Below are positions 1-64,000 of a stretch of 64,000 nucleotides of DNA, one piece after another. The stretch covers positions 96,001 through 160,000 of the forward strand of contig OZ257156.1 in assembly GCA_965279375.1 (NCBI GenBank). Reading direction: 5' to 3'. The position numbers and the translations under genes are program-made. The stretch's first letter is position 1, and each line of letters begins with the position of its first letter. The notes beneath the pieces are model-generated. The model was not told the DNA's origin. It searched no databases and was given only the letters and a program-made list of their open reading frames with translations. Source of the stretch: Gemmatimonas sp. GTDB lineage: Bacteria; Gemmatimonadota; Gemmatimonadetes; Gemmatimonadales; Gemmatimonadaceae.

Positions 1-1114
1 CGGAGCCCAGCAGCAACAACGGTGCGCGGATCGCTTCAACGGGAATGCGAGCGAGCCGACCAGCGTCGGGTGAGGCCGAACGGCTGCGATCGTGCACTTG
101 CCGTGCGGATGCCCGTCCGCTGAACACTTCCTCGTAGCGATCGTACGCAATCGCCGGCAGCGGCGTACCAGCGTCTGACCACGACGACAGCACGGCGCCT
201 TCAGGCGCCGGCGCCCCGAAGCCCGACCAGACAACATCACTCGGCACACACGCCACGACGGCGGCAGGCCACGTGCGGCGTGACGCGGCCACAAGCGCGA
301 ACTCCGCGCCCTTGCTCGCGCCCCACAGTACCGTGCGCGAGGTGTCTGCGTCGGGCTGCTTGCCCATCCACGCGCGCGCGCCGTCCAGCAATTCGATCGG
401 CACGTTGGCAAACGCGCTGGGGACGCCGGCATACGACTGCACATAGGGATAGCCGACGTACACGATCGCGAACGCCGCAAAGCCGCGTTCGGCGAATCGT
501 CGAGCGAGCTGACGCGCCGATGTCGTGTCTCCGCCCTCGCTTCCGTGCAAAAGAAGGATGGCCGGCCGTCTGCCACCGTCTGTCGGCGCAGCATATGCGC
601 CCACCACGCCTGGCTCCGCGACCGATACTTCGCGCAACCCGCGTTGTATTACTCGCAGTGTGATCGACACTGAGTCGAGCGTCTTGCCACGCGACTCGAG
701 GTCGAGCCGGAGCGTTCCCGCCGGCGGTACCTGAGCGTTCACCGGGTCTACTGGACGCGACATCGACCAGAACACGGCAAGTGCGTCCGCACGACGCCAT
801 GTGCCCGCGATCGGCGCCATCTGACTCACCGTAACGACGCCGCCTCGTGGCACGATCCAGCGGCCCCACGATTCGAACGCCACGGTGTCACGCCGTGCAT
901 TCGCGCTGTCGCCGCGCGCGACAATCGCGCGCCGCCTCGCGCGCAGCGTTAGCGTGTCGCCAGCGCGCCCGCGCAACGTGATGCGTGGGTCGTCGCCCAA
1001 TGCGAGTGTCGTGGACGCGACAGTGACCCGTGGACCCACGCCAACGGTCTGCGCTGCCGACGAGTTGCCGGACAGGACCAGCAACGCGAATGACCATCGG
1101 GCGATGTTGCGCAT
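1..1114 (-). CDS. Acyl-CoA thioester hydrolase/BAAT-family alpha/beta hydrolase, secreted; 3' end runs off the window
   Basis: Not in the ORF track. Hand translation from ATG at 1114 gives MRNIARWSFALLVLSG (signal-like), LLLHGSEGG, nucleophile motif WGASKGAE and RIPVEAIRAPLLLLGS at the window edge. Confidence 0.8.
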   Translation of the reverse strand, partial: MRNIARWSFALLVLSGNSSAAQTVGVGPRVTVASTTLALGDDPRITLRGRAGDTLTLRARRRAIVARGDSANARRDTVAFESWGRWIVPRGGVVTVSQMAPIAGTWRRADALAVFWSMSRPVDPVNAQVPPAGTLRLDLESRGKTLDSVSITLRVIQRGLREVSVAEPGVVGAYAAPTDGGRRPAILLLHGSEGGDTTSARQLARRFAERGFAAFAIVYVGYPYVQSYAGVPSAFANVPIELLDGARAWMGKQPDADTSRTVLWGASKGAEFALVAASRRTWPAAVVACVPSDVVWSGFGAPAPEGAVLSSWSDAGTPLPAIAYDRYEEVFSGRASARQVHDRSRSASPDAGRLARIPVEAIRAPLLLLGS

Positions 1115-1246
1115 GACGGATGCAGGGTAGAAGACGCTAGTGACACGGCCACCGGAGCAGATCGCGAGTGTGACAGCACGCTCGCTCAAATGGTTCAGTC
1201 GCGCCTCAGCGTTCCCTGCGATCCGTCTCAGACGCGCGTGGTCACG

Positions 1247-2983
1247 CTACTTCCGCCAACCGCTCCACCCCGGACCGCGCACCACCTGCCCAGGCTTCGC
1301 GCCCGTGTGTGCACCGTCGCGCAACACCTCCACGCCGTTCACCAGCACGAACTGCACGCCGGTGGAGAGCTGGTGCGGCTTCTCGAACGTGGCGTTGTCC
1401 TTGATGCTGTCCGGATCGAAGACAATGACATCCGCGCGCAGCCCCTGCTTGAGCACACCGCGATCGGCGATAGACAGGCGTGTGGCCACCGCCGATGTCG
1501 CCTTGCGCACCGCGTCTTCCAGTGAGAGCACCTTCTCGTCGCGCACATACTTGGCGAAGATGCGCGGGAAGTTGCCGTAGGTGCGCGGGTGGGTCATCCC
1601 CTTGGCGGTCGCCGGATCCGTAGAGCCCGCGTCGGTGCCGAACTTCATCCATGGCTGCTTGAGCTGCAGCGCGATGTTCTCCTCGCTCATGAGAAAGAGG
1701 ATTTCGCCCAGCTCCGCGTTCTCGGCGATGTTGAGATCGATCATCACGTCCGCCCAGTCCTTCTTCATGTCGCGCGCGATTTCGGCCAATCGCTTCCCTT
1801 CGTACTGCTTGTACTCGGGCTTCTTGAAGCCCATCACCATGACGTTCTCGGGGCCGGCGATCAGGCAGAGATTCTCGTAGCCGGCCTTGGGATCGTGCAG
1901 TTGCGCCTTGATCTGCGGACGTAGCGTCGCGTCCTGCAGATTGGCGAGCAGCTTACCATCGGCCGCGAACCTGGGCGGAATGCATGCGGCGAAGCTGTTG
2001 CCGCCAGCGGGATAGAGATACATGTCCGCCTGCACATCCTGCCCCGCCTTGCGCGCCGAGTCGATCTTGGCGATGGCCTTGGGCATCTTGGACCAGTTGG
2101 TCGGTCCGCTCGCCTTGAGGTGGTAGACCTCCACCGGCACACCGCCATCGTGTCCGATGCGAATCGCTTCGTCGAGCGCTTCGAGAAACTCGTTCCCCTC
2201 GGAGCGCATGTGCGAGATGTATACGCCGCCGAATGGCGCGCTGGCCTTGGCGAGTTCGGTGAGCTCGGCGGTGCTCGCGTAACTGTTGGGTGGATAGATC
2301 AATGCGCTCGCGACACCAAAGGCACCGTCCTGCATCGCGCGCGTCACAACGCCGCGCATCGAGTCGAGCTCCGCCGCGTTCGCTGCACCCTCCGCTGCGC
2401 CCTTGGCATACTCGCGCACAGTACCAGCGCCAAGGAACGAACCCACATTCTGCGAAACGCCGCGCGACACCATGAAGTCGAGCCATGTGCCGAAGCCACG
2501 ATCGCCGGTGAACTGCGGCGCGATGCGTTTGAGCGATGTATCCGTGATCAGCGCGAGAATCTTGTCGTTGACGGGCGCGGGTGTCGATCCTTCGCCGAGA
2601 ATTGCCGTCGTGATTCCCTGTGTGACCATCGAGATGGCTTTGCCGTCGCCGAGCATGAAGTTCTCGTACGACTGCGCCTGAATGTCGATGAAGCCCGGCG
2701 CCACGATCATCCCTTTGGCGTCGATGCGACGCGAGGCTGTTGCGCTGGTCAACTGCCCCTTGGGCACGATGCGCGCGATGCGTCCGTCATCGATCGCGAT
2801 GTCGCCCCAGAACCAGGCCGCGCCCGTGCCGTCGACAACGCGTCCGTTGCTGATGACCACATCGTAGCCGTCGTTGCCGCCGGCGGATTCGCTCGCCCCG
2901 CTGCCGCCAGCCGCAGTGGAGTCCGACTTGGCCGAACAGGCCGCGAGCAGGGCGGTACAGGCGACGGCGAGGGTTCTGCGCAC
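1247..2983 (-). CDS. N-acyl-D-amino-acid deacylase family amidohydrolase, probable lipoprotein
   Basis: VVDGTG, IVAPGFID, SHMRSE, HPRTYGNFPR and DRGVLKQGLRADVIVFD motifs; lipobox-like LLAAC. Likely GTG start at 2983 (ORF track starts at 3040). Confidence 0.88.
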   Translation of the reverse strand: MRRTLAVACTALLAACSAKSDSTAAGGSGASESAGGNDGYDVVISNGRVVDGTGAAWFWGDIAIDDGRIARIVPKGQLTSATASRRIDAKGMIVAPGFIDIQAQSYENFMLGDGKAISMVTQGITTAILGEGSTPAPVNDKILALITDTSLKRIAPQFTGDRGFGTWLDFMVSRGVSQNVGSFLGAGTVREYAKGAAEGAANAAELDSMRGVVTRAMQDGAFGVASALIYPPNSYASTAELTELAKASAPFGGVYISHMRSEGNEFLEALDEAIRIGHDGGVPVEVYHLKASGPTNWSKMPKAIAKIDSARKAGQDVQADMYLYPAGGNSFAACIPPRFAADGKLLANLQDATLRPQIKAQLHDPKAGYENLCLIAGPENVMVMGFKKPEYKQYEGKRLAEIARDMKKDWADVMIDLNIAENAELGEILFLMSEENIALQLKQPWMKFGTDAGSTDPATAKGMTHPRTYGNFPRIFAKYVRDEKVLSLEDAVRKATSAVATRLSIADRGVLKQGLRADVIVFDPDSIKDNATFEKPHQLSTGVQFVLVNGVEVLRDGAHTGAKPGQVVRGPGWSGWRK

Positions 2984-3302
2984 GATGCGCTCCGGGGATG
3001 ACGCGTGAGCATGCAGGGGGGCTGACTGGCGACGGTCCATCGGCGAGTGAGGAGTCGGCTACTCGAGCGTTGTTCTCACCACGCACGCTTCGCCCCGCTC
3101 TCTTCCGAGCGCGATAAGATACGTCCCGCATGTGGACGCCGCGCGCGGCGAGCCCACGCGTCCTTCCCTTTGCAGCGGACGCTCCCTTCGACGCGCACGT
3201 TGTGCCTGATGTGGACGACACGGATTCGCAGGCGTGGATCTGACGCGCTGCCCGACAGAGCGTGCCCCAGACTCAACCGTCGGTGCGAAGTCACCTACGT
3301 TT

Positions 3303-4598
3303 TCACGCAGTGACGGACCGATCGATGGCGGCCGGCGCGTGCAGCGAGCGGCTGCGTCGTCGCAGATATGCAGCAAGACGGCGATACGAAAGCCACAGAC
3401 CCGTCCACACGAGCAGGGCACCGGCGAGCGATGCAATACCCGCGATGGTCTGTCCCCAGAGGCCGAACACCTCGCCAGTGTGCGCAAATCGCAGCAGCGA
3501 TCGCATCCGTCGTCCAGGCGACTGCGCCTCAAACTTTGTCGTCGCGAGTACTGCCGCCGTGGCAAGATCCAGCGTGACTGTCCTGCGCAATTGCGGCTGC
3601 CCGCCCGTGCCCGCGTCGATACTGATGGAGACGTCCTTCGCACGAGCCTTTGGAAGCGTGAGGGTGATCGTGCGCCAGCGCGGCTCCTGTGCCCGCGCAA
3701 CCATGAGCAGGCTGTCATAGCTCACCCGATGTGACGCGGGTTCGTCGCGCGTCACCGCATCACTGAGCTGCGCGTCGCGCTCCCTCGATTCACGAGTCGC
3801 ATCCCCGAGCGCTTCGCCCCCTGCACCTCCGCGACCGTCGCGTCCGCCGCCTTCCCCGCCTCGTCCGCGTTCGCCACGACCACCCGCGCCCTCCTGTCGC
3901 GGCTGCGGCGCTTCTTCACCGAAGGCCTTGTAGACGAGTCCTGCGGCCCACGGATACGAGATCACAGCACCGGATGCCACCACGATGACGAGGGGAATCG
4001 CCATCCACAGCCCGGCGACGTTGTGCCAGTTGAAGTCGCGCGCTTTTCCGCTCAGTCCCCGGCGGAAGAGCAGCACCTGCCGGAGGCGCTGCGACGTCAA
4101 CGGTCGTGGAATCCAGAGCACGAGCCCCGACAATACGAGCACCAGGAACCCGAGATTCGATGCGTCGACGATCGATCGCGCGACGGTCCGGCTCGCCCCC
4201 TCACGCGCGAACCAACGGTGCCACGCCGTCACCTCGCGGAAGAATGACCGCAGGGCGGGACTCGCCTCCCCGAGCACCTGACCCGTGCGTGCGTCAACAT
4301 GCAGCGTCCGCTCACGCGACATCACTGCAGCCACCGGCATCGCCGGGTCCCTGAAGAACTGCAGCGAGGTGGGCGCCCTGCCCGCTTCCGCCCGCATCAC
4401 CCCGGCAAGGATTGCACTTGCCGGCTGCGGCGCGCCCGCGCCTGCGACCGTGGCCGCCTGCAAAGCCCGCGCAGAACGGGCGAGGAGTTGCTTCTCGTAG
4501 GTGAGCAGCACGCCGGTTACGGACATCACCAGGATGGCCAGTCCGGCGACAACACCAATGCTCAAGTGCATCCAAAACAAGAGTTTACGAAGCGTCAT
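3303..4598 (-). CDS. PepSY-associated TM helix domain protein (PiuB-like iron-regulated membrane protein)
   Basis: LFWMHLSIG..SVTGVLL, WHRWF, NWHNVAG and RFAHTGE His-bearing TM motifs; divergent from the TonB receptor. Start taken as ATG 4598. Confidence 0.88.
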   Translation of the reverse strand: MTLRKLLFWMHLSIGVVAGLAILVMSVTGVLLTYEKQLLARSARALQAATVAGAGAPQPASAILAGVMRAEAGRAPTSLQFFRDPAMPVAAVMSRERTLHVDARTGQVLGEASPALRSFFREVTAWHRWFAREGASRTVARSIVDASNLGFLVLVLSGLVLWIPRPLTSQRLRQVLLFRRGLSGKARDFNWHNVAGLWMAIPLVIVVASGAVISYPWAAGLVYKAFGEEAPQPRQEGAGGRGERGRGGEGGGRDGRGGAGGEALGDATRESRERDAQLSDAVTRDEPASHRVSYDSLLMVARAQEPRWRTITLTLPKARAKDVSISIDAGTGGQPQLRRTVTLDLATAAVLATTKFEAQSPGRRMRSLLRFAHTGEVFGLWGQTIAGIASLAGALLVWTGLWLSYRRLAAYLRRRSRSLHAPAAIDRSVTA

Positions 4599-4715
4599 GC
4601 GGAGCTCTCGGAGTGTGCCAGTGAGGGAAAGACCAGAAGCAGGACTGTTCTGGAACAAGGGACGTCGATCAGGGCCTGCGACGAGCGGCCCGATTCAATA
4701 ACTCTCTTGTGGCGT

Positions 4716-4752
4716 AAAGCTAAATTCGATATTCATCATTCTGTAATACTAT
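4716..4752. promoter_or_regulatory. AT-rich divergent promoter segment, possible Fur-type iron box
   Basis: AT-rich TAAATTCGATATTCATCATTCTGTAATACTAT in a GC-rich background between iron-uptake genes. Only about 10/19 match to GATAATGATAATCATTATC. Confidence 0.35.
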
Positions 4753-4803
4753 CGTCTTTACCGCCACCCCCCGCCTGAACACTCTCTCTATCCGGGCATT
4801 CCC

Positions 4804-7254
4804 ATGAAACCGAAGCGATCGAGCAAGGCCCGCGCGGCGCGACGCAGCGCCCGCCGTCAGCGGCGCACTCGAGTGACTCCGAGCAAACCCGCCGCCCCGA
4901 TCACGAGGCACCGGAGCGGCAGCATCGCGCGCTTGACGTGTACCGGTGCGCTGGTCGCATCTGCGGTGTGGATCGGCCTCCCGACCGTGTCATTCGCGCA
5001 GACAACGGCGCAGCCCTCACGCGAAGCGATTGCCGCTCTGGGTGCCGCGAAGCAGTTCGTAATTCCGGCCGGCAAGTTGTCGGCCGCACTCGACGCGTTC
5101 ACTCAAGTCACCGGCATCTCGGTCGCCGATCCGGGCGCCGTCGTCGGTGCCGCGGATTCGCGTGGTGCCGCCGGTACGCTGACACCAGTGCAAGCGCTGC
5201 GACGCCTGCTTGGTGGTACCGGTATCACCTATACCGTCGCCAGCCCGCGCTCCGTGCGACTCGCACGCGGTCCGCTGCCCCAACTCGCAACGGTCTCGGT
5301 CGTCGCCGAGAGAAAGCCAGCGTCGGCAAACCCCAAGTACTCCGAACCGCTGCGCGACATCCCGCAGACCATCACGGTCGTCACCAAGGAGGTTCTGGAC
5401 GCCCAAGGCGTGACGTCGCTGCGCGATGCCGTTCGCAATGTCACTGGTCTGACGGTGAACGCTGGCGAGGGCGGTGCCACACCGGGAGACAACTTCAACA
5501 TCCGCGGCTTCAGCGCACGATCCGACATCTTCGTCGACGGCATGCGCGACGTGGGCGGCTATTCGCGCGAAACGTTCAACGTCGAGCAAATCGAAGTCGC
5601 GAAGGGGCCCGGATCCGTCTACTCCGGACGTGGCTCGACGGGCGGCTCCATCAATCTCGTCAGTAAGTCACCGCACGTTGGCGACGCCTACTCCGGCGTT
5701 ATAGGTGCCGGCAACGCCGAATACGGTCGCGCCACGGTCGATGCCAATCACTCCTTCGAGGACATCGGCGCAGGCGGCATTGCCGTCCGGCTGAACGCGC
5801 AGTGGCAGAATGCCGGCGTTCCCGAACTGGATGTCGTCAAGAACAAGTCGTGGGGCATCGCGCCATCAATCGGCTTCGGACTTGGTTCGAAGACGCCGGT
5901 CACCCTGCAGTACTTCCAGAACTCACAGGACAACATCCCAACGTACGGATTGAGCAACACCGTCTCGGATGGCCCTCCTGTCGGTATCGATCCACACAAG
6001 TATTTCGGCCTCAGGAACCTCGATCAGGAGCAGGTCAACGCCAAGCAGGCGACGGCCAAGGTCGTGCACGCACTCGGCGCGAACATGTCGCTGCGCAATC
6101 AGACGTCGTGGGGGGCCAGCGATGTGCATCGCATTGTCGTGCAGGCCAACGTCGATGGCACCCGTCGATCACCGTCGCATATCACGTACGACCAGAATCT
6201 CTCCAACCAGACCGCCCTGTCGTCGTCGTTCAAGACGGGTAAGGTGGAACACGTGCTGGCCAGCGGCGTCGAGCTCTCGCACGAGAAGTCGCGCTTCGCG
6301 ACCTACGTGTTCAGTACCGCGCTGCCCAAGGTAGATCTGACGAATCCCAACCCGGACGACCGCTACACCGGCACCTATACGGAAGGCAAGCCGCGTCGCA
6401 GTGCAGTTTCGAATTCTGTCGGTCTGTACACGTTCGACACGATGAAGCTCAGCGAACAGCTCGAGTTCAACATCGGCTTGCGCTGGGATTCGTTCAGTCC
6501 GCAATACAAGGACTCGCTGAATCGTGCACTGCCGAAGAAGGACAGCAAGGCAGCAACATGGCGCGCTGGTGCCGTCTTCAAGCCGGTCGAACGGGGGAGC
6601 ATTTACTTCGCCTACGGCACGTCGTTCAACCCGACGGGCGAACTGCTTTCTCTCGATTCGCGCGGTACGATCGGACTCGATCCCGAATCGAACAAGAGCT
6701 ACGAGGTAGGATCGAAGTGGGAGCTGGCCGATGCACGGGTGCTCGTCACCGCCGCACTCTTCAGGACGGACAAGACGAATGCGCGCATCACAGACCCGAA
6801 CGACCCTTCCGGTACGACACTCGTACTCGCCGGCCAGCAGCGCGTCGACGGATTCGAGTTGGGCGCAAGCGGCCAGATCATGCCCGGATGGATGCTTCAG
6901 GCAGGCTACACGCATCTCGACGGCAAGATCTTGCATGGAAACGCAGGTACCGATGGGACCCCCATCCCAAACACGCCGAAGAGTTCGCTCAGCGTCTGGA
7001 CGTCAGGGACCATTCCTGGCGATTTCGAGATCGGCGGCGGTGTGCGCTTTGTCGACAAGCGCTATCGCACGGCGACGCAATCGGTACCGAGTTATTGGGC
7101 ATACGATGCCGATGCGGCCTACTCGGTGAACACGCGCGTCCAACTGCGCCTCAACCTGATCAATCTCAGCAACACGACGTACTTCGACAGCGGTCGCTTC
7201 TGGGTACCGGCCGCCGGTCGCACCATCAAGGTCTCGACCAACGTGAAGTACTGA
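4804..7254 (+). CDS. TonB-dependent siderophore receptor (Fiu/PiuA-like) with N-terminal STN-like signalling domain
   Basis: FVIPAGKLSAALDAFTQVTG (STN-like), PLRDIPQTITVV, IRGF..DGMRD, EQIEVAKGPGS plug motifs; C-terminal aromatic residue (NVKY). Confidence 0.93.
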   Translation: MKPKRSSKARAARRSARRQRRTRVTPSKPAAPITRHRSGSIARLTCTGALVASAVWIGLPTVSFAQTTAQPSREAIAALGAAKQFVIPAGKLSAALDAFTQVTGISVADPGAVVGAADSRGAAGTLTPVQALRRLLGGTGITYTVASPRSVRLARGPLPQLATVSVVAERKPASANPKYSEPLRDIPQTITVVTKEVLDAQGVTSLRDAVRNVTGLTVNAGEGGATPGDNFNIRGFSARSDIFVDGMRDVGGYSRETFNVEQIEVAKGPGSVYSGRGSTGGSINLVSKSPHVGDAYSGVIGAGNAEYGRATVDANHSFEDIGAGGIAVRLNAQWQNAGVPELDVVKNKSWGIAPSIGFGLGSKTPVTLQYFQNSQDNIPTYGLSNTVSDGPPVGIDPHKYFGLRNLDQEQVNAKQATAKVVHALGANMSLRNQTSWGASDVHRIVVQANVDGTRRSPSHITYDQNLSNQTALSSSFKTGKVEHVLASGVELSHEKSRFATYVFSTALPKVDLTNPNPDDRYTGTYTEGKPRRSAVSNSVGLYTFDTMKLSEQLEFNIGLRWDSFSPQYKDSLNRALPKKDSKAATWRAGAVFKPVERGSIYFAYGTSFNPTGELLSLDSRGTIGLDPESNKSYEVGSKWELADARVLVTAALFRTDKTNARITDPNDPSGTTLVLAGQQRVDGFELGASGQIMPGWMLQAGYTHLDGKILHGNAGTDGTPIPNTPKSSLSVWTSGTIPGDFEIGGGVRFVDKRYRTATQSVPSYWAYDADAAYSVNTRVQLRLNLINLSNTTYFDSGRFWVPAAGRTIKVSTNVKY

Positions 7255-7337
7255 TGAACGAATTGCCGGAGCGACTCCGATCTCGAGCTGCGGTTGGAGT
7301 CGCTACGCACCATGGCGCGTGGCGCCGGAGATGATTC

Positions 7338-8018
7338 ATGCTCTTGCACGTTCCTGACGTACTGACGGGTGCACAGATTGCCGACGCGCGACGATTGCTC
7401 GACAGCACGGACTGGGTGGATGGGGCCGTGACTGCCGGACATCAGTCTGCGAAGGCGAAGCACAATTCGCAGGTGCCCGAGAATCACCCGGTCGCGCAGC
7501 AAGTCGGCGACATGATTCTTGCCGCACTTGGCCAAAACGCGCTGTTCATTTCGGCCGCGTTGCCGTTGAAAGTCTTTCCGCCGTTGTTCAACCGCTACGC
7601 GGGCGGACAGTCCTTCGGGACTCACGTCGACAACGCCATCAGGCAAGTGACCGGGACGCCGCATCGGGTGCGCACCGATCTCTCGGCGACGCTCTTTCTC
7701 GCCGAGCCGGAGGAGTATGACGGCGGAGAATTGTCAGTCGAGGACCTGTACGGCGTGCACAGCGTCAAACTCCCGGCGGGACACATGGTGCTCTATCCCG
7801 CATCGAGCCTGCATCATGTGCGGCCGGTAACGAGCGGCGCCCGTGTCGCCTCGTTCTTCTGGATTCAGAGCATGGTGCGCGACGATGCGCAGCGGCGCAT
7901 TCTCTTCGATCTCGACAGCAGCATCCAGGGGCTCGCGCACACCATCCCCGATCATCCGGTCTCCGTGCAGCTGACCGGAATCTATCACAACCTGCTTCGC
8001 TGCTGGGCGGATACCTGA
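7338..8018 (+). CDS. piuC: Fe(II)/2-oxoglutarate-dependent PKHD-type hydroxylase (PiuC/YbiX)
   Basis: [35 protein letters not shown] and YHNLLR motifs; lies directly downstream of the TonB receptor. Confidence 0.93.
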
Positions 8019-8060
8019 CGGCATCGGCGCTGACCACGCTGGCTGCGAAGTGAAATGCGA

Positions 8061-8088
8061 ACGCCGCTGCAGGACATTGCAGCGGCGT
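8061..8088. terminator. Stem-loop between convergent genes (probable terminator)
   Basis: ACGCCGCTGCA-GGACAT-TGCAGCGGCGT, an 11-bp perfect stem. The U-tail is weak. Confidence 0.55.
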
Positions 8089-8132
8089 GGTCGTCGTGCC
8101 GTCGGCGGCGTTCAGATGCCGCGGCACATGGA

Positions 8133-9809
8133 TTAACGCACCATCGCTGAGTCCAGCGCGATGACTACGGACGATGTCTTCGCCATCGCGTCGTAGTACC
8201 CCATGAACCGGGTGATCTCGGGCGCCTGGTGCTTCCCGAGATTCCGGGCCCAGCGGTAGCTGATGGGCTGGTACGCCAGCGCCGCTTCCACACGGAATGG
8301 ACCGGTCGCACCGCGCAGATCAACGACGTAACGAACGCGCGCGGACCCGCCGAAGAATGCGGGATCGTCTGCCGCGTCGCCTCGCACCGCGATGTCGGCC
8401 GATGCCGATCCCTTGGCGAATCCGCGTGGCAGGATGCGATTGTCCTTCACGAACCTCGCGCCAGAAAGCAGCGCGGTGGTGACGTTCCCCTGCGCATCCG
8501 CCATGACCGACTCGAAAATCTGCACCTGGTCGGGACGCGTGATCTCACGATGGTGTGGTTCGAACTTCAGCCCGTCCGCGTCGCCGTCCGCGCCGACAAT
8601 GGCGCCGTCTGCACCAACCGCGCCGGATTCGAAGACCACCGCTCCGTTCGCACCGCGAACTGTGAAGTGGATCCATGCGCGCCGCGCTGGATACGCCGTC
8701 GGAAACTTGTGTCCCGCCAGGTTGCGAACGGTGATATCGGCGCGAAGCTGGGACGCGCCCACGCGTTCACTCGCGATCGACATTGCCGCGGTCGCCGTTT
8801 GCAGGTGCCGTATCGTGCGCTGCGCGCTGGCGTCGAGCTCCTGCGGCAGGGCCTCCGTGCCAAGCGCAGCGCGATAGCGATTGAGCATCTCGAGCATGAA
8901 GAAATTGCCGCCGAGAAACTCGTGCCGGGCCAGCCCCGGGCGCTGTTTTCCCCAGACACCCGAGATCGCGATGCTGTCGGTCACGGCGGGCATGTGGCAC
9001 GACTGGCAGCTTTGCGATGCGCCGTACTCGCTGTGCTGCCATTCGAGGTACGGCACCTGCTCTGGAAGCCGTCCAACGATCTTCCCCGCAGCATCGCGCG
9101 CATCGGTGTACAGCGTGTGACATGTCGCGCACAGCTCGGAGCTACGGATATGTTCGCCCTTTGTGGGGCGAAATTCGGACGACGACTGCATGATGCGCGC
9201 ACGGCCGTTGTCGATGTCGTATGGACCGTACGCCTGACGCTGACGTGGCGGCTTCTTTTCGTCGATCACGAAGCCGCCAACAAAGCTTGCTGGCGTTCCG
9301 AGCCGTTCGTTGGTGATCTGGTGACAGACGGTGCACGACACTCCATCGGCCGCGAGCAGGTCTTCCGGCGCCGTCTCTGAGCCCACTGGCAGGTGCGCGA
9401 AGATCGTGCCGTGGCGCCCTTCGGCCTTTGCCTGATAGCGCGACATAGGCATGTGGCACGTCGAGCATTCGTCTTCGATTTCCGCCTGCAGTTCCGGATG
9501 CTCGAGCACTTCGCGACGTACCGAGGCCAGCCAGTAGGGATCGCGGCCGGAGTTGGCCATCATCGTTGCGCGCCACGACGTGCCGATCGACACATCCTCA
9601 CCGGACGCCGTCGACAGTTGATTGTGGCACGCCACGCAGTTGTCAGACGTCTGGAAGAGCCACGGCGCACGACCTGCTGCATGGGCCAGCGGAACGCCGA
9701 GCGTGCCGCTTGGAGCGGCAACGGAGACTATTGTGGCGCACACGATCAGCAGCGCCAGCGACATCTGGATGCGGCGAACCGGAAACTCCTTCATCGGCTG
9801 TTGTGTCAT
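8133..9809 (-). CDS. Secreted multiheme (5 CxxCH) c-type cytochrome
   Basis: CVACH, CSTCH, CTVCH, CATCH and CQSCH motifs; signal peptide; C-terminal beta-rich region containing GHKFPT. Confidence 0.88.
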   Translation of the reverse strand: MTQQPMKEFPVRRIQMSLALLIVCATIVSVAAPSGTLGVPLAHAAGRAPWLFQTSDNCVACHNQLSTASGEDVSIGTSWRATMMANSGRDPYWLASVRREVLEHPELQAEIEDECSTCHMPMSRYQAKAEGRHGTIFAHLPVGSETAPEDLLAADGVSCTVCHQITNERLGTPASFVGGFVIDEKKPPRQRQAYGPYDIDNGRARIMQSSSEFRPTKGEHIRSSELCATCHTLYTDARDAAGKIVGRLPEQVPYLEWQHSEYGASQSCQSCHMPAVTDSIAISGVWGKQRPGLARHEFLGGNFFMLEMLNRYRAALGTEALPQELDASAQRTIRHLQTATAAMSIASERVGASQLRADITVRNLAGHKFPTAYPARRAWIHFTVRGANGAVVFESGAVGADGAIVGADGDADGLKFEPHHREITRPDQVQIFESVMADAQGNVTTALLSGARFVKDNRILPRGFAKGSASADIAVRGDAADDPAFFGGSARVRYVVDLRGATGPFRVEAALAYQPISYRWARNLGKHQAPEITRFMGYYDAMAKTSSVVIALDSAMVR

Positions 9810-9815
9810 GGGATG

Positions 9816-11039
9816 TTAGCGCCACCCTTCCAGAAACCCGCCGTCAAACCAGTCCCAAAGCAGATAGACGAGAAACTCCCTGGACTGCGCGGCCTGGCGG
9901 TTCATTGGCAATCGCACGCCAGCGCTGGCCTGGATGTGCTGGCGTCGACTAAGGCTTACCTGAATCTGCGGCACCCAGCTCCATTCGGTCATGCGACCGG
10001 TGCGGAACTCGCGCACGCCCTCGAACTCTGCGATTGGCGTGAAGGTGCGGCCGAAGCCTGAAGGCGCAAAGGTTCGGCCGAAGGCGACGCGCCAGAACGC
10101 CTCCTTCGACGCCTTCCGCTGATCGAACGGAATCTCGATTCCGCTGTGGATCTGCATGAACGCATTGGAGCCGAGCATCTGCCCCGCGAGCACGAAGGGC
10201 TCACCGATCGGCGTGCCCGCACCGGTGCCCGCCGCTGCATCTCCACTTGGCAAGGTCACCTCGAGACCGCCGCTGAGAATCCGCGCGCTCGACACCGATT
10301 GCGTGCTGTGCAGCACTCGCTTGAGCGCCATCGACACATCTCCGAAGTGGGCCCCGGTCCACCGCTGGCCGCTTGCGGTGCCGCGCTCGTGCGTGTTGAT
10401 CGGCACCTGCAGTTCGTACTGCGTGCGTGCGCTGAGTCGCTTCTCGTAGATGTAGGTAACGGTGAGTGAGTGCTGGTTCCTGGGGCCGCTCAGCGACGTG
10501 GTATAGACCGACTCGTCCTCGGGGAAGGCCTTTTCCGTGAGATGGGCGCGCGGAAAGTTCAACTCCCCGCGCGGCCACTGCTTTTCGCTGCAGATGGAGC
10601 GAACGTAGGCAACCACTCGCTCGATCTGCTCGGTGGTCAACGCATCCCCGAACGCAGGCATGCGCGGGGAGAACGCGCGTGTTGGTCCGCCTTCGTGCAC
10701 GATTCCGAACCAGTCCTGCGCGTTTTCCCGGGTGGCGTAGTTGCAGTCGGTGAAATCGGGTAGAGGGACGTCGAAGCCCACCTGCGTCTTCGGCGCACCG
10801 CGGCCGTCCGCGCCGTGGCAGTTCGCGCACGCAGCCACGTAAAGCTCGCGGCCGGTGAGCGTCGCGCCTGTGACGGTGCCAGCCGGACGGATCGCCTCGA
10901 CCGCTTGCGCCACCACACGCTGCGTCGGCAACGCGGAGGCCCAGAGCACCGACAAGGCCAGCAACCACACAACGCGCGAAGCGCGCTCACGGCATTTCGC
11001 ATGGGGGGTCGTACGGCCCTCGGCACTCCGGTTCATCAA
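9816..11039 (-). CDS. Mono-heme cytochrome c fused to a putative outer-membrane beta-barrel domain
   Basis: Signal peptide, then CANCH and MPAFG axial Met motif, then about 250 aa of amphipathic beta-strand-like sequence ending YLLWDWFDGGFLEGWR. The barrel is an inference. Confidence 0.7.
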   Translation of the reverse strand: MMNRSAEGRTTPHAKCRERASRVVWLLALSVLWASALPTQRVVAQAVEAIRPAGTVTGATLTGRELYVAACANCHGADGRGAPKTQVGFDVPLPDFTDCNYATRENAQDWFGIVHEGGPTRAFSPRMPAFGDALTTEQIERVVAYVRSICSEKQWPRGELNFPRAHLTEKAFPEDESVYTTSLSGPRNQHSLTVTYIYEKRLSARTQYELQVPINTHERGTASGQRWTGAHFGDVSMALKRVLHSTQSVSSARILSGGLEVTLPSGDAAAGTGAGTPIGEPFVLAGQMLGSNAFMQIHSGIEIPFDQRKASKEAFWRVAFGRTFAPSGFGRTFTPIAEFEGVREFRTGRMTEWSWVPQIQVSLSRRQHIQASAGVRLPMNRQAAQSREFLVYLLWDWFDGGFLEGWR

Positions 11040-11237
11040 CGCTCCTGTAGTCGCCCAATCGACTGCGGCTGTACGGCGCTCGGCACACTCGCGCGTCGCG
11101 GCACATACATTGTATCTTCATGAATGGCTCCTGACTACAATGCTGACATTCCGCGCAGTGCGCAAGTCGGAGGCGACGACGCGCATCTCGCCCTAACCTG
11201 CGTGGAGCCCACAGGCCAAATTCCGGGATCAGAATCA

Positions 11238-12041
11238 ATGACACTGGACACGCTCCGGTCGTCCGAGTTTTCGCCAGAGGTTGCTGCCGTGCGCGTGTTA
11301 GTTGCAGAGGATGAGGGACAGCTGCGCGAAACGCTCTCTCGCGGGCTGCGCGAGGCAGCCTATGCGGTGGATCTCGTGGCCAATGGCGACGAGGCGGTCA
11401 AACACGCCTCGAGCAACGATTACGACGCGATCATTCTCGACGTGCTGATGCCGCAGGGCAACGGCATCACGGCCTGCCGAAGCATCCGGAAGTCGGGGTC
11501 GACCGTGCCGATTCTCATGCTCACGGCGCTCGACACGCTCGACGACAAGATCCGAGGACTCGATTCGGGCGCTGACGACTATCTCACAAAGCCTTTCCAG
11601 TTCGAGGAGCTGCTCGCGCGACTGCGCGCGCTGACGCGCCGGCGGCCGACGCTGCAAGCCACCGAACTCACTGTCGGCGACCTCGTGATCGATACGGCGA
11701 GGCGGCGGGTCCGGCGAGGCTCCCGGTCGGTCTCGCTAACCAGTAAGGAATACGCCTTCCTCGAGTACCTCGCGCAGAACAACGGCCGCATTGTGCCGCG
11801 TGCCGAGCTTCATGAGCACGTGTGGGACGACAGCATCGCGCCGCTCTCGAACCTCATCGACGTGTACGCAAGCCGAGTGCGGAAGAAGATCGATGACGGC
11901 GAGGCGGTGCCGTTGCTGACCACGCAACGCGCCGTCGGCTACATGCTGGCGGTTCCCGCGGCGGAGTCGGACGTACCGCCGCCCGAGTTGCCGGCCCGGC
12001 GCACCAACCTCAAACCGCCGTCGAAGGGTCAGGGGTCCTGA
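11238..12041 (+). CDS. OmpR/CusR-family response regulator
   Basis: VLVAEDE, IILDVLMP, LMLTA, GADDYLTKPF receiver motifs plus a winged-helix domain. Start is ATG 11238 or GTG 11289. Confidence 0.93.
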   Translation: MTLDTLRSSEFSPEVAAVRVLVAEDEGQLRETLSRGLREAAYAVDLVANGDEAVKHASSNDYDAIILDVLMPQGNGITACRSIRKSGSTVPILMLTALDTLDDKIRGLDSGADDYLTKPFQFEELLARLRALTRRRPTLQATELTVGDLVIDTARRRVRRGSRSVSLTSKEYAFLEYLAQNNGRIVPRAELHEHVWDDSIAPLSNLIDVYASRVRKKIDDGEAVPLLTTQRAVGYMLAVPAAESDVPPPELPARRTNLKPPSKGQGS

Positions 12042-12046
12042 CCGGT

Positions 12047-13543
12047 ATGTTCCGCGTCACGACGACGCTACGAGGCCGCCTGACGATTTGGTACACACTC
12101 GTCCTCGGTCTCATGCTGGTTGCCTTCGCGTTCGTGGCGGATTCCGCGCTGACGCGGATTCTGATTACGCGCACCGACTATTTCATCGCGGACGGCGTCG
12201 GTGGGTTCGCTGCCGGGCTCTTCGGCGAGATGCGGGAACACCTGGATACGAAGGCGGCGATCGACGACGCGTTTCGCGAGGTTCGGTTCCCTGAGCTGCG
12301 CGTGCTGCTGTTGACGGACTCGCTGCGCGTCGTCGGCAGGAGCGTCATCGCCGGTGGACCCAGCCCTGCACCCATCGGCGGCTCAGGTGCCAGCGCCCAA
12401 GCGTCGCACCACGCGCCGGGCGGTTCGCACCCGTTCCTCGTGAACGATGTCGTCGCGCACCTGCGCACGCTCGGCGCGGCGGAGCGCGATGCGGCGGCGT
12501 TTACCGATTCGCGGGGGGACTTTCGCATCAACGTGCGCCCTGTGCTTCTCGCCGACACCGCCTTTTTCCTCGTGGGTGCGTATCCGCTTGACGAGGTACA
12601 CGCCGTCGTCACGCTCGTCCGGCGCTTCTACCTCATCGTCATCCCGTTGCTGTTGATCGTCGCGGCGTTCGGCGGGCAGCTGCTGGCGCGGCGCAGCCTC
12701 TCGCCTTTGACCGAAATGGTCAAGCGCGCGGACCACATCAGCGAGGTGACGCTGCACGAACGCCTTCCGGTGGCGACCCCCGGCGATGAACTGGGACTGT
12801 TGGCCACCGTGGTAAACCGCCTGCTCGGCCGCTTGGACGAGGCGTTCGCGAACCAGCGGCGCTTCATGGCAGACGCATCGCACGAACTCCGTACGCCGCT
12901 GGCCATCTTGCAAAGCGAGGCGGAGATTACGCTCTCGCGACAGGACCGCACCATTGAGGAATACCGCGCCTCCGCGAAGGTGTTGCACGCCGCGACCCAG
13001 CGCATGGATCGCATCGTGACCGAGCTGTTTCTGATGTCGCGTGCTGATGCAGGCCACCTGACGATGCGGCAGGACGCCGTCGACCTGGAGGAGGTTGTCA
13101 ACGACACGGTGCGCGCGGCGCGGCGGATCGCGAGCCAGCGCGGCGTCCACGTCGAACTTCGTCCGCTAATCGCCGCGCCAGTCGAGGGCGATGCCGACCT
13201 GCTGGGAGGGCTGGTCATGAATCTCGTGGACAACGCGGTACGGCACACGCCGCAGAACGGTACGGTCGTCGTCGAACTCGCGGAGCGCGGGCCGTCCTAC
13301 GAAATCCGCGTGACCGACAACGGTGAGGGCATCCCCCACGACGCGCAGCCGCACATCTTCGAGCGTTTTTTTCGCGTCGATTCGGCGCGCAGTCGCTCAG
13401 AATCAAGCTCGACAAGCGGTGCGGGACTCGGACTGGCGATCAGCCGCTGGATTGCGACCGCGCATGGCGGCTCGCTGGACTTGGTACACTCGGAGCCTGG
13501 CCGAACAGAATTCTGTGCCACTATCCCAGGAGAGCGGCTCTAG
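12047..13543 (+). CDS. HAMP-domain sensor histidine kinase (CusS-like)
   Basis: Two TM segments, HAMP domain, H-box ADASHELRTPL, N-box NLVDNAVRH, DNGEG and GAGLGL. Confidence 0.93.
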   Translation: MFRVTTTLRGRLTIWYTLVLGLMLVAFAFVADSALTRILITRTDYFIADGVGGFAAGLFGEMREHLDTKAAIDDAFREVRFPELRVLLLTDSLRVVGRSVIAGGPSPAPIGGSGASAQASHHAPGGSHPFLVNDVVAHLRTLGAAERDAAAFTDSRGDFRINVRPVLLADTAFFLVGAYPLDEVHAVVTLVRRFYLIVIPLLLIVAAFGGQLLARRSLSPLTEMVKRADHISEVTLHERLPVATPGDELGLLATVVNRLLGRLDEAFANQRRFMADASHELRTPLAILQSEAEITLSRQDRTIEEYRASAKVLHAATQRMDRIVTELFLMSRADAGHLTMRQDAVDLEEVVNDTVRAARRIASQRGVHVELRPLIAAPVEGDADLLGGLVMNLVDNAVRHTPQNGTVVVELAERGPSYEIRVTDNGEGIPHDAQPHIFERFFRVDSARSRSESSSTSGAGLGLAISRWIATAHGGSLDLVHSEPGRTEFCATIPGERL

Positions 13544-13790
13544 CCAAAGCGAATGGCCCCAGCCGCCCTGCGCAGGGCAGTCACTTTCGCTGGCCGGGCA
13601 ACGCGTGAGCTGCTTCGATCAACAGAGCGATCATCGTCGCTCGCTGTTCCTAATCTTCCGTTGCTATTGAGTACGTCATCAATGATGGCAACCTTGTTGG
13701 CTGCGCGCACGGATCGCAGCTTGTTGAACGACCACTCGCCGGATCGCGAGCGTTTGCGCTCCATCCCTTCAACGCGCCAGATCGATTCTC

Positions 13791-14033
13791 ATGCAGCAGC
13801 TGTTCGACGGCCCTTCGCGAATCTGGGTGATGGTGATCATCGCCGTCGCCATCTACATCCTTCCGACCATTCTCGTCTGGAAGCGCCAGAGCAGTCGTCG
13901 CTGGAAGGTGACCGCGATCAACCTGCTGCTGGGGTGGACGCTGATCGGCTGGGTGGTGGCCATGGTCATGACGTTTGCTTACGAGCCGCCGCCTGAGGGT
14001 GCGCCTCCCGACGAGCCACATCTCAAGTACTGA
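13791..14033 (+). CDS. Superinfection immunity protein (T4 Imm-like family)
   Basis: 80-aa membrane protein with the family pattern IYILPTIL...INLLLGWTLIGWVVAM. Confidence 0.8.
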   Translation: MQQLFDGPSRIWVMVIIAVAIYILPTILVWKRQSSRRWKVTAINLLLGWTLIGWVVAMVMTFAYEPPPEGAPPDEPHLKY

Positions 14034-14059
14034 ACGAGTTCACCGAGTGACTCACCTGG

Positions 14060-15436
14060 TCAGAACGCGCCGAACGACGACCCCAGCAGCAGCAACGCAG
14101 CAAGCGCGATGATCGGGACGAGCACGGACACGACGAAGATGTCCAGGTACGATTCCCTGTGTGTGAGCTGACAGATCACCAGCAACGAGATGACCGCACC
14201 GTTGTGCGGTAGCGAGTCGAGGCCGCCCGATGCGACGGCCGCGACGCGATGCAAGAGCTCGGGACTCACGCCTGCGTTGGTACCCAGCTCCAGATACGTC
14301 TTGCCCAGCATGTTCAGGGCGATGCTGAGCCCACCCGATGCGGATCCGGTCACACCCGCCATGATGTTCACGGCGATGGCTTCGGAGATGAGCGGATTGC
14401 CTGGGGAAATGCCGACGACGGCGTTGCGAATGACCTCGAACGCCGCCAGCGCCGCAATCACGGAGCCGTAGCCCACCTCCGACGCGGTGTTGAAGATCGG
14501 CAGGAGCGCGCCGAGTGTGCCTTCGTTGACGGAGGCCTTGAGGTCGTGCCAGCGACGCCAGTTGATGCCGATGGTCACCACCATCGCGGTGAAGATGGCC
14601 GCGATCAGCGACCAGACGCCGCGGACATCGTTGAGGGTCACCTTGCCGAATTTCGCGTCCGCCAGGTACGTCGTGTCCATCGCCGGAATGATCCATCGCG
14701 TGCACACGAAGTTGAGCGCGATGACCAGCACCACCGGCAACAAAGCGACCAGCAGCGACGGACGCTCCCCGCGCGTCACCGCCACCAGCGTCTCCGTTGG
14801 GTGCGCGCCGTATCCTTCGCCGCCAGCCTTGGCGAGACGCGCGCGCCGCGAGAGCCACCACATGCCGCCGCCGAACATGATGGCACCCGCGATCGTGCCG
14901 AGTCCCGGTGCCGCGAACGCATCGGTGCCGAAGTACGGCATCGGGATAGCGTTCTGAATGGCGGGCGTACCGGGGAGCGCCGTCATCGTGAACGTGGCCG
15001 ACCCCAGCACCAACGCGGCCGGCATGAGGCGTTTGGGAATGCCGGCTTCACGGAAGAGCGCCGCCCCCACGGGATACGCCGCGAACGCCACGACGAACAC
15101 CGACACACCGCCATACGTGAGAATCGCGCACGAAAGCACGAGCGCCATCACGGCGCGATGAGCGCCGATGCCCGCCACAATGCTGCGCGCGATCGTATCC
15201 GCCGATCCTGAGTCGCTCATCAGTCGGCCGAAGACCGCTCCGAGCATGAAGAGCGGAAAGTATTTGATGAGAAAGCCGCCCAGCCCCGTCATGAAGACCT
15301 GCGTGTACATCGCGAGCAGGCGCGTATCGCCACCAAGCAGTACGGCCAGCAGCGCCAGAAGAGGCGCGAGCACCAATACCGAATAGCCGCGATACGCGAG
15401 CCAGATCAGCAGCGCGAGCGAAATGAGGATCGACAT
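14060..15436 (-). CDS. GntP family permease (hydroxy-acid/gluconate:H+ symporter-like)
   Basis: Polytopic protein with LTYGGVSVFVV, ALPGTPAIQNAIP, TGSASGG and DSLPHNGAV motifs. Start ATG 15436. Confidence 0.88.
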   Translation of the reverse strand: MSILISLALLIWLAYRGYSVLVLAPLLALLAVLLGGDTRLLAMYTQVFMTGLGGFLIKYFPLFMLGAVFGRLMSDSGSADTIARSIVAGIGAHRAVMALVLSCAILTYGGVSVFVVAFAAYPVGAALFREAGIPKRLMPAALVLGSATFTMTALPGTPAIQNAIPMPYFGTDAFAAPGLGTIAGAIMFGGGMWWLSRRARLAKAGGEGYGAHPTETLVAVTRGERPSLLVALLPVVLVIALNFVCTRWIIPAMDTTYLADAKFGKVTLNDVRGVWSLIAAIFTAMVVTIGINWRRWHDLKASVNEGTLGALLPIFNTASEVGYGSVIAALAAFEVIRNAVVGISPGNPLISEAIAVNIMAGVTGSASGGLSIALNMLGKTYLELGTNAGVSPELLHRVAAVASGGLDSLPHNGAVISLLVICQLTHRESYLDIFVVSVLVPIIALAALLLLGSSFGAF

Positions 15437-15446
15437 CGTGCGCCCT

Positions 15447-17305
15447 CTACTTCCCACCTCCACTCGGCGGCAGCGACGCGGCGTACTTCCACTGCGCCTG
15501 ATAGTCGCGCGTCAGCGGCTGCTTGAGCATGAGACTCCGCACCATCTCCACCGGCATCGTGCCGCGCGTGTAGATGAAATCGTGGAACGTACGGTTCGAC
15601 ATTTTGCCGCCGTCCACCACCTCGTGATGTAGCGCGCGGAACTGCAGGCCGCCCATCATGTAGGCCACCTGATAAAGCGGACCGTAGCTGCCGTTGAATG
15701 AGCGACGTACTTCGGCGGTGGCATTGGCACGCTCGTGCCCGACCTTGTCGATCAGGAACTCGATGCACTGCTGCGGCGTCCAGTTGCCCAAGTGAAAATT
15801 GAGCGAGAAGATGATTCGCGCCGCGCGGTGCATGCGCCAGAAGAGCGCGCCGATCCGGTCTTCCGGCTTGGCGTGATAGCCCAAGTCCCAGAAGATGGTT
15901 TCCCAGTAGAACGCGGCGCCCTCGGTCCAGAAGGGCGTGCGGAACTCGCCGCGATAGTCGGCGTAGCGCGCGTTCATGAAGCCCTGCAGATGATGCCGGG
16001 AATCATCTCGTGAAAGACGGTCGCGTGTGAGAAGTGCGGGTTGTTGCCGCGCATCGACATCATCTTGTCGTCGTCCGACATCGAGTCGGTGGGATAGGAC
16101 ACCTGCAGCACTTCACCGCCCAGAAAGAACGGGCTCACCTTCTGTCGCTCTGGCGAGAGCATTTCGATGCGCCAGATGTCCTGCGCCAGCGCCGGAATGG
16201 TGATGAGATCGTGTTTCTTGAGGAATGCGAGTCCGTCGAACTCGAGATCGCGCACCATGTTGACCTGATCGCCAGGTGGCACGGCCGACTGCTTGACCTT
16301 CTCCATCGCCGCCTTCCAGTCGTCGCCGAAGCCCATTTCGCGCGCGGCTTTCTTCATCTCCGACTCGCCCCACGTCAGCTCCTGCTGCGCGATCGCCATG
16401 AGTTCTTCCGGCGAGTACGCAATCATCTCGTGCCGCAGATCGGCGAGGATGGCAGCGCGCCCGATCGGCAGGCCGACGATCGGCTCGTCTTCACCGGGAC
16501 GGATCCCGACGATGCGCGTGCGCAGCGTGCGCGTGAGTGCGGTGATGGATGTATCCGCCGCGCGATACGACATGCGCGTCCACCAGGTGAACATCGGGTC
16601 GTATCCGTCGTAGAACTTATACCAGCTCTGCATGGTGCTCTTCACCTGCGCGAGCACTTCCACCGCGCGATACGCCGCAACTTTGCTGGGCCGTCCCGGT
16701 TTGGCGGAATCACGCGGCGTGAGGCTATCGAGCCGAGCCCGTACCGCATTGGCCATTGCGGCCACATGCTCCAGCGCCTTGGCAGACAGCTGCGGATCGA
16801 CGGTGCGCATCTCACGACGCATCGCTTCGAGCGCGAAGACGGTGTCCGCGAAGGGCATCAGCGGTGCGATGTCGCGCCACACGTTGGCATCGAGGACCGC
16901 CTGCGCCTGCTCGCTCTCGATCTTGTTGCGCAGCAGCACGTAGTCGGCCTTGGCGTCGGCGCTCAGCTTGCCGAAGTCCACCGCCGCCAACTTGCTCAAC
17001 CACGCCGCGTAGAACGCGTCCATCACGCGCCGCTGCGTCGGTGAGTAGCCCACGCGGTAGCGCCGCAGCAATCCCTGCCGATCCGCGCTGTAGCGCTCCA
17101 CGACACCACGGAACTCGCTGCCGCGATCGGCGAGCAGCGCCGCGACATCCGGCGTGTACACCGCGGGATCGAGCTGCACATTCTGGTCGGTCGGCTTGGC
17201 GCGCTGCTGCGCGGACATCGGCGCGGCAGTCGCAAGCAATGCGAGAAGCGCGACGCGACGCCAGCGGGCGGCGGGCGATTCAAAGTGAACGTAGCGAACG
17301 GCCAT
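15447..17305 (-). pseudogene. DUF885 family protein split by a 1-bp frameshift near 15996 (pseudogene or sequencing error)
   Basis: ORF 15974..17305 ends HEMIPG-IICRAS*. Adding one base restores HEMIPGHHLQGFMNARY in frame with ORF 15447..15977 (EGAAFYWE, YQVAYMMG). Confidence 0.85.
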
Positions 17306-17377
17306 GGGGTGGCGGAGGCAGAGCGTGAAGGAACGGTCGCGCGTAGGCGCAGCTGACCGTTGCAACGCTACGACCTC

Positions 17378-17806
17378 TCAGCCGATTCGCAATATCTCGA
17401 TCGCCTGTCGCGTCGCCTCGGGAATCGGGGTGGGACGACGCGTCTCCCGATTGACGTACACGTGGGCAAAGTGGCCCGCCGCGGCCGGGAGTTCATCGCC
17501 CTGCCGATAGATCGCCAACTCGTAGCGCACACTGCTCGACCCGATCTGCGTCACTCGCAGCCCTACATCGATGCGATCGGGAAAGGAGAGCGGCTGATAG
17601 AACACGCACTGGGTTTCAACGACGAGGCCGATCGCCGCACTACCGGCGATATCGAGCAATCCCCGCTCCACGAGCCAGCGATTCACCGCGGTGTCGAAGT
17701 AGCTGTAGTACACGACGTTGTTGACATGACCGTATGCGTCATTGTCCATCCAACGCGTGTCCAGTGAAGCGATGTAGGGGAACTCGGACCGTGTGGTATT
17801 CCGCAT
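17378..17806 (-). CDS. Acyl-CoA thioesterase (4HBT/YbgC hot-dog family)
   Basis: RWMDNDAYGHVNNVVYYSYFD motif. Confidence 0.92.
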   Translation of the reverse strand: MRNTTRSEFPYIASLDTRWMDNDAYGHVNNVVYYSYFDTAVNRWLVERGLLDIAGSAAIGLVVETQCVFYQPLSFPDRIDVGLRVTQIGSSSVRYELAIYRQGDELPAAAGHFAHVYVNRETRRPTPIPEATRQAIEILRIG

Positions 17807-17809
17807 CGG

Positions 17810-18985
17810 TCAGAGCACCTCGGTGTAGATGGCAAGCGCATCTTCGTATGTCACGTCGCGCGGATTGTTCACCAGCAGACGCTGCACGGCCATGGCGTCC
17901 GTTGCCAGCTGTGGCAGATCGGTGTGCGTGACGCCGACGTCCCGAAGCTTTCGCTCGAGCCCCGACATCGCCAACAATTCATCGATGGCCTGCACGAATC
18001 CTTCGCCGGCGTCGCCACCGTGGCGCAGGTGCTCTGACGCAGGCGTGATGGCTGGCAGCAGCTCGGCGTAGTGCGCCCGTGCCGCCGGCAAATTGAATTG
18101 CAGCACCGGCACGAGCACGAGCGCGTTGCTCAGTCCATGTGGCACATGAAAACGGCCACCGAGTGGATACGCCAGCGCGTGCACCGCGGCCACTGGTGCG
18201 TTGGCGAACGCCATTCCGGCGAGCATGGAGCCCTGCAGCATCGCGCGCCGCGCGTCGAGATCGCTCGGCTGTGCCAACACGATCGGCAAGTTGGCCGATA
18301 GCAATTGCAGCGCGCGCACGGCGAGCGTATCGGACAGGACGTTCTTGCGATGCCGAGTCGTGTACGCTTCGATCGCGTGCACCATTGCGTCGATACCGGT
18401 CATCGCGGTGACACGCGCCGGCAGCGCTAACGTCAGCGTCGCATCGAGCACTGCGACATCGGCGTACAACAGGCGTGAGACGACGCCCTGCTTGGCGCCG
18501 CTGGGCGTTGTCACGATGGCGATCGGCGTGACTTCCGACCCCGTGCCCGAGGTCGTCGGTACTTGCAGCAGCGGCAGGCGCGCTCCGGTGGCCTTGTCCA
18601 CTCCGTAGGCCGACTCGAGCGTGCAGGTTCCCGTTGCCAGCAACGCCACGAGCTTCGCCGTATCCATCGAGCTGCCGCCGCCCACACCGATGACGCCGTC
18701 CACGCGCGCCCGCTGTGCGAGCTCCGTCGCCGCGATGACGCACGTCTCGGGCGGATCCCCGAGCACATCGGCGAAGACGGTTACCCCGACGCCGAAAGCC
18801 TCGAACGATGCCAGCGCCTCTTCCAGAATGCCGGCCGCCAGCAGTCCGCGGTCCGTCACGACCAGCGCATGCGTGATGCCCGCGTCGCGCGCATGGCGGC
18901 CAAGCTCCGCCGCAGCACCGTCCTGACAGATCACGCGCGGCACCGTCTCGAAGACGAACCCACCGGCGCCGTGCACAATACTCAC
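17810..18985 (-). CDS. Iron-containing alcohol dehydrogenase
   Basis: GGGSSMDTAK, PTTSGTGSEVT, DAMVHAIEAY, HALAY and HGLSNA motifs. Confidence 0.93.
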   Translation of the reverse strand: MSIVHGAGGFVFETVPRVICQDGAAAELGRHARDAGITHALVVTDRGLLAAGILEEALASFEAFGVGVTVFADVLGDPPETCVIAATELAQRARVDGVIGVGGGSSMDTAKLVALLATGTCTLESAYGVDKATGARLPLLQVPTTSGTGSEVTPIAIVTTPSGAKQGVVSRLLYADVAVLDATLTLALPARVTAMTGIDAMVHAIEAYTTRHRKNVLSDTLAVRALQLLSANLPIVLAQPSDLDARRAMLQGSMLAGMAFANAPVAAVHALAYPLGGRFHVPHGLSNALVLVPVLQFNLPAARAHYAELLPAITPASEHLRHGGDAGEGFVQAIDELLAMSGLERKLRDVGVTHTDLPQLATDAMAVQRLLVNNPRDVTYEDALAIYTEVL

Positions 18986-19878
18986 GCTGCGTCCCGTGCG
19001 CGGGCGCGCCCCACCACCAGCGTCACGTTGTCCGAGCCGCCGCGATCGAGCACGAGCGCCAACAATGAGCGACAGGCCTGCTCGGACGAGGTCATGGTGC
19101 GCAACGCCTCGGAGATCTCGTCATCGGAGACGTGCTTGGTTAACCCATCGCTGCAGACGAGAATCACACTGCCGATCTGCTCGACGTTCACACGCGACAC
19201 TTCGGGGACAGCCTCGTTCGCGCCAATCGCGCTCGAAAGCACATGACTCAGCGGAGACGCCTGTGCGCGTTCTGGCGTGAGCAGGCCGCGATCCACCAGA
19301 TCCTGCGCCACGGTCTGATCGCGCGTCACCTGCCGAAGTGCACCGTCCTCAAAGAAATAGCAACGGGAATCGCCGACCTGCAGCACGTAGAGCCAAGGCC
19401 ACACGACAATGCCGACGGACAGCGTCGTCGCCATTTGCCGACCGCCCAGATGCTCCCGCGCCTCGGCTCGCACCGTCTCGTGCGCTTCCTGCGCCGCCGC
19501 CCGCAGCGCTTCGATGAACTCATTGTCGTCGGAGGTGCCCACCGTGTGGTAGCATCGCAGCGTCGAACTCACGTAGCGCATGATGGTCTGCGTGGCCAGC
19601 CGACTCGCCTCGCTGCCGGCCGCGCTTCCGCCCACGCCATCGGCCACCACGAGAATCGTGGCCAGTCGCTGACCAGTCGACTCCAGGCTGGTCGCGTCAG
19701 GCAGACTGGTGCCGTGCAGCGCCAGCTGCGCGTGCAGCGTGGCCAGCAGGAAATGATCCTGATTCTCCTGACGGACCAGTCCGATGTGCGTGAGGCCGAA
19801 CATATCAAGTTCGTCGTCGCGTGGCCGGTCAGTGCGCACCACGCCTGCGTCGGCGTCGGTCGCGGTAAGAGACATCAT
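18982..19878 (-). CDS. PP2C-family Ser/Thr protein phosphatase
   Basis: RQENQD, VADGVGG, VGDSRCY, CSDGL and GGSDNVT motifs; ATGA overlap with the upstream gene. Confidence 0.93.
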   Translation of the reverse strand: MMSLTATDADAGVVRTDRPRDDELDMFGLTHIGLVRQENQDHFLLATLHAQLALHGTSLPDATSLESTGQRLATILVVADGVGGSAAGSEASRLATQTIMRYVSSTLRCYHTVGTSDDNEFIEALRAAAQEAHETVRAEAREHLGGRQMATTLSVGIVVWPWLYVLQVGDSRCYFFEDGALRQVTRDQTVAQDLVDRGLLTPERAQASPLSHVLSSAIGANEAVPEVSRVNVEQIGSVILVCSDGLTKHVSDDEISEALRTMTSSEQACRSLLALVLDRGGSDNVTLVVGRARARDAA

Positions 19879-20957
19879 CGGCTCCACCGAAAGTGGCTGA
19901 TTACAGGAAAGTGATCGCTGGTCGTGCGCCGATAGTTCGGCAGAAAGCGATCGACTCGGTACACCTCGATGGAGTTGGAGAGCTCCAGACCGGCGAGGGC
20001 ACGTGACGCCAAGTGATGATCAATCATTTCCCGGAAGGTGGCAGTACTCGAGACATTGCGTGCGGAGAGCGGCGCGGTGAGAAAGCGAAAGTGTTCGCGA
20101 TCTTCACCAATCATGGCGTATGGCGAGGGCTGGCCACGGGTGACCGACCGATCGACATCGTCATTGAAATCACCGACCACCAGCACGCGTGCTGCGGACA
20201 ATTCTTCGCGAACATACTGCTGCAGCGCCGCCGCCGCACGCGAGCGCCGATTCCAGCTGCTCTGATCGGCACTCGCCTTCATGTGCAGCACGATCAGCAC
20301 CAGGTCGCCCGTACGTCCGTCGAGCTTGACCCGAAAGCGCACCTGCAGCGGCGGTCGACCGGCAAAGTCATCGTTGAACTGCGGCAGAATCACTTTGGCA
20401 TCGCGGAGCGTCACGAGCCCTCGTTTGAACAGCACACCAACCTTCTGCTCGGTCGCGCTGTAGTACGACGCCCGGCTGGTCACGGGCCCCTCGTTGGCGA
20501 GAAAGCCGTCGTACCCGGGGAGCGCCGCCTTCAGCCGAGCCCACGCACCCATGTCTACGACCTCGGCGACGCCCCAGATGTCCACGTCGGTCCCCAGGAT
20601 CACGTCGCGGACGTTGTCTCCCTGCTGCCGGTCGTTGTCGGGGGCGTGCGTCGGGTCGCCGAACCACTCGATGTTCCAACTCGCGACATCGAGGGTGCTG
20701 TCGCTGCCGCGCGAAAGCACGGTTGACGGGCCTCGTGTCTGCCTGGGGCGTCCGGGCTCCGCCTGGGTGGTCGACCCGCCCTGCGGGGCCGGCGGAGCAA
20801 AGTCCCCACGAACGACCGCCTTGGGCTTCGAATCTGCGCCGCACGCGATCGCGGCGAGCAGCAGCCCCAAGCGTGCATGGGCCAGGGACCGTCGGGCGTG
20901 GCGAAGGGAATGGCTGGGAATGAGGATGTCTCCACGAAGTGAACTGATCGGCGGCAA
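19875..20957 (-). CDS. Endonuclease/exonuclease/phosphatase family protein, possible lipoprotein
   Basis: ASWNIEWF, VLHMKA, VGDFND, IDH and SDHFPV motifs; LAAIAC lipobox-like segment. Start uncertain. Confidence 0.85.
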   Translation of the reverse strand: MPPISSLRGDILIPSHSLRHARRSLAHARLGLLLAAIACGADSKPKAVVRGDFAPPAPQGGSTTQAEPGRPRQTRGPSTVLSRGSDSTLDVASWNIEWFGDPTHAPDNDRQQGDNVRDVILGTDVDIWGVAEVVDMGAWARLKAALPGYDGFLANEGPVTSRASYYSATEQKVGVLFKRGLVTLRDAKVILPQFNDDFAGRPPLQVRFRVKLDGRTGDLVLIVLHMKASADQSSWNRRSRAAAALQQYVREELSAARVLVVGDFNDDVDRSVTRGQPSPYAMIGEDREHFRFLTAPLSARNVSSTATFREMIDHHLASRALAGLELSNSIEVYRVDRFLPNYRRTTSDHFPVISHFRWSR

Positions 20958-21087
20958 TGTCAGGCGAAGTAAAGTGTATCGCTGGACGAGCCGAGGTTCA
21001 GCCCCGAGATTTCACTGATGCAGCGGGCAGGGCGAAGCTACCGGACGTCGGAGCTCGTCGTGCGCTGTCCCACCCCGAGGAACCGCG

Positions 21088-21591
21088 ATGAAGCTTCGCC
21101 TGAAAGTGAACGGTCAGGCCAAAACGGCCGACGTTCCCGCCGACATGCCTTTGCTCTGGGCACTGCGTGACGTGCTCGACATGAAGGGAACCAAGTTCGG
21201 TTGCGGTGCCGCACAGTGCGGCGCGTGCACGGTGCACATCGACGGCAAGCCGAAACGCTCCTGCCAGGTGACGGCGGCTTCCGTGCAGGGCACGGAGATC
21301 ACCACCATCGAAGGGCTCTCGCCGGATGGGACGCACGCGCTGCAGCAGGCGTGGGAAGAGCTCGACGTGCCGCAGTGTGGCTACTGTCAGGCGGGCCAAC
21401 TCATGTCCGCCGCCGCGCTCCTCGCCAAGACGCCCAAGCCCACCGACGCCGAAATCGATACGGCGATGAACGGCAACCTCTGTCGCTGCGCCACGTACCT
21501 GCGCATTCGTGCGGCCATTCACCGCGCCGCCGAGATCAAGGCGACGGGCCCGCGTGGCGCGGGTAGCGGCGCACCGGGAGGAGCTCGCTGA
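21088..21591 (+). CDS. iorA: (2Fe-2S)-binding subunit, isoquinoline 1-oxidoreductase alpha-like
   Basis: [20 protein letters not shown] and NLCRC motifs. Confidence 0.9.
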
Positions 21592-23852
21592 TGTCCACCA
21601 CGACCAAGAAGCCCGTCGACACGAACGCTGACGCCAAGGCGCCGTTCTCCCGTCGCGATTTCCTGAAGGTCTCCGCCATCGCCGGCGGCGGTGTGCTGCT
21701 CGCCAGCTACTTCGAGCCGCTCTCCGCGCTCGAGCCAGGCGTCGCCGCGCTCGGCGGATCGCGTCTCGCCGACCCGATGCTCAACGCCTTCGTGCGCATC
21801 ACCGCCGACGGCATCGTCACCATCACCGCAAAGAACCCCGAGTGCGGCCAGGGCATCAAGACGATGCTGCCGATGCTCATCGCGGAAGAGTTGGACGTGG
21901 ACTGGAAGAACGTCCGCATCGAGCAGGGCAACTACGATCCCGTGAAGTTCACGGCGCAGGTGGCCGGCGGCAGCACCGCCACGCCGACCAACTGGTTGCC
22001 GCAGCGCCGCGTCGGTGCCGCCGCACGTGCCATGCTGGTGGCGGCCGCCGCGCAGCAGTGGAACGTCCCCGCCTCCGAGTGCGAAACGTCCATGGGCGTC
22101 GTGAAGCACACGCCGAGCGGTCGCACGCTGACGTACGGCGCGCTGGCGACGGCGGCCGCGTCCATCGCCGCGCCCGATCTCGCGACGGTGAAGCTCAAGG
22201 ACCCGAAGGATTTCAAGATCATCGGCACCAAGGTCAAGAACGTCGACGTGAAGGCGATCGTGACCGGCAAGCCGCTCTTCGGTATCGACGTGTCGGTGCC
22301 GGGGATGCTCTACGCGTCGTTCGTGAAGGCGCCGGTGTTCGGCGCCAAGGTTGCCACGGCCAACGTCGATGAGCTCAAGAAGCTGCCGGGCGTCAAGCAC
22401 GCGTTCATCGTCAACGGCGAGACGGCACTGAATGGCTTGCTGGGCGGCGTGGCGATCGTGGCCGACACGTGGTGGACCACGCAGACGGCGCGCAACAAGC
22501 TCAAGGTCACCTGGGCGGAGCATCCCACGTCGGCGCAGAGCACGGCCAGCTACAACGCCAAGGCCGCCGAACTCGCCGCGCAGCCGCCGCAGCGCTCCAT
22601 CCGCAAGGACGGCGACGCTGACGCTGCGATGGCGAGCGGCAAGAGCGTGAAGGGCTCGTACTACTATCCGTTCATCGCGCACGCACCGCTCGAGCCGCAG
22701 AACTGCACGGCGAGCTATGCCAACGGCGCACTCGAGATCTGGGCGCCCACGCAGAATCCCGCTCCAGGTCGCGCCCTCGTCGCCAAGACGCTTGGCCTGA
22801 AGGAAGACGCCATCACGGTGTACATGACGCGTTGCGGTGGTGGCTTCGGTCGTCGCCTGAGCAACGACTACATGGTCGAAGCGGCGTGGATCGCGAAGGA
22901 GATCGGCGCGCCGGTCAAGCTGTTGTGGACGCGTGAAGACGACATGCAGCACGACATGTATCGCCCCGCAGGCTGGCACAATCTCGCCGGTGCGGTCGAT
23001 GCAAGCGGCAAGCTGACGGCGTGGCAGAATCACTTCATCTCGTTCGGTGAAGGCGCCAACTTCGGATCGTCGGCGGGCATCACGGGTGCGGAGTTCCCGG
23101 CCAAGTTCATTCCCAACTTCTCGCTCTCCGCGTCGGTGATGCCGTCGGGCGTGCCGATGGGACCGCTGCGCGCACCGGGCAGCAACGGCATCGCCTTCGC
23201 CACGCAGTCGTTCATCGACGAGTTGGCGCACGCGGCGGGCAAGGATCCGATGCAGTTCCGCATGGACCTGCTGATGAACACGCCCATCGCCGATCCACCG
23301 GCCGCTGACGGTCGCCCCGCGCAGCCCGGCTTCGATGGTCCGCGCATGGCCGCTGTCGTGAAAGAAGTCGCGACGCGCTCCGGCTGGGGCAAGTCGCTCC
23401 CCAAGGGCACGGGCATGGGCATCGCGTTCCACTTCAGCCATCGTGGCTACGTCGCTGAAGTCGTGCAGGCCACGGTGACCAAGGCCGGCAAGTTGACGGT
23501 CGACAAGGTCTGGGCGGTCGCCGATGTCGGCAGCGAGATCATCAACCCACTCGGCGCGGAAACGCAGGTGCAGGGTGCCGTGCTCGATGGTCTCGCGCAA
23601 GCCCTTGGTCAGGAAATCACCTTCGAGAAGGGTGCCGCGGTCGAAGGCAATTTCGACGAATTCCTGCTCCTGACGCACGCACAGGCGGTGCCGGTGGACG
23701 TGTACTTCAAGAAGAGCACGAACGCTCCGACCGGATTGGGCGAGCCGGCGTTGCCGCCAGCGGTACCGGCACTGACCAACGCGATCTTTGCGGCCACGGG
23801 CAAGCGGATTCGCACGCTGCCGCTTTCCAAACACGATCTGAGCTGGAGCTGA
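21591..23852 (+). CDS. iorB: Molybdopterin-binding subunit, xanthine dehydrogenase family (IorB-like), Tat-exported
   Basis: Tat motif SRRDFLK; ECGQG, GGGFGRR, LRAPG and GLGEPALPP motifs. Confidence 0.9.
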   Translation: MSTTTKKPVDTNADAKAPFSRRDFLKVSAIAGGGVLLASYFEPLSALEPGVAALGGSRLADPMLNAFVRITADGIVTITAKNPECGQGIKTMLPMLIAEELDVDWKNVRIEQGNYDPVKFTAQVAGGSTATPTNWLPQRRVGAAARAMLVAAAAQQWNVPASECETSMGVVKHTPSGRTLTYGALATAAASIAAPDLATVKLKDPKDFKIIGTKVKNVDVKAIVTGKPLFGIDVSVPGMLYASFVKAPVFGAKVATANVDELKKLPGVKHAFIVNGETALNGLLGGVAIVADTWWTTQTARNKLKVTWAEHPTSAQSTASYNAKAAELAAQPPQRSIRKDGDADAAMASGKSVKGSYYYPFIAHAPLEPQNCTASYANGALEIWAPTQNPAPGRALVAKTLGLKEDAITVYMTRCGGGFGRRLSNDYMVEAAWIAKEIGAPVKLLWTREDDMQHDMYRPAGWHNLAGAVDASGKLTAWQNHFISFGEGANFGSSAGITGAEFPAKFIPNFSLSASVMPSGVPMGPLRAPGSNGIAFATQSFIDELAHAAGKDPMQFRMDLLMNTPIADPPAADGRPAQPGFDGPRMAAVVKEVATRSGWGKSLPKGTGMGIAFHFSHRGYVAEVVQATVTKAGKLTVDKVWAVADVGSEIINPLGAETQVQGAVLDGLAQALGQEITFEKGAAVEGNFDEFLLLTHAQAVPVDVYFKKSTNAPTGLGEPALPPAVPALTNAIFAATGKRIRTLPLSKHDLSWS

Positions 23853-23871
23853 TCTCGTGCGTACATCGAAC

Positions 23872-24948
23872 ATGCGTGTTTCGTTGACGTCTACGCTGTT
23901 CCTCACCGCCGCCGTTGCGTTCGTCGCAACGGCGGCGGTGCCGCGTGGTGCCTTTGCACAATCGAGTGCGACGATGGCGCCCACCAACGACGCGCCCAAT
24001 GCGTACCGCACCATCGAAGGGTGGGCGAAGCTGCCCGCCGGACGCACGTGGGGATCAACCAGCGCCGTCGCGATCGACAAGGACGGCAAGCATATCTGGG
24101 TGGGCGAGCGGTGCGGCGTGAACAGCTGCGCGACATCGACGCTCGACCCGATCCTCAAGTTCGATATGGCCGGGAACCTGGTGAAGTCGTTCGGCGCGGG
24201 CATGTTGCTCTCGCCGCACGGCATGCACGTCGACGCGCAGGGGAACGTGTGGGCGGTGGATTGCGCGTGCACTGGTGGCGTACCGGCGGGCGACAGCGCT
24301 GGCCCCAAGCGCGGCCACCAGATCTACAAGTTCAGCCCCGATGGCAAGCTGCTGATGACGTTGGGTACCGCTGGTGGCGGTCGCGACGCGGAATTCTTCT
24401 TCCAGCCCAACGCGGTGCTCGTCGCCCCCAACGGCGACATCTTCGTGGCCGAGGGGCATTCGTCGCGCAACACGTCCAACGCACGCGTGCTCAAGTTCTC
24501 CCCCGATGGAAAGCTGCTCAAGCAGTGGGGCAGCTGGGGTACGGGCGCGACGCAGATGGATCAGCCGCATGCGCTGGCCATGGACAGCAAGGGACGGTTA
24601 TTCGTTGGTGACCGTGGCAACGATCGCATCCAGATCTACGATCAGAACGGCACGCTGCTCGACACGTGGTATCAGTTCAGCCGGCCAAGCGGCATCTGGA
24701 TCGACAAGAACGACAACATCTACGTGGCCGATTCGGAATCGGGCTCGGTGGCGCCGCCGCACGCCGCGTGGAAGCGCGGCATTCGCATCGGCAGCGCGCG
24801 CACGGGCAAGGTGACGGGCTTCATCCCCGACCCCGAGGAGAAGCCGCGCAGCACCAGCTCGGCGGAGGGTGTCGCGGTGGACGCGGCCGGCAACATCTAT
24901 GGCGCGGAAGTCGGACAGAAGGCGCTCAAGCGCTACGAGAAGAAGTAG
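23872..24948 (+). CDS. Secreted NHL-repeat beta-propeller (peptidyl-alpha-hydroxyglycine lyase-like)
   Basis: Signal peptide and NHL repeats (PHGMHVD, QPNAVLVAPNGDIFVAEG, PHALAMDSKGRLFVGDRGNDRIQ). Confidence 0.85.
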   Translation: MRVSLTSTLFLTAAVAFVATAAVPRGAFAQSSATMAPTNDAPNAYRTIEGWAKLPAGRTWGSTSAVAIDKDGKHIWVGERCGVNSCATSTLDPILKFDMAGNLVKSFGAGMLLSPHGMHVDAQGNVWAVDCACTGGVPAGDSAGPKRGHQIYKFSPDGKLLMTLGTAGGGRDAEFFFQPNAVLVAPNGDIFVAEGHSSRNTSNARVLKFSPDGKLLKQWGSWGTGATQMDQPHALAMDSKGRLFVGDRGNDRIQIYDQNGTLLDTWYQFSRPSGIWIDKNDNIYVADSESGSVAPPHAAWKRGIRIGSARTGKVTGFIPDPEEKPRSTSSAEGVAVDAAGNIYGAEVGQKALKRYEKK

Positions 24949-24956
24949 CGCTCGAG

Positions 24957-26186
24957 ATGCCGGAAGACGCAGTGCGACTGTTCGACCGCGACACGTTCAA
25001 CGCGTTCTGCCGTCATACGCACGTCGCACTCGACGGCGCGAGCGATGGACCGCTGGCCGGGCTTAGGTTCGGCCTCAAGGACCTGTACGACATCGCAGGC
25101 TACAAGACCGGCTTCGGCAGTCCGGATTGGCTCCGCACACACGACGCGGCAACGGCGACCGCCTCCGTGGCAACGCGACTGCTCGCGGCCGGCGCGTCGA
25201 TGATTGGCAAGACGCACACGGAAGAAATGGCGTTCAGTCTCACCGGCGAAAGCGCGCACTACGGCACGCCGATCAACCCCGCCGCTCCCAATCGCATTCC
25301 CGGCGGCTCGTCGAGTGGCTCGGCGTCAGCTGTCGCTGGTGGCCTCGTCGATTTCGCAATCGGCAGCGACACCGGCGGATCGGTGCGCGGGCCCGCCAGC
25401 TTCTGCGGCGTGTACGGCATTCGCCCCACGCACGGACGCATCGCCATGGACGGCGCTGCGCCGCTCGCTCCAGCGTTCGATACGTGCGGATGGTTTGCGC
25501 GCGACGCTCACATGCTCGCACGTGTGGGACGCGTCCTGTTGGCCGCACCGGGAGCAGGTATGGGCGACGCCCCTGCGGCGGCGGTACCGCGTGCCGGCGC
25601 CAGAGGGCGACTGCTATTGGCGACAGATGCGTTCGCGGCCGCGCTGCCCGGAGTCGCCGAGGCGCTCGCACCTGCAGTTGCGCGCGTGACGACGCTGCTG
25701 GGACCCGCGCACGACGTCACCGTCAGCGACGCCGGGCTCGCTGCGTGGTTCGATGTCTTCCGCACGTTGCAATTCGCCGATATTCGTGACGCGCATGGCG
25801 AGTGGGTCTCACGCGTGCACCCGACGTTCGGCCCGCAGATTCAGCCGCGATTTGACGCAGTGATGGCACTCGACGCGTCGCTCGTTCCCCCAGCGCAGGC
25901 GCAGCGCGCAGCCATTCGTTCACGTCTCGACGCGTTGCTTGCCGACCACGCGGTGTTGATGCTGCCCACGATGCCGGACATCGCACCGTTGCTGCACGCC
26001 TCGCCCAGCGAGACGGTCGCGTTCCGCGAGCGCTCACTCGGTTTGCTGTGCATCGCCGGACTCGGTGGCTTGCCGCAAATCACCCTACCCTTCGCCACGC
26101 ACCAAGGCTGCCCCATCGGCCTTTCGCTGATCGCGGCGCGTGGCAACGACGAGATGCTGCTGGAAATCGCGACGGCGCTCGGCTGA
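24957..26186 (+). CDS. Amidase signature family amidase
   Basis: KDLYD, PGGSSSGSA and GSDTGGSVRGPA motifs. Start ATG 24957; the ORF-track extension overlaps the NHL gene. Confidence 0.92.
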   Translation: MPEDAVRLFDRDTFNAFCRHTHVALDGASDGPLAGLRFGLKDLYDIAGYKTGFGSPDWLRTHDAATATASVATRLLAAGASMIGKTHTEEMAFSLTGESAHYGTPINPAAPNRIPGGSSSGSASAVAGGLVDFAIGSDTGGSVRGPASFCGVYGIRPTHGRIAMDGAAPLAPAFDTCGWFARDAHMLARVGRVLLAAPGAGMGDAPAAAVPRAGARGRLLLATDAFAAALPGVAEALAPAVARVTTLLGPAHDVTVSDAGLAAWFDVFRTLQFADIRDAHGEWVSRVHPTFGPQIQPRFDAVMALDASLVPPAQAQRAAIRSRLDALLADHAVLMLPTMPDIAPLLHASPSETVAFRERSLGLLCIAGLGGLPQITLPFATHQGCPIGLSLIAARGNDEMLLEIATALG

Positions 26187-26211
26187 GCGCACGAACGCGC
26201 GCGACGACCGC

Positions 26212-28485
26212 TTACGCCAAATGCATCCGCTCGAGGAGCGCGATGAACCGCGGCTCCCCGCGCAGCGGATCGTAGAGCGGGCGCACGCCCAGCCACACCA
26301 GGTCGGACGCGCGCGCCTCGCACGCTTCTTCCAACAGCTCGAGTGCGCGCGTGTTCTGACCCAACCCGAGGCGCACCTGCGCGCGATGCGTGGGCGAGAC
26401 GTACTCGGTCAGCGCGCGACGATCCAAACCGCGCGCGATCTCGTCGGCACGCACGACTTCGCCGGCGCGGCCCAGTGCATGTCCCAACAGTGCGACCGTC
26501 TCGCTGCTGCCGTTGGAGTGCGTCACGGCTAGTTCGGCGTGCTCGAGCGCCTGCGCGTCACGCCCCAGCTGCGTCAGCGCCTGCGAGAGGAAGTAGTGCG
26601 CGGGCGCAAAGTTGACATCCAGGTCGAGCACCGTCTGCGCGGCCTCGACGGCGCGGTCGTAGCGGCGCGCGTAGAGCAGCACGCTGCACAGCGTCACGCG
26701 CAGCAACGGCGACAGCGGATCCAGCATCAGCGCCCGCTGCATGGCGCGGATCGCTTCGTCCACACGGCGCGCCGGGATAAGCGTCATGATCGCCAGCCCC
26801 TGATATGCTGCCGGCAGCATCGGGTTGATGCCCAGCGCATGGCGGAACATCGATTCGGCAGCGGCACGATCCCAGTCATGCGCCGCGGATACCGTGGCCA
26901 GTGCCACGCGTGCATCGGCCAGCCCTGCGTCGAGTTGCAACGCATGTTCGGCTGCCGTACGCGCTTCACGCATGGCGTGTGCTGGTGCGGCCTGCCCATA
27001 GATCGCCTGCGTGACCCACGCATCGGCAATCCCGGCGAGCGCGGGCGCGTACGATGGATCGAGTTTCAGCGCATCCTGGAAGCATTCGATCGCGCGCCGC
27101 ATGCCTTCCGCCGTGCGACGATTCCCGAAAAACCGGCCACGCAGAAACGTTTCGTACACCTCGAGACCTGGCGGCGGCGCAGGATCGACCGTGGGCAACG
27201 TGCTCGGCATCAGCGTCGTATGCAGCGCATTCGCCACCGACGCGCCGATCTCCTCCTGAATCGCAAACACGTCCGATACCTGCCGATCGTAGCGATCGGA
27301 CCAGCGCAGGAATCCATCGCGCGCGTTGATCAGCTGCACACTCACCCGCAGTCGGTCCGCGGCGCGGCGCACACTGCCCGTGACGACATTCTGCACGCCG
27401 AGTCGCTGCGCAACGGTACGGACATCGTCCTGCGACGCGCGCATCGCAAAGGACGACTGCCGTGCGCAAACGCGAATCGTGCGCCGCCGCGAGAGCGCGG
27501 TGAGAATCTCTTCGGCGATGCCGTCGGAGAGATACTCGTTGTTGGCGTCGCCGCTCAGGTTCTCGAAGGGCAGCACGGCGAGCGACGGCGTGGCGGCCGT
27601 TTCTCCGACGATGCGAATCGATCCGGTGCTGTGTGCTCCTGATCGCCATGCCGCCGTGAGCGCGTCTTCAAACTCGCCGGCGCTCGCGTAGCGGTCATCG
27701 GGATTGCTGGCGAGCGCACGACCGAGCACGCGATCGATCTCGACGCTGATTTCGGGGCGCACGGCCCTCGCCGACGGCGGCGTGGGAAGGAATCGCTTGG
27801 CGAGCATCTCGCGCGGAGTCGCGCCCGCGAAGATTGGCTCACCCACGAGCATCTCGTACAACACCACCGCGAGGCTGTAGATGTCGCTGCGGCTATCGAT
27901 CGTCGGCTCGCCCAGCGCCTGCTCGGGGCTCATGTACGCGAGCGTACCGACGATCAGCCCGACGCGCGTCTGATCTTCGGTAATCGCGGTGGACGACGAC
28001 ATCGCCTTGGCCACACCGAAATCCGCCACGAGCGCGTGCTTGCCGGAAAGGAGGATGTTGGCCGGCTTGATGTCGCGGTGAATGACGCCGTGCGCGTGCG
28101 CGTAGGCCAACGCGTCGGCGACTTCGATGGCAATCGGCAACGCGTCCGCCACGGACAGGCGCGACTCGCGCGCCAGCCGGTCCTTGAGCGTCTCGCCGTC
28201 CACGAACGGCATGACGTAGTAGGGCATCCCCAGCGCTTCGCCGGAGTCGAGCAACGGCAGAATGTGCGGGTGGGAGAAGCGGGCGGTGACCCCGATCTCG
28301 CGCAGAAAGCGCTCGGCGCCCTGCTCCATCACGGTGTCGTGCATGATCTTGAGCGCGACGTTCCGCTGGTGCTTGAGGTCCACCACCAGATACACCGCGG
28401 CCATGCCGCCCACCGCGATTTCCCGTTCGACGCGGTACCGCGCGGCGAGCGCCTGCCGCAGGGCCTCATCCCGGTTCATGGTCAC
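26212..28485 (-). CDS. Hanks-type Ser/Thr protein kinase with TolB-like and TPR domains
   Basis: VALK, HRDIKPANIL, DFG and YMSPEQ motifs; SLAVLPFENLS domain; TPR-like C-terminus. Confidence 0.93.
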   Translation of the reverse strand: MTMNRDEALRQALAARYRVEREIAVGGMAAVYLVVDLKHQRNVALKIMHDTVMEQGAERFLREIGVTARFSHPHILPLLDSGEALGMPYYVMPFVDGETLKDRLARESRLSVADALPIAIEVADALAYAHAHGVIHRDIKPANILLSGKHALVADFGVAKAMSSSTAITEDQTRVGLIVGTLAYMSPEQALGEPTIDSRSDIYSLAVVLYEMLVGEPIFAGATPREMLAKRFLPTPPSARAVRPEISVEIDRVLGRALASNPDDRYASAGEFEDALTAAWRSGAHSTGSIRIVGETAATPSLAVLPFENLSGDANNEYLSDGIAEEILTALSRRRTIRVCARQSSFAMRASQDDVRTVAQRLGVQNVVTGSVRRAADRLRVSVQLINARDGFLRWSDRYDRQVSDVFAIQEEIGASVANALHTTLMPSTLPTVDPAPPPGLEVYETFLRGRFFGNRRTAEGMRRAIECFQDALKLDPSYAPALAGIADAWVTQAIYGQAAPAHAMREARTAAEHALQLDAGLADARVALATVSAAHDWDRAAAESMFRHALGINPMLPAAYQGLAIMTLIPARRVDEAIRAMQRALMLDPLSPLLRVTLCSVLLYARRYDRAVEAAQTVLDLDVNFAPAHYFLSQALTQLGRDAQALEHAELAVTHSNGSSETVALLGHALGRAGEVVRADEIARGLDRRALTEYVSPTHRAQVRLGLGQNTRALELLEEACEARASDLVWLGVRPLYDPLRGEPRFIALLERMHLA

Positions 28486-28640
28486 GCCAACGCGTGGAGC
28501 GCGCGCACGCGCGATTTGGACGCAGTCTTCACAAGAGAGAAGCTAGCGTCTCCGACTGTCTGCGCACACCTTTGTGGGGCTTGGACCTGTCGCTCCAACG
28601 CCGTGCGGCGGGCTGGCCGCGACCTCTGGAGAACGCTCGT

Positions 28641-31600
28641 ATGCAGTGCTCGAAGTGCGGAACGAAGAACTCGACCATGGCCAGGTTCTGCACCGAGTGC
28701 GGAAACGCCCTCGGAGTCCCCTGTACCGCATGCGGGTTCGGAAACCCACCGGAAGCAAAGCGCTGCGGCGGATGCGGCACCGCGCTGCAGGCGGCCCCCC
28801 GCGCCGAAGCCGAACGGCGGCAGCTGACCGTCTTCTTCGTGGACCTGGTCGGCTCCACGGCGATGTCGGAGGCGTGGGACCCGGAAGAGCTGCGCGAGAT
28901 GTACGCGCGCTACCAGACCATCTGCGCCGACATCATCAAACGATACGACGGACACATCGCGCAGTATCTGGGCGACGGCGTGCTGGCGTACTTCGGCTAT
29001 CCCGTCGCGCACGAGGACGACGCGCTCCGCGCGGTGCGGTCCGGACTCGAGATTCTCGCCAGTCTGAGTGACGTCACCCTCGGCGGCGAACACCCGATGG
29101 CCCGCATCGGCATTCACACCGGGCTCGTGGTCGTCGGCGACGTCGGCGGCGGTCAGAAGCAGGAACAGCTCGCGCTGGGCGAGGCGCCCAACATTGCCGC
29201 GCGCGTGCAAGGCGAGGCCGAGCCCAACACGATGCTCGTCAGCGAAGCCACGCGGCGCCTCGTCGCCGGCCACTTCCTGCTCGGCGATCTGGGCCCGAGA
29301 AACCTGAAGGGCATCTCGCGCCCCATTCAGCTGTGGCGCGTACTCGGCATGAGCGATGCGACGAGTCGGTTCGATGCGATGGCCTCGGCGGCGGGGCTCG
29401 CGCCGTTCGTCGGACGTCAGGTCGAGATGGACGTCATTCGCGAAGCGTGGGGACTCGCGTCGCACGGGGAAGGACAGACGCTGCTGGTCCGCGGCGAAGC
29501 GGGCATCGGCAAGTCGCGGCTGCTGGGTGCGGCACGCAACGTCGCGTCCTTGGGTGCGCACGAACGGTTTGAAGCCGAGTGCTCGCCGTACGACAGCAAC
29601 AGCCCGCTGCATCCCGTCGTGCACATGCTCGAACGCCGGCTTGGCTTCGACGCGCAGATGGCCGACACGGAGAAGCTCGATCGCATCGAGGAGTTCGTCG
29701 TGCAGCGCGGCGGACGCACGGGCGAAGCAGTCCCGCTGCTGGCCTCGCTGCTCTCGGTGAATCTGTCGGGGCGCTTTCCGGCCAGCGATCTGCCGCCGGC
29801 CAAGCAGCGGCAGCGCATGCTGCAGGTGCTCGCGGAGTTGCAGTTGCAGGCGCCCGGAGGTGCTCCCACGCTGGTGGTCATTGAAGACCTGCACTGGGCC
29901 GATCCCTCCACGCTCGAACTCGTGGCCGCGCTGGTGTCGCAGCAATCCAAGTCGCGTCTGATGGTTATCGGATCGACGCGTCCGGAATTGCCCGAGCTGT
30001 GGTCGCCCGCACCCAACCGGCGCGAGCTCAAGGTCGAAGCGCTCGCGCGCACGGACATTCGCGCGTTGGTGGCCGGCGTCGCGGGCCCCAAACCGCTGCC
30101 GGACAGCGTGCTCAAGGAGATCGTCGAGCGCACGGGCGGTATCCCGCTCTTCGTGGAGGCGGTCACGCGCACGGTGCTGGAGTCGGGGGTACTCACGGAG
30201 CTGGAGGATCGCTTCGAACTCTCGGGCCCACTGCCGCCGGGGCTCATCCCGTCCACGGTGCACGACTCGTTGATGGCGCGCATCGATCGACTGGGGCCTG
30301 ACAAAGTCATCGCGCAGGTCGCCTCGGTCATCGGGCGCGAGTTCCGCTCCGACCTGCTGTCGCTCGTGACGGGCCGCAGTGGTGCGTCGCTGGAGGGCGC
30401 GCTGCGCCAGCTCATCGATCTCGACCTCGTGTCGCGTACCGGCATCGCGCCAAACTGGACGTACACGTTTAAACATGCGTTGCTGCAGGACGCCGCGTAC
30501 GGCTCGCTGCTCAAGAAGACGTGCCGCGATTACCACGGAAGGATCGCTGACGCGCTCTCCGAACACTTCAGCGAGCTCGTGGAGACGAATCCGGCGCTGT
30601 TGGCTCGCCATCTCGAGGGCGCGGGTCGCGTGAAGGAAGCGGTGCCCGCGTGGATCAAGGCCGGCACAGATGCGGGGCAGCGTTCGGCCATGCAGGAATG
30701 CGTCGCGTATCTCAAGCGCGCCATCACGTTGCTCGAAACGCTGCCGGTGGATGACCCGGATCGTCTCGCGAACGAAACCGTCGCGCAACTGGCCATCGCC
30801 CCGCCGCTGATGGCCACGGCCGGCTGGGGCGCGCGCGAAGTCGAACGCGCCTGCCTGCGCGCCAAGGAGCTGTGCGAGCAGACGGGGAATGGTGAAGGGC
30901 TGTTCGGCGCGATGTGGGGGCTCTGGACCGTGCTCTTCGTGCGCGGCGAGCACGAACGCGCGCTCGAAGCGGCCAAGACGGTGCTCAGCATGGCGATGGC
31001 CGGCGACGTGGGCATCCTGCACGTTGCCGCACGACATGCGATCGGTTTCTCTCACTACTACCTCGGCGAGTTCGCCGAAGCGCGGATGCACGCCGAGAAG
31101 GCGCTCGAGATCTTCTCGCTCGATCAGGAAAAGCTGCTCGTCAGCGTCTTCCAGATTCCGTCTACGGTCTGCTGCCTTTCGTTCCTCACGCAAAGCTTGC
31201 GCTTCCTCGGCTTCCCCGAGCAGGCGCGTGAGCGGCAGCTGCAGCTCGAACAGCTCGTGCGTGATCTCGACAACCCGGCGTGCACTGCCGTAGGGCTCGG
31301 TGTCGGTCAGTACCACTACTTCGACCGGAACGACATCGACACGATTCGCGCGCAGGCCGACCGCGGCTACACGCTGGCCGTCGAAGAGGGGTTCCTGTTC
31401 TGGTCGGCGGCGATGCGCGTGTATCGCGGCTGGTCGCAGGCGCTCACCGGCGAGAGCGAGCGCGGCATCCGCGAAATGGACGAAGGACTGGAAGACGTCT
31501 TCCGCACCAACTCCGGCATCTTCGTGCCGCAGTGGCGCATGATGATGGCGCAGGGGCGGCGCGTGCAGGGCGATCTCCCCGGTGCGCTCAAGCAGATCAA

Positions 31601-31922
31601 CCTCAGCCTCGAGTTGATCGACACGTTCCGCGAGCGCTACTACCTGAGCGAATCGTTGCGTGAGCGTGCAGCCATCCACGTAGCGATGGGTGACACGACC
31701 AAGGCAGAGGACGATTTGCGTCGCGCCATTGGTGTGGCGCATCAGCAGGATGCACGGTTGCTCGAGCTGCGCAGCGCCGTGGCGCTCTCCAACCTGCTGA
31801 TTGCGCGCGAGCGACCCGCCGAGGTGCGTGACCTGCTCACACCGTTGCTCGGCAGCTTCACCGAAGGCTTCGACGAACCGGATCTCGTGCAGGCCCGCGA
31901 GCTGCTGGCATCGCTGGGGTGA
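28641..31922 (+). CDS. Class III adenylate/guanylate cyclase with double zinc ribbon, STAND AAA ATPase and TPR-like region
   Basis: Four CxxC at the N-terminus; FVDLVGST, YLGDG, RIGIHTG, NIAAR; Walker A GEAGIGKS; EDLHWAD; GGIPLF. Start ATG 28641. Confidence 0.92.
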   Translation: MQCSKCGTKNSTMARFCTECGNALGVPCTACGFGNPPEAKRCGGCGTALQAAPRAEAERRQLTVFFVDLVGSTAMSEAWDPEELREMYARYQTICADIIKRYDGHIAQYLGDGVLAYFGYPVAHEDDALRAVRSGLEILASLSDVTLGGEHPMARIGIHTGLVVVGDVGGGQKQEQLALGEAPNIAARVQGEAEPNTMLVSEATRRLVAGHFLLGDLGPRNLKGISRPIQLWRVLGMSDATSRFDAMASAAGLAPFVGRQVEMDVIREAWGLASHGEGQTLLVRGEAGIGKSRLLGAARNVASLGAHERFEAECSPYDSNSPLHPVVHMLERRLGFDAQMADTEKLDRIEEFVVQRGGRTGEAVPLLASLLSVNLSGRFPASDLPPAKQRQRMLQVLAELQLQAPGGAPTLVVIEDLHWADPSTLELVAALVSQQSKSRLMVIGSTRPELPELWSPAPNRRELKVEALARTDIRALVAGVAGPKPLPDSVLKEIVERTGGIPLFVEAVTRTVLESGVLTELEDRFELSGPLPPGLIPSTVHDSLMARIDRLGPDKVIAQVASVIGREFRSDLLSLVTGRSGASLEGALRQLIDLDLVSRTGIAPNWTYTFKHALLQDAAYGSLLKKTCRDYHGRIADALSEHFSELVETNPALLARHLEGAGRVKEAVPAWIKAGTDAGQRSAMQECVAYLKRAITLLETLPVDDPDRLANETVAQLAIAPPLMATAGWGAREVERACLRAKELCEQTGNGEGLFGAMWGLWTVLFVRGEHERALEAAKTVLSMAMAGDVGILHVAARHAIGFSHYYLGEFAEARMHAEKALEIFSLDQEKLLVSVFQIPSTVCCLSFLTQSLRFLGFPEQARERQLQLEQLVRDLDNPACTAVGLGVGQYHYFDRNDIDTIRAQADRGYTLAVEEGFLFWSAAMRVYRGWSQALTGESERGIREMDEGLEDVFRTNSGIFVPQWRMMMAQGRRVQGDLPGALKQINLSLELIDTFRERYYLSESLRERAAIHVAMGDTTKAEDDLRRAIGVAHQQDARLLELRSAVALSNLLIARERPAEVRDLLTPLLGSFTEGFDEPDLVQARELLASLG

Positions 31923-33178
31923 CCGAGCGGGCAGATATCGTCGTCTTTGGCGCCACTGGCGCAAGCGGACGACAGATCGCGCGATATCTGTTCGAGCAGC
32001 AGCGGCGGTCGGCCACGGCCCCAGTCACCATAGCCGTCGCCGGCCGCGACGCTGTACGGTTGGCCGCGCTGCAGCGCGAGCTTGGCGCTACGGTGCAACT
32101 GATGCACGCCGACGCCGGCGACGACGCGAGCATCGACGCGATGGTCTCTCGCGCGCGCGTAGTCGTAGCGGCGGCGTCACCGTACATCACGAACGGCGAA
32201 TCGACGCTGGCCGCGTGCGCGCGCCAGGGCGTGGACTACGTGGACATCTGCGGCGAGCCCGCACATGTGCGGCGCATGATCGACCGCCATCACGGCGCAG
32301 CGCAGGCATCCGGTGCGAAGCTGGTGCCCATGTGCGGCTTCGATTCCGTGCCGTCGGATCTCGGTGTGCAACTGCTCGTCGAGCACTTCGCCGAGCGGGG
32401 CACGACCGTGCGTGACATTCGCGCGTTGTATCGGTGCGACGGCAGCTACAACAACGGCACGATCGAGTCGGCACGCGAACTGTGGAAGCGCCCGGGCGAT
32501 GTCGAGTTGATGCGCGATCCGTTCCTGCTGAACGCTGATTCAGCGACTGCTCGCGACGGAACGCGGCACGCCGACCCGCAGGTCGCCGAGCTCGATGCGG
32601 ACGTGCAACGATGGGTGGCGCCGTTCTGGATGGGGCCGATCAACACGCGCGTCGTGCGCCGCAGTGCGTCACTCGCGACGCTGCGCGGAGATCCATACGG
32701 CGCAGACTTCGGCTATCAGGAGTACTGGGACCCGGGCGGTACGTTCAACGCTGCAACGGCAATGAGCGCCGCATGGGGCTGGAGTGCGTGGCACGCCATG
32801 TCGCGCGTGCCGGGTGTGGCGAATGCGCTGTCCACCACGCTGAGCCCAGCGATGGCCGCGGCCGCATCGATGATGCATCGCAACAGCGGATGGCGTGCGC
32901 TGTTCATCGGCACGGGCGCCAATGGCTCACGCGCCTGGGCCAAGCTCTCCGGAGAGGGCGATCCCGCCAACGCGGCGACGGCGATGATGGCTGGTGAATC
33001 GGCGTTGGCGTTGGCGCTCGATCGCGTATCGCTCCCAGGTGGCGATGCACGTGCCGGCGTGCTCACGCCCGCCGACGCGCTCGGCGGCGTGCTGCGCGCA
33101 CGACTCCAGCGCGCGGGGATGCGCGTGGAGTGTCCGTCGCAACCGTCGTGGACGCGCCTCGCGCGGATGGACGACTAG
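31919..33178 (+). CDS. Saccharopine dehydrogenase-like NADP-binding protein (trans-acting enoyl reductase family)
   Basis: VVFGATGASG, AGRD, YVDICGE and CGFDSVPSDLG motifs; GTGA overlap with the cyclase. Confidence 0.88.
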   Translation: MTERADIVVFGATGASGRQIARYLFEQQRRSATAPVTIAVAGRDAVRLAALQRELGATVQLMHADAGDDASIDAMVSRARVVVAAASPYITNGESTLAACARQGVDYVDICGEPAHVRRMIDRHHGAAQASGAKLVPMCGFDSVPSDLGVQLLVEHFAERGTTVRDIRALYRCDGSYNNGTIESARELWKRPGDVELMRDPFLLNADSATARDGTRHADPQVAELDADVQRWVAPFWMGPINTRVVRRSASLATLRGDPYGADFGYQEYWDPGGTFNAATAMSAAWGWSAWHAMSRVPGVANALSTTLSPAMAAAASMMHRNSGWRALFIGTGANGSRAWAKLSGEGDPANAATAMMAGESALALALDRVSLPGGDARAGVLTPADALGGVLRARLQRAGMRVECPSQPSWTRLARMDD

Positions 33179-33209
33179 CCTCCATCCGCACGAGCGCGAG
33201 CGTGCCTGG

Positions 33210-36200
33210 CTAGCCTATGGCTAGATCGCCTCGTGAGGCAAGGCTCGAAATCGGCTTGTCGCTCTCGGACGGCGGCGGCGCATCGGCGCCAACGTACCAG
33301 GACTCGTCCCACGACTGCGCCATCGGGAAGATGCGATCGGACTCGGTGCCCGTCGCGCCGCGCCAGATGGCGTAGTCAGGCTTCTGCGCCGTGCGGGCCA
33401 ACTCGTTGAACAGCGCTTCCCGCTGCATCCCCGCGCGGTCACGCGCCAGCCGCACGAGATCCTTCATGATGTCCAGTCGCGCCAGCATGTCATGTCGGAC
33501 GCGCTGCATGAGCATGTCGAGCGACTGCGAGTCAAGCAGCGAATCAGCGTCCGTGGTCGCGGTAGATCCTTTGGTTGAACGCAGCGCGTCCGACGACGTC
33601 CCTTCATCCGCTGCCGTCGTCGGCGCACTCCGCAGCTGTTCCTCCGAGCGTTGCAGCAGCGACACACGCTGCTCAAGCGTCGCACGCGTGGTGCGATCGA
33701 TGTCGGCTCGGGCCTTGAGTTCGGCTTCGGTCTCAGCGTCGGCGTGGCGGTGTTCCGACGCGTCCGGCATCAAGCCGAGCACCCCTTCGAGCGCCGCGTA
33801 CTCGTCGTGCACCATCTTGAGCAATCGCACGCGCGCGTCGCTGGCGTGCACAGAGGACGGGTGATAGTCCGCTGGTTTGTTGGGCGCATCCGCCACACCA
33901 AGCACCTGCTGACTGCCGATCGCCGCCACCGTCTCCAGAAACGCGAGACGCGCGTGCGCCAGTTCGGCCACAGAGATCGGCTTGGCGCCCGGTGCGAGCT
34001 GCGTGACGGGGTGCGAATTGTGCACCAGATCGGCGAGCGCCTCCCAGCACTTTTCCATCTCGGACCATTTCTGCGTAAAGTCGCGCGCGCTGGCGACCAT
34101 GGAGGACGCCTTGCGCATTCGCGGCTCGCCCGGTCGACGCCCAATCTCCTCGACGATGCTGTCGAAGAACTCGTTCTCGATCGTCGCCACACTTGGCTTG
34201 GCCACGCCAGCGAGCCGCGCTTCGAGACGCGCTTCCAGTCGTCGCCGCTCCTGACGCCACCGTGCGTTCTCGCTCCAGTTGCCCCACTCACGCGAAAGCA
34301 CCGACTCCAGCACGGACTGTGGATCGAGCGCTGTCAGCGCCTTCGATGCCTCGATTGGCTCCCGCTGTTCAGACGCGGCGGCGGCATCGCCGAGATCAGA
34401 CGGCAAGACGAGATACTGCGCGCTCAACGGCTCGCTCGCGAACGCCCCTTCCTGCGCCGCACGGCTCAGGCGGCGCGCGTCGCCCTGATCGAGCATCTCC
34501 ACGGCGCTGTCGCCCACGCGACGTGCAGTCGAGACATCGTTCAGGTAAGTCGGACGCGATTCGCCGGTCGTACGCCAACCGTACTCGCCCGCGCGATAGC
34601 CGAAGTTCTCACCAAGCGATTCGTCGAGCGTCACCGACATCCAGAACGGACGTTGCGGCTGCAGGCCGTACACGATGCCTGGCTCGCTGGTCGTGAGCTT
34701 GCGCGCCACAAGGCCGAGCATCTGCACGATGGGCTGCGTGGGATACTCGTGAATGCGCACCGTCAGCGGCTGCTCGATCTCGCGCAGGTCGAACACTTCG
34801 CTCAGCGTACGCTTCACGCGAACGAGCGACTGATAGCACGCACGCTCCGGGCTCGCGACATCGCGATACTGCTTCATCGTGTAGTACGAAATCGGCATGC
34901 CGTTGCCGAGCAATTCGAGCGCGAGCCGCCGCCCTTCGTCGAGCATACCATGCGAGTCGTCGCTGATGTCGGTGTCGGTCGGCGCGACGTCCGGCTTGAT
35001 GCGCCCGCGCAGCGCCTGCTTCCGGCGCAGCTCCGTCTTGAGGAGGTTTCCCCACGTATCCGCGATCGCGCGCCATTCGAGTTCATCGCTCAACTCCACG
35101 GCGCGCCCCTCCTCGATCTCGAGCAACGTGCGGCGCACCGCCTTCTCGCCACGCCCCAACACTGGAATCACTTCTGCTTCCAGCTTGAGCAGCGGCTGCG
35201 TGCTCTCTTCAGCGGGTCCATCGTGCGACATCCAGAGATTGTCGGGCACATGGAACTGCGCGTTGGTGGTGGGAATGCCCAACACCTCCGTGTTCGCTGC
35301 GGTGGCGGTGGGATTGTCCACGAACGTGAACGCCGGCACCACCCCAACCCCCTTGAGCACCCACCGTCCAGCCACCTGCTCCTCGCGGCGCACAGGAATC
35401 AGAAACGAGAGCTCGTACTCCGCCCAGTCGCCGATGTTGTCGTTGGTGGACGTGACGTCACCGAAGTTCGTTGCGGTGAGATAGACGTGCGCGAAATCGC
35501 CTGCCGTGGATGGGCTCCAGAGACTCAGCCGCGCGCCGTTGCGCTCTGCAGCACCATCCGCAAGCGCCTCGTTGAACGTGCTGTCGAGGAACTGCTGCAG
35601 CTTGGCGCGCTCGGCCAGCAGCGGCATCACGCGCACCGTGGTATCGGCGAAGTGGAACGCGCCCGCGATGGTACGGTTTGCCGCGCCGAGCGAGGTGTTG
35701 AACAGCTTGGCGACCTTGGGAGTCTGGTCCACCGTCAGCGGATACGTACGCCCGCTGTTGTCCACCCATTCGCCGCTGTGCGAGCGCCACGCGATGTTCT
35801 CACCCGGCTCGTACACCATGTCCACGTTGTACCAGAGCGGCATCACCGGCTTGAGCACGGCGATGTCGCACCCCGTTCCCGCCCACTGCTTCTCCACTTC
35901 GAGACCGAGCGTCTGTACGATGGGGAGCGAGGGCCAGCGATGCATCACCACCGAGTAGCCGCCCGACAGATCGCCAGCCATCAGCCGCTCCTCGCCGAGC
36001 AGGCCGCCGCCGTTGAAGCCGGTGAAGCGCATCGGGCCGTTGGTTAACGCCTGGTAGCAGTACTCGTCCGGATTTTCCGCGCGGCGGAACTGCTTCAGGT
36101 TCATCGTATTCGCGTAGAGGTTCGGCTTGGGCGGGAAGGCCATGGTGGCCATCTTGTTCATCATCGCGAGGTAGTTGTCCGCGCTCGCCCCCGGGTGTGT

Positions 36201-36908
36201 TGGCAGCACACCCAGCCCCGCCATGATGCCGACCACGTCACGCGACATGCCAGCGACCGCGTTGGCCATCTTCGCGGCCACGTTCCACGGCGCAAACGGT
36301 TGGCTCGCATCGAACGGCAGCCGCAGATGCGAGATGGGCGCCTCGCGCTCGACTTCCAGCAGCGTCTGCATTTCCAACCGCTTAGCCGAGTAGAGCTCGG
36401 AGAACACGGCCGTCTTGATGCGCGCTTCGGTGACGGGCGCCTGGGCATTGCGCACCCAATCGCTGTCTGCCGCTTCGAGGGAGGCGGTCGTCTTGGGCCA
36501 GCCGTACACCGTGCGGCCGGTGGTCATCGAGATGTCGTCGTCCACGTAGATGTACGGCGAGAACGATGCCCAGTCCTTGAAGACGTACTTGCCATTCACC
36601 AGCTGATACCACTCGAGCGGCACGTTGAAGAGAATCTCGCGCTGCGCCAGCCAGCCGTAGTTGCCGATCTCGATCGACATGCGGCCGTAGTCCAGAATCA
36701 TCAGCTGGACGTACGGCGCCGGCACACGAAACCATCCGAGCTCTTTCGGAATGATGTTCAGGTAGCTGTCCACGAGGCGCTGCAGTGAGCCGAGACTCGC
36801 ACGCAGGGGAAACATGCGCGCCGACATCCCCTCGAATGGGAAGGGTGGCTTGACCGGCAGGGACGCACCCGGCAGGTCCGCAAACTTCGGCATCTCGGTC
36901 CACGACAT
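33210..36908 (-). CDS. Large protein with two acetoacetate-decarboxylase-like domains and a helical C-terminal region
   Basis: Domain 1: YIYVDD..TTGRTVYGWPK and KQFRRA..CYQAL. Domain 2: FTFVDN..AANTEVLGIPT and KQYRDV..CYQSL. These paired motifs indicate internal duplication. Confidence 0.65.
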   Translation of the reverse strand: MSWTEMPKFADLPGASLPVKPPFPFEGMSARMFPLRASLGSLQRLVDSYLNIIPKELGWFRVPAPYVQLMILDYGRMSIEIGNYGWLAQREILFNVPLEWYQLVNGKYVFKDWASFSPYIYVDDDISMTTGRTVYGWPKTTASLEAADSDWVRNAQAPVTEARIKTAVFSELYSAKRLEMQTLLEVEREAPISHLRLPFDASQPFAPWNVAAKMANAVAGMSRDVVGIMAGLGVLPTHPGASADNYLAMMNKMATMAFPPKPNLYANTMNLKQFRRAENPDEYCYQALTNGPMRFTGFNGGGLLGEERLMAGDLSGGYSVVMHRWPSLPIVQTLGLEVEKQWAGTGCDIAVLKPVMPLWYNVDMVYEPGENIAWRSHSGEWVDNSGRTYPLTVDQTPKVAKLFNTSLGAANRTIAGAFHFADTTVRVMPLLAERAKLQQFLDSTFNEALADGAAERNGARLSLWSPSTAGDFAHVYLTATNFGDVTSTNDNIGDWAEYELSFLIPVRREEQVAGRWVLKGVGVVPAFTFVDNPTATAANTEVLGIPTTNAQFHVPDNLWMSHDGPAEESTQPLLKLEAEVIPVLGRGEKAVRRTLLEIEEGRAVELSDELEWRAIADTWGNLLKTELRRKQALRGRIKPDVAPTDTDISDDSHGMLDEGRRLALELLGNGMPISYYTMKQYRDVASPERACYQSLVRVKRTLSEVFDLREIEQPLTVRIHEYPTQPIVQMLGLVARKLTTSEPGIVYGLQPQRPFWMSVTLDESLGENFGYRAGEYGWRTTGESRPTYLNDVSTARRVGDSAVEMLDQGDARRLSRAAQEGAFASEPLSAQYLVLPSDLGDAAAASEQREPIEASKALTALDPQSVLESVLSREWGNWSENARWRQERRRLEARLEARLAGVAKPSVATIENEFFDSIVEEIGRRPGEPRMRKASSMVASARDFTQKWSEMEKCWEALADLVHNSHPVTQLAPGAKPISVAELAHARLAFLETVAAIGSQQVLGVADAPNKPADYHPSSVHASDARVRLLKMVHDEYAALEGVLGLMPDASEHRHADAETEAELKARADIDRTTRATLEQRVSLLQRSEEQLRSAPTTAADEGTSSDALRSTKGSTATTDADSLLDSQSLDMLMQRVRHDMLARLDIMKDLVRLARDRAGMQREALFNELARTAQKPDYAIWRGATGTESDRIFPMAQSWDESWYVGADAPPPSESDKPISSLASRGDLAIG

Positions 36909-36935
36909 GATCGGCGCGTCCTCGGTTCGTACTGG

Positions 36936-37982
36936 TCAGGAGCGAGTGAGAACCCAACGAGGCAACGCTTCGATGAAGCGCTTGTCCCGCGAGTCCGGAA
37001 GCTGTCCATACGTCTGCTCAAACTCGGCGTACGCTGCACCGGCGAGTCCGTGCGCCACCTGACGCGCGTACTCGATGCATTCGTACGCCTCCATGCGCTC
37101 GAACACCCACGCCACATCCGCGGCGCTGCGCACGTCGCGCGGCTGCCCCAGGAATGCGGCCAGTCGCGCGCGCTCATCACCGGTGCCCTGCTCCATCAGG
37201 CGGATCAGCATCAGCGTTCGCTTGCCTTCGCGGATATCACCACCCAACTCCTTCCCGTAGGACTCCGCATCGCCCACGAGATTCAGCAGGTCGTCCTGGA
37301 TCTGAAACGCGGCTCCGACAAAGAAGCCAAAGCGAATGAACGGCTCGACGTCCACCATGCCCGCCGAACCGATCAGCGCACCAACGCGACTCGGATGAAT
37401 CGTCGCCAACCAGCACGTCTTCTTGAGCACCATCTCGAGATAGTCGCGCTCGGTCACGTCGATCGCGTTGTCGCGACGCCAGCCAAGTTCCAGCGCCTGC
37501 CCCTCGGCGGACTCACGCGCCATACGCTCGGTTTCTTCGACGAGACGCAACGCGAGGTTCTGACCGAGCACGTGCTGGTTGTCGAGCAGCGGTCGCATCG
37601 CCAGCATCGAGAGCATGTCGCCCGCGTTGATTGACAGCGGAACGCCCTGCATCATGTGCATCGTCGGTCGGCCGCGTCGTTCCTCGCTCTCATCCTGAAT
37701 GTCATCGTGGATGAGCATCGCGTTGTGCAACAGCTCGATGGAGACCGCGGTGCGCAACGCGAGATCGGCATTGCCGCCGAATGCGCGCGCCGTGGCAATG
37801 CACAGGCTCGGACGAAAGCCACGCCCGCCGCGCTGCGGATAGTCCACAAGCAAATCGTACAGGTAGCGACGCGGTTCCATGTCCGGCAGATACTGAAAGA
37901 GCACACGACGGGTCGCGTCCCCGTACTCCTGCAGTACCGCAGGCACGAGCTCCTGCTCCGCCCGCGTCGCCGTGGCAATCAC
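36936..37982 (-). CDS. Polyprenyl synthetase (trans-isoprenyl diphosphate synthase, GGPPS-like)
   Basis: ELLHNAMLIHDDIQD..RRGRPT, GQALE, KT, FQIQDDLLN and GKELGGDIREGKRT motifs. Start taken as GTG 37982, since the ORF-track extension overlaps the upstream gene. Confidence 0.92.
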   Translation of the reverse strand: MIATATRAEQELVPAVLQEYGDATRRVLFQYLPDMEPRRYLYDLLVDYPQRGGRGFRPSLCIATARAFGGNADLALRTAVSIELLHNAMLIHDDIQDESEERRGRPTMHMMQGVPLSINAGDMLSMLAMRPLLDNQHVLGQNLALRLVEETERMARESAEGQALELGWRRDNAIDVTERDYLEMVLKKTCWLATIHPSRVGALIGSAGMVDVEPFIRFGFFVGAAFQIQDDLLNLVGDAESYGKELGGDIREGKRTLMLIRLMEQGTGDERARLAAFLGQPRDVRSAADVAWVFERMEAYECIEYARQVAHGLAGAAYAEFEQTYGQLPDSRDKRFIEALPRWVLTRS

Positions 37983-37987
37983 GCGCG

Positions 37988-38779
37988 CTACCCGCCGATC
38001 GGCGCAAGCTGCACGGTGATCTCGCCGCGTCGATTGCCGCCGCCGTCGAGTACTGGCCCCGCGTACGTGCCGGCAGGCTGCGTATCGGGCACCGTGACGC
38101 GTACCGTGAGGTGGCCGTTCACGCTCTCCAACGTGACGTCGGTCAGCGAGGGACCCGTCGTCCCCTTCGCCTCGGCGAGCGGCTCCACCTTGAGCAGCAT
38201 GAACTCGGCATCCGGATCGAGCGACACCGAGACTGTGGCCGGCAAGCGCGAGCTGACCTGCACGCTGTGTCGTGCCGAGTTCGTACGCATCGGCGCGCCA
38301 CCCATGCCTGCCATGAACTGATTCATCGCGGCGGCACCACCCGGCACGAACGCCGACATCGAGTCGGTCCACATCTTCGCCATTTGCATCCACGGCGCCA
38401 TCATGGGCCCCATCATCGGCGCCATCGAGCCCCACATGCCCCACGGGTTCGCGCCCTGCCGGTTGTCGCTCATATACGGGTTTCCCACTGATGGTGACTG
38501 ATAGCGCTGCGCCGCATCTCGGCCGCGCGCGATGTACTCGTCGATGACTACGTAGGCCGTGTGCACGCCCCGCTCCACCGCGCCCATCAGCGGCTCCGTC
38601 GCGGCCTCCACCACACGCTGCGCCGTCTTCATGCCGTCCGTGACGATGTGTTCAACGCGATGCGCCATGTCCTGCATCGGAGGCACGACGCCGGCGAAAT
38701 TGCGCTGCCGCACCGGACCTTCTCGCTCCGGTGCGTCGCGACGCATACGCTTGCCGTCCTTCTTCTTGCCTTCGCTCAT
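37988..38779 (-). CDS. Hypothetical protein (Met-rich middle, beta-rich C-terminal domain)
   Basis: Fills the operon gap with 3- and 5-bp spacers; protein-like composition; no recognisable family. Confidence 0.75.
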   Translation of the reverse strand: MSEGKKKDGKRMRRDAPEREGPVRQRNFAGVVPPMQDMAHRVEHIVTDGMKTAQRVVEAATEPLMGAVERGVHTAYVVIDEYIARGRDAAQRYQSPSVGNPYMSDNRQGANPWGMWGSMAPMMGPMMAPWMQMAKMWTDSMSAFVPGGAAAMNQFMAGMGGAPMRTNSARHSVQVSSRLPATVSVSLDPDAEFMLLKVEPLAEAKGTTGPSLTDVTLESVNGHLTVRVTVPDTQPAGTYAGPVLDGGGNRRGEITVQLAPIGG

Positions 38780-38782
38780 TCG

Positions 38783-40984
38783 TCAGGGATGGTCGTAGCC
38801 GATGATGTCTGCCAATCGCGGGAGCTTCGAGAGCGCGTGCGCCGCCAGCTTGCCGGAGATGACCGCCGATTCGATGCACCCGGTATCGAGACCAGTCTGC
38901 GTCCAATCGCCCGCGATCGTGAGGTTGTCAAATGAGCGGTCGAGAGGCGAGAGACGATACTGCGACGTGCCGGGCAGCGATAGGACGTAGCGGTCTGTGG
39001 GATTCACGTTGGCGCGAATGTACTGCGTATCGATCGCGTCCGACGTAACGGCCTCGCTCGAGGCCGCCGCTGGGCCAGGCGACGCCGTGCCCGCTTCGGT
39101 GTCCACCAGCAGTTCCCATCGAAAGCCCCCAACGGCGCGCTGCGACTTGGGCCAGAGCGCGCCGATGTCCCGGTCGAGGAACTGCTGGGCGTTCGCTCGC
39201 ACCACCGCATTCTGACGCGACTGCAACCCGGAGTCAGGTAGCCCACCGGCTTCGTCGGGCAACACGCTGCAGAAGTAGGCCACGGATCGCACGTCGGCGT
39301 GCCCCTCCTCGGGGATGAGGTGCGACATGTCCGCCCACGTGTCGAACGGCTCCACGAAGCCGGAGATGTTCACTCCGGGATGCTGCCAACCCAGTGTTGT
39401 CACATCCTCCGCCACCCAGAGCTGCAACGCCTGTGTCTGCACCGTCTTCACCTGCTCGACCATCGTCTTCCAGCGCGGCGAGCTCGCGATCAACTCGCTG
39501 GCCACATGCGGCAGCGCCGCGATGCTGACGCCCACGACGACATAGTCGAAGTCGTCCACCACCTGGAGCGTGCGCGTCCCATCGCGTCGCGCTTCCCAGT
39601 GGCTTTCGAACGCGCGCCCCTCCGCCTGCAACTTCTTTCCCGACACCAGCTGCGAGTAGTCCGGCGCGACCGGCCAGCACGGGACCTGATTGACCGTCAC
39701 CAGCGGCTGATACTCGCCGCCGCCTTTCACGCGCGCCTGCACGTCGAACTCGAGCCGCTCCACGTACGGCGTCTCACCCCGCTCCGCCGGCGCCAACCCG
39801 ATGTTGGTGAGGCGGTGGAAGAACTCGAACTTGGCCCCGCGCGCCTTGAGCACCTGATAGAGCGGCGAGAAGACGACGTCTCCCATGCCGGCATTCATGC
39901 GCCAGAACAACGAGCCGCGATAGGTGAAGAACATGCGCATCGCGCCACGCAGCGCGACGCCTGCGGCGAGTCGCGGGCGCTCGACGTCGCCATCTTCGTA
40001 GGCGAAGGCGAGATCGTAGATGCCGCGCATGAACCCCGAATCCAGCGACTGCTCCGACGCCCCGTGCTTGCGCAGCCAATCGCGCCAGTCGTGGTCGTTG
40101 ATCGCATCGAAGCCGCGCGGATCGAGCGCGAGGCCGTGCATCGTCGACCCACGAATGATCGCGATGATCAGGTCGGCCACCTGCCACAACCGTCGCACCT
40201 CGGTGTCGCCGCTCGACAGACGCGTCAAATGCGAGCACGTGGCCGTCGAGAGCGCGTCCAGCAGCTGCAACAACATCGTCGCGCCCTCCCGCATACGCCC
40301 GGGCAGCCACGCATCCATCGCCTGTCTCAGCGCATCCGTCGCTTCGAACAGCGCCGTGGCCGTCGCCAACTCGCCGTAGCGAATGACCCGCGAGATGAGA
40401 TCGGCGATCGACTGACTCGTCGAGCCTTCAGCCGCCCCTGCCGGAGTCTCCGCGTTGGAATTCGCGTTGGCGTTGGCATCCGCTGCGTGCGCCGAACGAA
40501 TCAGCTCAGCAACCAGCATCGCGGATTGCCGCAGATACGACGCGACGGTGAGCGGATTGCCCGCGTCCGGTGGATCACCCGGCAGTCCGCGGCCAGGCGG
40601 GAAGTGCGCCATCCACGTCTCCCACGCGCCGTCGCTGCCGGCCACGCGATCCGTCACGGCCACCAGCGGCGCAGGTGAAAACGCCTCGTCAAATCGCGCC
40701 AAGCGGCAGGTGGCCGGATCGGCGTTTCGCTCGGCGTACGCCTGCCGCATCATGCCGAAGGCGTTCTCGTAGAAGCCCATCCACAGGTGCAGGCCGTGCT
40801 CTTCAATGCGACCGCTCGCCGTGCGTCCCGAGGCACCCTTGCCACCCAGCCGCCACCCCTGCTGGTAGATCGTCACCTCGAACCGCCCGCCGTGCTCCGG
40901 TCTCGTGAGTTCGAACGCCGCAGTCATCGACGCGCAGCCGCCGCCGAGGATCGCTACGCGGATCGGTGTCACACGCTCAGTCAT
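38783..40984 (-). CDS. FAD/NAD(P)-binding oxidoreductase, carotenoid desaturase/HpnE/amine oxidase superfamily
   Basis: VAILGGGCASMTAA, LGGKGAS, EEHGLHLWMGFYENAF and C-terminal AGDWT..GCIESAVISG. Start ATG 40984. Confidence 0.85.
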   Translation of the reverse strand: MTERVTPIRVAILGGGCASMTAAFELTRPEHGGRFEVTIYQQGWRLGGKGASGRTASGRIEEHGLHLWMGFYENAFGMMRQAYAERNADPATCRLARFDEAFSPAPLVAVTDRVAGSDGAWETWMAHFPPGRGLPGDPPDAGNPLTVASYLRQSAMLVAELIRSAHAADANANANSNAETPAGAAEGSTSQSIADLISRVIRYGELATATALFEATDALRQAMDAWLPGRMREGATMLLQLLDALSTATCSHLTRLSSGDTEVRRLWQVADLIIAIIRGSTMHGLALDPRGFDAINDHDWRDWLRKHGASEQSLDSGFMRGIYDLAFAYEDGDVERPRLAAGVALRGAMRMFFTYRGSLFWRMNAGMGDVVFSPLYQVLKARGAKFEFFHRLTNIGLAPAERGETPYVERLEFDVQARVKGGGEYQPLVTVNQVPCWPVAPDYSQLVSGKKLQAEGRAFESHWEARRDGTRTLQVVDDFDYVVVGVSIAALPHVASELIASSPRWKTMVEQVKTVQTQALQLWVAEDVTTLGWQHPGVNISGFVEPFDTWADMSHLIPEEGHADVRSVAYFCSVLPDEAGGLPDSGLQSRQNAVVRANAQQFLDRDIGALWPKSQRAVGGFRWELLVDTEAGTASPGPAAASSEAVTSDAIDTQYIRANVNPTDRYVLSLPGTSQYRLSPLDRSFDNLTIAGDWTQTGLDTGCIESAVISGKLAAHALSKLPRLADIIGYDHP

Positions 40985-41213
40985 TCGGGTGCGACGGTAG
41001 TCGCAGACGGCGTCGGCACCCGAGCGAGCAAGGGCGTACCGCACAACAGTGCAGGCACCACGTGAACGCGGTGCCCTGGCAGAGATGAATGCATGCGGCA
41101 ATCTGTGACGGCGGTACCGTATCGTCGAGTGCCAATTGCCGAGCTTGCAGACCGGAGTCGAAACGCCTACGGCTGAGTCTGCCGTATTCCCCAGATCGGT
41201 CGGGCCAAACGCA

Positions 41214-41243
41214 AATCGGGGCGCCATTGCTGGCGCCCCGATT
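41214..41243 (-). terminator. Rho-independent terminator after the PQQ dehydrogenase
   Basis: On the minus strand: AATCGGGGCGCCA-GCAA-TGGCGCCCCGATT (13-bp stem, GNRA loop) followed by TGCGTTT. Confidence 0.75.
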
Positions 41244-41272
41244 GTCTGTGCGATCACGCCGACCCTGCGCTG

Positions 41273-43480
41273 TTACTTCTTCGGCAGCTTGAGCGCGACG
41301 AGGCTGGTGTTCTCTTCCGCGCCCGTCGCGAAGACGATGTACTGCGCGCCGTTGTGCAGGAACGTCATCGGAACGGCGGTCGTCTTGGACGGAATCTTGA
41401 CGGCGCCCGCCTGCTTGCCCGTGGCCTTGTCCACCGCGAAGAGCTGCGGCGGCTGCCCCGGCACGCCACCACCACGGCCCGTGCCATAGATCATCAGCGT
41501 CTTGGTGTTCATCACCTGCGCCTGTCCGCCTGCACCAACATCAGGCAGCGTCACGCCGGCAAAGAGCGGATCGCGACTGGTGCTCTTCACCATGCCGCCG
41601 TTGGAGGTCCACCACGACTTGTCGCCGCTGTTCATGTCGTACGCCGTGATGCCGCCCATGGGCTTGGGCTTCACGATCGACACACCGCCGATGCGAGAGC
41701 CCGCGGCGCGCCCGGAGAAGCCGTCGGCCTGCGCAGGACCACGCGGCTTGCTGTAGCCCGGCGGCGGCGCGGGTGCGCCGAGCAGTCCGCAGCTGTCATG
41801 CGGAGAGCTGTAGCGGAACTCCGAGCAGGGATCCTTCTGCAGCGAGGTCGTGCTCATCGGGCTGATGGAAGCGACGAACATGCGACCCGTTTCCGGATCG
41901 ACGGCAGCGCCACCGTCGATGTTCACGCCACCGCTCGCTCCCGGCGCATACCATGAGCAGCGCTTGCCATACTTGCCGCTACCGTCCGCGAGCGACGGCG
42001 GGATGTAGTAGGGGCCCATGCGGCAATTGTTGGCCAGCTTGAGCGCGGAGTCCTTGATGGCGGGCGTGTAGTCGATCAGATCCGCCTCCACCAAGCCTTG
42101 CTGCGCGTACGGTGCCGGCTTGGATGGAATCGGCTGCGTGGGCGACGTCTCTTCATCGGGCACGTCGCTCTGCAACACGGGCGTTTCCACGATCGGCCAG
42201 ATCGGCTCACCCGTCGCGCGATCGAAGGTGTAGATCCACCCCTGCTTGGTCGTCTGCGCGACGGCCTTGCGGAGCTTTCCGTTAACCGTGATGTCGAGCA
42301 GGTTCGGCCCCATCGGCGCGTCATAGTCCCAGATGTCGTGATGCACCATCTGGAAGTGCCACTTCCGCACACCCGTTTTGGCGTCGAGTGCCACGAGGCT
42401 GTTGCCGAACAAGTTGTCGCCGGGACGATGTCCGCCGTATTCGTCCATCAGCGGCATGCCGACCGGGATGTAGACGAGGCCCAGCTCCGGGTCCGCGGCG
42501 TACGGAGCCCACGCGTCGTTCTTGCCGACGCCCGGCGTGCCCGGCTTGGAGCCCTTCTTCCACGTGTTCGCGCCGAACTCACCGGGCTGCGGCACGAGGT
42601 TAAACTTCCACAGCTGCTTGCCGGTGCGGATGTCGAAGCCGCGAATCGTGCCCGGAATGTTGTGCAGCCGCATCGGGTAATAGCCGTGGATCGACGAGTT
42701 GCCGACCACCAGTACGTTGCCCACCACCATCGGCGGTGAGCTGGCCGCAATCTGGCCGGCCGAGGGGTCGATACCGATCGTGCCGTCGGCACCTGTCTTG
42801 GTGACGGGATTCCACGTTTCGCCGGGCTTCGCTTTGCGCATCGGCGCCGCGTCGGAAATGATCAGCGGACCGGAATCGTCCACGGCCAGCGGCACCATCG
42901 GGTAACCCAGCCCTTCCATCAGGTCCACGACGCCGTTCTTACCAAAGAGCGGATCGGGGCGGCCGGTCTTCGCGTCGAGCGAAGCCAGATGATAGCCCGG
43001 CGTGACGACGAGCACGCGCTCGCTGGTGCCGGAGTTCCAGTACGCGAGCCCACGGCCGGCAAACTGACGCGGTGCCTTCTGCCAACGAATGCCTTCTTCG
43101 AGGCGCCACATCCACAGCGTTTCGCCGTTGGACGGATCGATGGCGGCCGTCACGCGACGCGTGGTCGCCACCGTGAACAGTCGACCGTTCGCATACAGCG
43201 GCGTGGTGCGAAAGTACTCGTCCTTGCCGAACGCGCCCGCATTCCACTGCCAGGCCACCTGCAGCGAGTCGAAGTTCTTCGCGTCGATCTGATCGAGCGG
43301 GGAATAGCGTGTGCCCCACGCATCTGCCGCCCAGTAACGCCACTCACCGAACGCGTTGCCACGCGTCAGCGGCTTCGCCTGCGCCGTCGTTCGCTGGGCC
43401 TGCGTCAACAGCACACCACCGATCGCCGCGCATGCGATCGCGGCGAGCCCCACGGTTCGTCTGGTGCTTCGTTGGCTCAT
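41273..43480 (-). CDS. PQQ-dependent dehydrogenase (quinoprotein glucose dehydrogenase-like)
   Basis: RYSPLDQI, TTPLYANG, WHFQMVHHDIWDYD and GAQYIV motifs; signal peptide. Start ATG 43480, with an ATGA overlap. Confidence 0.9.
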   Translation of the reverse strand: MSQRSTRRTVGLAAIACAAIGGVLLTQAQRTTAQAKPLTRGNAFGEWRYWAADAWGTRYSPLDQIDAKNFDSLQVAWQWNAGAFGKDEYFRTTPLYANGRLFTVATTRRVTAAIDPSNGETLWMWRLEEGIRWQKAPRQFAGRGLAYWNSGTSERVLVVTPGYHLASLDAKTGRPDPLFGKNGVVDLMEGLGYPMVPLAVDDSGPLIISDAAPMRKAKPGETWNPVTKTGADGTIGIDPSAGQIAASSPPMVVGNVLVVGNSSIHGYYPMRLHNIPGTIRGFDIRTGKQLWKFNLVPQPGEFGANTWKKGSKPGTPGVGKNDAWAPYAADPELGLVYIPVGMPLMDEYGGHRPGDNLFGNSLVALDAKTGVRKWHFQMVHHDIWDYDAPMGPNLLDITVNGKLRKAVAQTTKQGWIYTFDRATGEPIWPIVETPVLQSDVPDEETSPTQPIPSKPAPYAQQGLVEADLIDYTPAIKDSALKLANNCRMGPYYIPPSLADGSGKYGKRCSWYAPGASGGVNIDGGAAVDPETGRMFVASISPMSTTSLQKDPCSEFRYSSPHDSCGLLGAPAPPPGYSKPRGPAQADGFSGRAAGSRIGGVSIVKPKPMGGITAYDMNSGDKSWWTSNGGMVKSTSRDPLFAGVTLPDVGAGGQAQVMNTKTLMIYGTGRGGGVPGQPPQLFAVDKATGKQAGAVKIPSKTTAVPMTFLHNGAQYIVFATGAEENTSLVALKLPKK

Positions 43481-45390
43481 CGCTGCTCCACTCCGTTGCG
43501 GGTATTGGTACGGCTCGTGCTGCGGGTATTCACATGGTCCTGCGACCGAACGTGCGGGTTCGCACGCATCGGCGACAACAGTGGTGTTGATGTCCACGAC
43601 AACTGGCTCGACAGCTCGCGCAACAACTCACGCGTCGGCTTGCTCGGCTCGGACAGCGTGGTATCGAAACGAATCGTGCCCAGCACGGCGGGATCGGCAC
43701 TCAGCTCGGTCTTGCCGGCAGGCATGCCATTCAGCTTGAGCACGTACGCCGTCACCATCACGTACTCGTCTTCGCTCAGGCTGCCCGGCGTGGCCTTGGG
43801 CATACGCTGGCTCACAAAGTCGTACAGTTCGGCGAGCGGACGTCCCATCCACTTGAGCGCGAACGCGGGGCCGGTGTGCGACGCCGATGTGTGGCATCCG
43901 GTGCAGGAGCCCACGAACACGTCTTTGCCGCCGGCCGCCTGCTCCACGGTGTACACTCCCGCCATCGTGCTGCGGAGTGCACGCTGCGCGACAGCAGGAC
44001 GCGGCGCGATCGTGCCAAGCAATGCTGCCGCCAACACGATCGACGCCGTTCGCGCCTGCGCTGGTGCCAGCCAGCGTCGCACGCGCCCCGCCACCAGCCA
44101 CCCCACTGCGCCCAGCACCAAAGCGATTGCCGTTCCACGCATCGCGTCGGCGAGAAACAACGCATCGAGCGTCGGCCACGTGAATCGATACTGCCGCAAC
44201 TGTCCGAACCGCTCAGTCATCCAATGCCACGCCTCATGTCCAACCATTGCCGACAACAGGATCGTTCCGACACGCTCGGCGACGATCTTCGAGAACGCAA
44301 ACGACAACACCGGAATCGCCACCGCGAGTGCAGCGAGCTGCCCCAACTCCACACCCACGTTGAACGACGCCAGCGACACGGCCAGATGCGCGCCCGCGAA
44401 CTGCAGCGAATCACGCAGGGCGAACGAGAATCCGAAGCCATGCACCAGGCCGAACGCAAACGCCATCGGCCAGCGCCGCTCGATCTTCGCACCGACGATG
44501 TTCTCGCACGCCATGTACACGATCGAGAGCGCGATCAGCACTTCCACCAGCGGCGGAAACCAGAGCGCGTCGGGCGCATACCCCGCCGCCGATGCGACGA
44601 GCGTGAGGCTGTGCGCGATCGTGAAGGCGGTGACGAGGACCAGCACCGGACGGACTTTCCGGAACGGAATCACGAGGCACAGCAGAAACAGCAGATGATC
44701 GATGCCGTCGAGGATGTGCGTGAAACCCATTCGCATGAAATGCCACGCGGCGTTCCACCACGTGGGGTCGAGCGAGACGCGACCGGGATCGCCATCGAAT
44801 GTGAGCACGCGATCGGTGCCGTCGCTCCGCACCACATGCAGCACGGTGGTGGTCTTTACGCCGAGGTGTGCGAGTGCGGGCTCGATGGCAAAGCGCGCTG
44901 TTGCGCTGGAGATGCGGTACTCGAGGAGCACATCGAGCATCGCCTGCTGCCACGGCAGTTCTGTTGTGGCCGGTAGGGCGGCGCCCATAAGCAGCGCCAG
45001 CGCATCGTCGTAGCGACCGAACGCGCGATCGGACGGAAGTGCGGCGCGCGCCACGACGATGGTGGGATCGCCGAGCCGTGTGTCGTCTTCGTAGAGCGCG
45101 AGACCGTCGGCGATCCAGAGCTTCGCGGCATCGCGCAGCGTTTCGTCGGCGCGCGCGAGGTCGAGATATGGCGCGCGCGTCGCAGCACCGGCGGCGCCTC
45201 GCAGCGGAAATTCCACGTCTCGCATCGCATCGAGCGGCACACGCACCAGCAATCGCAGTCGCTGTCCCTCGGCCTTCACGAATGCGCGCACGACGACGTT
45301 CGACGGAATCTCGTGTGCAAACGAGACCGCCGGGCGCGCGCAAAGGAGCGCGAGGGCACAGACGAGCAAACGAGTGACGAGACCGGTCAC
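43477..45390 (-). CDS. HupE/UreJ-family membrane protein fused to a C-terminal cytochrome c domain
   Basis: AHE after the signal peptide; GFTHILDGIDHLLFL, TAFTIAHSLTL, FGLVHGFGFS and FNVGVELGQ motifs; then CTGCH..RMP. Start GTG 45390 or ATG 45462. Confidence 0.82.
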   Translation of the reverse strand: MTGLVTRLLVCALALLCARPAVSFAHEIPSNVVVRAFVKAEGQRLRLLVRVPLDAMRDVEFPLRGAAGAATRAPYLDLARADETLRDAAKLWIADGLALYEDDTRLGDPTIVVARAALPSDRAFGRYDDALALLMGAALPATTELPWQQAMLDVLLEYRISSATARFAIEPALAHLGVKTTTVLHVVRSDGTDRVLTFDGDPGRVSLDPTWWNAAWHFMRMGFTHILDGIDHLLFLLCLVIPFRKVRPVLVLVTAFTIAHSLTLVASAAGYAPDALWFPPLVEVLIALSIVYMACENIVGAKIERRWPMAFAFGLVHGFGFSFALRDSLQFAGAHLAVSLASFNVGVELGQLAALAVAIPVLSFAFSKIVAERVGTILLSAMVGHEAWHWMTERFGQLRQYRFTWPTLDALFLADAMRGTAIALVLGAVGWLVAGRVRRWLAPAQARTASIVLAAALLGTIAPRPAVAQRALRSTMAGVYTVEQAAGGKDVFVGSCTGCHTSASHTGPAFALKWMGRPLAELYDFVSQRMPKATPGSLSEDEYVMVTAYVLKLNGMPAGKTELSADPAVLGTIRFDTTLSEPSKPTRELLRELSSQLSWTSTPLLSPMRANPHVRSQDHVNTRSTSRTNTRNGVEQR

Positions 45391-45538
45391 GGGAGGAGGC
45401 GGCAGTCTCTGGACAGCGGTGGGGGGCGGGGTTAGTTCAGGGGCGCGTGGCGTCCAGCACATCGCACACCACGGCGCACGAACATATCATCGCCCTCGGC
45501 AAAGCACACGGGGGCTTGTCACGATTCGGGGGTCGCGC

Positions 45539-46720
45539 ATGACGGGCACGCGGAAACGGGTGGGATGGGGCGCACTGGGCGCCATCGTGGTGGCGCTGGC
45601 GGCTGGGCAGTCGTCGCTGCGAGCCGCGGATCGCCAGATCGTCCAGGCGCCGCGCTTCGAGGTCGATCCAGTATGGCCGAAACCGCTCCCGAATCACTGG
45701 ATTCTCGGCTCGGTGATCGGCGTCGGCGTGGACAACCGCGATCACGTCTTCATCATCCATCGCGGTGACTCCACGATCAACCAGCGCACCGAGGGCGGCG
45801 GCGGTGGCGCCAACCCGATGGGTGAATGCTGTGTCGCGGCCCCCCCCGTGGTGGAGTTCGATCCGGCCGGCAATCTCGTCAAGGCGTGGGGCGGCGCCGG
45901 TCAGGGCTACGATTGGCCGTCGTCCAACCACGGCATCTCCATCGACGACAAGGACAACGTCTGGATCGGCGGCAACGGGGTCGGTGACTCGCACATCCTC
46001 AAGTTCACGCACGACGGCACGTTCCTGAAGCAGTACGGCAAGTCCAAGCAGTCGGCCAGCAGCAACGACACGTCGCACTTCGGGCGCGTGGCCAAGATCT
46101 CGTTCGACAACAAGGCGGGCGAGGCCTACGTGGCCGATGGCTACGGCAACAAGCGCGTGGCCGTCATCGACGTGGGCACCGGCGCGATCAAGCGTTACTG
46201 GGGCGCCTACGGCAACAAGCCGGACGACGCCAACCTTGGCCCGTACAACCCCGACGCGCCTCTCGTACAACAGTTCCGCAATCCCGTGCACTGCGCCGAA
46301 CCGTCCAACGACGGCCTCGTGTACGTCTGCGATCGCCCGAACGACCGCATTCAGGTGTTCAAGAAGGACGGCGCGTTCGTGAAGGAAGTGCGCATCGCGC
46401 CCAAGACGCGCGGCGACGGCTCCGTATGGGACATCGCGTTCTCCAAGGATGCGGCGCAGAAGTACATCTTCCTCGCCGATGGACGCAACGAGAAGGTCTA
46501 CGTGATCGAACGGCAGTCGCTCGAGATTCTCACGAGCTTCGGTGACGGTGGCCGTCAGCCCGGACAGTTCTTCGCGGTGCACAGCATCGCCACCGACTCC
46601 AAGGGCAACGTCTACACGACGGAAACGTACGAAGGCAAGCGCATCCAGAAGTTCACGTACAAGGGCATCGGCGCCGTGACGCGCGCCAACCAGGGCGTGG
46701 TCTGGCCGAAGGCCAAGTAG
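45539..46720 (+). CDS. Secreted NHL-repeat protein
   Basis: Signal peptide; FEVDPVWPKPLP, YVADGYGNKR, YVCDRPNDRIQVF and HSIATDSKGNVY motifs. Confidence 0.85.
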   Translation: MTGTRKRVGWGALGAIVVALAAGQSSLRAADRQIVQAPRFEVDPVWPKPLPNHWILGSVIGVGVDNRDHVFIIHRGDSTINQRTEGGGGGANPMGECCVAAPPVVEFDPAGNLVKAWGGAGQGYDWPSSNHGISIDDKDNVWIGGNGVGDSHILKFTHDGTFLKQYGKSKQSASSNDTSHFGRVAKISFDNKAGEAYVADGYGNKRVAVIDVGTGAIKRYWGAYGNKPDDANLGPYNPDAPLVQQFRNPVHCAEPSNDGLVYVCDRPNDRIQVFKKDGAFVKEVRIAPKTRGDGSVWDIAFSKDAAQKYIFLADGRNEKVYVIERQSLEILTSFGDGGRQPGQFFAVHSIATDSKGNVYTTETYEGKRIQKFTYKGIGAVTRANQGVVWPKAK

Positions 46721-46739
46721 TCACTAGTAGCTGCACAAC

Positions 46740-46776
46740 CAAAAGCGCCGCGCAGAGATTCTGCGCGGCGCTTTTG
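46740..46776. terminator. Bidirectional rho-independent terminator
   Basis: CAAAAGCGCCGCGCAGA-GAT-TCTGCGCGGCGCTTTTG, a perfect 17-bp inverted repeat between convergent genes. Confidence 0.9.
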
Positions 46777-46798
46777 CATTCCGATGGCGCGCTCTGAA

Positions 46799-47770
46799 CT
46801 ACTTGCCCGGAATCGCCGCCACGCACTCGATCTCGACCTTGGCGCCGGCCTGCACGAGCGCGGCAACCACCACGGTGGTGCGCGCCGGCGGTGTGGTCGG
46901 GAAGAACTCGCGGTAGGCCGCGTTCATGCCGCCGAAGTCCTTCACGTCGATGAGGAAGACGGTGCACTTGAGCGCCTGGCTCATCGAGCTGCCGGCGGTC
47001 TCGAACACCTGCTTAATCGTGTTGAGCGCCACCTTCGTCTGCCCGCCAACCGTGGTATCCGGATTGGTGCGCGCCACGCCGAGCTGACCGGCGGAGTAGA
47101 CGAGATTGCCCACCTTCACGCCGGCGGAGAGCATCGGGCTGGGGGTGCTCCCCGGAAGCACGACGGCTTCCCGCCCCTGTGCGCGCGCTACGAGTGGGAG
47201 GGCGACGGTGAGCGCCGCAGCCGCGGTAGCGGCGCGAAGCTTGGACGGGACAGAGCGAAACGAAAGCGTACGGGACATCGGGAGCCTCGGAGCGAAGGGG
47301 AGTGAGGTGGAGGCGCTGTGGGAGGCGCTCGATGGCGCGCCAGCCATCGGAATGTCGAGCTTGATGCGGCGCATGAGCGAGTCGATCGGCATCGGCTGTG
47401 CGCCCGCGCGAATTCCGTTGAGCTTCATGATGTACGCGGTCACATCCGAGTACTCGGCCGGCGAGAGCGTGCCCGGCGCGGAGTCGGGCATGGTCGTGCG
47501 CACGAGGTCATACAGGTCATAGACCGTCTGGCCGTTCCACTTGAGGCGGAAATCGGCGTTGGCCATGTCCCGTCGCGTGTGGCACTGCTGGCAGATCTTG
47601 GTGAAGACCTGATCACCGCGCGTCGCCTGCTCGTCGGAGTAGGTGATCGATTCCGCCCCCTGCGCCAGCGCGCGCGGCGGGGTGACGGCGATGGCCAGGG
47701 AGACCGCCGTCAGGGCCCCGGAGGTCAGCGCGCGAAGCGAGCGTTGCACACGTGCAGAAAATCGACGCAT
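46799..47770 (-). CDS. Cytochrome c domain in frame with a signal-peptide-bearing RidA-family protein
   Basis: From ATG 47770: signal peptide, CQQCH..TMP. Internal ATG 47278 with upstream GAGG and a second signal peptide. RidA motifs LVYSAGQLG, FGGMNAAYREFF, PPARTTV and VEIECVA. Confidence 0.78.
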   Translation of the reverse strand: MRRFSARVQRSLRALTSGALTAVSLAIAVTPPRALAQGAESITYSDEQATRGDQVFTKICQQCHTRRDMANADFRLKWNGQTVYDLYDLVRTTMPDSAPGTLSPAEYSDVTAYIMKLNGIRAGAQPMPIDSLMRRIKLDIPMAGAPSSASHSASTSLPFAPRLPMSRTLSFRSVPSKLRAATAAAALTVALPLVARAQGREAVVLPGSTPSPMLSAGVKVGNLVYSAGQLGVARTNPDTTVGGQTKVALNTIKQVFETAGSSMSQALKCTVFLIDVKDFGGMNAAYREFFPTTPPARTTVVVAALVQAGAKVEIECVAAIPGK

Positions 47771-47857
47771 GGCGGCCAACCTGCGCACTCGCGCTGTGGA
47801 TTGCAACTGTGCGTGGGAGGGCGCATCTTCGCCGAAACCCTTCACCCCGCGTCTGCC

Positions 47858-49372
47858 ATGTCCAACGACCCCACCGTGCCGAACAACGCGATCCCTTTCG
47901 CGCTGTCCCCGGACGCTTCCCTCGCCGATCCGTCCCTGCTCGACGGGGTGGACGTCAATGGCATCGCGCGCCGCGACTTCCTGCGCATCGCCACGGCCGG
48001 CGCGGGGGCCATTCTCGCCACCGGAAGCGCTGCCTGTGCGTCGGTCCCCGCGGCGACGGTTCGTGGCATCGAGCCACAGAAGCGTGGGGCGGGCAACAGT
48101 GTGGGACATGTCGTCGTGATCGGCGCGGGTGCGTGGGGCGGATGGACCTCATACCATCTGCGGCAGCGCGGGGTCCGCGTCACGCTCATCGACGCCTATG
48201 GCGCCGGCAATTCACGCTCCACCAGCGGCGATGAGTCCCGGGGCATTCGCTCCTCGTACGGCGATCGCGCCACGGGCGAGCTCTGGACGCCGTGGGCACG
48301 CGAAGCCATCAAGCGCTGGGGCGCCTTCGAAGCGGAGTGGGGCCCGGTCTTCCGCACCAAGTTCTATCACCAGACCGGCGACATCATCATGCGCGAGAAG
48401 GACGAGCCGTTCCTCAAGCGCACGATCGAACTCTGGAAGGCCAACAACGTCGCGCACGAAGTCCTGACGGGTGATGAGGTCCGCAAGCGCTGGCCAGTCA
48501 TCAATGCCGACGACACCACCATCGCCATTTACGAGCCCGACGCCGGCGTCGCGCGCGCGCGGGCGTCCACGCAGGCCGTGGCCGCCATCGCGATCAAGAT
48601 GGGCGCAACCTTCATTCAGTCGCGCGTGACACCCGGCCCGATCAAGAACGGACAGATGGATGGCGTCGTGCTGCAGAACGGCGACATCGTGCGCGGCGAC
48701 TCGTACGTGTTCGCCTGCGGGCCGTGGCTGCGGAAGCTCTTCCCATACATGGAGAACCGGATGCGCGTGCCGCTGGGCTACGTCACCTACTGGGGCACGC
48801 CGGTTGGCGATTCGCGGTTCACGTATCCCAACCTGCCGAGCTACAACTTTCCGGGTGTGACGGGGTGGGCGGCGCTTCCCACGGACATGCGCGGTTTCCG
48901 CGTGCGTGGTGGCATTGCCGCACCGCAACCAGTGGAGACGCCAGAGCAGCGCGCGGAACGCGAGGCACGAGCAAAGAACGCGCCGCCTCCACCGCCGCCG
49001 GATCCGCTGCAGAACGATCCCGACACCAGCACGCGCTGGGCTGCGCCAAGCAACGTCGACGGCATGCGTCGCTTCGTGCAGCGCCGCTTCCCGCTGCTCG
49101 CGAATGCGCCGCTGCTCGAGACGCGCTGCTGCCACTACGAGCAGAGCATCAATCGCGACTTCATCGTCGACCATGTCCCCGACACCACCAACGCCTGGAT
49201 CGCGGGCGTCGGTCAGGCCGAAGGATTCAAGTTCGGCCCGGTGGTGGGCGAATACGTCGCACAGCGCGTGTTGGGCGTCACCGGCGATCCCAAGCTCGTC
49301 GCCGCCTTCAAGCTGCCCACCGACCAATACGAAGCGCCGCGCCCGCCGGGTGGCGACGACTTCGAGGAGTAG
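47858..49372 (+). CDS. Tat-exported FAD-dependent oxidoreductase (sarcosine/amino acid oxidase-like)
   Basis: Tat motif ARRDFLR; VIGAGAWG, STSGDESR, DFIVD and GFKFGPVVG motifs. Start ATG 47858. Confidence 0.88.
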   Translation: MSNDPTVPNNAIPFALSPDASLADPSLLDGVDVNGIARRDFLRIATAGAGAILATGSAACASVPAATVRGIEPQKRGAGNSVGHVVVIGAGAWGGWTSYHLRQRGVRVTLIDAYGAGNSRSTSGDESRGIRSSYGDRATGELWTPWAREAIKRWGAFEAEWGPVFRTKFYHQTGDIIMREKDEPFLKRTIELWKANNVAHEVLTGDEVRKRWPVINADDTTIAIYEPDAGVARARASTQAVAAIAIKMGATFIQSRVTPGPIKNGQMDGVVLQNGDIVRGDSYVFACGPWLRKLFPYMENRMRVPLGYVTYWGTPVGDSRFTYPNLPSYNFPGVTGWAALPTDMRGFRVRGGIAAPQPVETPEQRAEREARAKNAPPPPPPDPLQNDPDTSTRWAAPSNVDGMRRFVQRRFPLLANAPLLETRCCHYEQSINRDFIVDHVPDTTNAWIAGVGQAEGFKFGPVVGEYVAQRVLGVTGDPKLVAAFKLPTDQYEAPRPPGGDDFEE

Positions 49373-49390
49373 ACCGCGGCAAGCCTGCGC

Positions 49391-51832
49391 TTACGTCGTC
49401 GCGAATCGACGCAAGCGCAGGCTGTTGGCGACGACGCTCACCGAGCTCATCGCCATTGCTGCGCTGGCAAGAATGGGGCTGAGCAACACGCCAAGCGCTG
49501 GATACAGCACGCCCGCCGCAACGGGCACGCACACTGCGTTGTAGGCGAACGCCCAGAAGAGATTCTGCTTCATGGTGCGCATCGTGCGCCGCGAGAGATC
49601 GATCGCGCGCACGATGCCCAGCAGATCGGCGCGCATGAGCACCAGATCGGCCGCCTGCTGCGCCACATCAGTACCAGTGCCGATCGCAATGCCCACATCG
49701 GCCTGCGCCAACGCCGGCGCATCGTTGACGCCGTCACCCACCATCGCCACCACACGCCCCTCGCGCTGCAGCCGCGTGATTTCGGCGATCTTGCCCGCTG
49801 GCAATACGCCGGCAACGACGCGCGTGACCCCGACCGCGCTCGCCACCGCATCGGCGGTCTGCTGATTGTCTCCCGTCAGCATCACCACATCGAGGCCGAG
49901 CGCGCGCAACTTCGCGATCGCATCGCGCGAGGTCGAACGGATGGGATCGGCCACGGCGATGATACCAGCGACCACTCCGTCGATCGCGACGTACATCGGC
50001 GTGCGCGCCTGCGCCGCGAGCGCGGCGGCCGTCGTCTGCAACGGCGTGACATCGAGACTCCATTCGCTCATCAGCGCGGCGTTGCCCACCTGCACCGCGC
50101 GATCGCTCACCACCCCCGATGCGCCACGACCCACCGCCGCATCAAACGCCTGTACCTCAGCCAGACCAACACCCTGCTCCGTCGCATAGCGCACAATGGC
50201 CGACGCAAGCGGATGCTCACTGCGTGATTCGAGGGTTGCCACCAATCGCAGCAGCTCGTCGCGCGAGACATCGGCACCTTCGCGTAGCACCACGTCGGTC
50301 ACACTCGGCCGCCCTTCGGTCACCGTGCCCGTCTTGTCCAGCACCACTGTCGTGACGTCGCCCGCACGCTGCAGCGCGTCGCCACCCTTGATGAGCACAC
50401 CCAGCTCCGCACCCTTCCCCGTCGCCACCATCACCGCCGTCGGCACGGCAAGTCCCATCGCGCACGGACAAGCAATGATGAGGACCGCCACCATCGCGGC
50501 GAACGCGCGTACAGTGGCCGCGCCAATCGTTGCACCACTCGTGTGCATCGCCACGAACCACACAACGAAGGTTGCCACGGCGAGCGCAAGGATGACCGGA
50601 ACGAAAATCGCGCTGATGCGATCGGCCAGCGCCTGAATGGGTGCGCGCGTGCCCTGTGCGTCGCGCATGAGTCGCACGATCTGCGCGAGCACACTCGCGT
50701 CGCCAACTGTGGTGGCGCGAAAGCGAAAGGCGCCGGTGCCGTTGATGGTGCCGCCAATCACCGCATCGTGCACGGCCTTGGCCACCGGCATCGGCTCACC
50801 GGTCAGCATACTCTCATCGATGGCACTGGTACCCTCGATGATGACGCCGTCCACCGGCACACGCTCACCCGGTCGCACGAGCACGTTGTCGTCGCGGCGC
50901 ACATCAGCCACTGCCACGTCGATATCCGCAGTACCACCCTCGGGGGTCGGTCGAGCGACACGCGCGGTCGCCGGCTGCAACTGCGCAAGTGCACGCAACG
51001 CACCCGACGTCTGCTGCTTGGCGCGCGCCTCGAACGTGTTGCCTACGAGAATGAGAGCGATGATCAACACCACGGCTTCGTAGTAGACATCCGGCGCGAC
51101 ACCGTGTGTCACGAAAAATCCGGGCGCGACGGTGGCAACGACGGAGTACGAGAACGCGGCCAACGTGCCTACGGCGATCAGCGTGTTCATGTCCGCCGCG
51201 TGGTGCGTGAACGACTGCCACGCCCGCACATAAAAGTGCCGCCCGGCCCACGTCATGATACCGAGTGTGGTGAACAGCAGCGACCACGTGATGACGGCCG
51301 GCGGAATCGCGTAGAGCCACGGGGCCAGCGACTGCAGCATGGGCGTCAGCGCGCCCATCGCACGCTGCATGAAGGGATCCATCTGAACGCCGGCACCACC
51401 CGCCATCCCCGACATGCCATCGACTGATGCGTGCGACGTCATCAGTGGCATCGTGATGATCATGGCGAACGCACCGGCCAGCAGACTCACGATCGCCTGT
51501 CGCTTGAGCGTGGCGTATTCCTCCGCCTGCTGCGCATCACGCTCAGCCTGTTCTTCAAACGGATCGACGTGCGCTTGAGGCAGTGCCGCGCCGTACCCCG
51601 TGCGCTCGATGGCACTCACCAGCGTCGCCGGCGCGGTCGCGGCGCCGTCGAAGGTGACCGTCGCGCTCCCCATCATCAGGTTGACCGCCGCGTCCGACAC
51701 ACCGGGCTGCTTGAGCAGGGTGCGCTGCACGCGCGCGGAACAGGCAGCGCAGGTCATCCCCGTCACAGGAATGACCACCGTGGTACCGCGGTGCTCTTCG
51801 CTCTTCTGCGCGGGCGCGACCGCTGTCGTCAC
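49391..51832 (-). CDS. copA: Copper-translocating P1B-type ATPase
   Basis: GMTCAAC HMA domain; TGE, CPC, DKTGT, SEHP, GDGVND, YN and MAMSS motifs. GTG start 51832 with a GGAGG RBS. Confidence 0.93.
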
Positions 51833-51924
51833 GACGCGCCTCCGTCCGCGACGAAGAAATACCAGTACACCCACCCGATCACCGCGGCCCCGCCGGCAAT
51901 CACGGCCCAGTCCACGAGCATCAT
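51829..51924 (-). CDS. 31-aa single-TM peptide translationally coupled to copA
   Basis: [40 protein letters not shown]; its stop overlaps the copA GTG (GTGA). Confidence 0.65.
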
Positions 51925-51944
51925 ACGGCCTCCCTGATGGCCGA

Positions 51945-51973
51945 AGGCTATATACCCCCACCCCCTATGTCAA
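51945..51973 (-). promoter_or_regulatory. Sigma70 promoter of the copA operon with a CsoR/RcnR-like operator in the spacer
   Basis: Minus strand reads TTGACA-N17-TAGCCT. The -35/spacer region reads ATAGGGGGTGGGGGTAT (G-tracts flanked by ATA/TAT). Confidence 0.75.
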
Positions 51974-52002
51974 CGAGGGGCGCCGGCAGGCAGGTTGGGC
52001 GT

Positions 52003-52386
52003 ATGGAACAGGACGGCAGGTCTGACGAGCGCAAGGCGGACGCGGACCCTGACGGTCACCGCGAGTCAGCCGCGCATGCGTCAGCGGCGCTCGTCAGTGT
52101 GCGCTTGGCGCAGAACGCGCTCGTACTGCGCAACGACTCCGGCAGGCGCGTGGGATGCGTCGTCGTGGACGCCGAGTTGATGATGATCGCGCAGTTCCCG
52201 CCGAGCGGCGCGGCGATGATTGCGCTCGAGCCGGGCGCCGAAGCGACGGTGCCATTCGCAGAGATTCTTGGGCACACGGCCGATTCTCGCATGGCCACGT
52301 TGCATTGCTGGCCGCTCCGCGCGCACGGCGAGCCACTCGACGCCGATGACTACGTGCGATCGAGTGAAGTCACGCTGCGCTCGTGA
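52003..52386 (+). CDS. Hypothetical protein
   Basis: Open frame filling the gap between the copA promoter and the radical SAM gene; no motif recognised. Confidence 0.35.
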   Translation: MEQDGRSDERKADADPDGHRESAAHASAALVSVRLAQNALVLRNDSGRRVGCVVVDAELMMIAQFPPSGAAMIALEPGAEATVPFAEILGHTADSRMATLHCWPLRAHGEPLDADDYVRSSEVTLRS

Positions 52387-53809
52387 GCGGCGAGAGCGCC
52401 GCGTAGTAGCGTTCGCGAATGCCAAGCGCGTTGACCTCGCACATCGAGAGCAACTGCCCGTTGATCGGTACACGGAAGACGCAGTGCGCCAGTCGCTCCT
52501 GACCTGCGGGTGACTCCAGCTCTTCTCGACTCATGAAGTGGTGACTGACGATCACCAGCGACGAGATGCGAGACGTGCCACGTACGAGGCGAACCGCGCC
52601 GCGCCACAGGCTTCCCTCCCCGATGCGCCGGAGCCAATGCGCGATGAACGGCGGCAGGATACCGGCGAAGAATCCCGGCGACCGACGCAGCAGCCCTGCG
52701 GCACGTGCGAACATCTGCGCGCGATCGTCGAGACGAAACGAGACTCCACCAAACCGCGAGAGAAAGCCGTCGACCGCTCGCACATCGACGTCGGACTCGG
52801 CATCACGGAGCGCGTGGAACACCGGCTCGTCGTCACGATGTCGCACGACGAATCCATTCACCATGCGATTGCACGCCTGATGCCCGAACCACACACCCAT
52901 GCGCTGCGTGCGTGCGGCGCCCCCCGCGACGCCCAGACCATCGGCCACCCGATCCCACAGCGCATCAACGGAAACGCCTCCACCCAGCCCGTCCTCCGTT
53001 CGACCAACCTGCGCGATCGGCTGAAAGCTGATCAAGCGAAATGCGTCGGTGTTGTGCGTCAGCCAGCGCACGACATCCGGCACGCCATCGAGATTGTCTC
53101 GTGTGACGGTCATGGTGGTCGCCGCACGCAGCTTTCGTCCGGTTGTCCGCTCCGCCTCACGGATCATCGCGGCGAACTCCGCGCGCAACGGATTCAGCTC
53201 CGCTTCGCTGGTCGCGCGGCGATACACCTCTCCGACGCGACCGCGCTGCGTCGTATCCACGTGAATGCTCACCTCGACCAGATTCCCGTCGACCATCAGT
53301 CGTTCCAGCAAGCCGGGACGTCGGCGAAACGAATCGCCGTGCGTCATCAGCATGGGGATGAGGCCGAGCGACTGCGCATAGCGCAACAGTTCGACAACCT
53401 CTTCGACGGGGCGGAGCGTCACCTCGCCATCGGTGAGCTGCAGATTGCCCGCGTGTCCCAGCACCGGGCGAAGCGCGCGCATCTGTGCCTTGATTCCGTC
53501 CAGCGACTCCGGCGGAATGCGATTGGCATCCGAGTTCAGATAGCACCCGCGGCAGGCAAAATCGCAGCGTGGCATGGCGCCGATGGTCGCACCGCAGCCA
53601 TTTCCCTGCCGCCCGAACATCTGCTGCGGCACGCGCATCGCCGGATCGAGCGTCGCCCAGTTCTCGGCCAACAGCCGACGCGCTTCCTCGCCCACAGGCC
53701 GGCGCATGATCTGCACCAGCGATTCTCCGAACGCAGACATCGCTTGAGCGGATGATCCATCGACCGAACGATCGACCGAACTATCGACCAGACTATCGAC
53801 GAGCGGCAT
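52370..53809 (-). CDS. Radical SAM protein, uncharacterised subfamily
   Basis: CDFACRGC (Cx3Cx2C), LQLTDGEVTL (GGE-like) and LMTHGD motifs. Start may instead be ATG 53740. Confidence 0.88.
   Translation of the reverse strand: MPLVDSLVDSSVDRSVDGSSAQAMSAFGESLVQIMRRPVGEEARRLLAENWATLDPAMRVPQQMFGRQGNGCGATIGAMPRCDFACRGCYLNSDANRIPPESLDGIKAQMRALRPVLGHAGNLQLTDGEVTLRPVEEVVELLRYAQSLGLIPMLMTHGDSFRRRPGLLERLMVDGNLVEVSIHVDTTQRGRVGEVYRRATSEAELNPLRAEFAAMIREAERTTGRKLRAATTMTVTRDNLDGVPDVVRWLTHNTDAFRLISFQPIAQVGRTEDGLGGGVSVDALWDRVADGLGVAGGAARTQRMGVWFGHQACNRMVNGFVVRHRDDEPVFHALRDAESDVDVRAVDGFLSRFGGVSFRLDDRAQMFARAAGLLRRSPGFFAGILPPFIAHWLRRIGEGSLWRGAVRLVRGTSRISSLVIVSHHFMSREELESPAGQERLAHCVFRVPINGQLLSMCEVNALGIRERYYAALSPLTSAA
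53759..53806. repeat. Four degenerate 12-bp tandem repeats
   Basis: ATCGACCGAACG / ATCGACCGAACT / ATCGACCAGACT / ATCGACGAGCGG at the DUF547-radical SAM junction. Confidence 0.7.
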
Positions 53810-54617
53810 TCGCCTGGCTGTTGAGCGTCCAGTCGTAGTTGGTCACTTCGACGGTGTAGCTGCCGCTCAGGAGCAGATCACGCTGCGGGCCCGCCGGATA
53901 GTACTTCGCGATGAACTTGCCGACGCTCGCCTTGCTGCCACCGAAGTCCTGGATGTAGTCGCGAAACTCCACGAAGATCGGACTCACGTGGATCGTGCGT
54001 GACGCCACGTCCACGCGGTTCTTCTCGGGTGACTGCAGCAGAAACGTGCGTGCCTGATCGTCCAGCTGCGCGTCGAGCGATGCGCCCGTGTAGGCCTCGC
54101 TCCGAAGTGGCGGACAGCCCATCGCCGCGCACACCAGCGCAAAGTGAATGCGCGGTTCGCTGTAGCGTGGTCGGATGATGTCCTGCTCGATCTCGTCCAA
54201 CCCGTACGCCTTCTTGCCCACGACAGCCATCTTCTCTTTCCAAGGGCCGTATGCCTTCACGAATCCGAGGCTCTTGTTGATGTTGCGGATCGATTCGCGC
54301 TCGCGGTGCGCGTTGATGAGCTGGATGGTGTACGCGTTGTACGCGTTGATCCAGAACGCGAGCTGTTCGCTTCTCGGCAGGCTGGCGGGGTCGGTCGCTG
54401 CCAGCTTGGCGAGGTAGCGTTGAAATTCGGCGGACTTGGCGAAGGCATCGTAGTTGACCATGCCTTTCACGACGTGGGCGCGAAGCAGGGCATCGAACGC
54501 GCTATGGTCCATGACCGCGACCTGCGTCATGCCAGACTGCGGAGAACCGGAGCCCACAGCGCCGAGCGACTGTTCGGCGGGGAGCATGACGAGGAGGAGT
54601 AGGTGTGCGAACCGCAT
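53793..54617 (-). CDS. DUF547 domain protein, secreted
   Basis: LAFWINAYNA and EPRIHFALVCAAMGCPPL motifs; YDWTLN terminus. Confidence 0.92.
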   Translation of the reverse strand: MRFAHLLLLVMLPAEQSLGAVGSGSPQSGMTQVAVMDHSAFDALLRAHVVKGMVNYDAFAKSAEFQRYLAKLAATDPASLPRSEQLAFWINAYNAYTIQLINAHRERESIRNINKSLGFVKAYGPWKEKMAVVGKKAYGLDEIEQDIIRPRYSEPRIHFALVCAAMGCPPLRSEAYTGASLDAQLDDQARTFLLQSPEKNRVDVASRTIHVSPIFVEFRDYIQDFGGSKASVGKFIAKYYPAGPQRDLLLSGSYTVEVTNYDWTLNSQANAARR

Positions 54618-54801
54618 GGCAGCATGGGGCTGGGGGTGAACCGACGCACAATGCTACGCCACTGTCAGCCGGTTGGATCTATCCCGCGCACGCTGCCGCG
54701 ACGTACATCCGGCGTGGGCCGGACGACGTAGCAGGCGACACGCGGTACCCGGCTCGTGGCCGCGTCGTGCCCATCGCCGTTCGCCTCCTTACACTTCCAA
54801 C

Positions 54802-55524
54802 GTGCCTTCTTCCTCCGAACAACGGCCAGCAACGAAGTCCGCAGGCCTCCTGCGACTGCTCCTCGTCGTCGCCATCACCCTGACGCTCCTGCTGCTCCTT
54901 GGCCGGTCGGGCGCCGCGTACCTGCCGCGATTCGTGGACTGGGTGCGGTCCCTGGGAGCGCTGGGGCCGATAGTGTTCGTGCTCGGCTACATCGTGGCCG
55001 CCATTGCCGGAGTGCCGGGCTCGCTGCTGACCTTCGCCGCCGGCGCCATCTTCGGCCTGGGCTTTGGTGTCGTCTATGTATTCGTTGGCGCCACGCTCGG
55101 TGCATCCGCTGCGTTTCTCGTATCACGCTACGTCGCGCGAGGGGCCGTGGAGAAGCGTGTTTCATCCAACGCGCGTTTCCAGTCACTCGACCGCGCTATC
55201 GCGGCCGACGGTCGACGCATCGTATTCCTGTTGCGACTCTCGCCCGTCTTTCCGTTTTCCCTGCTCAACTACGCACTTGGCCTGACCCGCGTCCGTTTCG
55301 CGGACTATCTCATCGCATCGGTTGGCATGCTTCCGGGCACGGTGTTGTACGTGTACTACGGAAAACTGGCAGGCGACGTGGCGTCGGCCGCATCAGGAGG
55401 CACGCCACGCGGCGCAGGCTACTATGCCGTCGTCGGACTTGGGCTGCTCGCGACCATCGCCGTGACCACGATCATCACACGAGTCGCTCGCACGTCGCTA
55501 CGAAACGCAGAGGCCGCGCGATGA
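54802..55524 (+). CDS. TVP38/TMEM64 (DedA-like) membrane protein
   Basis: VPGSLLTFAAGAIFG, GATLGA..F..SRY and LLRLSPVFPFSLLNYALG motifs. Start taken as GTG 54802. Confidence 0.92.
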   Translation: MPSSSEQRPATKSAGLLRLLLVVAITLTLLLLLGRSGAAYLPRFVDWVRSLGALGPIVFVLGYIVAAIAGVPGSLLTFAAGAIFGLGFGVVYVFVGATLGASAAFLVSRYVARGAVEKRVSSNARFQSLDRAIAADGRRIVFLLRLSPVFPFSLLNYALGLTRVRFADYLIASVGMLPGTVLYVYYGKLAGDVASAASGGTPRGAGYYAVVGLGLLATIAVTTIITRVARTSLRNAEAAR

Positions 55525-57083
55525 ACGACAGGAATTCGGACACAGGCAAGGCGCCGGAACTCCGCTCGCCGCATCCCACGCTGAGCGACAACGACGCGGA
55601 CGATCAGCGTCTCCGTGCGCAGGTGCACCCGACCTCGTGGCAGAACCCCGTCGCGGCATCGCGCTATCATCTGGTAGTCATCGGCGCAGGCACGGGCGGA
55701 CTCGTGACGGCAGCTGCGGCGGCAGGACTAGGCGCGCGCGTCGCCCTGATCGAACGCCATCTCATGGGTGGCGACTGCCTGAACGTCGGCTGCGTTCCGT
55801 CGAAAGCGATGATCCGTGCGGCGCGCGCGTGGCACGAAGGGCGGGTTGGCGTCGAACGATTTGGAGCACCTGCTGCAGAGCCGGATGGCGATTTTTCCGC
55901 GGTCATGCAACGTGTGCGTCGCCTGCGCGCCGACCTCTCGCCCATCGACGGAGCGGAGCGCTTTCGCGGGCTTGGCGTCGACGTGTTCCTGGGCGACGGA
56001 CACTTCGTGAATGAGCAGACCATCGCCGTGGGCGGGCAGGAACTCTCCTTCCGTCGCGCCGTCATCGCCACGGGGGGCCGTGCGCGCGTTCCGCAGATTC
56101 CCGGGTTGTCCGACGTGCCGTTCTACACAAACGACAGCATCTTCAGCCTCACCACACGTCCGCAGCATCTGGTCGTCATCGGCGCCGGCCCCATCGGATG
56201 CGAACTGTCGCAGACATTCGCGCGCGTGGGCACGCGTGTCACGCTGATCAACCGCGCGCGCAGTCTCAGTCCGTGCAAGGATGCGGAGGCTGCGGGCATC
56301 GTAGAGTCTTCGCTACTCCGCGACGGCGTGATGGTGCTCAACCAAACGCAGGTGGTGGGCGCTGAACATCGCGATGGACAGACCACGCTGCAGGTCAAGG
56401 GGATCCAGCACGACACCGTGCTCCGCTGCGATGCGGTGCTTCTCGCTGTCGGTCGCGTGCCTAACGTCGAGTCGCTGCAACTCGATCGCGCGCATGTGAC
56501 TCGTACGACTGAAGGAGGCGTAGCCGTCGACGATCGCCTGTGCACCAGCAACCCGCGCGTCTACGCGGTAGGAGATGTGTGCTCCGCCGAGCAGTTCACA
56601 CACTCGGCGGATTTTCAGGCGCGGCTCGTGGTGCAGAATGCGCTGTTCTTTGGACGCGGCAAGGCCAGCGCGTTGATCACGCCACGAGTGACGTACACGA
56701 GTCCCGAAGTGGCGAGCATCGGCCTGACGGAGCAGGAGGCCGCAGCTGCCGGTACGCCGGTGGATGTCGTCACGGTTCCGCTCCACGACGTGGATCGCGC
56801 GCGACTCGATGACGAGACCGACGGCTTCTGCAGAGTCGTCCTCGCTAAAGGCACGGATCGCATCGTGGGGGCCACCATTGTCGCAGAGCACGCGGGCGAG
56901 AACATCGGCGAGGTGGCGCTGGCGATGACCGCCAAGCTGGGACTCAGTGCCATTGGCCAGACGATGCACCCGTATCCCACGCAAGGCGAGATGCTGCGCA
57001 AGACGGCCGATCAATGGCGTCGCCGGAAGTTGACGCCAACGGTACGCGCACTCTTTGCGCGCTACTTCGCACTCGTGCGCTAG
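55521..57083 (+). CDS. Mercuric-reductase-like pyridine nucleotide-disulfide oxidoreductase lacking the MerA C-terminal Cys pair
   Basis: GAGTGG, GGDCLNVGCVPSK, GAGPIGCE and HPYPT motifs; ATGA overlap with TVP38. Confidence 0.88.
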   Translation: MNDRNSDTGKAPELRSPHPTLSDNDADDQRLRAQVHPTSWQNPVAASRYHLVVIGAGTGGLVTAAAAAGLGARVALIERHLMGGDCLNVGCVPSKAMIRAARAWHEGRVGVERFGAPAAEPDGDFSAVMQRVRRLRADLSPIDGAERFRGLGVDVFLGDGHFVNEQTIAVGGQELSFRRAVIATGGRARVPQIPGLSDVPFYTNDSIFSLTTRPQHLVVIGAGPIGCELSQTFARVGTRVTLINRARSLSPCKDAEAAGIVESSLLRDGVMVLNQTQVVGAEHRDGQTTLQVKGIQHDTVLRCDAVLLAVGRVPNVESLQLDRAHVTRTTEGGVAVDDRLCTSNPRVYAVGDVCSAEQFTHSADFQARLVVQNALFFGRGKASALITPRVTYTSPEVASIGLTEQEAAAAGTPVDVVTVPLHDVDRARLDDETDGFCRVVLAKGTDRIVGATIVAEHAGENIGEVALAMTAKLGLSAIGQTMHPYPTQGEMLRKTADQWRRRKLTPTVRALFARYFALVR

Positions 57084-58207
57084 TGGCGAGGCCACACCTG
57101 CTGCTGGTGGGCGGCGGGCATGCGCACCTCGAGGTGCTGCGTTCGGCCACGCTGCGCCCGTTCGCCGCCGAGATAACGGTCATTTCGCTTGCCTCGCGTC
57201 AGTTGTACTCGGGGATGATGCCAGGCCATCTACGCGGTGCCTGGTCGGAGGGAGCGCTCTCGGTGGATCTGCCCGCGTTGTGTCGCCGTGCGAACGCACG
57301 TTTCCTCGAGGCGGCCGTGACGCGCGTGCACGCCACACCGACTCACGTGACGGTGGAAACGTCTGACGAAGCGTTGCATGGCTCGCACTGCTCGCTGGAT
57401 ATCGGCGCATCGCCGTCGGGAATGCAGACTCCCGGCGTGACCACGTACGCGCACGCCACGCGTCCTCGCGAGCAGTGGAATGCACTGCTGGCCGCGGTCG
57501 ACCATCTCGCCTCAGCGACTCCGCGCGCACAGTCGCTGCCGTGTTGCGTCGTTGGCGGCGGTGCGGCAGGCACCGAACTCGCTCTCGCGCTGCAGGCGCG
57601 GCTGAGACGCACGCATCCCAACGCCTCGGTCACGCTCATCAGCGGCGCGGCAGTGGTGCCCTTCGGTTTCGCTCCCACCATCACCGCACGCGTTACCTCG
57701 CTGCTGCAGCGCGCCGGCATTGCGACGGAGTTGCAGGCCACGGTTCGCGAAGTCACCGCCAGCTCCGTGCGCCTCGGCAACGGACGCCAGCTGGACTCGG
57801 CGCTGACCATCTGGGCCACGGGCGCGTCCGCACCGGCGCTCATTCGCGCGTCGGCACTGCCTACCGATGCAGAGGGCTACCTGTCCGTCGATCGCACACT
57901 GCGCGCAACGAGCGGCGTGCCGGTGTGGGGCGCCGGCGACTGCATCGCGCTGGGCGACGCCCCCTGGGTAACCAAGTCGGGTGTGTACGCAGTGCGCGCG
58001 GCTCCAGTTCTCGCGCACAACCTGCGCGTGGCCACGAGCAATAGCGGGGCACCACAGCAGTTCACCCCGCAACGTCACACGATGTTCATCCTGGACACCG
58101 CCGACGAGTCAGCGCTGCTTTGCTGGCGAGGCGTGGCCGTGCACAGTTCATGGGCGTTGCGACTCAAGCATTCCATCGACCAGCGATTCGTGGCGCGCTA
58201 CCGGTAG
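57083..58207 (+). CDS. FAD-dependent oxidoreductase similar to the domain found N-terminal to SelD in SelD fusions
   Basis: LLLVGGGHAHLEV, YSGMMPG, VGGGAAGTEL, AGDC, KSGVYAVR and LKHSIDQRFV motifs. Confidence 0.85.
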   Translation: MARPHLLLVGGGHAHLEVLRSATLRPFAAEITVISLASRQLYSGMMPGHLRGAWSEGALSVDLPALCRRANARFLEAAVTRVHATPTHVTVETSDEALHGSHCSLDIGASPSGMQTPGVTTYAHATRPREQWNALLAAVDHLASATPRAQSLPCCVVGGGAAGTELALALQARLRRTHPNASVTLISGAAVVPFGFAPTITARVTSLLQRAGIATELQATVREVTASSVRLGNGRQLDSALTIWATGASAPALIRASALPTDAEGYLSVDRTLRATSGVPVWGAGDCIALGDAPWVTKSGVYAVRAAPVLAHNLRVATSNSGAPQQFTPQRHTMFILDTADESALLCWRGVAVHSSWALRLKHSIDQRFVARYR

Positions 58208-58211
58208 CGCG

Positions 58212-60104
58212 CTACCGATAGCCCGCCGCCTGGAGATTGAACAGCTCCGCATAGCGCCCCTGCTGCGCGAGCAGTTCTTCGTGCGTGCCTTCGCTCTCCA
58301 CGCGCCCGTGTTCGAGCACCAGAATGCGATCGGCCATGCGCACACTCGAGAAGCGATGTGAAATCAACACCGCCGTGCGACCGCTGCTCAATTCCTTGAA
58401 TCGCTGAAAGACCTCGAACTCAGCGCGTGCGTCGAGGGCCGCTGTCGGCTCATCGAGAATGAGCAGCTGCGCCTCACGCATGTAGGCGCGCGCGATGGCG
58501 ATCTTCTGCCATTCGCCACCAGACAGATCCACGCCGCCGCGAAAGCGCTTGCCCACCTGCTGCGCATACCCCAGCGGCAGCTTGCCCACCACACTGGTCG
58601 CCAGACTGCGCTCGGCCGCCTGCGCCACGCGCGCCGCGTCGTCGCGCGCTTCGATGCGTCCCACCGCGATGTTCTCGCCAGCGGTCATATTGTAGCGCAC
58701 GAAGTCCTGAAAGATGACGCCGATGTTCGAACGAAGCGCGTCGAGATCATATTCGCGCAGATCGTGTCCATCCAGCAGGATGCGCCCTTCCACTGGATCG
58801 TACAGACGCGCGAGCAGCTTCACGAGCGTCGTCTTGCCGGCACCGTTCTCGCCAACCAACGCCAGCACTTCACCAGCGCGCAGCGTGAAGCTCAAATGGC
58901 GCACCGCCCACCGCTCGGCCGCTGGATACTTGAAGCCGACGTCCTCGAACACGATGCCTTGCTGAATGACCGCAGGAAACGGCAACGGGTTGGGCGGGCT
59001 GCTGATGCGTGGCTCGATGGTGAAGAACGAGAACAGATCGTCGAGGTAGAACGCCTGACTCGCCGTTTGCGTGAAGCCGATCAGCAAGCCTTCCAGCAGG
59101 CCGCGCAAACGCCGGAACGATCCCGCGAGGAATGTCAGGTCGCCGATGGAGAATTGCCCCGCCACCGTGCGCCACACGATGAACGCGTACGCGACGTAGT
59201 AGCCCGCCGTCCCGAATGCCGTGAGCGCGCCGCCCCACCACGCCCGCTTGAGCGCGAGCTTCCGGTTTGCCTTGTAGAAATCGTCGGCCAACCGGCGATA
59301 GCGCTCGATCAGGAAGCTGTTGAGGCCGAAGATCTTCACTTCCTTGGCCGTCTCCACACTCGCACCCGTCATCCGCACATAGTCGAGTTCACGACGATCG
59401 GCGGTGCGCGAATACGCCAACGCATAGCTCCGCTCGTTGAAGTACGCCTCGCCGAGGAACGCGGGGATCAGCGCGACAAACAGCAGCACGATCAGCCACG
59501 GCGCGAAGGTGATCATGCCGGCGGCGAAGCTGATGATCGTGATGAGATCCTGCGCCTGGCCGAAGAGCTGGCTCATCAGCGACAGTCGTCCGGACGCCTG
59601 CCGACGTGCGCGTTCCAGCTTGTCCTGCTGCTCGCTGTCCTCGAAATCCTCGAGGTCGAGCGTGGCCGCGTGCTCCATCAGCCGAATGCTGGTGGCATTC
59701 GAGAACTGCTCCATCAGCAGCGAATCGACCAACGCCACCACGCGCCCCAGCACATCGGACAGGACGGCAAGCCCCAGCTCCGCGCCGAGCAGCCAGAGCA
59801 CGCGGCGAGACGCCGCATCGACCAGCCAGGCGCGCACGCCCTCGCCGCTCGCCGCAGACGGTGCGTGGCGCATCACTTCGTCGATGATCAGCTTGCCCAC
59901 GTACAGCGTGAGCACGGGCAGCACGGCGCGAACGAGCCGCAGCAGCATCGACGCGACAGTGAGCGCACGACTGGTACGCCAGATCAGCGCCAGAAAGGGT
60001 GGGACGTTACGTATCGCCCCGAGTCGTTCCCGCAACGAGCGCGTCGGCGCCGCGTTCCCGCGTCCCCCACCGCCTCGCCCCGCTCCACTGTCCGCACGTG
60101 CCAT
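58212..60104 (-). CDS. ABC transporter, fused permease/ATP-binding protein
   Basis: TM domain plus GENGAGKT, LSGGEWQ, LDEPT and ISHR motifs. Start ATG 60104. Confidence 0.93.
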   Translation of the reverse strand: MARADSGAGRGGGGRGNAAPTRSLRERLGAIRNVPPFLALIWRTSRALTVASMLLRLVRAVLPVLTLYVGKLIIDEVMRHAPSAASGEGVRAWLVDAASRRVLWLLGAELGLAVLSDVLGRVVALVDSLLMEQFSNATSIRLMEHAATLDLEDFEDSEQQDKLERARRQASGRLSLMSQLFGQAQDLITIISFAAGMITFAPWLIVLLFVALIPAFLGEAYFNERSYALAYSRTADRRELDYVRMTGASVETAKEVKIFGLNSFLIERYRRLADDFYKANRKLALKRAWWGGALTAFGTAGYYVAYAFIVWRTVAGQFSIGDLTFLAGSFRRLRGLLEGLLIGFTQTASQAFYLDDLFSFFTIEPRISSPPNPLPFPAVIQQGIVFEDVGFKYPAAERWAVRHLSFTLRAGEVLALVGENGAGKTTLVKLLARLYDPVEGRILLDGHDLREYDLDALRSNIGVIFQDFVRYNMTAGENIAVGRIEARDDAARVAQAAERSLATSVVGKLPLGYAQQVGKRFRGGVDLSGGEWQKIAIARAYMREAQLLILDEPTAALDARAEFEVFQRFKELSSGRTAVLISHRFSSVRMADRILVLEHGRVESEGTHEELLAQQGRYAELFNLQAAGYR

Positions 60105-60289
60105 GTCGAACGCTACCGGGGTGCGCCCTCCGCGGCTACGCGGCCACGGCCGATTGTAACGGTTCCCGCCCCCGTGTCGATTTGTCGAGCCCCGACCGTC
60201 GTTTCGCTGTCCGCCCGCTGGTCCACCACTCGACGACGCTGTGCCGGCCGCACAGCTTCGCTTCACGTACCTCATCCGGAGTTCGAGCC

Positions 60290-60640
60290 ATGCGCTACCT
60301 CATCCTGATCTACGGCAGTGAACAGCACTGGAGTGCCCTGCCCCCCGAAGCCGTCAGCGCGTACATGCGGCAGTTCGAGTCCTACACGCAGGAAATGATC
60401 GACTCCGGCGTGATGCGCGGCGGCGAAGAGCTGCAGCCAAGCTTTACCGCGACCACAGTGCGCATGCGCGACGGCGTTGCCTACAACACGGACGGACCGT
60501 TTGCCGAAACCAAGGAGCAGTTGGGTGGCTTCTACCACATCGAGGTGGAATCGCTCGACGACGCGCTGCGATGGGCCGCGAAGTGTCCGGGCGCCCCACT
60601 CGGCTCCATCGAAGTGCGCCCCGTCGTGATGCACGGCTAG
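60290..60640 (+). CDS. YciI/DGPF family protein
   Basis: MRYLILIY..TDGPFAETKEQLGGFY..IEVRPV. Confidence 0.92.
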   Translation: MRYLILIYGSEQHWSALPPEAVSAYMRQFESYTQEMIDSGVMRGGEELQPSFTATTVRMRDGVAYNTDGPFAETKEQLGGFYHIEVESLDDALRWAAKCPGAPLGSIEVRPVVMHG

Positions 60641-60658
60641 CCACCGAACACGCAGCAC

Positions 60659-61972
60659 GTGTCAATGCAGATCGGTCAGCAGCCTGCGACAGTGAGCCAC
60701 GCACTCACGCACTTCTGGCAGCGTGAGCGCGTGGCCGTCGTGGCCACGTTGATCGCGTCTGCACGCGGCGACTTCGACGAAGCGGAGGAGGCGCTCGCCG
60801 AGGCAATGCTGCGTGCGACGGAACGGTGGGAACGCGAGGGAATTCCTGAGCGTCCTGCGGCGTGGCTGCTCACCACGGCGCGGCGCATTCTCATCGACCG
60901 GGCGCGCCGCGCGACCGTTGCTTCATCGACAGAGTTGGGCGATACGGTGGCGCGCTCGTACGATAGTGATGATGACGGCGTGCACACCGGCCTGCCTGAC
61001 GAGCGTCTCGCACTGCTGTATACCTGCTGTCACCCCGCGCTCGCCCCGCTCGCGCAGCTCACCCTCGCGCTCAAGACCATCGGCGGACTCTCGGTGCGCG
61101 AGATTGCCCGCGCGTTGCTCGAAGCGGAATCCACCACGGCGCAGCGGTTGGTTCGCACCAAGCGAAAGATCCGCGATGCAGGCATTCCGTACCGCGTGCC
61201 GCAGCGCGACGAGTTGCCACAACGCACGGCAAGGGTTCGAGAGACACTCTATCTGCTCTTCAACGAAGGCTACGGCGCCACCGAAGGCCCGGTCTTTCTG
61301 CGCGTGGACATCGCAGAGGAAGCGATCCGCCTCGCGCGCCTGCTCGTGGTTATGGCGCCTGCTGACGCGGAATCACTCGGACTGCTCGCGCTCATGGTGC
61401 TGCACCACGCACGTCGCGACGCACGCGTCGATCAGGAAGGCGCGATCGTGCCTCTCGAGGAGCAGGACCGCAGCCGTTGGTTCCGTCGAGAAGTTCAGGA
61501 AGGGGAGCATCTGCTCGACCGCGCCATCGCGCTGCGCGATTCGGGCCCGTATCAGCTTCAGGCCGCGATTGCCGCGTTGCACTGTACCGCAGCGACTGCA
61601 TCCGCCACCGACTGGAAGCAGATCGCCATTCTGTACGGCGCGCTGCGCTTCGCCATGCCCACACCAGTCGTGGAGCTCAACGCCGCCGTCGCGCTGGCGA
61701 TGGTGCATGGCCCGGACTGGGGGCTTTCACAGCTCGACGCGCTGGCCACCGAGCGCGGCATGGCCAACTACCACCTGCTGCCGGCCGCGCGCGCCGACTT
61801 GTTGCGGCGCGCGGGACGATACGACGAGGCACGCGACGCGTATTCGCAGGCGCACGCCCTTGCCATGGGTGGTGCGGAACGCCGTTACCTGTTGCGTAGA
61901 GTCAGTGAGTTGCCGCCATCTTCGTCCGGTAGCACCATGGCGCCGCCAGCGTCGTTTCCCCGCACGAACTAG
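60659..61972 (+). CDS. ECF sigma factor with C-terminal TPR extension (ECF42-like)
   Basis: DEAEEAL, PAAWLLTTARR, CCHPAL, YLLFNEGY and GPYQLQAAIAALH motifs; lies downstream of the DGPF gene. Confidence 0.9.
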   Translation: MSMQIGQQPATVSHALTHFWQRERVAVVATLIASARGDFDEAEEALAEAMLRATERWEREGIPERPAAWLLTTARRILIDRARRATVASSTELGDTVARSYDSDDDGVHTGLPDERLALLYTCCHPALAPLAQLTLALKTIGGLSVREIARALLEAESTTAQRLVRTKRKIRDAGIPYRVPQRDELPQRTARVRETLYLLFNEGYGATEGPVFLRVDIAEEAIRLARLLVVMAPADAESLGLLALMVLHHARRDARVDQEGAIVPLEEQDRSRWFRREVQEGEHLLDRAIALRDSGPYQLQAAIAALHCTAATASATDWKQIAILYGALRFAMPTPVVELNAAVALAMVHGPDWGLSQLDALATERGMANYHLLPAARADLLRRAGRYDEARDAYSQAHALAMGGAERRYLLRRVSELPPSSSGSTMAPPASFPRTN

Positions 61973-62263
61973 CGACCGACTGCGGATGTCGCTGGCGCGC
62001 CGGCGTGGAGCAACCGCCGTGAGACGCTGAAATCTCGATCCCGGCGCGGCGGCCTCAGTCCGTTACGCAGAACGATGCAGCATGGACTGGGGGTCTATCG
62101 TGTCTTGGCCACAGTTGTGTGGCAACGTGACAACCATCACATATCATAGCTCAGTTGAAAGGGCTCTCTGCCGCCGGTGTGACGTCAGCTGCGCACATCG
62201 TAAGCTGTTGCCAATAAATCACTTGAGAAGATATGTCGACGCTGCGTTCGCGACGAACCGCCG

Positions 62264-62280
62264 CTGGTCCAGGTATTGCT
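62264..62280 (+). promoter_or_regulatory. Putative sigma-54 (-24/-12) promoter
   Basis: CTGGTCCAGGTATTGCT has GG-N10-GC spacing and lies about 60 bp upstream of the PEP-CTERM gene. Confidence 0.55.
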
Positions 62281-62338
62281 GTGATGCCGGCGGTCAGTAA
62301 ACGTCGACGTCCACCCTCCGCCACAGGCTGCCCCCTCC

Positions 62339-63001
62339 ATGTTTGCCTTTCGTCGCGTCCTCCGCCTCGCGGCCGCGCTCTCCACGGTCGCCTTCACGTC
62401 CACTGCCTCGGCGCAGCTTGTCACCTCCGTGGGCGCGCTGGGCTCGCCCAACAGCACCATCACGAATTTCGGACTCACCAACGCGATCGAGAGCAACGGC
62501 TTTACCGCCATCATCGGCGGTTCGGCCAACATCACCATGTCGTACACGGGCAACGACGGTCTCTACAAAGACTACTGCGGCTGGGGGCTCGGCTCGAACG
62601 GTAGCTCGTGCCTTACTCCCTCTGTAGGCATTAACCAGCAGGGGCTCCTGCGCTTCTCGTTCGGCAACGGCCTCATCTCCGGCGTAGGCGTGTCCATGAA
62701 CTACGCCCCCGGCACTTTCGGTCCCGTCTACATCCGTGCGCTGAGTGCCTCCAACGCGGTGCTCGCCCAGTATGAACTGAACGCGGACGCCCCGATTTCA
62801 TCCAACGCGTTTCAGTTTCGCGGCATTCAGTTCGGCGGCGCGTCCATCTCCGCATTTGAAGTCGAAGGTCAGGGCAACCCGTCGCCGATCATCGAGAGCC
62901 TGACGTACACCACCTCCACTGTGCCGGAACCGTCGACGGTTGTGCTCTTCGCCGCCGGCTTCGTCGCCATCGCGGGCGTTGTGCGTCGTCGCTCCGCCTG
63001 A
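62339..63001 (+). CDS. PEP-CTERM sorting domain protein
   Basis: Signal peptide; C-terminal VPEPSTVVLFAAGFVAIAGVVRRRSA. Confidence 0.93.
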   Translation: MFAFRRVLRLAAALSTVAFTSTASAQLVTSVGALGSPNSTITNFGLTNAIESNGFTAIIGGSANITMSYTGNDGLYKDYCGWGLGSNGSSCLTPSVGINQQGLLRFSFGNGLISGVGVSMNYAPGTFGPVYIRALSASNAVLAQYELNADAPISSNAFQFRGIQFGGASISAFEVEGQGNPSPIIESLTYTTSTVPEPSTVVLFAAGFVAIAGVVRRRSA

Positions 63002-63069
63002 GCGCGCGTCCGTACCCAATAGTTACTAAGATTATCGGCGCCGTTCGCGCCGACTGATCCTCGCGGCGT

Positions 63070-63104
63070 AACGAGGCCCCGTGCAATGTGCATGGGGCCT
63101 CGTT
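63070..63104. terminator. Rho-independent terminator-like hairpin between convergent genes
   Basis: AACGAGGCCCCGTGCA-ATG-TGCATGGGGCCTCGTT followed by GCATTT. Confidence 0.75.
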
Positions 63105-63129
63105 GCATTTGCGAGCACGTTGGTGCCGG

Positions 63130-64000
63130 TCAGCAGCGGGTCAGATAGTTCAGCACATCGCCGGCGCTGTACCACTCACGTCCCGCCAGAAACTTGCCAA
63201 GCACCTTCACGTCGTCACCGCTCGTCACGATGGTCGGCTCGAGGACGCCGTCGTCGCGAACCTGGGGCGCACCGATGCAGGCACAGAGCGCGTTGCACAG
63301 GCACTGCCGATCGACGGTCTCTTCGATCGTGCCACCCTTGGCCAGAAACTGCGCTTCAGGTTCGGCTGCACAGCGATACACGAGCGCGCCATCCTCGCGC
63401 CGCACCGCCTCCCGCAGATAGCCCAGGTCGCACAACCGCTCCCGCGGTTCCACCGGCGCTTTGCTCGCGTCGTCCAGAATGATCTTGAACGGATAGCCCG
63501 TCGGCGAGGCACGCACATCGGTGCGAATGCGAAGTGCATCCTGCGCGGCGCCCGCGATCACGCGCGTCTTGATCTCGTCGGTGAAGCCAGACTCATCGCA
63601 GAACGCGAACAACGTGCCCACCTGAATTCCCGCCGCACCCTCGGCGAGCGCTTGCTCGAGCGCCTCGGGCGAGCCGACGCCGCCCGCCAGCCAGAAGGGC
63701 AAACCGATCTCCCGCATCACCGACAAGTCCACGATATCGCGTTCGCCGTAGATCGGCTCACCCGCCTCGTCGACCTTCAACGCACCGCGCGGTGGGGCAT
63801 TGTGTCCCCCCGCCGTCGGTCCTTCCACGATGAATCCGTCCACGCGCCCGTTCGACTTGCGTGCCAACGTCTGCGCCAGCGATCCCGCCGACACGATCGG
63901 GAAAAAGAGCGGCCGATGCAGCGGCGCGCTGGCCTCGGGGTTCGCGAGATGCGGATCGAACGTGAGCGACTCGGTGACGCCGGCGGGCAGTCCCGCCACA
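63130..64000 (-). CDS. Nitronate monooxygenase family flavoprotein, 5' end outside the window
   Basis: GFIVEGPTAGGHN, LAGGV, GIQVGTLF and SPTGYPFK motifs. Confidence 0.85.
   Translation of the reverse strand, partial: VAGLPAGVTESLTFDPHLANPEASAPLHRPLFFPIVSAGSLAQTLARKSNGRVDGFIVEGPTAGGHNAPPRGALKVDEAGEPIYGERDIVDLSVMREIGLPFWLAGGVGSPEALEQALAEGAAGIQVGTLFAFCDESGFTDEIKTRVIAGAAQDALRIRTDVRASPTGYPFKIILDDASKAPVEPRERLCDLGYLREAVRREDGALVYRCAAEPEAQFLAKGGTIEETVDRQCLCNALCACIGAPQVRDDGVLEPTIVTSGDDVKVLGKFLAGREWYSAGDVLNYLTRC

Follow-up and report, generated by a model that had tools for sequence, protein, structure and literature searches.

The locus examined here raises the question of what a flavoenzyme, a Met-rich protein, a polyprenyl diphosphate synthase and a tandem protein of the acetoacetate decarboxylase (ADC) fold accomplish together. 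A first-pass annotation of the window, by which we mean the whole 64,000-nucleotide stretch of Gemmatimonas sp. DNA that was analyzed, had proposed that these genes encode a new isoprenoid pathway. We asked how far the operon, its neighbors and its relatives in other genomes are consistent with such a role.

Layout and conservation of the operon

All four genes lie on the minus strand: the flavoenzyme gene at 38783..40984 (733 aa, with its ATG at 40984), the Met-rich protein gene at 37988..38779 (263 aa), the synthase gene at 36936..37982 (348 aa) and the tandem ADC-fold gene at 33210..36908 (1232 aa). The coordinates leave gaps of 3 bp (38780-38782), 5 bp (37983-37987) and 27 bp (36909-36935), in agreement with the earlier description of co-oriented, closely packed genes. 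Coding on the minus strand was backed by a third-position GC of 0.81-0.84 for three of the four frames; the synthase frame is missing from this listing because the mechanical open reading frame begins further upstream. A GC-rich hairpin at 41214..41243 on the minus strand, 3' of a PQQ-dependent dehydrogenase gene, is a likely terminator judging from its sequence and folding, and probably marks the upstream limit of the operon. The fold of 41200-41255 has an energy of -33.4 kcal/mol (z -5.68), which was equaled by none of 200 shuffles. The hairpin was not called in a consensus terminator scan because its T-run falls short of the rule used by that scan. It had been described as insulating the cluster from an upstream PQQ operon; the hairpin stood, but in place of a PQQ operon there is one gene (41273-43597) that encodes a PQQ-dependent dehydrogenase (PF01011, 517 bits).

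The arrangement of the four genes is far beyond chance. All four were complete and in the order of the window in 39 of 64 related loci, and the three enzymes (flavoenzyme, synthase and ADC-fold protein) co-occurred in 51 of the 64 by tblastn. This synteny extends across at least seven phyla according to the labels on the metagenome-assembled genomes, on which the phylum assignments depend (Gemmatimonadota, Acidobacteriota, Actinomycetota, Pseudomonadota, Myxococcota, Nitrospirota and Latescibacterota), so the gene-neighborhood check bore out the proposed cluster. The synthase shows the highest conservation among these proteins, with 58-77% identity between orthologues, compared to 49-70% across phyla for the flavoenzyme. 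The spread of the locus is patchy, with 3 of 301 genomes sampled in its own phylum and 2 of 251 in one acidobacterial class carrying it. The concern that the cluster could match a characterized pathway found no support, as literature searches returned no description of the four-gene cluster.

The four encoded proteins

The flavoenzyme is an FAD enzyme of the phytoene desaturase (PDS)/amine oxidase fold. Its AF2 model (pLDDT 81.7, pTM 0.86) was closest to the solved structure of rice PDS, which is of the plant and cyanobacterial type (5mog_A; Z 27.8, rmsd 2.9 A, 451 of 467 residues aligned), and Foldseek returned an E value of 7.6e-16 and a TM score of 0.72 on the target. The second-best structural family reached Z 23.3, so that PDS leads the L-amino-acid oxidases by about 4.5 Z; L-amino-acid oxidase, L-lysine oxidase, nicotine oxidoreductase and monoamine oxidase all matched the model at Z 20-23. 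The earlier comparison with PDS and HpnE thus holds for the fold but not for family membership. Pfam matched NAD_binding_8 and, for Amino_oxidase, its C-terminal end only, and the best NCBIfam matches all fell below their cut-offs: HpnE (TIGR03467) scored 60.9 bits against 283 over two short stretches only, zeta-carotene desaturase 41 against 622 and PDS (TIGR02731) 27.7 against 569. The FAD Rossmann fold and the C-terminal closing motif are common to PDS and the flavoenzyme, whereas sequence identity is only 12-16% and the flavoenzyme has about 270 additional residues, including an insertion (147-282, about 140 residues) that the model folds into four helices. It also differs from PDS in its C-terminal GYDHP, which was invariant in 29 of 29 sequences, and in a predicted docking partner.

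This partner is the Met-rich protein, which is also Trp-rich. It combines a basic N-terminal peptide (R..KR..P.R.GP.R) and a helix, both conserved, with a Met-rich linker of low complexity and a beta domain at the C terminus. No Pfam, NCBIfam or PADLOC family matched it. A tblastn match was present in 44 of the 64 loci, and divergent proteins of the same design occupy the gap between the flavoenzyme and synthase genes in six loci (L034, L045, L051, L059, L060 and L063); the counterpart in the same gap of L047 looks frame-shifted. Seven residues (R14, P22, R24, V72, Y76, G86 and A90) were invariant in alignment A4. Complex prediction with the flavoenzyme gave ipSAE values of 0.74, 0.74 and 0.69, compared to 0.01 for the best control; the mark applied had been attained by 116 of 157 solved complexes as well as by 2 of 215 mismatched pairs, counts that hold only roughly here because our own alignments served as input. 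The runs had at least 23% of contacts in common, with a partner pLDDT of at least 51, and placed residues 9-25 and 27 of the Met-rich protein against the invariant GYDHP end. The models suggest that the Met-rich protein is an accessory subunit docked onto the flavoenzyme by its conserved N-terminal peptide.

The first-pass annotation correctly placed a trans-prenyltransferase in the cluster. The product of 36936..37982 is an all-trans prenyl diphosphate synthase (PF00348, 194 bits) whose two Asp-rich motifs, DD[IV][EQ]D and DD[LIV]LN, were intact in 53 of 53 orthologues and preceded in each by HNA[ML]L[IV]H. It is most like geranylgeranyl diphosphate (GGPP) synthases, with the Thermus thermophilus enzyme 1wmw as its best solved relative (196 bits), and it shares PF00348 and both motifs with that enzyme and with archaeal IdsA, but it scored below every NCBIfam equivalog cut-off (IdsA 215 against 468, GGPP_syn 183 against 500). 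We take the residue five positions before the first Asp-rich motif to be related to chain length; this is Ala in the operon synthase and Trp in the Thermus enzyme, and the chain length of the product therefore cannot be read from it. The genome carries three polyprenyl_synt genes, of which the operon synthase is the third, extra one.

The reading of the largest protein as a tandem ADC fold was upheld by its structural model. Pfam ADC covers only residues 52-148, within barrel 1 (37.4 bits, cut-off 29.8), no NCBIfam ADC model matched, and all named homologues are labeled hypothetical protein, in a family of 482 representatives at E <= 1e-30. The AF2 model of residues 1-790 (pLDDT 86.1, pTM 0.87) contains two barrels, at about residues 1-400 and 415-780, and matched ADC structures at up to Z 20.5 (3c8w_B; rmsd 3.6, 241 aligned, model 321..778), compared to Z 4.1 for the next unrelated fold. 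The halves also match each other (BLASTP E 3e-22), which indicates an internal duplication. The same fold occurs at Z 17-20.5 in ADC (3BH2, 3BGT, 3C8W), MppR (4JM3) and the aldolase-dehydratase of Streptomyces bingchenggensis (4ZBO, 4ZBT, 6EEJ), but each of those enzymes has one barrel of about 250 residues, whereas the operon protein fuses two barrels of about 390 residues to a tail of about 450. This tail is variable and helical, with a conserved QKPD..R....SWD..WY.G motif at its end.

Within the GRTVYGWPK motif of barrel 1, Lys139 (codon 36492..36494, minus strand) is a candidate Schiff-base lysine from its place in the alignment. It was invariant in 18 of 18, 71 of 71 and 31 of 31 aligned homologues. 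Its G-x-P-K aligns with GFPKK of 4zbo, 4zbt and 6eej, Lys139 falling on the first K, which is presumably the Schiff-base residue of those enzymes; the matches are weak (E 0.55 and 0.034). The second K of that pair is Thr in the operon protein, and barrel 2 reads GIPTT at the equivalent place, so the lysine is kept in barrel 1 only.

Flanking genes and fusions of the core pair

The four genes form one operon inside a larger conserved locus. A reductase gene of the saccharopine dehydrogenase/NmrA type (31919..33178, plus strand; 419 aa, NAD(P)-binding, PF03435 and NmrA) converges on the ADC-fold gene, and its product is likely the fifth enzyme of the locus. Reductases of this type, or of an Epimerase/HpnA-like type, adjoin the cluster in 33 of the 64 loci. 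The short-chain dehydrogenases (SDRs) of related loci are closest to HpnA, SdmB and OleD, all of them lipid enzymes, at scores under their cut-offs; for the L003 reductase the best family was HpnA, with 131 bits against 368. Beyond the reductase gene lies that of a STAND-type signaling protein (28494..31922, plus strand; 1142 aa) with Pfam matches to a double zinc ribbon, a class III nucleotidyl cyclase, an AAA_16 ATPase and TPR repeats. Its orthologues follow the ADC-fold gene downstream in 42 of the 64 loci; within 3 kb, 22 are convergent with it and 13 share its strand. The conserved STAND gene and the adjoining reductase speak against the earlier view of a self-contained pathway. A Ser/Thr protein kinase with TPR repeats in Pfam (26212..28485, minus strand; 757 aa) follows, with relatives in 22 of the 64 loci. 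The STAND protein aligns over positions 281-1267 of TIGR03903, the TOMM system kinase/cyclase, with the same order of cyclase, AAA_16 and TPR, but it scored under the cut-off (524.6 bits against 705.75), has a double zinc ribbon in place of the kinase domain and lies in a neighborhood with no TOMM genes near the cluster.

The flavoenzyme and the ADC-fold protein also occur fused in one polypeptide, in the orders ADC-FAD, FAD-ADC, FAD-ADC-FAD, FAD-FAD-ADC and DUF2071-FAD-DUF2071. These fusions are independent of one another, and all 10 ADC domains that are fused to the flavoenzyme family retained the Lys139 equivalent. Among 14 myxobacterial loci, a STAND gene stands beside such a fusion in five and the fusion stands alone in two, and none of these seven had a prenyl synthase match. 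The invariant core is thus the pair of flavoenzyme and ADC-fold protein, not the synthase; the pair therefore can do without an isoprenoid supply of its own, and its substrate may be of another kind. The five two-gene units (L080, L089, L090, L092 and L093) consist of a Pkinase- or cyclase-AAA_16-TPR gene and an ADC-FAD fusion gene, with a kinase-AAA_16-TPR gene directly before the fusion gene in L089, L090, L092 and L093. The flavoenzyme is also fused to cyclase-AAA_16-TPR (P0148), and its relatives form FAD-TPR-S-Trypsin_2 fusions (P0150 and P0152), an architecture typical of conflict systems rather than biosynthesis.

Proposed mechanism and its alternatives

We considered that the known ADC-fold enzymes, to judge from their structure titles, act on small 2-oxo and 3-oxo acids and not on lipids. 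Together with the amine and amino-acid oxidases that resemble the flavoenzyme and the existence of the core pair without a synthase, this could mean that the pair works on a small nitrogenous compound or keto acid, with the flavoenzyme as an amine or amino-acid oxidase whose product, an imine or 2-oxo acid, is captured by the ADC-fold lysine for decarboxylation or aldol chemistry, the synthase being a later add-on that, for example, prenylates the product. We regard this as distinctly unlikely, given that PDS is clearly the first structural match, that the synthase is present in 51 of the 64 loci as the best-conserved member, that Pfam annotation revealed no prenyltransferase for a non-isoprenoid acceptor in the locus and that the companion SDR is closest to lipid-acting families. 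The flavoenzyme could also be a divergent HpnE or desaturase whose substrate (squalene, hydroxysqualene or phytoene) comes from synthases encoded elsewhere, with the other genes as accessories; this would fit the best NCBIfam and fold matches, the HpnA-like SDR beside related clusters and the two SQS_PSY genes found in this genome and in each of three other host genomes tested. However, those of this genome lie megabases away, at 2.33 and 4.59 Mb, which agrees with the first-pass statement that the locus itself has no phytoene or squalene synthase; HpnC and HpnD do not adjoin the flavoenzyme, and a squalene-hopene cyclase C-domain was not found in the 99.95%-complete genome (the control was positive in 2 of 14 genomes). 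Only the Rossmann and C-terminal ends align to the known families. To our knowledge, the conserved ADC-fold, Met-rich and STAND partners are foreign to crt and hpn clusters, and we consider this route very improbable.

The signaling genes suggest a further explanation, in which a kinase- or cyclase-AAA_16-TPR protein senses a trigger and activates the core pair to make a toxic or signaling molecule or to destroy an essential lipid, with the synthase supplying substrate, as part of a conflict, cell-death or developmental effector system under STAND control. The two-gene units in 5 of the 14 myxobacterial loci, the effector position of the flavoenzyme in P0148, P0150 and P0152, and a patchy distribution with high cross-phylum identity, as in mobile accessory systems, are consistent with this explanation, which we nevertheless hold to be doubtful. 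PADLOC has no model for any of the four operon proteins, and its kinase and cyclase matches are to generic domains. Pfam annotation of the window's neighbors gave no sign of phage or mobile-element genes beside the cluster, and large proteins of the kinase/cyclase-ATPase-TPR type are also found with ordinary secondary-metabolite clusters; here the TOMM kinase/cyclase is the nearest model. Term look-ups in three articles on STAND conflict and immune systems (PMC7159879, PMC8195603, PMC13581612) returned nothing on FAD enzymes, prenyl synthases or ADC folds.

The reading that we favor, at about even odds in our judgment, is a signal-gated enzyme system, hitherto undescribed, that acts on an isoprenoid-derived lipid. 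The isoprenoid link rests on the intact synthase motifs, the extra third synthase, the PDS match and the SDR resemblances; the coupling of flavoenzyme and ADC-fold protein on their fusion in several orders and the retained lysine; and the signaling link on the frequency of the STAND gene and on P0148. Counting against a lipid pathway are the seven fusion loci without a synthase, the oxidase matches, the small substrates of known ADC-fold enzymes, the TPR-S/trypsin-like fusions and the lack at the locus of a phytoene or squalene synthase to make the long hydrocarbon of PDS-type substrates, while the E values of the lysine alignment count against the chemistry suggested for Lys139. In the favored lipid system, the synthase would supply a prenyl diphosphate of roughly C15-C25, and the flavoenzyme, kept on a membrane or lipid surface by its Met/Trp-rich partner, would, like PDS or HpnE, oxidize or reduce a long lipophilic chain. 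Barrel 1 could then form a Schiff base with a carbonyl intermediate via Lys139 and decarboxylate, condense or dehydrate it in the manner of ADC, MppR or the Streptomyces enzyme, whereas barrel 2, which has no lysine, may bind the lipid or a partner. The reductase would complete the product, and the STAND cyclase or kinase would gate the system. The ADC-fold protein would thus be the tailoring enzyme, as had been suggested, and a prenyl lipid may be the product. In the literature searched, no described pathway matches the operon.

Layout, spread, and extent of the locus

The operon consists of four genes on the minus strand, encoding a flavoenzyme (38783-40984, 733 aa), a Met-rich protein (37988-38779, 263 aa), a prenyl synthase (36936-37982, 348 aa), and a large protein with a tandem acetoacetate decarboxylase (ADC) fold (33210-36908, 1232 aa). 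The frames are separated by 3, 5, and 27 bp, confirming the tight packing reported in the first-pass annotation, and a third-position GC of 0.81-0.84 indicates that three of the four are coding. The hairpin noted at 41214-41243 was also recovered: although a consensus terminator scan did not list it, direct folding of 41200-41255 revealed it, at -33.4 kcal/mol (z -5.68), a value equalled by none of 200 shuffles. It follows the gene upstream of the operon (41273-43597), and because this gene encodes a propeller-fold, PQQ-dependent dehydrogenase (PF01011, 517 bits) and not PQQ biosynthesis, the earlier label of "PQQ operon" was dropped. Adjoining the dehydrogenase gene is a minus-strand ORF (43477-45462) with a HupE/UreJ-type membrane domain and a cbb3-type cytochrome c domain, the start of which is uncertain because about 120 bp are shared with the dehydrogenase ORF. 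Farther upstream, ORFs 46799-48109 (-) and 47318-49372 (+) overlap by about 800 bp on opposite strands and both give Pfam matches (cytochrome c and L-PSP on one strand, DAO on the other), so at least one of their starts must be wrong.

When one genome per species was scanned with a pattern, 64 loci were found to encode relatives of the large protein; their record titles name seven phyla (Gemmatimonadota, Acidobacteriota, Actinomycetota, Pseudomonadota, Myxococcota, Nitrospirota, and Latescibacterota). By tblastn, the flavoenzyme, synthase, and ADC-fold protein occur together in 51 of these and the Met-rich protein in 44; six loci hold a divergent protein of Met-rich design in the corresponding gap (L034, L045, L051, L059, L060, and L063), and in L047 the gap appears frame-shifted. 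All genes are complete, on a single strand, and in the window's order in 39/64 loci. The order is also kept in six loci in which the contig ends within the last gene (L017, L019, L033, L035, L055, and L060), five clusters are rearranged (L002, L010, L026, L058, and L059), and the other 13 loci are paralogues in different settings or sit on contigs that are short or cut. This synteny rules out chance adjacency of the four genes. The system was present in 3 of 301 genomes of its own phylum, 2 of 14 of its own genus, and 2 of 251 of an acidobacterial class, and identity across groups is 58-77% for the synthase and 49-70% for the flavoenzyme; given this high identity and patchy spread, the sequences suggest that the system may have moved by horizontal transfer. 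Two metagenome-assembled genomes (MAGs) labelled Actinomycetota (L043 and L007) carry the cluster with broken flavoenzyme frames, and in L043 the synthase and ADC-fold frames are broken too; these could be either assembly errors or decaying copies.

All-against-all clustering and Pfam analysis of the flanking ORFs showed that the conserved locus is larger than the four genes that had been described as a self-contained pathway. A STAND protein, a signalling ATPase with double-zinc-ribbon, cyclase, AAA_16, and TPR domains (28494-31922), has a counterpart in 42/64 loci; an NAD(P) reductase (31919-33178) is matched by a reductase in 33, and a Ser/Thr kinase (26212-28485) has a counterpart in 22. 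The window's reductase gave no match by sequence in the PDB, and in others of these loci the reductase is an HpnA/SdmB/OleD-like SDR that scores under the family cut-offs. The STAND protein scored 524.6 bits against TIGR03903 (cut-off, 705.75), over model positions 281-1267 only; this model, which we take to describe TOMM system kinase/cyclases, includes a kinase domain, whereas the STAND protein has no Pkinase match. In paralogue loci without the flavoenzyme and synthase (L042, L052, and L062), the ADC-fold gene still has the reductase as a neighbor, together with either a cyclase or an AAA_16 protein. Upstream of the flavoenzyme gene, 19/64 loci encode a roughly 200-aa pentapeptide-repeat protein (for example, L014:4322-4948, a Bryobacteraceae MAG).

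The four proteins

The likeness of the flavoenzyme to the phytoene desaturase (PDS)/HpnE superfamily held at the level of fold and failed at the level of family. An AF2 model (pLDDT, 81.7; pTM, 0.86) was closest to rice phytoene desaturase (5mog_A; Z 27.8, rmsd 2.9 Å, 451/467 residues), which ranked first of 1000 chains by about 4.5 Z over the next family, the L-amino-acid oxidases (Z 22-23); Foldseek was also run. The overall FAD-binding and substrate-domain fold is thus shared with PDS, but the protein scored 27.7 bits against the PDS-type model TIGR02731 (cut-off, 569.4) and 60.9 bits, in two short stretches, against HpnE TIGR03467 (curated cut-off, 283.05), and a six-frame genome search with the HpnE model gave just 32.6 and 27.9 bits at this gene. 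Pfam matched only the Rossmann end and the final 50 residues. Residues 147-282 are predicted to form four long inserted helices, and the C-terminal GYDHP is unchanged in 29/29 orthologues. HpnE is the hydroxysqualene dehydroxylase of the HpnCDE route. An HpnE enzyme would be expected in genomic association with HpnC/HpnD and squalene-hopene cyclase, and the flavoenzyme shows no such association: the HpnC/HpnD-type SQS_PSY genes map to 2.33 and 4.59 Mb, compared with 0.096-0.160 Mb for the window, in agreement with the earlier statement that the locus lacks a phytoene/squalene synthase, and a search of the 99.95%-complete genome gave no match to SQHop_cyclase_C (the control matched in 2 of 14 genomes).

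The synthase is a trans-prenyl diphosphate synthase, of which the genome encodes three. It matched PF00348 at 194.3 bits (cut-off, 27), and its Asp-rich motifs, DDIQD and DDLLN, are both intact in 53/53 orthologues. Its closest solved relative is a Thermus GGPP synthase (1wmw, 196 bits). Chain length in prenyl synthases follows a residue rule. A score over the cut-off of a GGPP synthase equivalog would make product length assignable, but the operon synthase falls below every NCBIfam equivalog cut-off (NF041003, 183.5 versus 500; NF040698 IdsA, 214.8 versus 468). Assignment as an encapsulin cargo prenyl transferase (NF041169) was rejected at 173 bits versus 450. No class I terpene synthase or cyclase was present in the Pfam matches of the 18 window ORFs scanned between 14060 and 49372; a PF19086 search of the genome gave no match, with its control likewise unmatched in any genome.

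Pfam recognized the large protein through PF06314 (37.4 bits; cut-off, 29.8) in barrel 1 only, the first of its two ADC-fold halves, over profile positions 38-118 of 238, and NCBIfam returned no family at E ≤ 0.01, including the PRK02265 subfamily of acetoacetate decarboxylases. An AF2 model of the first 790 residues (pLDDT, 86.1; pTM, 0.87) matched ADC, MppR, and a Streptomyces aldolase-dehydratase at Z 17-20.5, compared with Z 4.1 for the next fold (Foldseek was also run), and the ADC beta-cone fold was recovered on barrel 2 with 3c8w_B (Z 20.5, rmsd 3.6, 241/249 residues). HMM searches and structure prediction bore out the proposed prenyl synthase, ADC fold, and PDS-like fold. The two barrels are related to each other (BLASTP E 3e-22). 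Lys139, in the GRTVYGWPK of barrel 1, is conserved in 71/71 homologues, and barrel 2 has GIPTT, without a lysine, at this position. Other invariant residues are E91, R132, and those of two KQFR...CYQ motifs. Matches of ADC-fold profiles to PDB sequences were confined to the short lysine motif, where Lys139 aligned weakly (E 0.034-0.55) with the first K of GFPKK in 4zbo and 6eej, the second K being replaced by Thr; we take the first K of GxPKK to be the catalytic lysine of the solved ADC and aldolase-dehydratase enzymes. The C-terminal 443 residues had no usable match in the ESM Atlas.

Other ADC-family genes were seen in different surroundings. L042 (a Solibacter MAG) encodes a small single-barrel protein of 264 aa that keeps the lysine (13798-14592). 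Its gene adjoins those of a tandem ADC-fold paralogue and a TonB-dependent receptor, along with an SDR of the Epimerase type and a reductase of the saccharopine-dehydrogenase type. In two Thermoanaerobaculia MAGs (L046:5403-15667 and L056:2769-10577), a tandem paralogue without a flavoenzyme or synthase adjoins multihaem cytochromes and a beta-eliminating lyase; L046 additionally encodes a porin of the MtrB/PioB type as well as an ECF sigma factor. In L064, a tandem paralogue is closely followed on its downstream side by a reverse transcriptase gene (RVT_1; 11933-13300).

The Met-rich protein had no family match in Pfam, NCBIfam, or PADLOC, and only unnamed "hypothetical protein" clusters in the ESM Atlas. 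Its predicted complex with the flavoenzyme scored ipSAE 0.74, 0.74, and 0.69, compared with 0.01 for the best control (alignments A3 and A4), with at least 23% of contacts in common between runs and a partner pLDDT of at least 51. The ipSAE mark is attained by 116 of 157 solved complexes and 2 of 215 mismatched pairs, counts that are only rough here because our own alignments were used. Confident predicted contacts join residues 9-25, a conserved R..KR..P.R.GP.R peptide, and residue 27 to flavoenzyme residues 679-689, 716-724, and 730-733 (GYDHP), among others. These predictions support a putative binding of the Met-rich protein to the flavoenzyme; no solved complex of this type is known to us.

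Fusions and the core pair

Relatives of the flavoenzyme at E ≤ 1e-30 numbered more than 6000 among 8000 candidates scored, and the ADC-fold family comprised 482 representatives at the same threshold among 1.84 billion; both sets carry generic names only and are mostly metagenome derived. A search for longer flavoenzyme relatives returned 39 proteins of at least 1284 aa, and domain orders were read by Pfam on 13. Besides FAD-FAD proteins (FAD denoting the flavoenzyme domain), these included ADC-FAD (P0145), FAD-ADC-FAD (P0142), FAD-FAD-ADC (P0128), DUF2071-FAD-DUF2071 (P0158 and P0159), FAD-cyclase-AAA_16-TPR (P0148), AAA_16 with FAD (P0149), and FAD-TPR-S-Trypsin_2 (P0150 and P0152) fusions. 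In a myxobacterial class, P0158 was matched in 54 of 201 genomes, and 14 such regions were fetched. Five of these place a kinase- or cyclase-AAA_16-TPR STAND gene directly before an ADC-FAD or FAD-ADC fusion (L080, L089, L090, L092, and L093), two have the fusion alone (L082 and L084), and five are synthase-containing clusters with other gene orders (L081, L083, L085, L086, and L087). L088 has a lone flavoenzyme, and L091 has the STAND gene, its flavoenzyme ORF not being called under our ORF filter. The motif lysine is retained in 10/10 fused ADC domains. From the fusions, the myxobacterial loci, and the kept lysine, we therefore conclude that the flavoenzyme/ADC-fold pair is the core of the system and that the synthase is a frequent addition.

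Two further neighbors were noted in these regions. In two myxobacterial genomes, the kinase-STAND locus has as its neighbor a gene for a full-length RelA/SpoT (p)ppGpp synthetase/hydrolase: in L090 (5500-7950), where it comes directly after the ADC-FAD fusion gene, and in L091 (10431-12650). In L084, the FAD-ADC fusion gene has a cytochrome P450 gene (17042-18424) immediately upstream.

Possible function and novelty

The families, folds, motifs, synteny, and fusions of the system are matters of observation, and the explanation that they best support, which we regard as evenly poised between right and wrong, is that the locus encodes signal-gated enzymes that act on a lipid derived from isoprenoids. 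The steps of such a pathway would follow a putative order in which a lipid would serve as the substrate, Schiff-base chemistry would take place at Lys139, the Met/Trp-rich segment may anchor at the membrane, and the STAND protein would gate the enzymes. A conflict or cell-death effector system is a less probable alternative, and a rather unlikely one. PADLOC-DB 2.0 returned no family for any operon protein, and the neighbors gave PycC-cyclase and kinase matches of a generic kind only. We consider a small-molecule amine or keto-acid pathway improbable. A divergent carotenoid or hopanoid step is the weakest of the three and very improbable, because every family cut-off was missed and no hopene cyclase was found in the genome.

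We found no description of the cluster in the literature searched, which covered few subscription journals. Queries for ADC combined with polyprenyl or terpenoid gene clusters, and for Sbi00515, TPR-S/STAND/amine-oxidase, and DUF2071, gave nothing relevant, and term look-ups in three papers on NTP-dependent conflict systems (PMC7159879, PMC8195603, and PMC13581612) turned up nothing relevant on FAD enzymes, prenyl synthases, or ADC. No characterized pathway in the literature searched matches the cluster, and its proteins are only generically named in the sources.

We tentatively propose, as a possible if doubtful reading, that the flavoenzyme/ADC pair could be the catalytic effector of a new STAND-gated class. 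Activated by a kinase- or cyclase-bearing STAND ATPase, the pair would convert an isoprenoid lipid into a signal or toxin, or destroy an essential one, and the four-gene form would be fed by its private prenyl synthase. The predicted peptide-docking subunit offers a concrete handle for biochemistry, and the repeated fusion to STAND kinases or cyclases ties a metabolic enzyme pair, in a way that can be tested, to immunity-type signal-gated ATPases. If a prenyl-derived lipid is made, this would be the first role of the ADC fold in isoprenoid chemistry and a new route of tailoring that does without a terpene synthase. If the STAND-gated effector proposal is true, the system would represent a new role for the ADC fold in prenyl-lipid chemistry and a branch of bacterial immunity, or of developmental signalling, that works through lipids.
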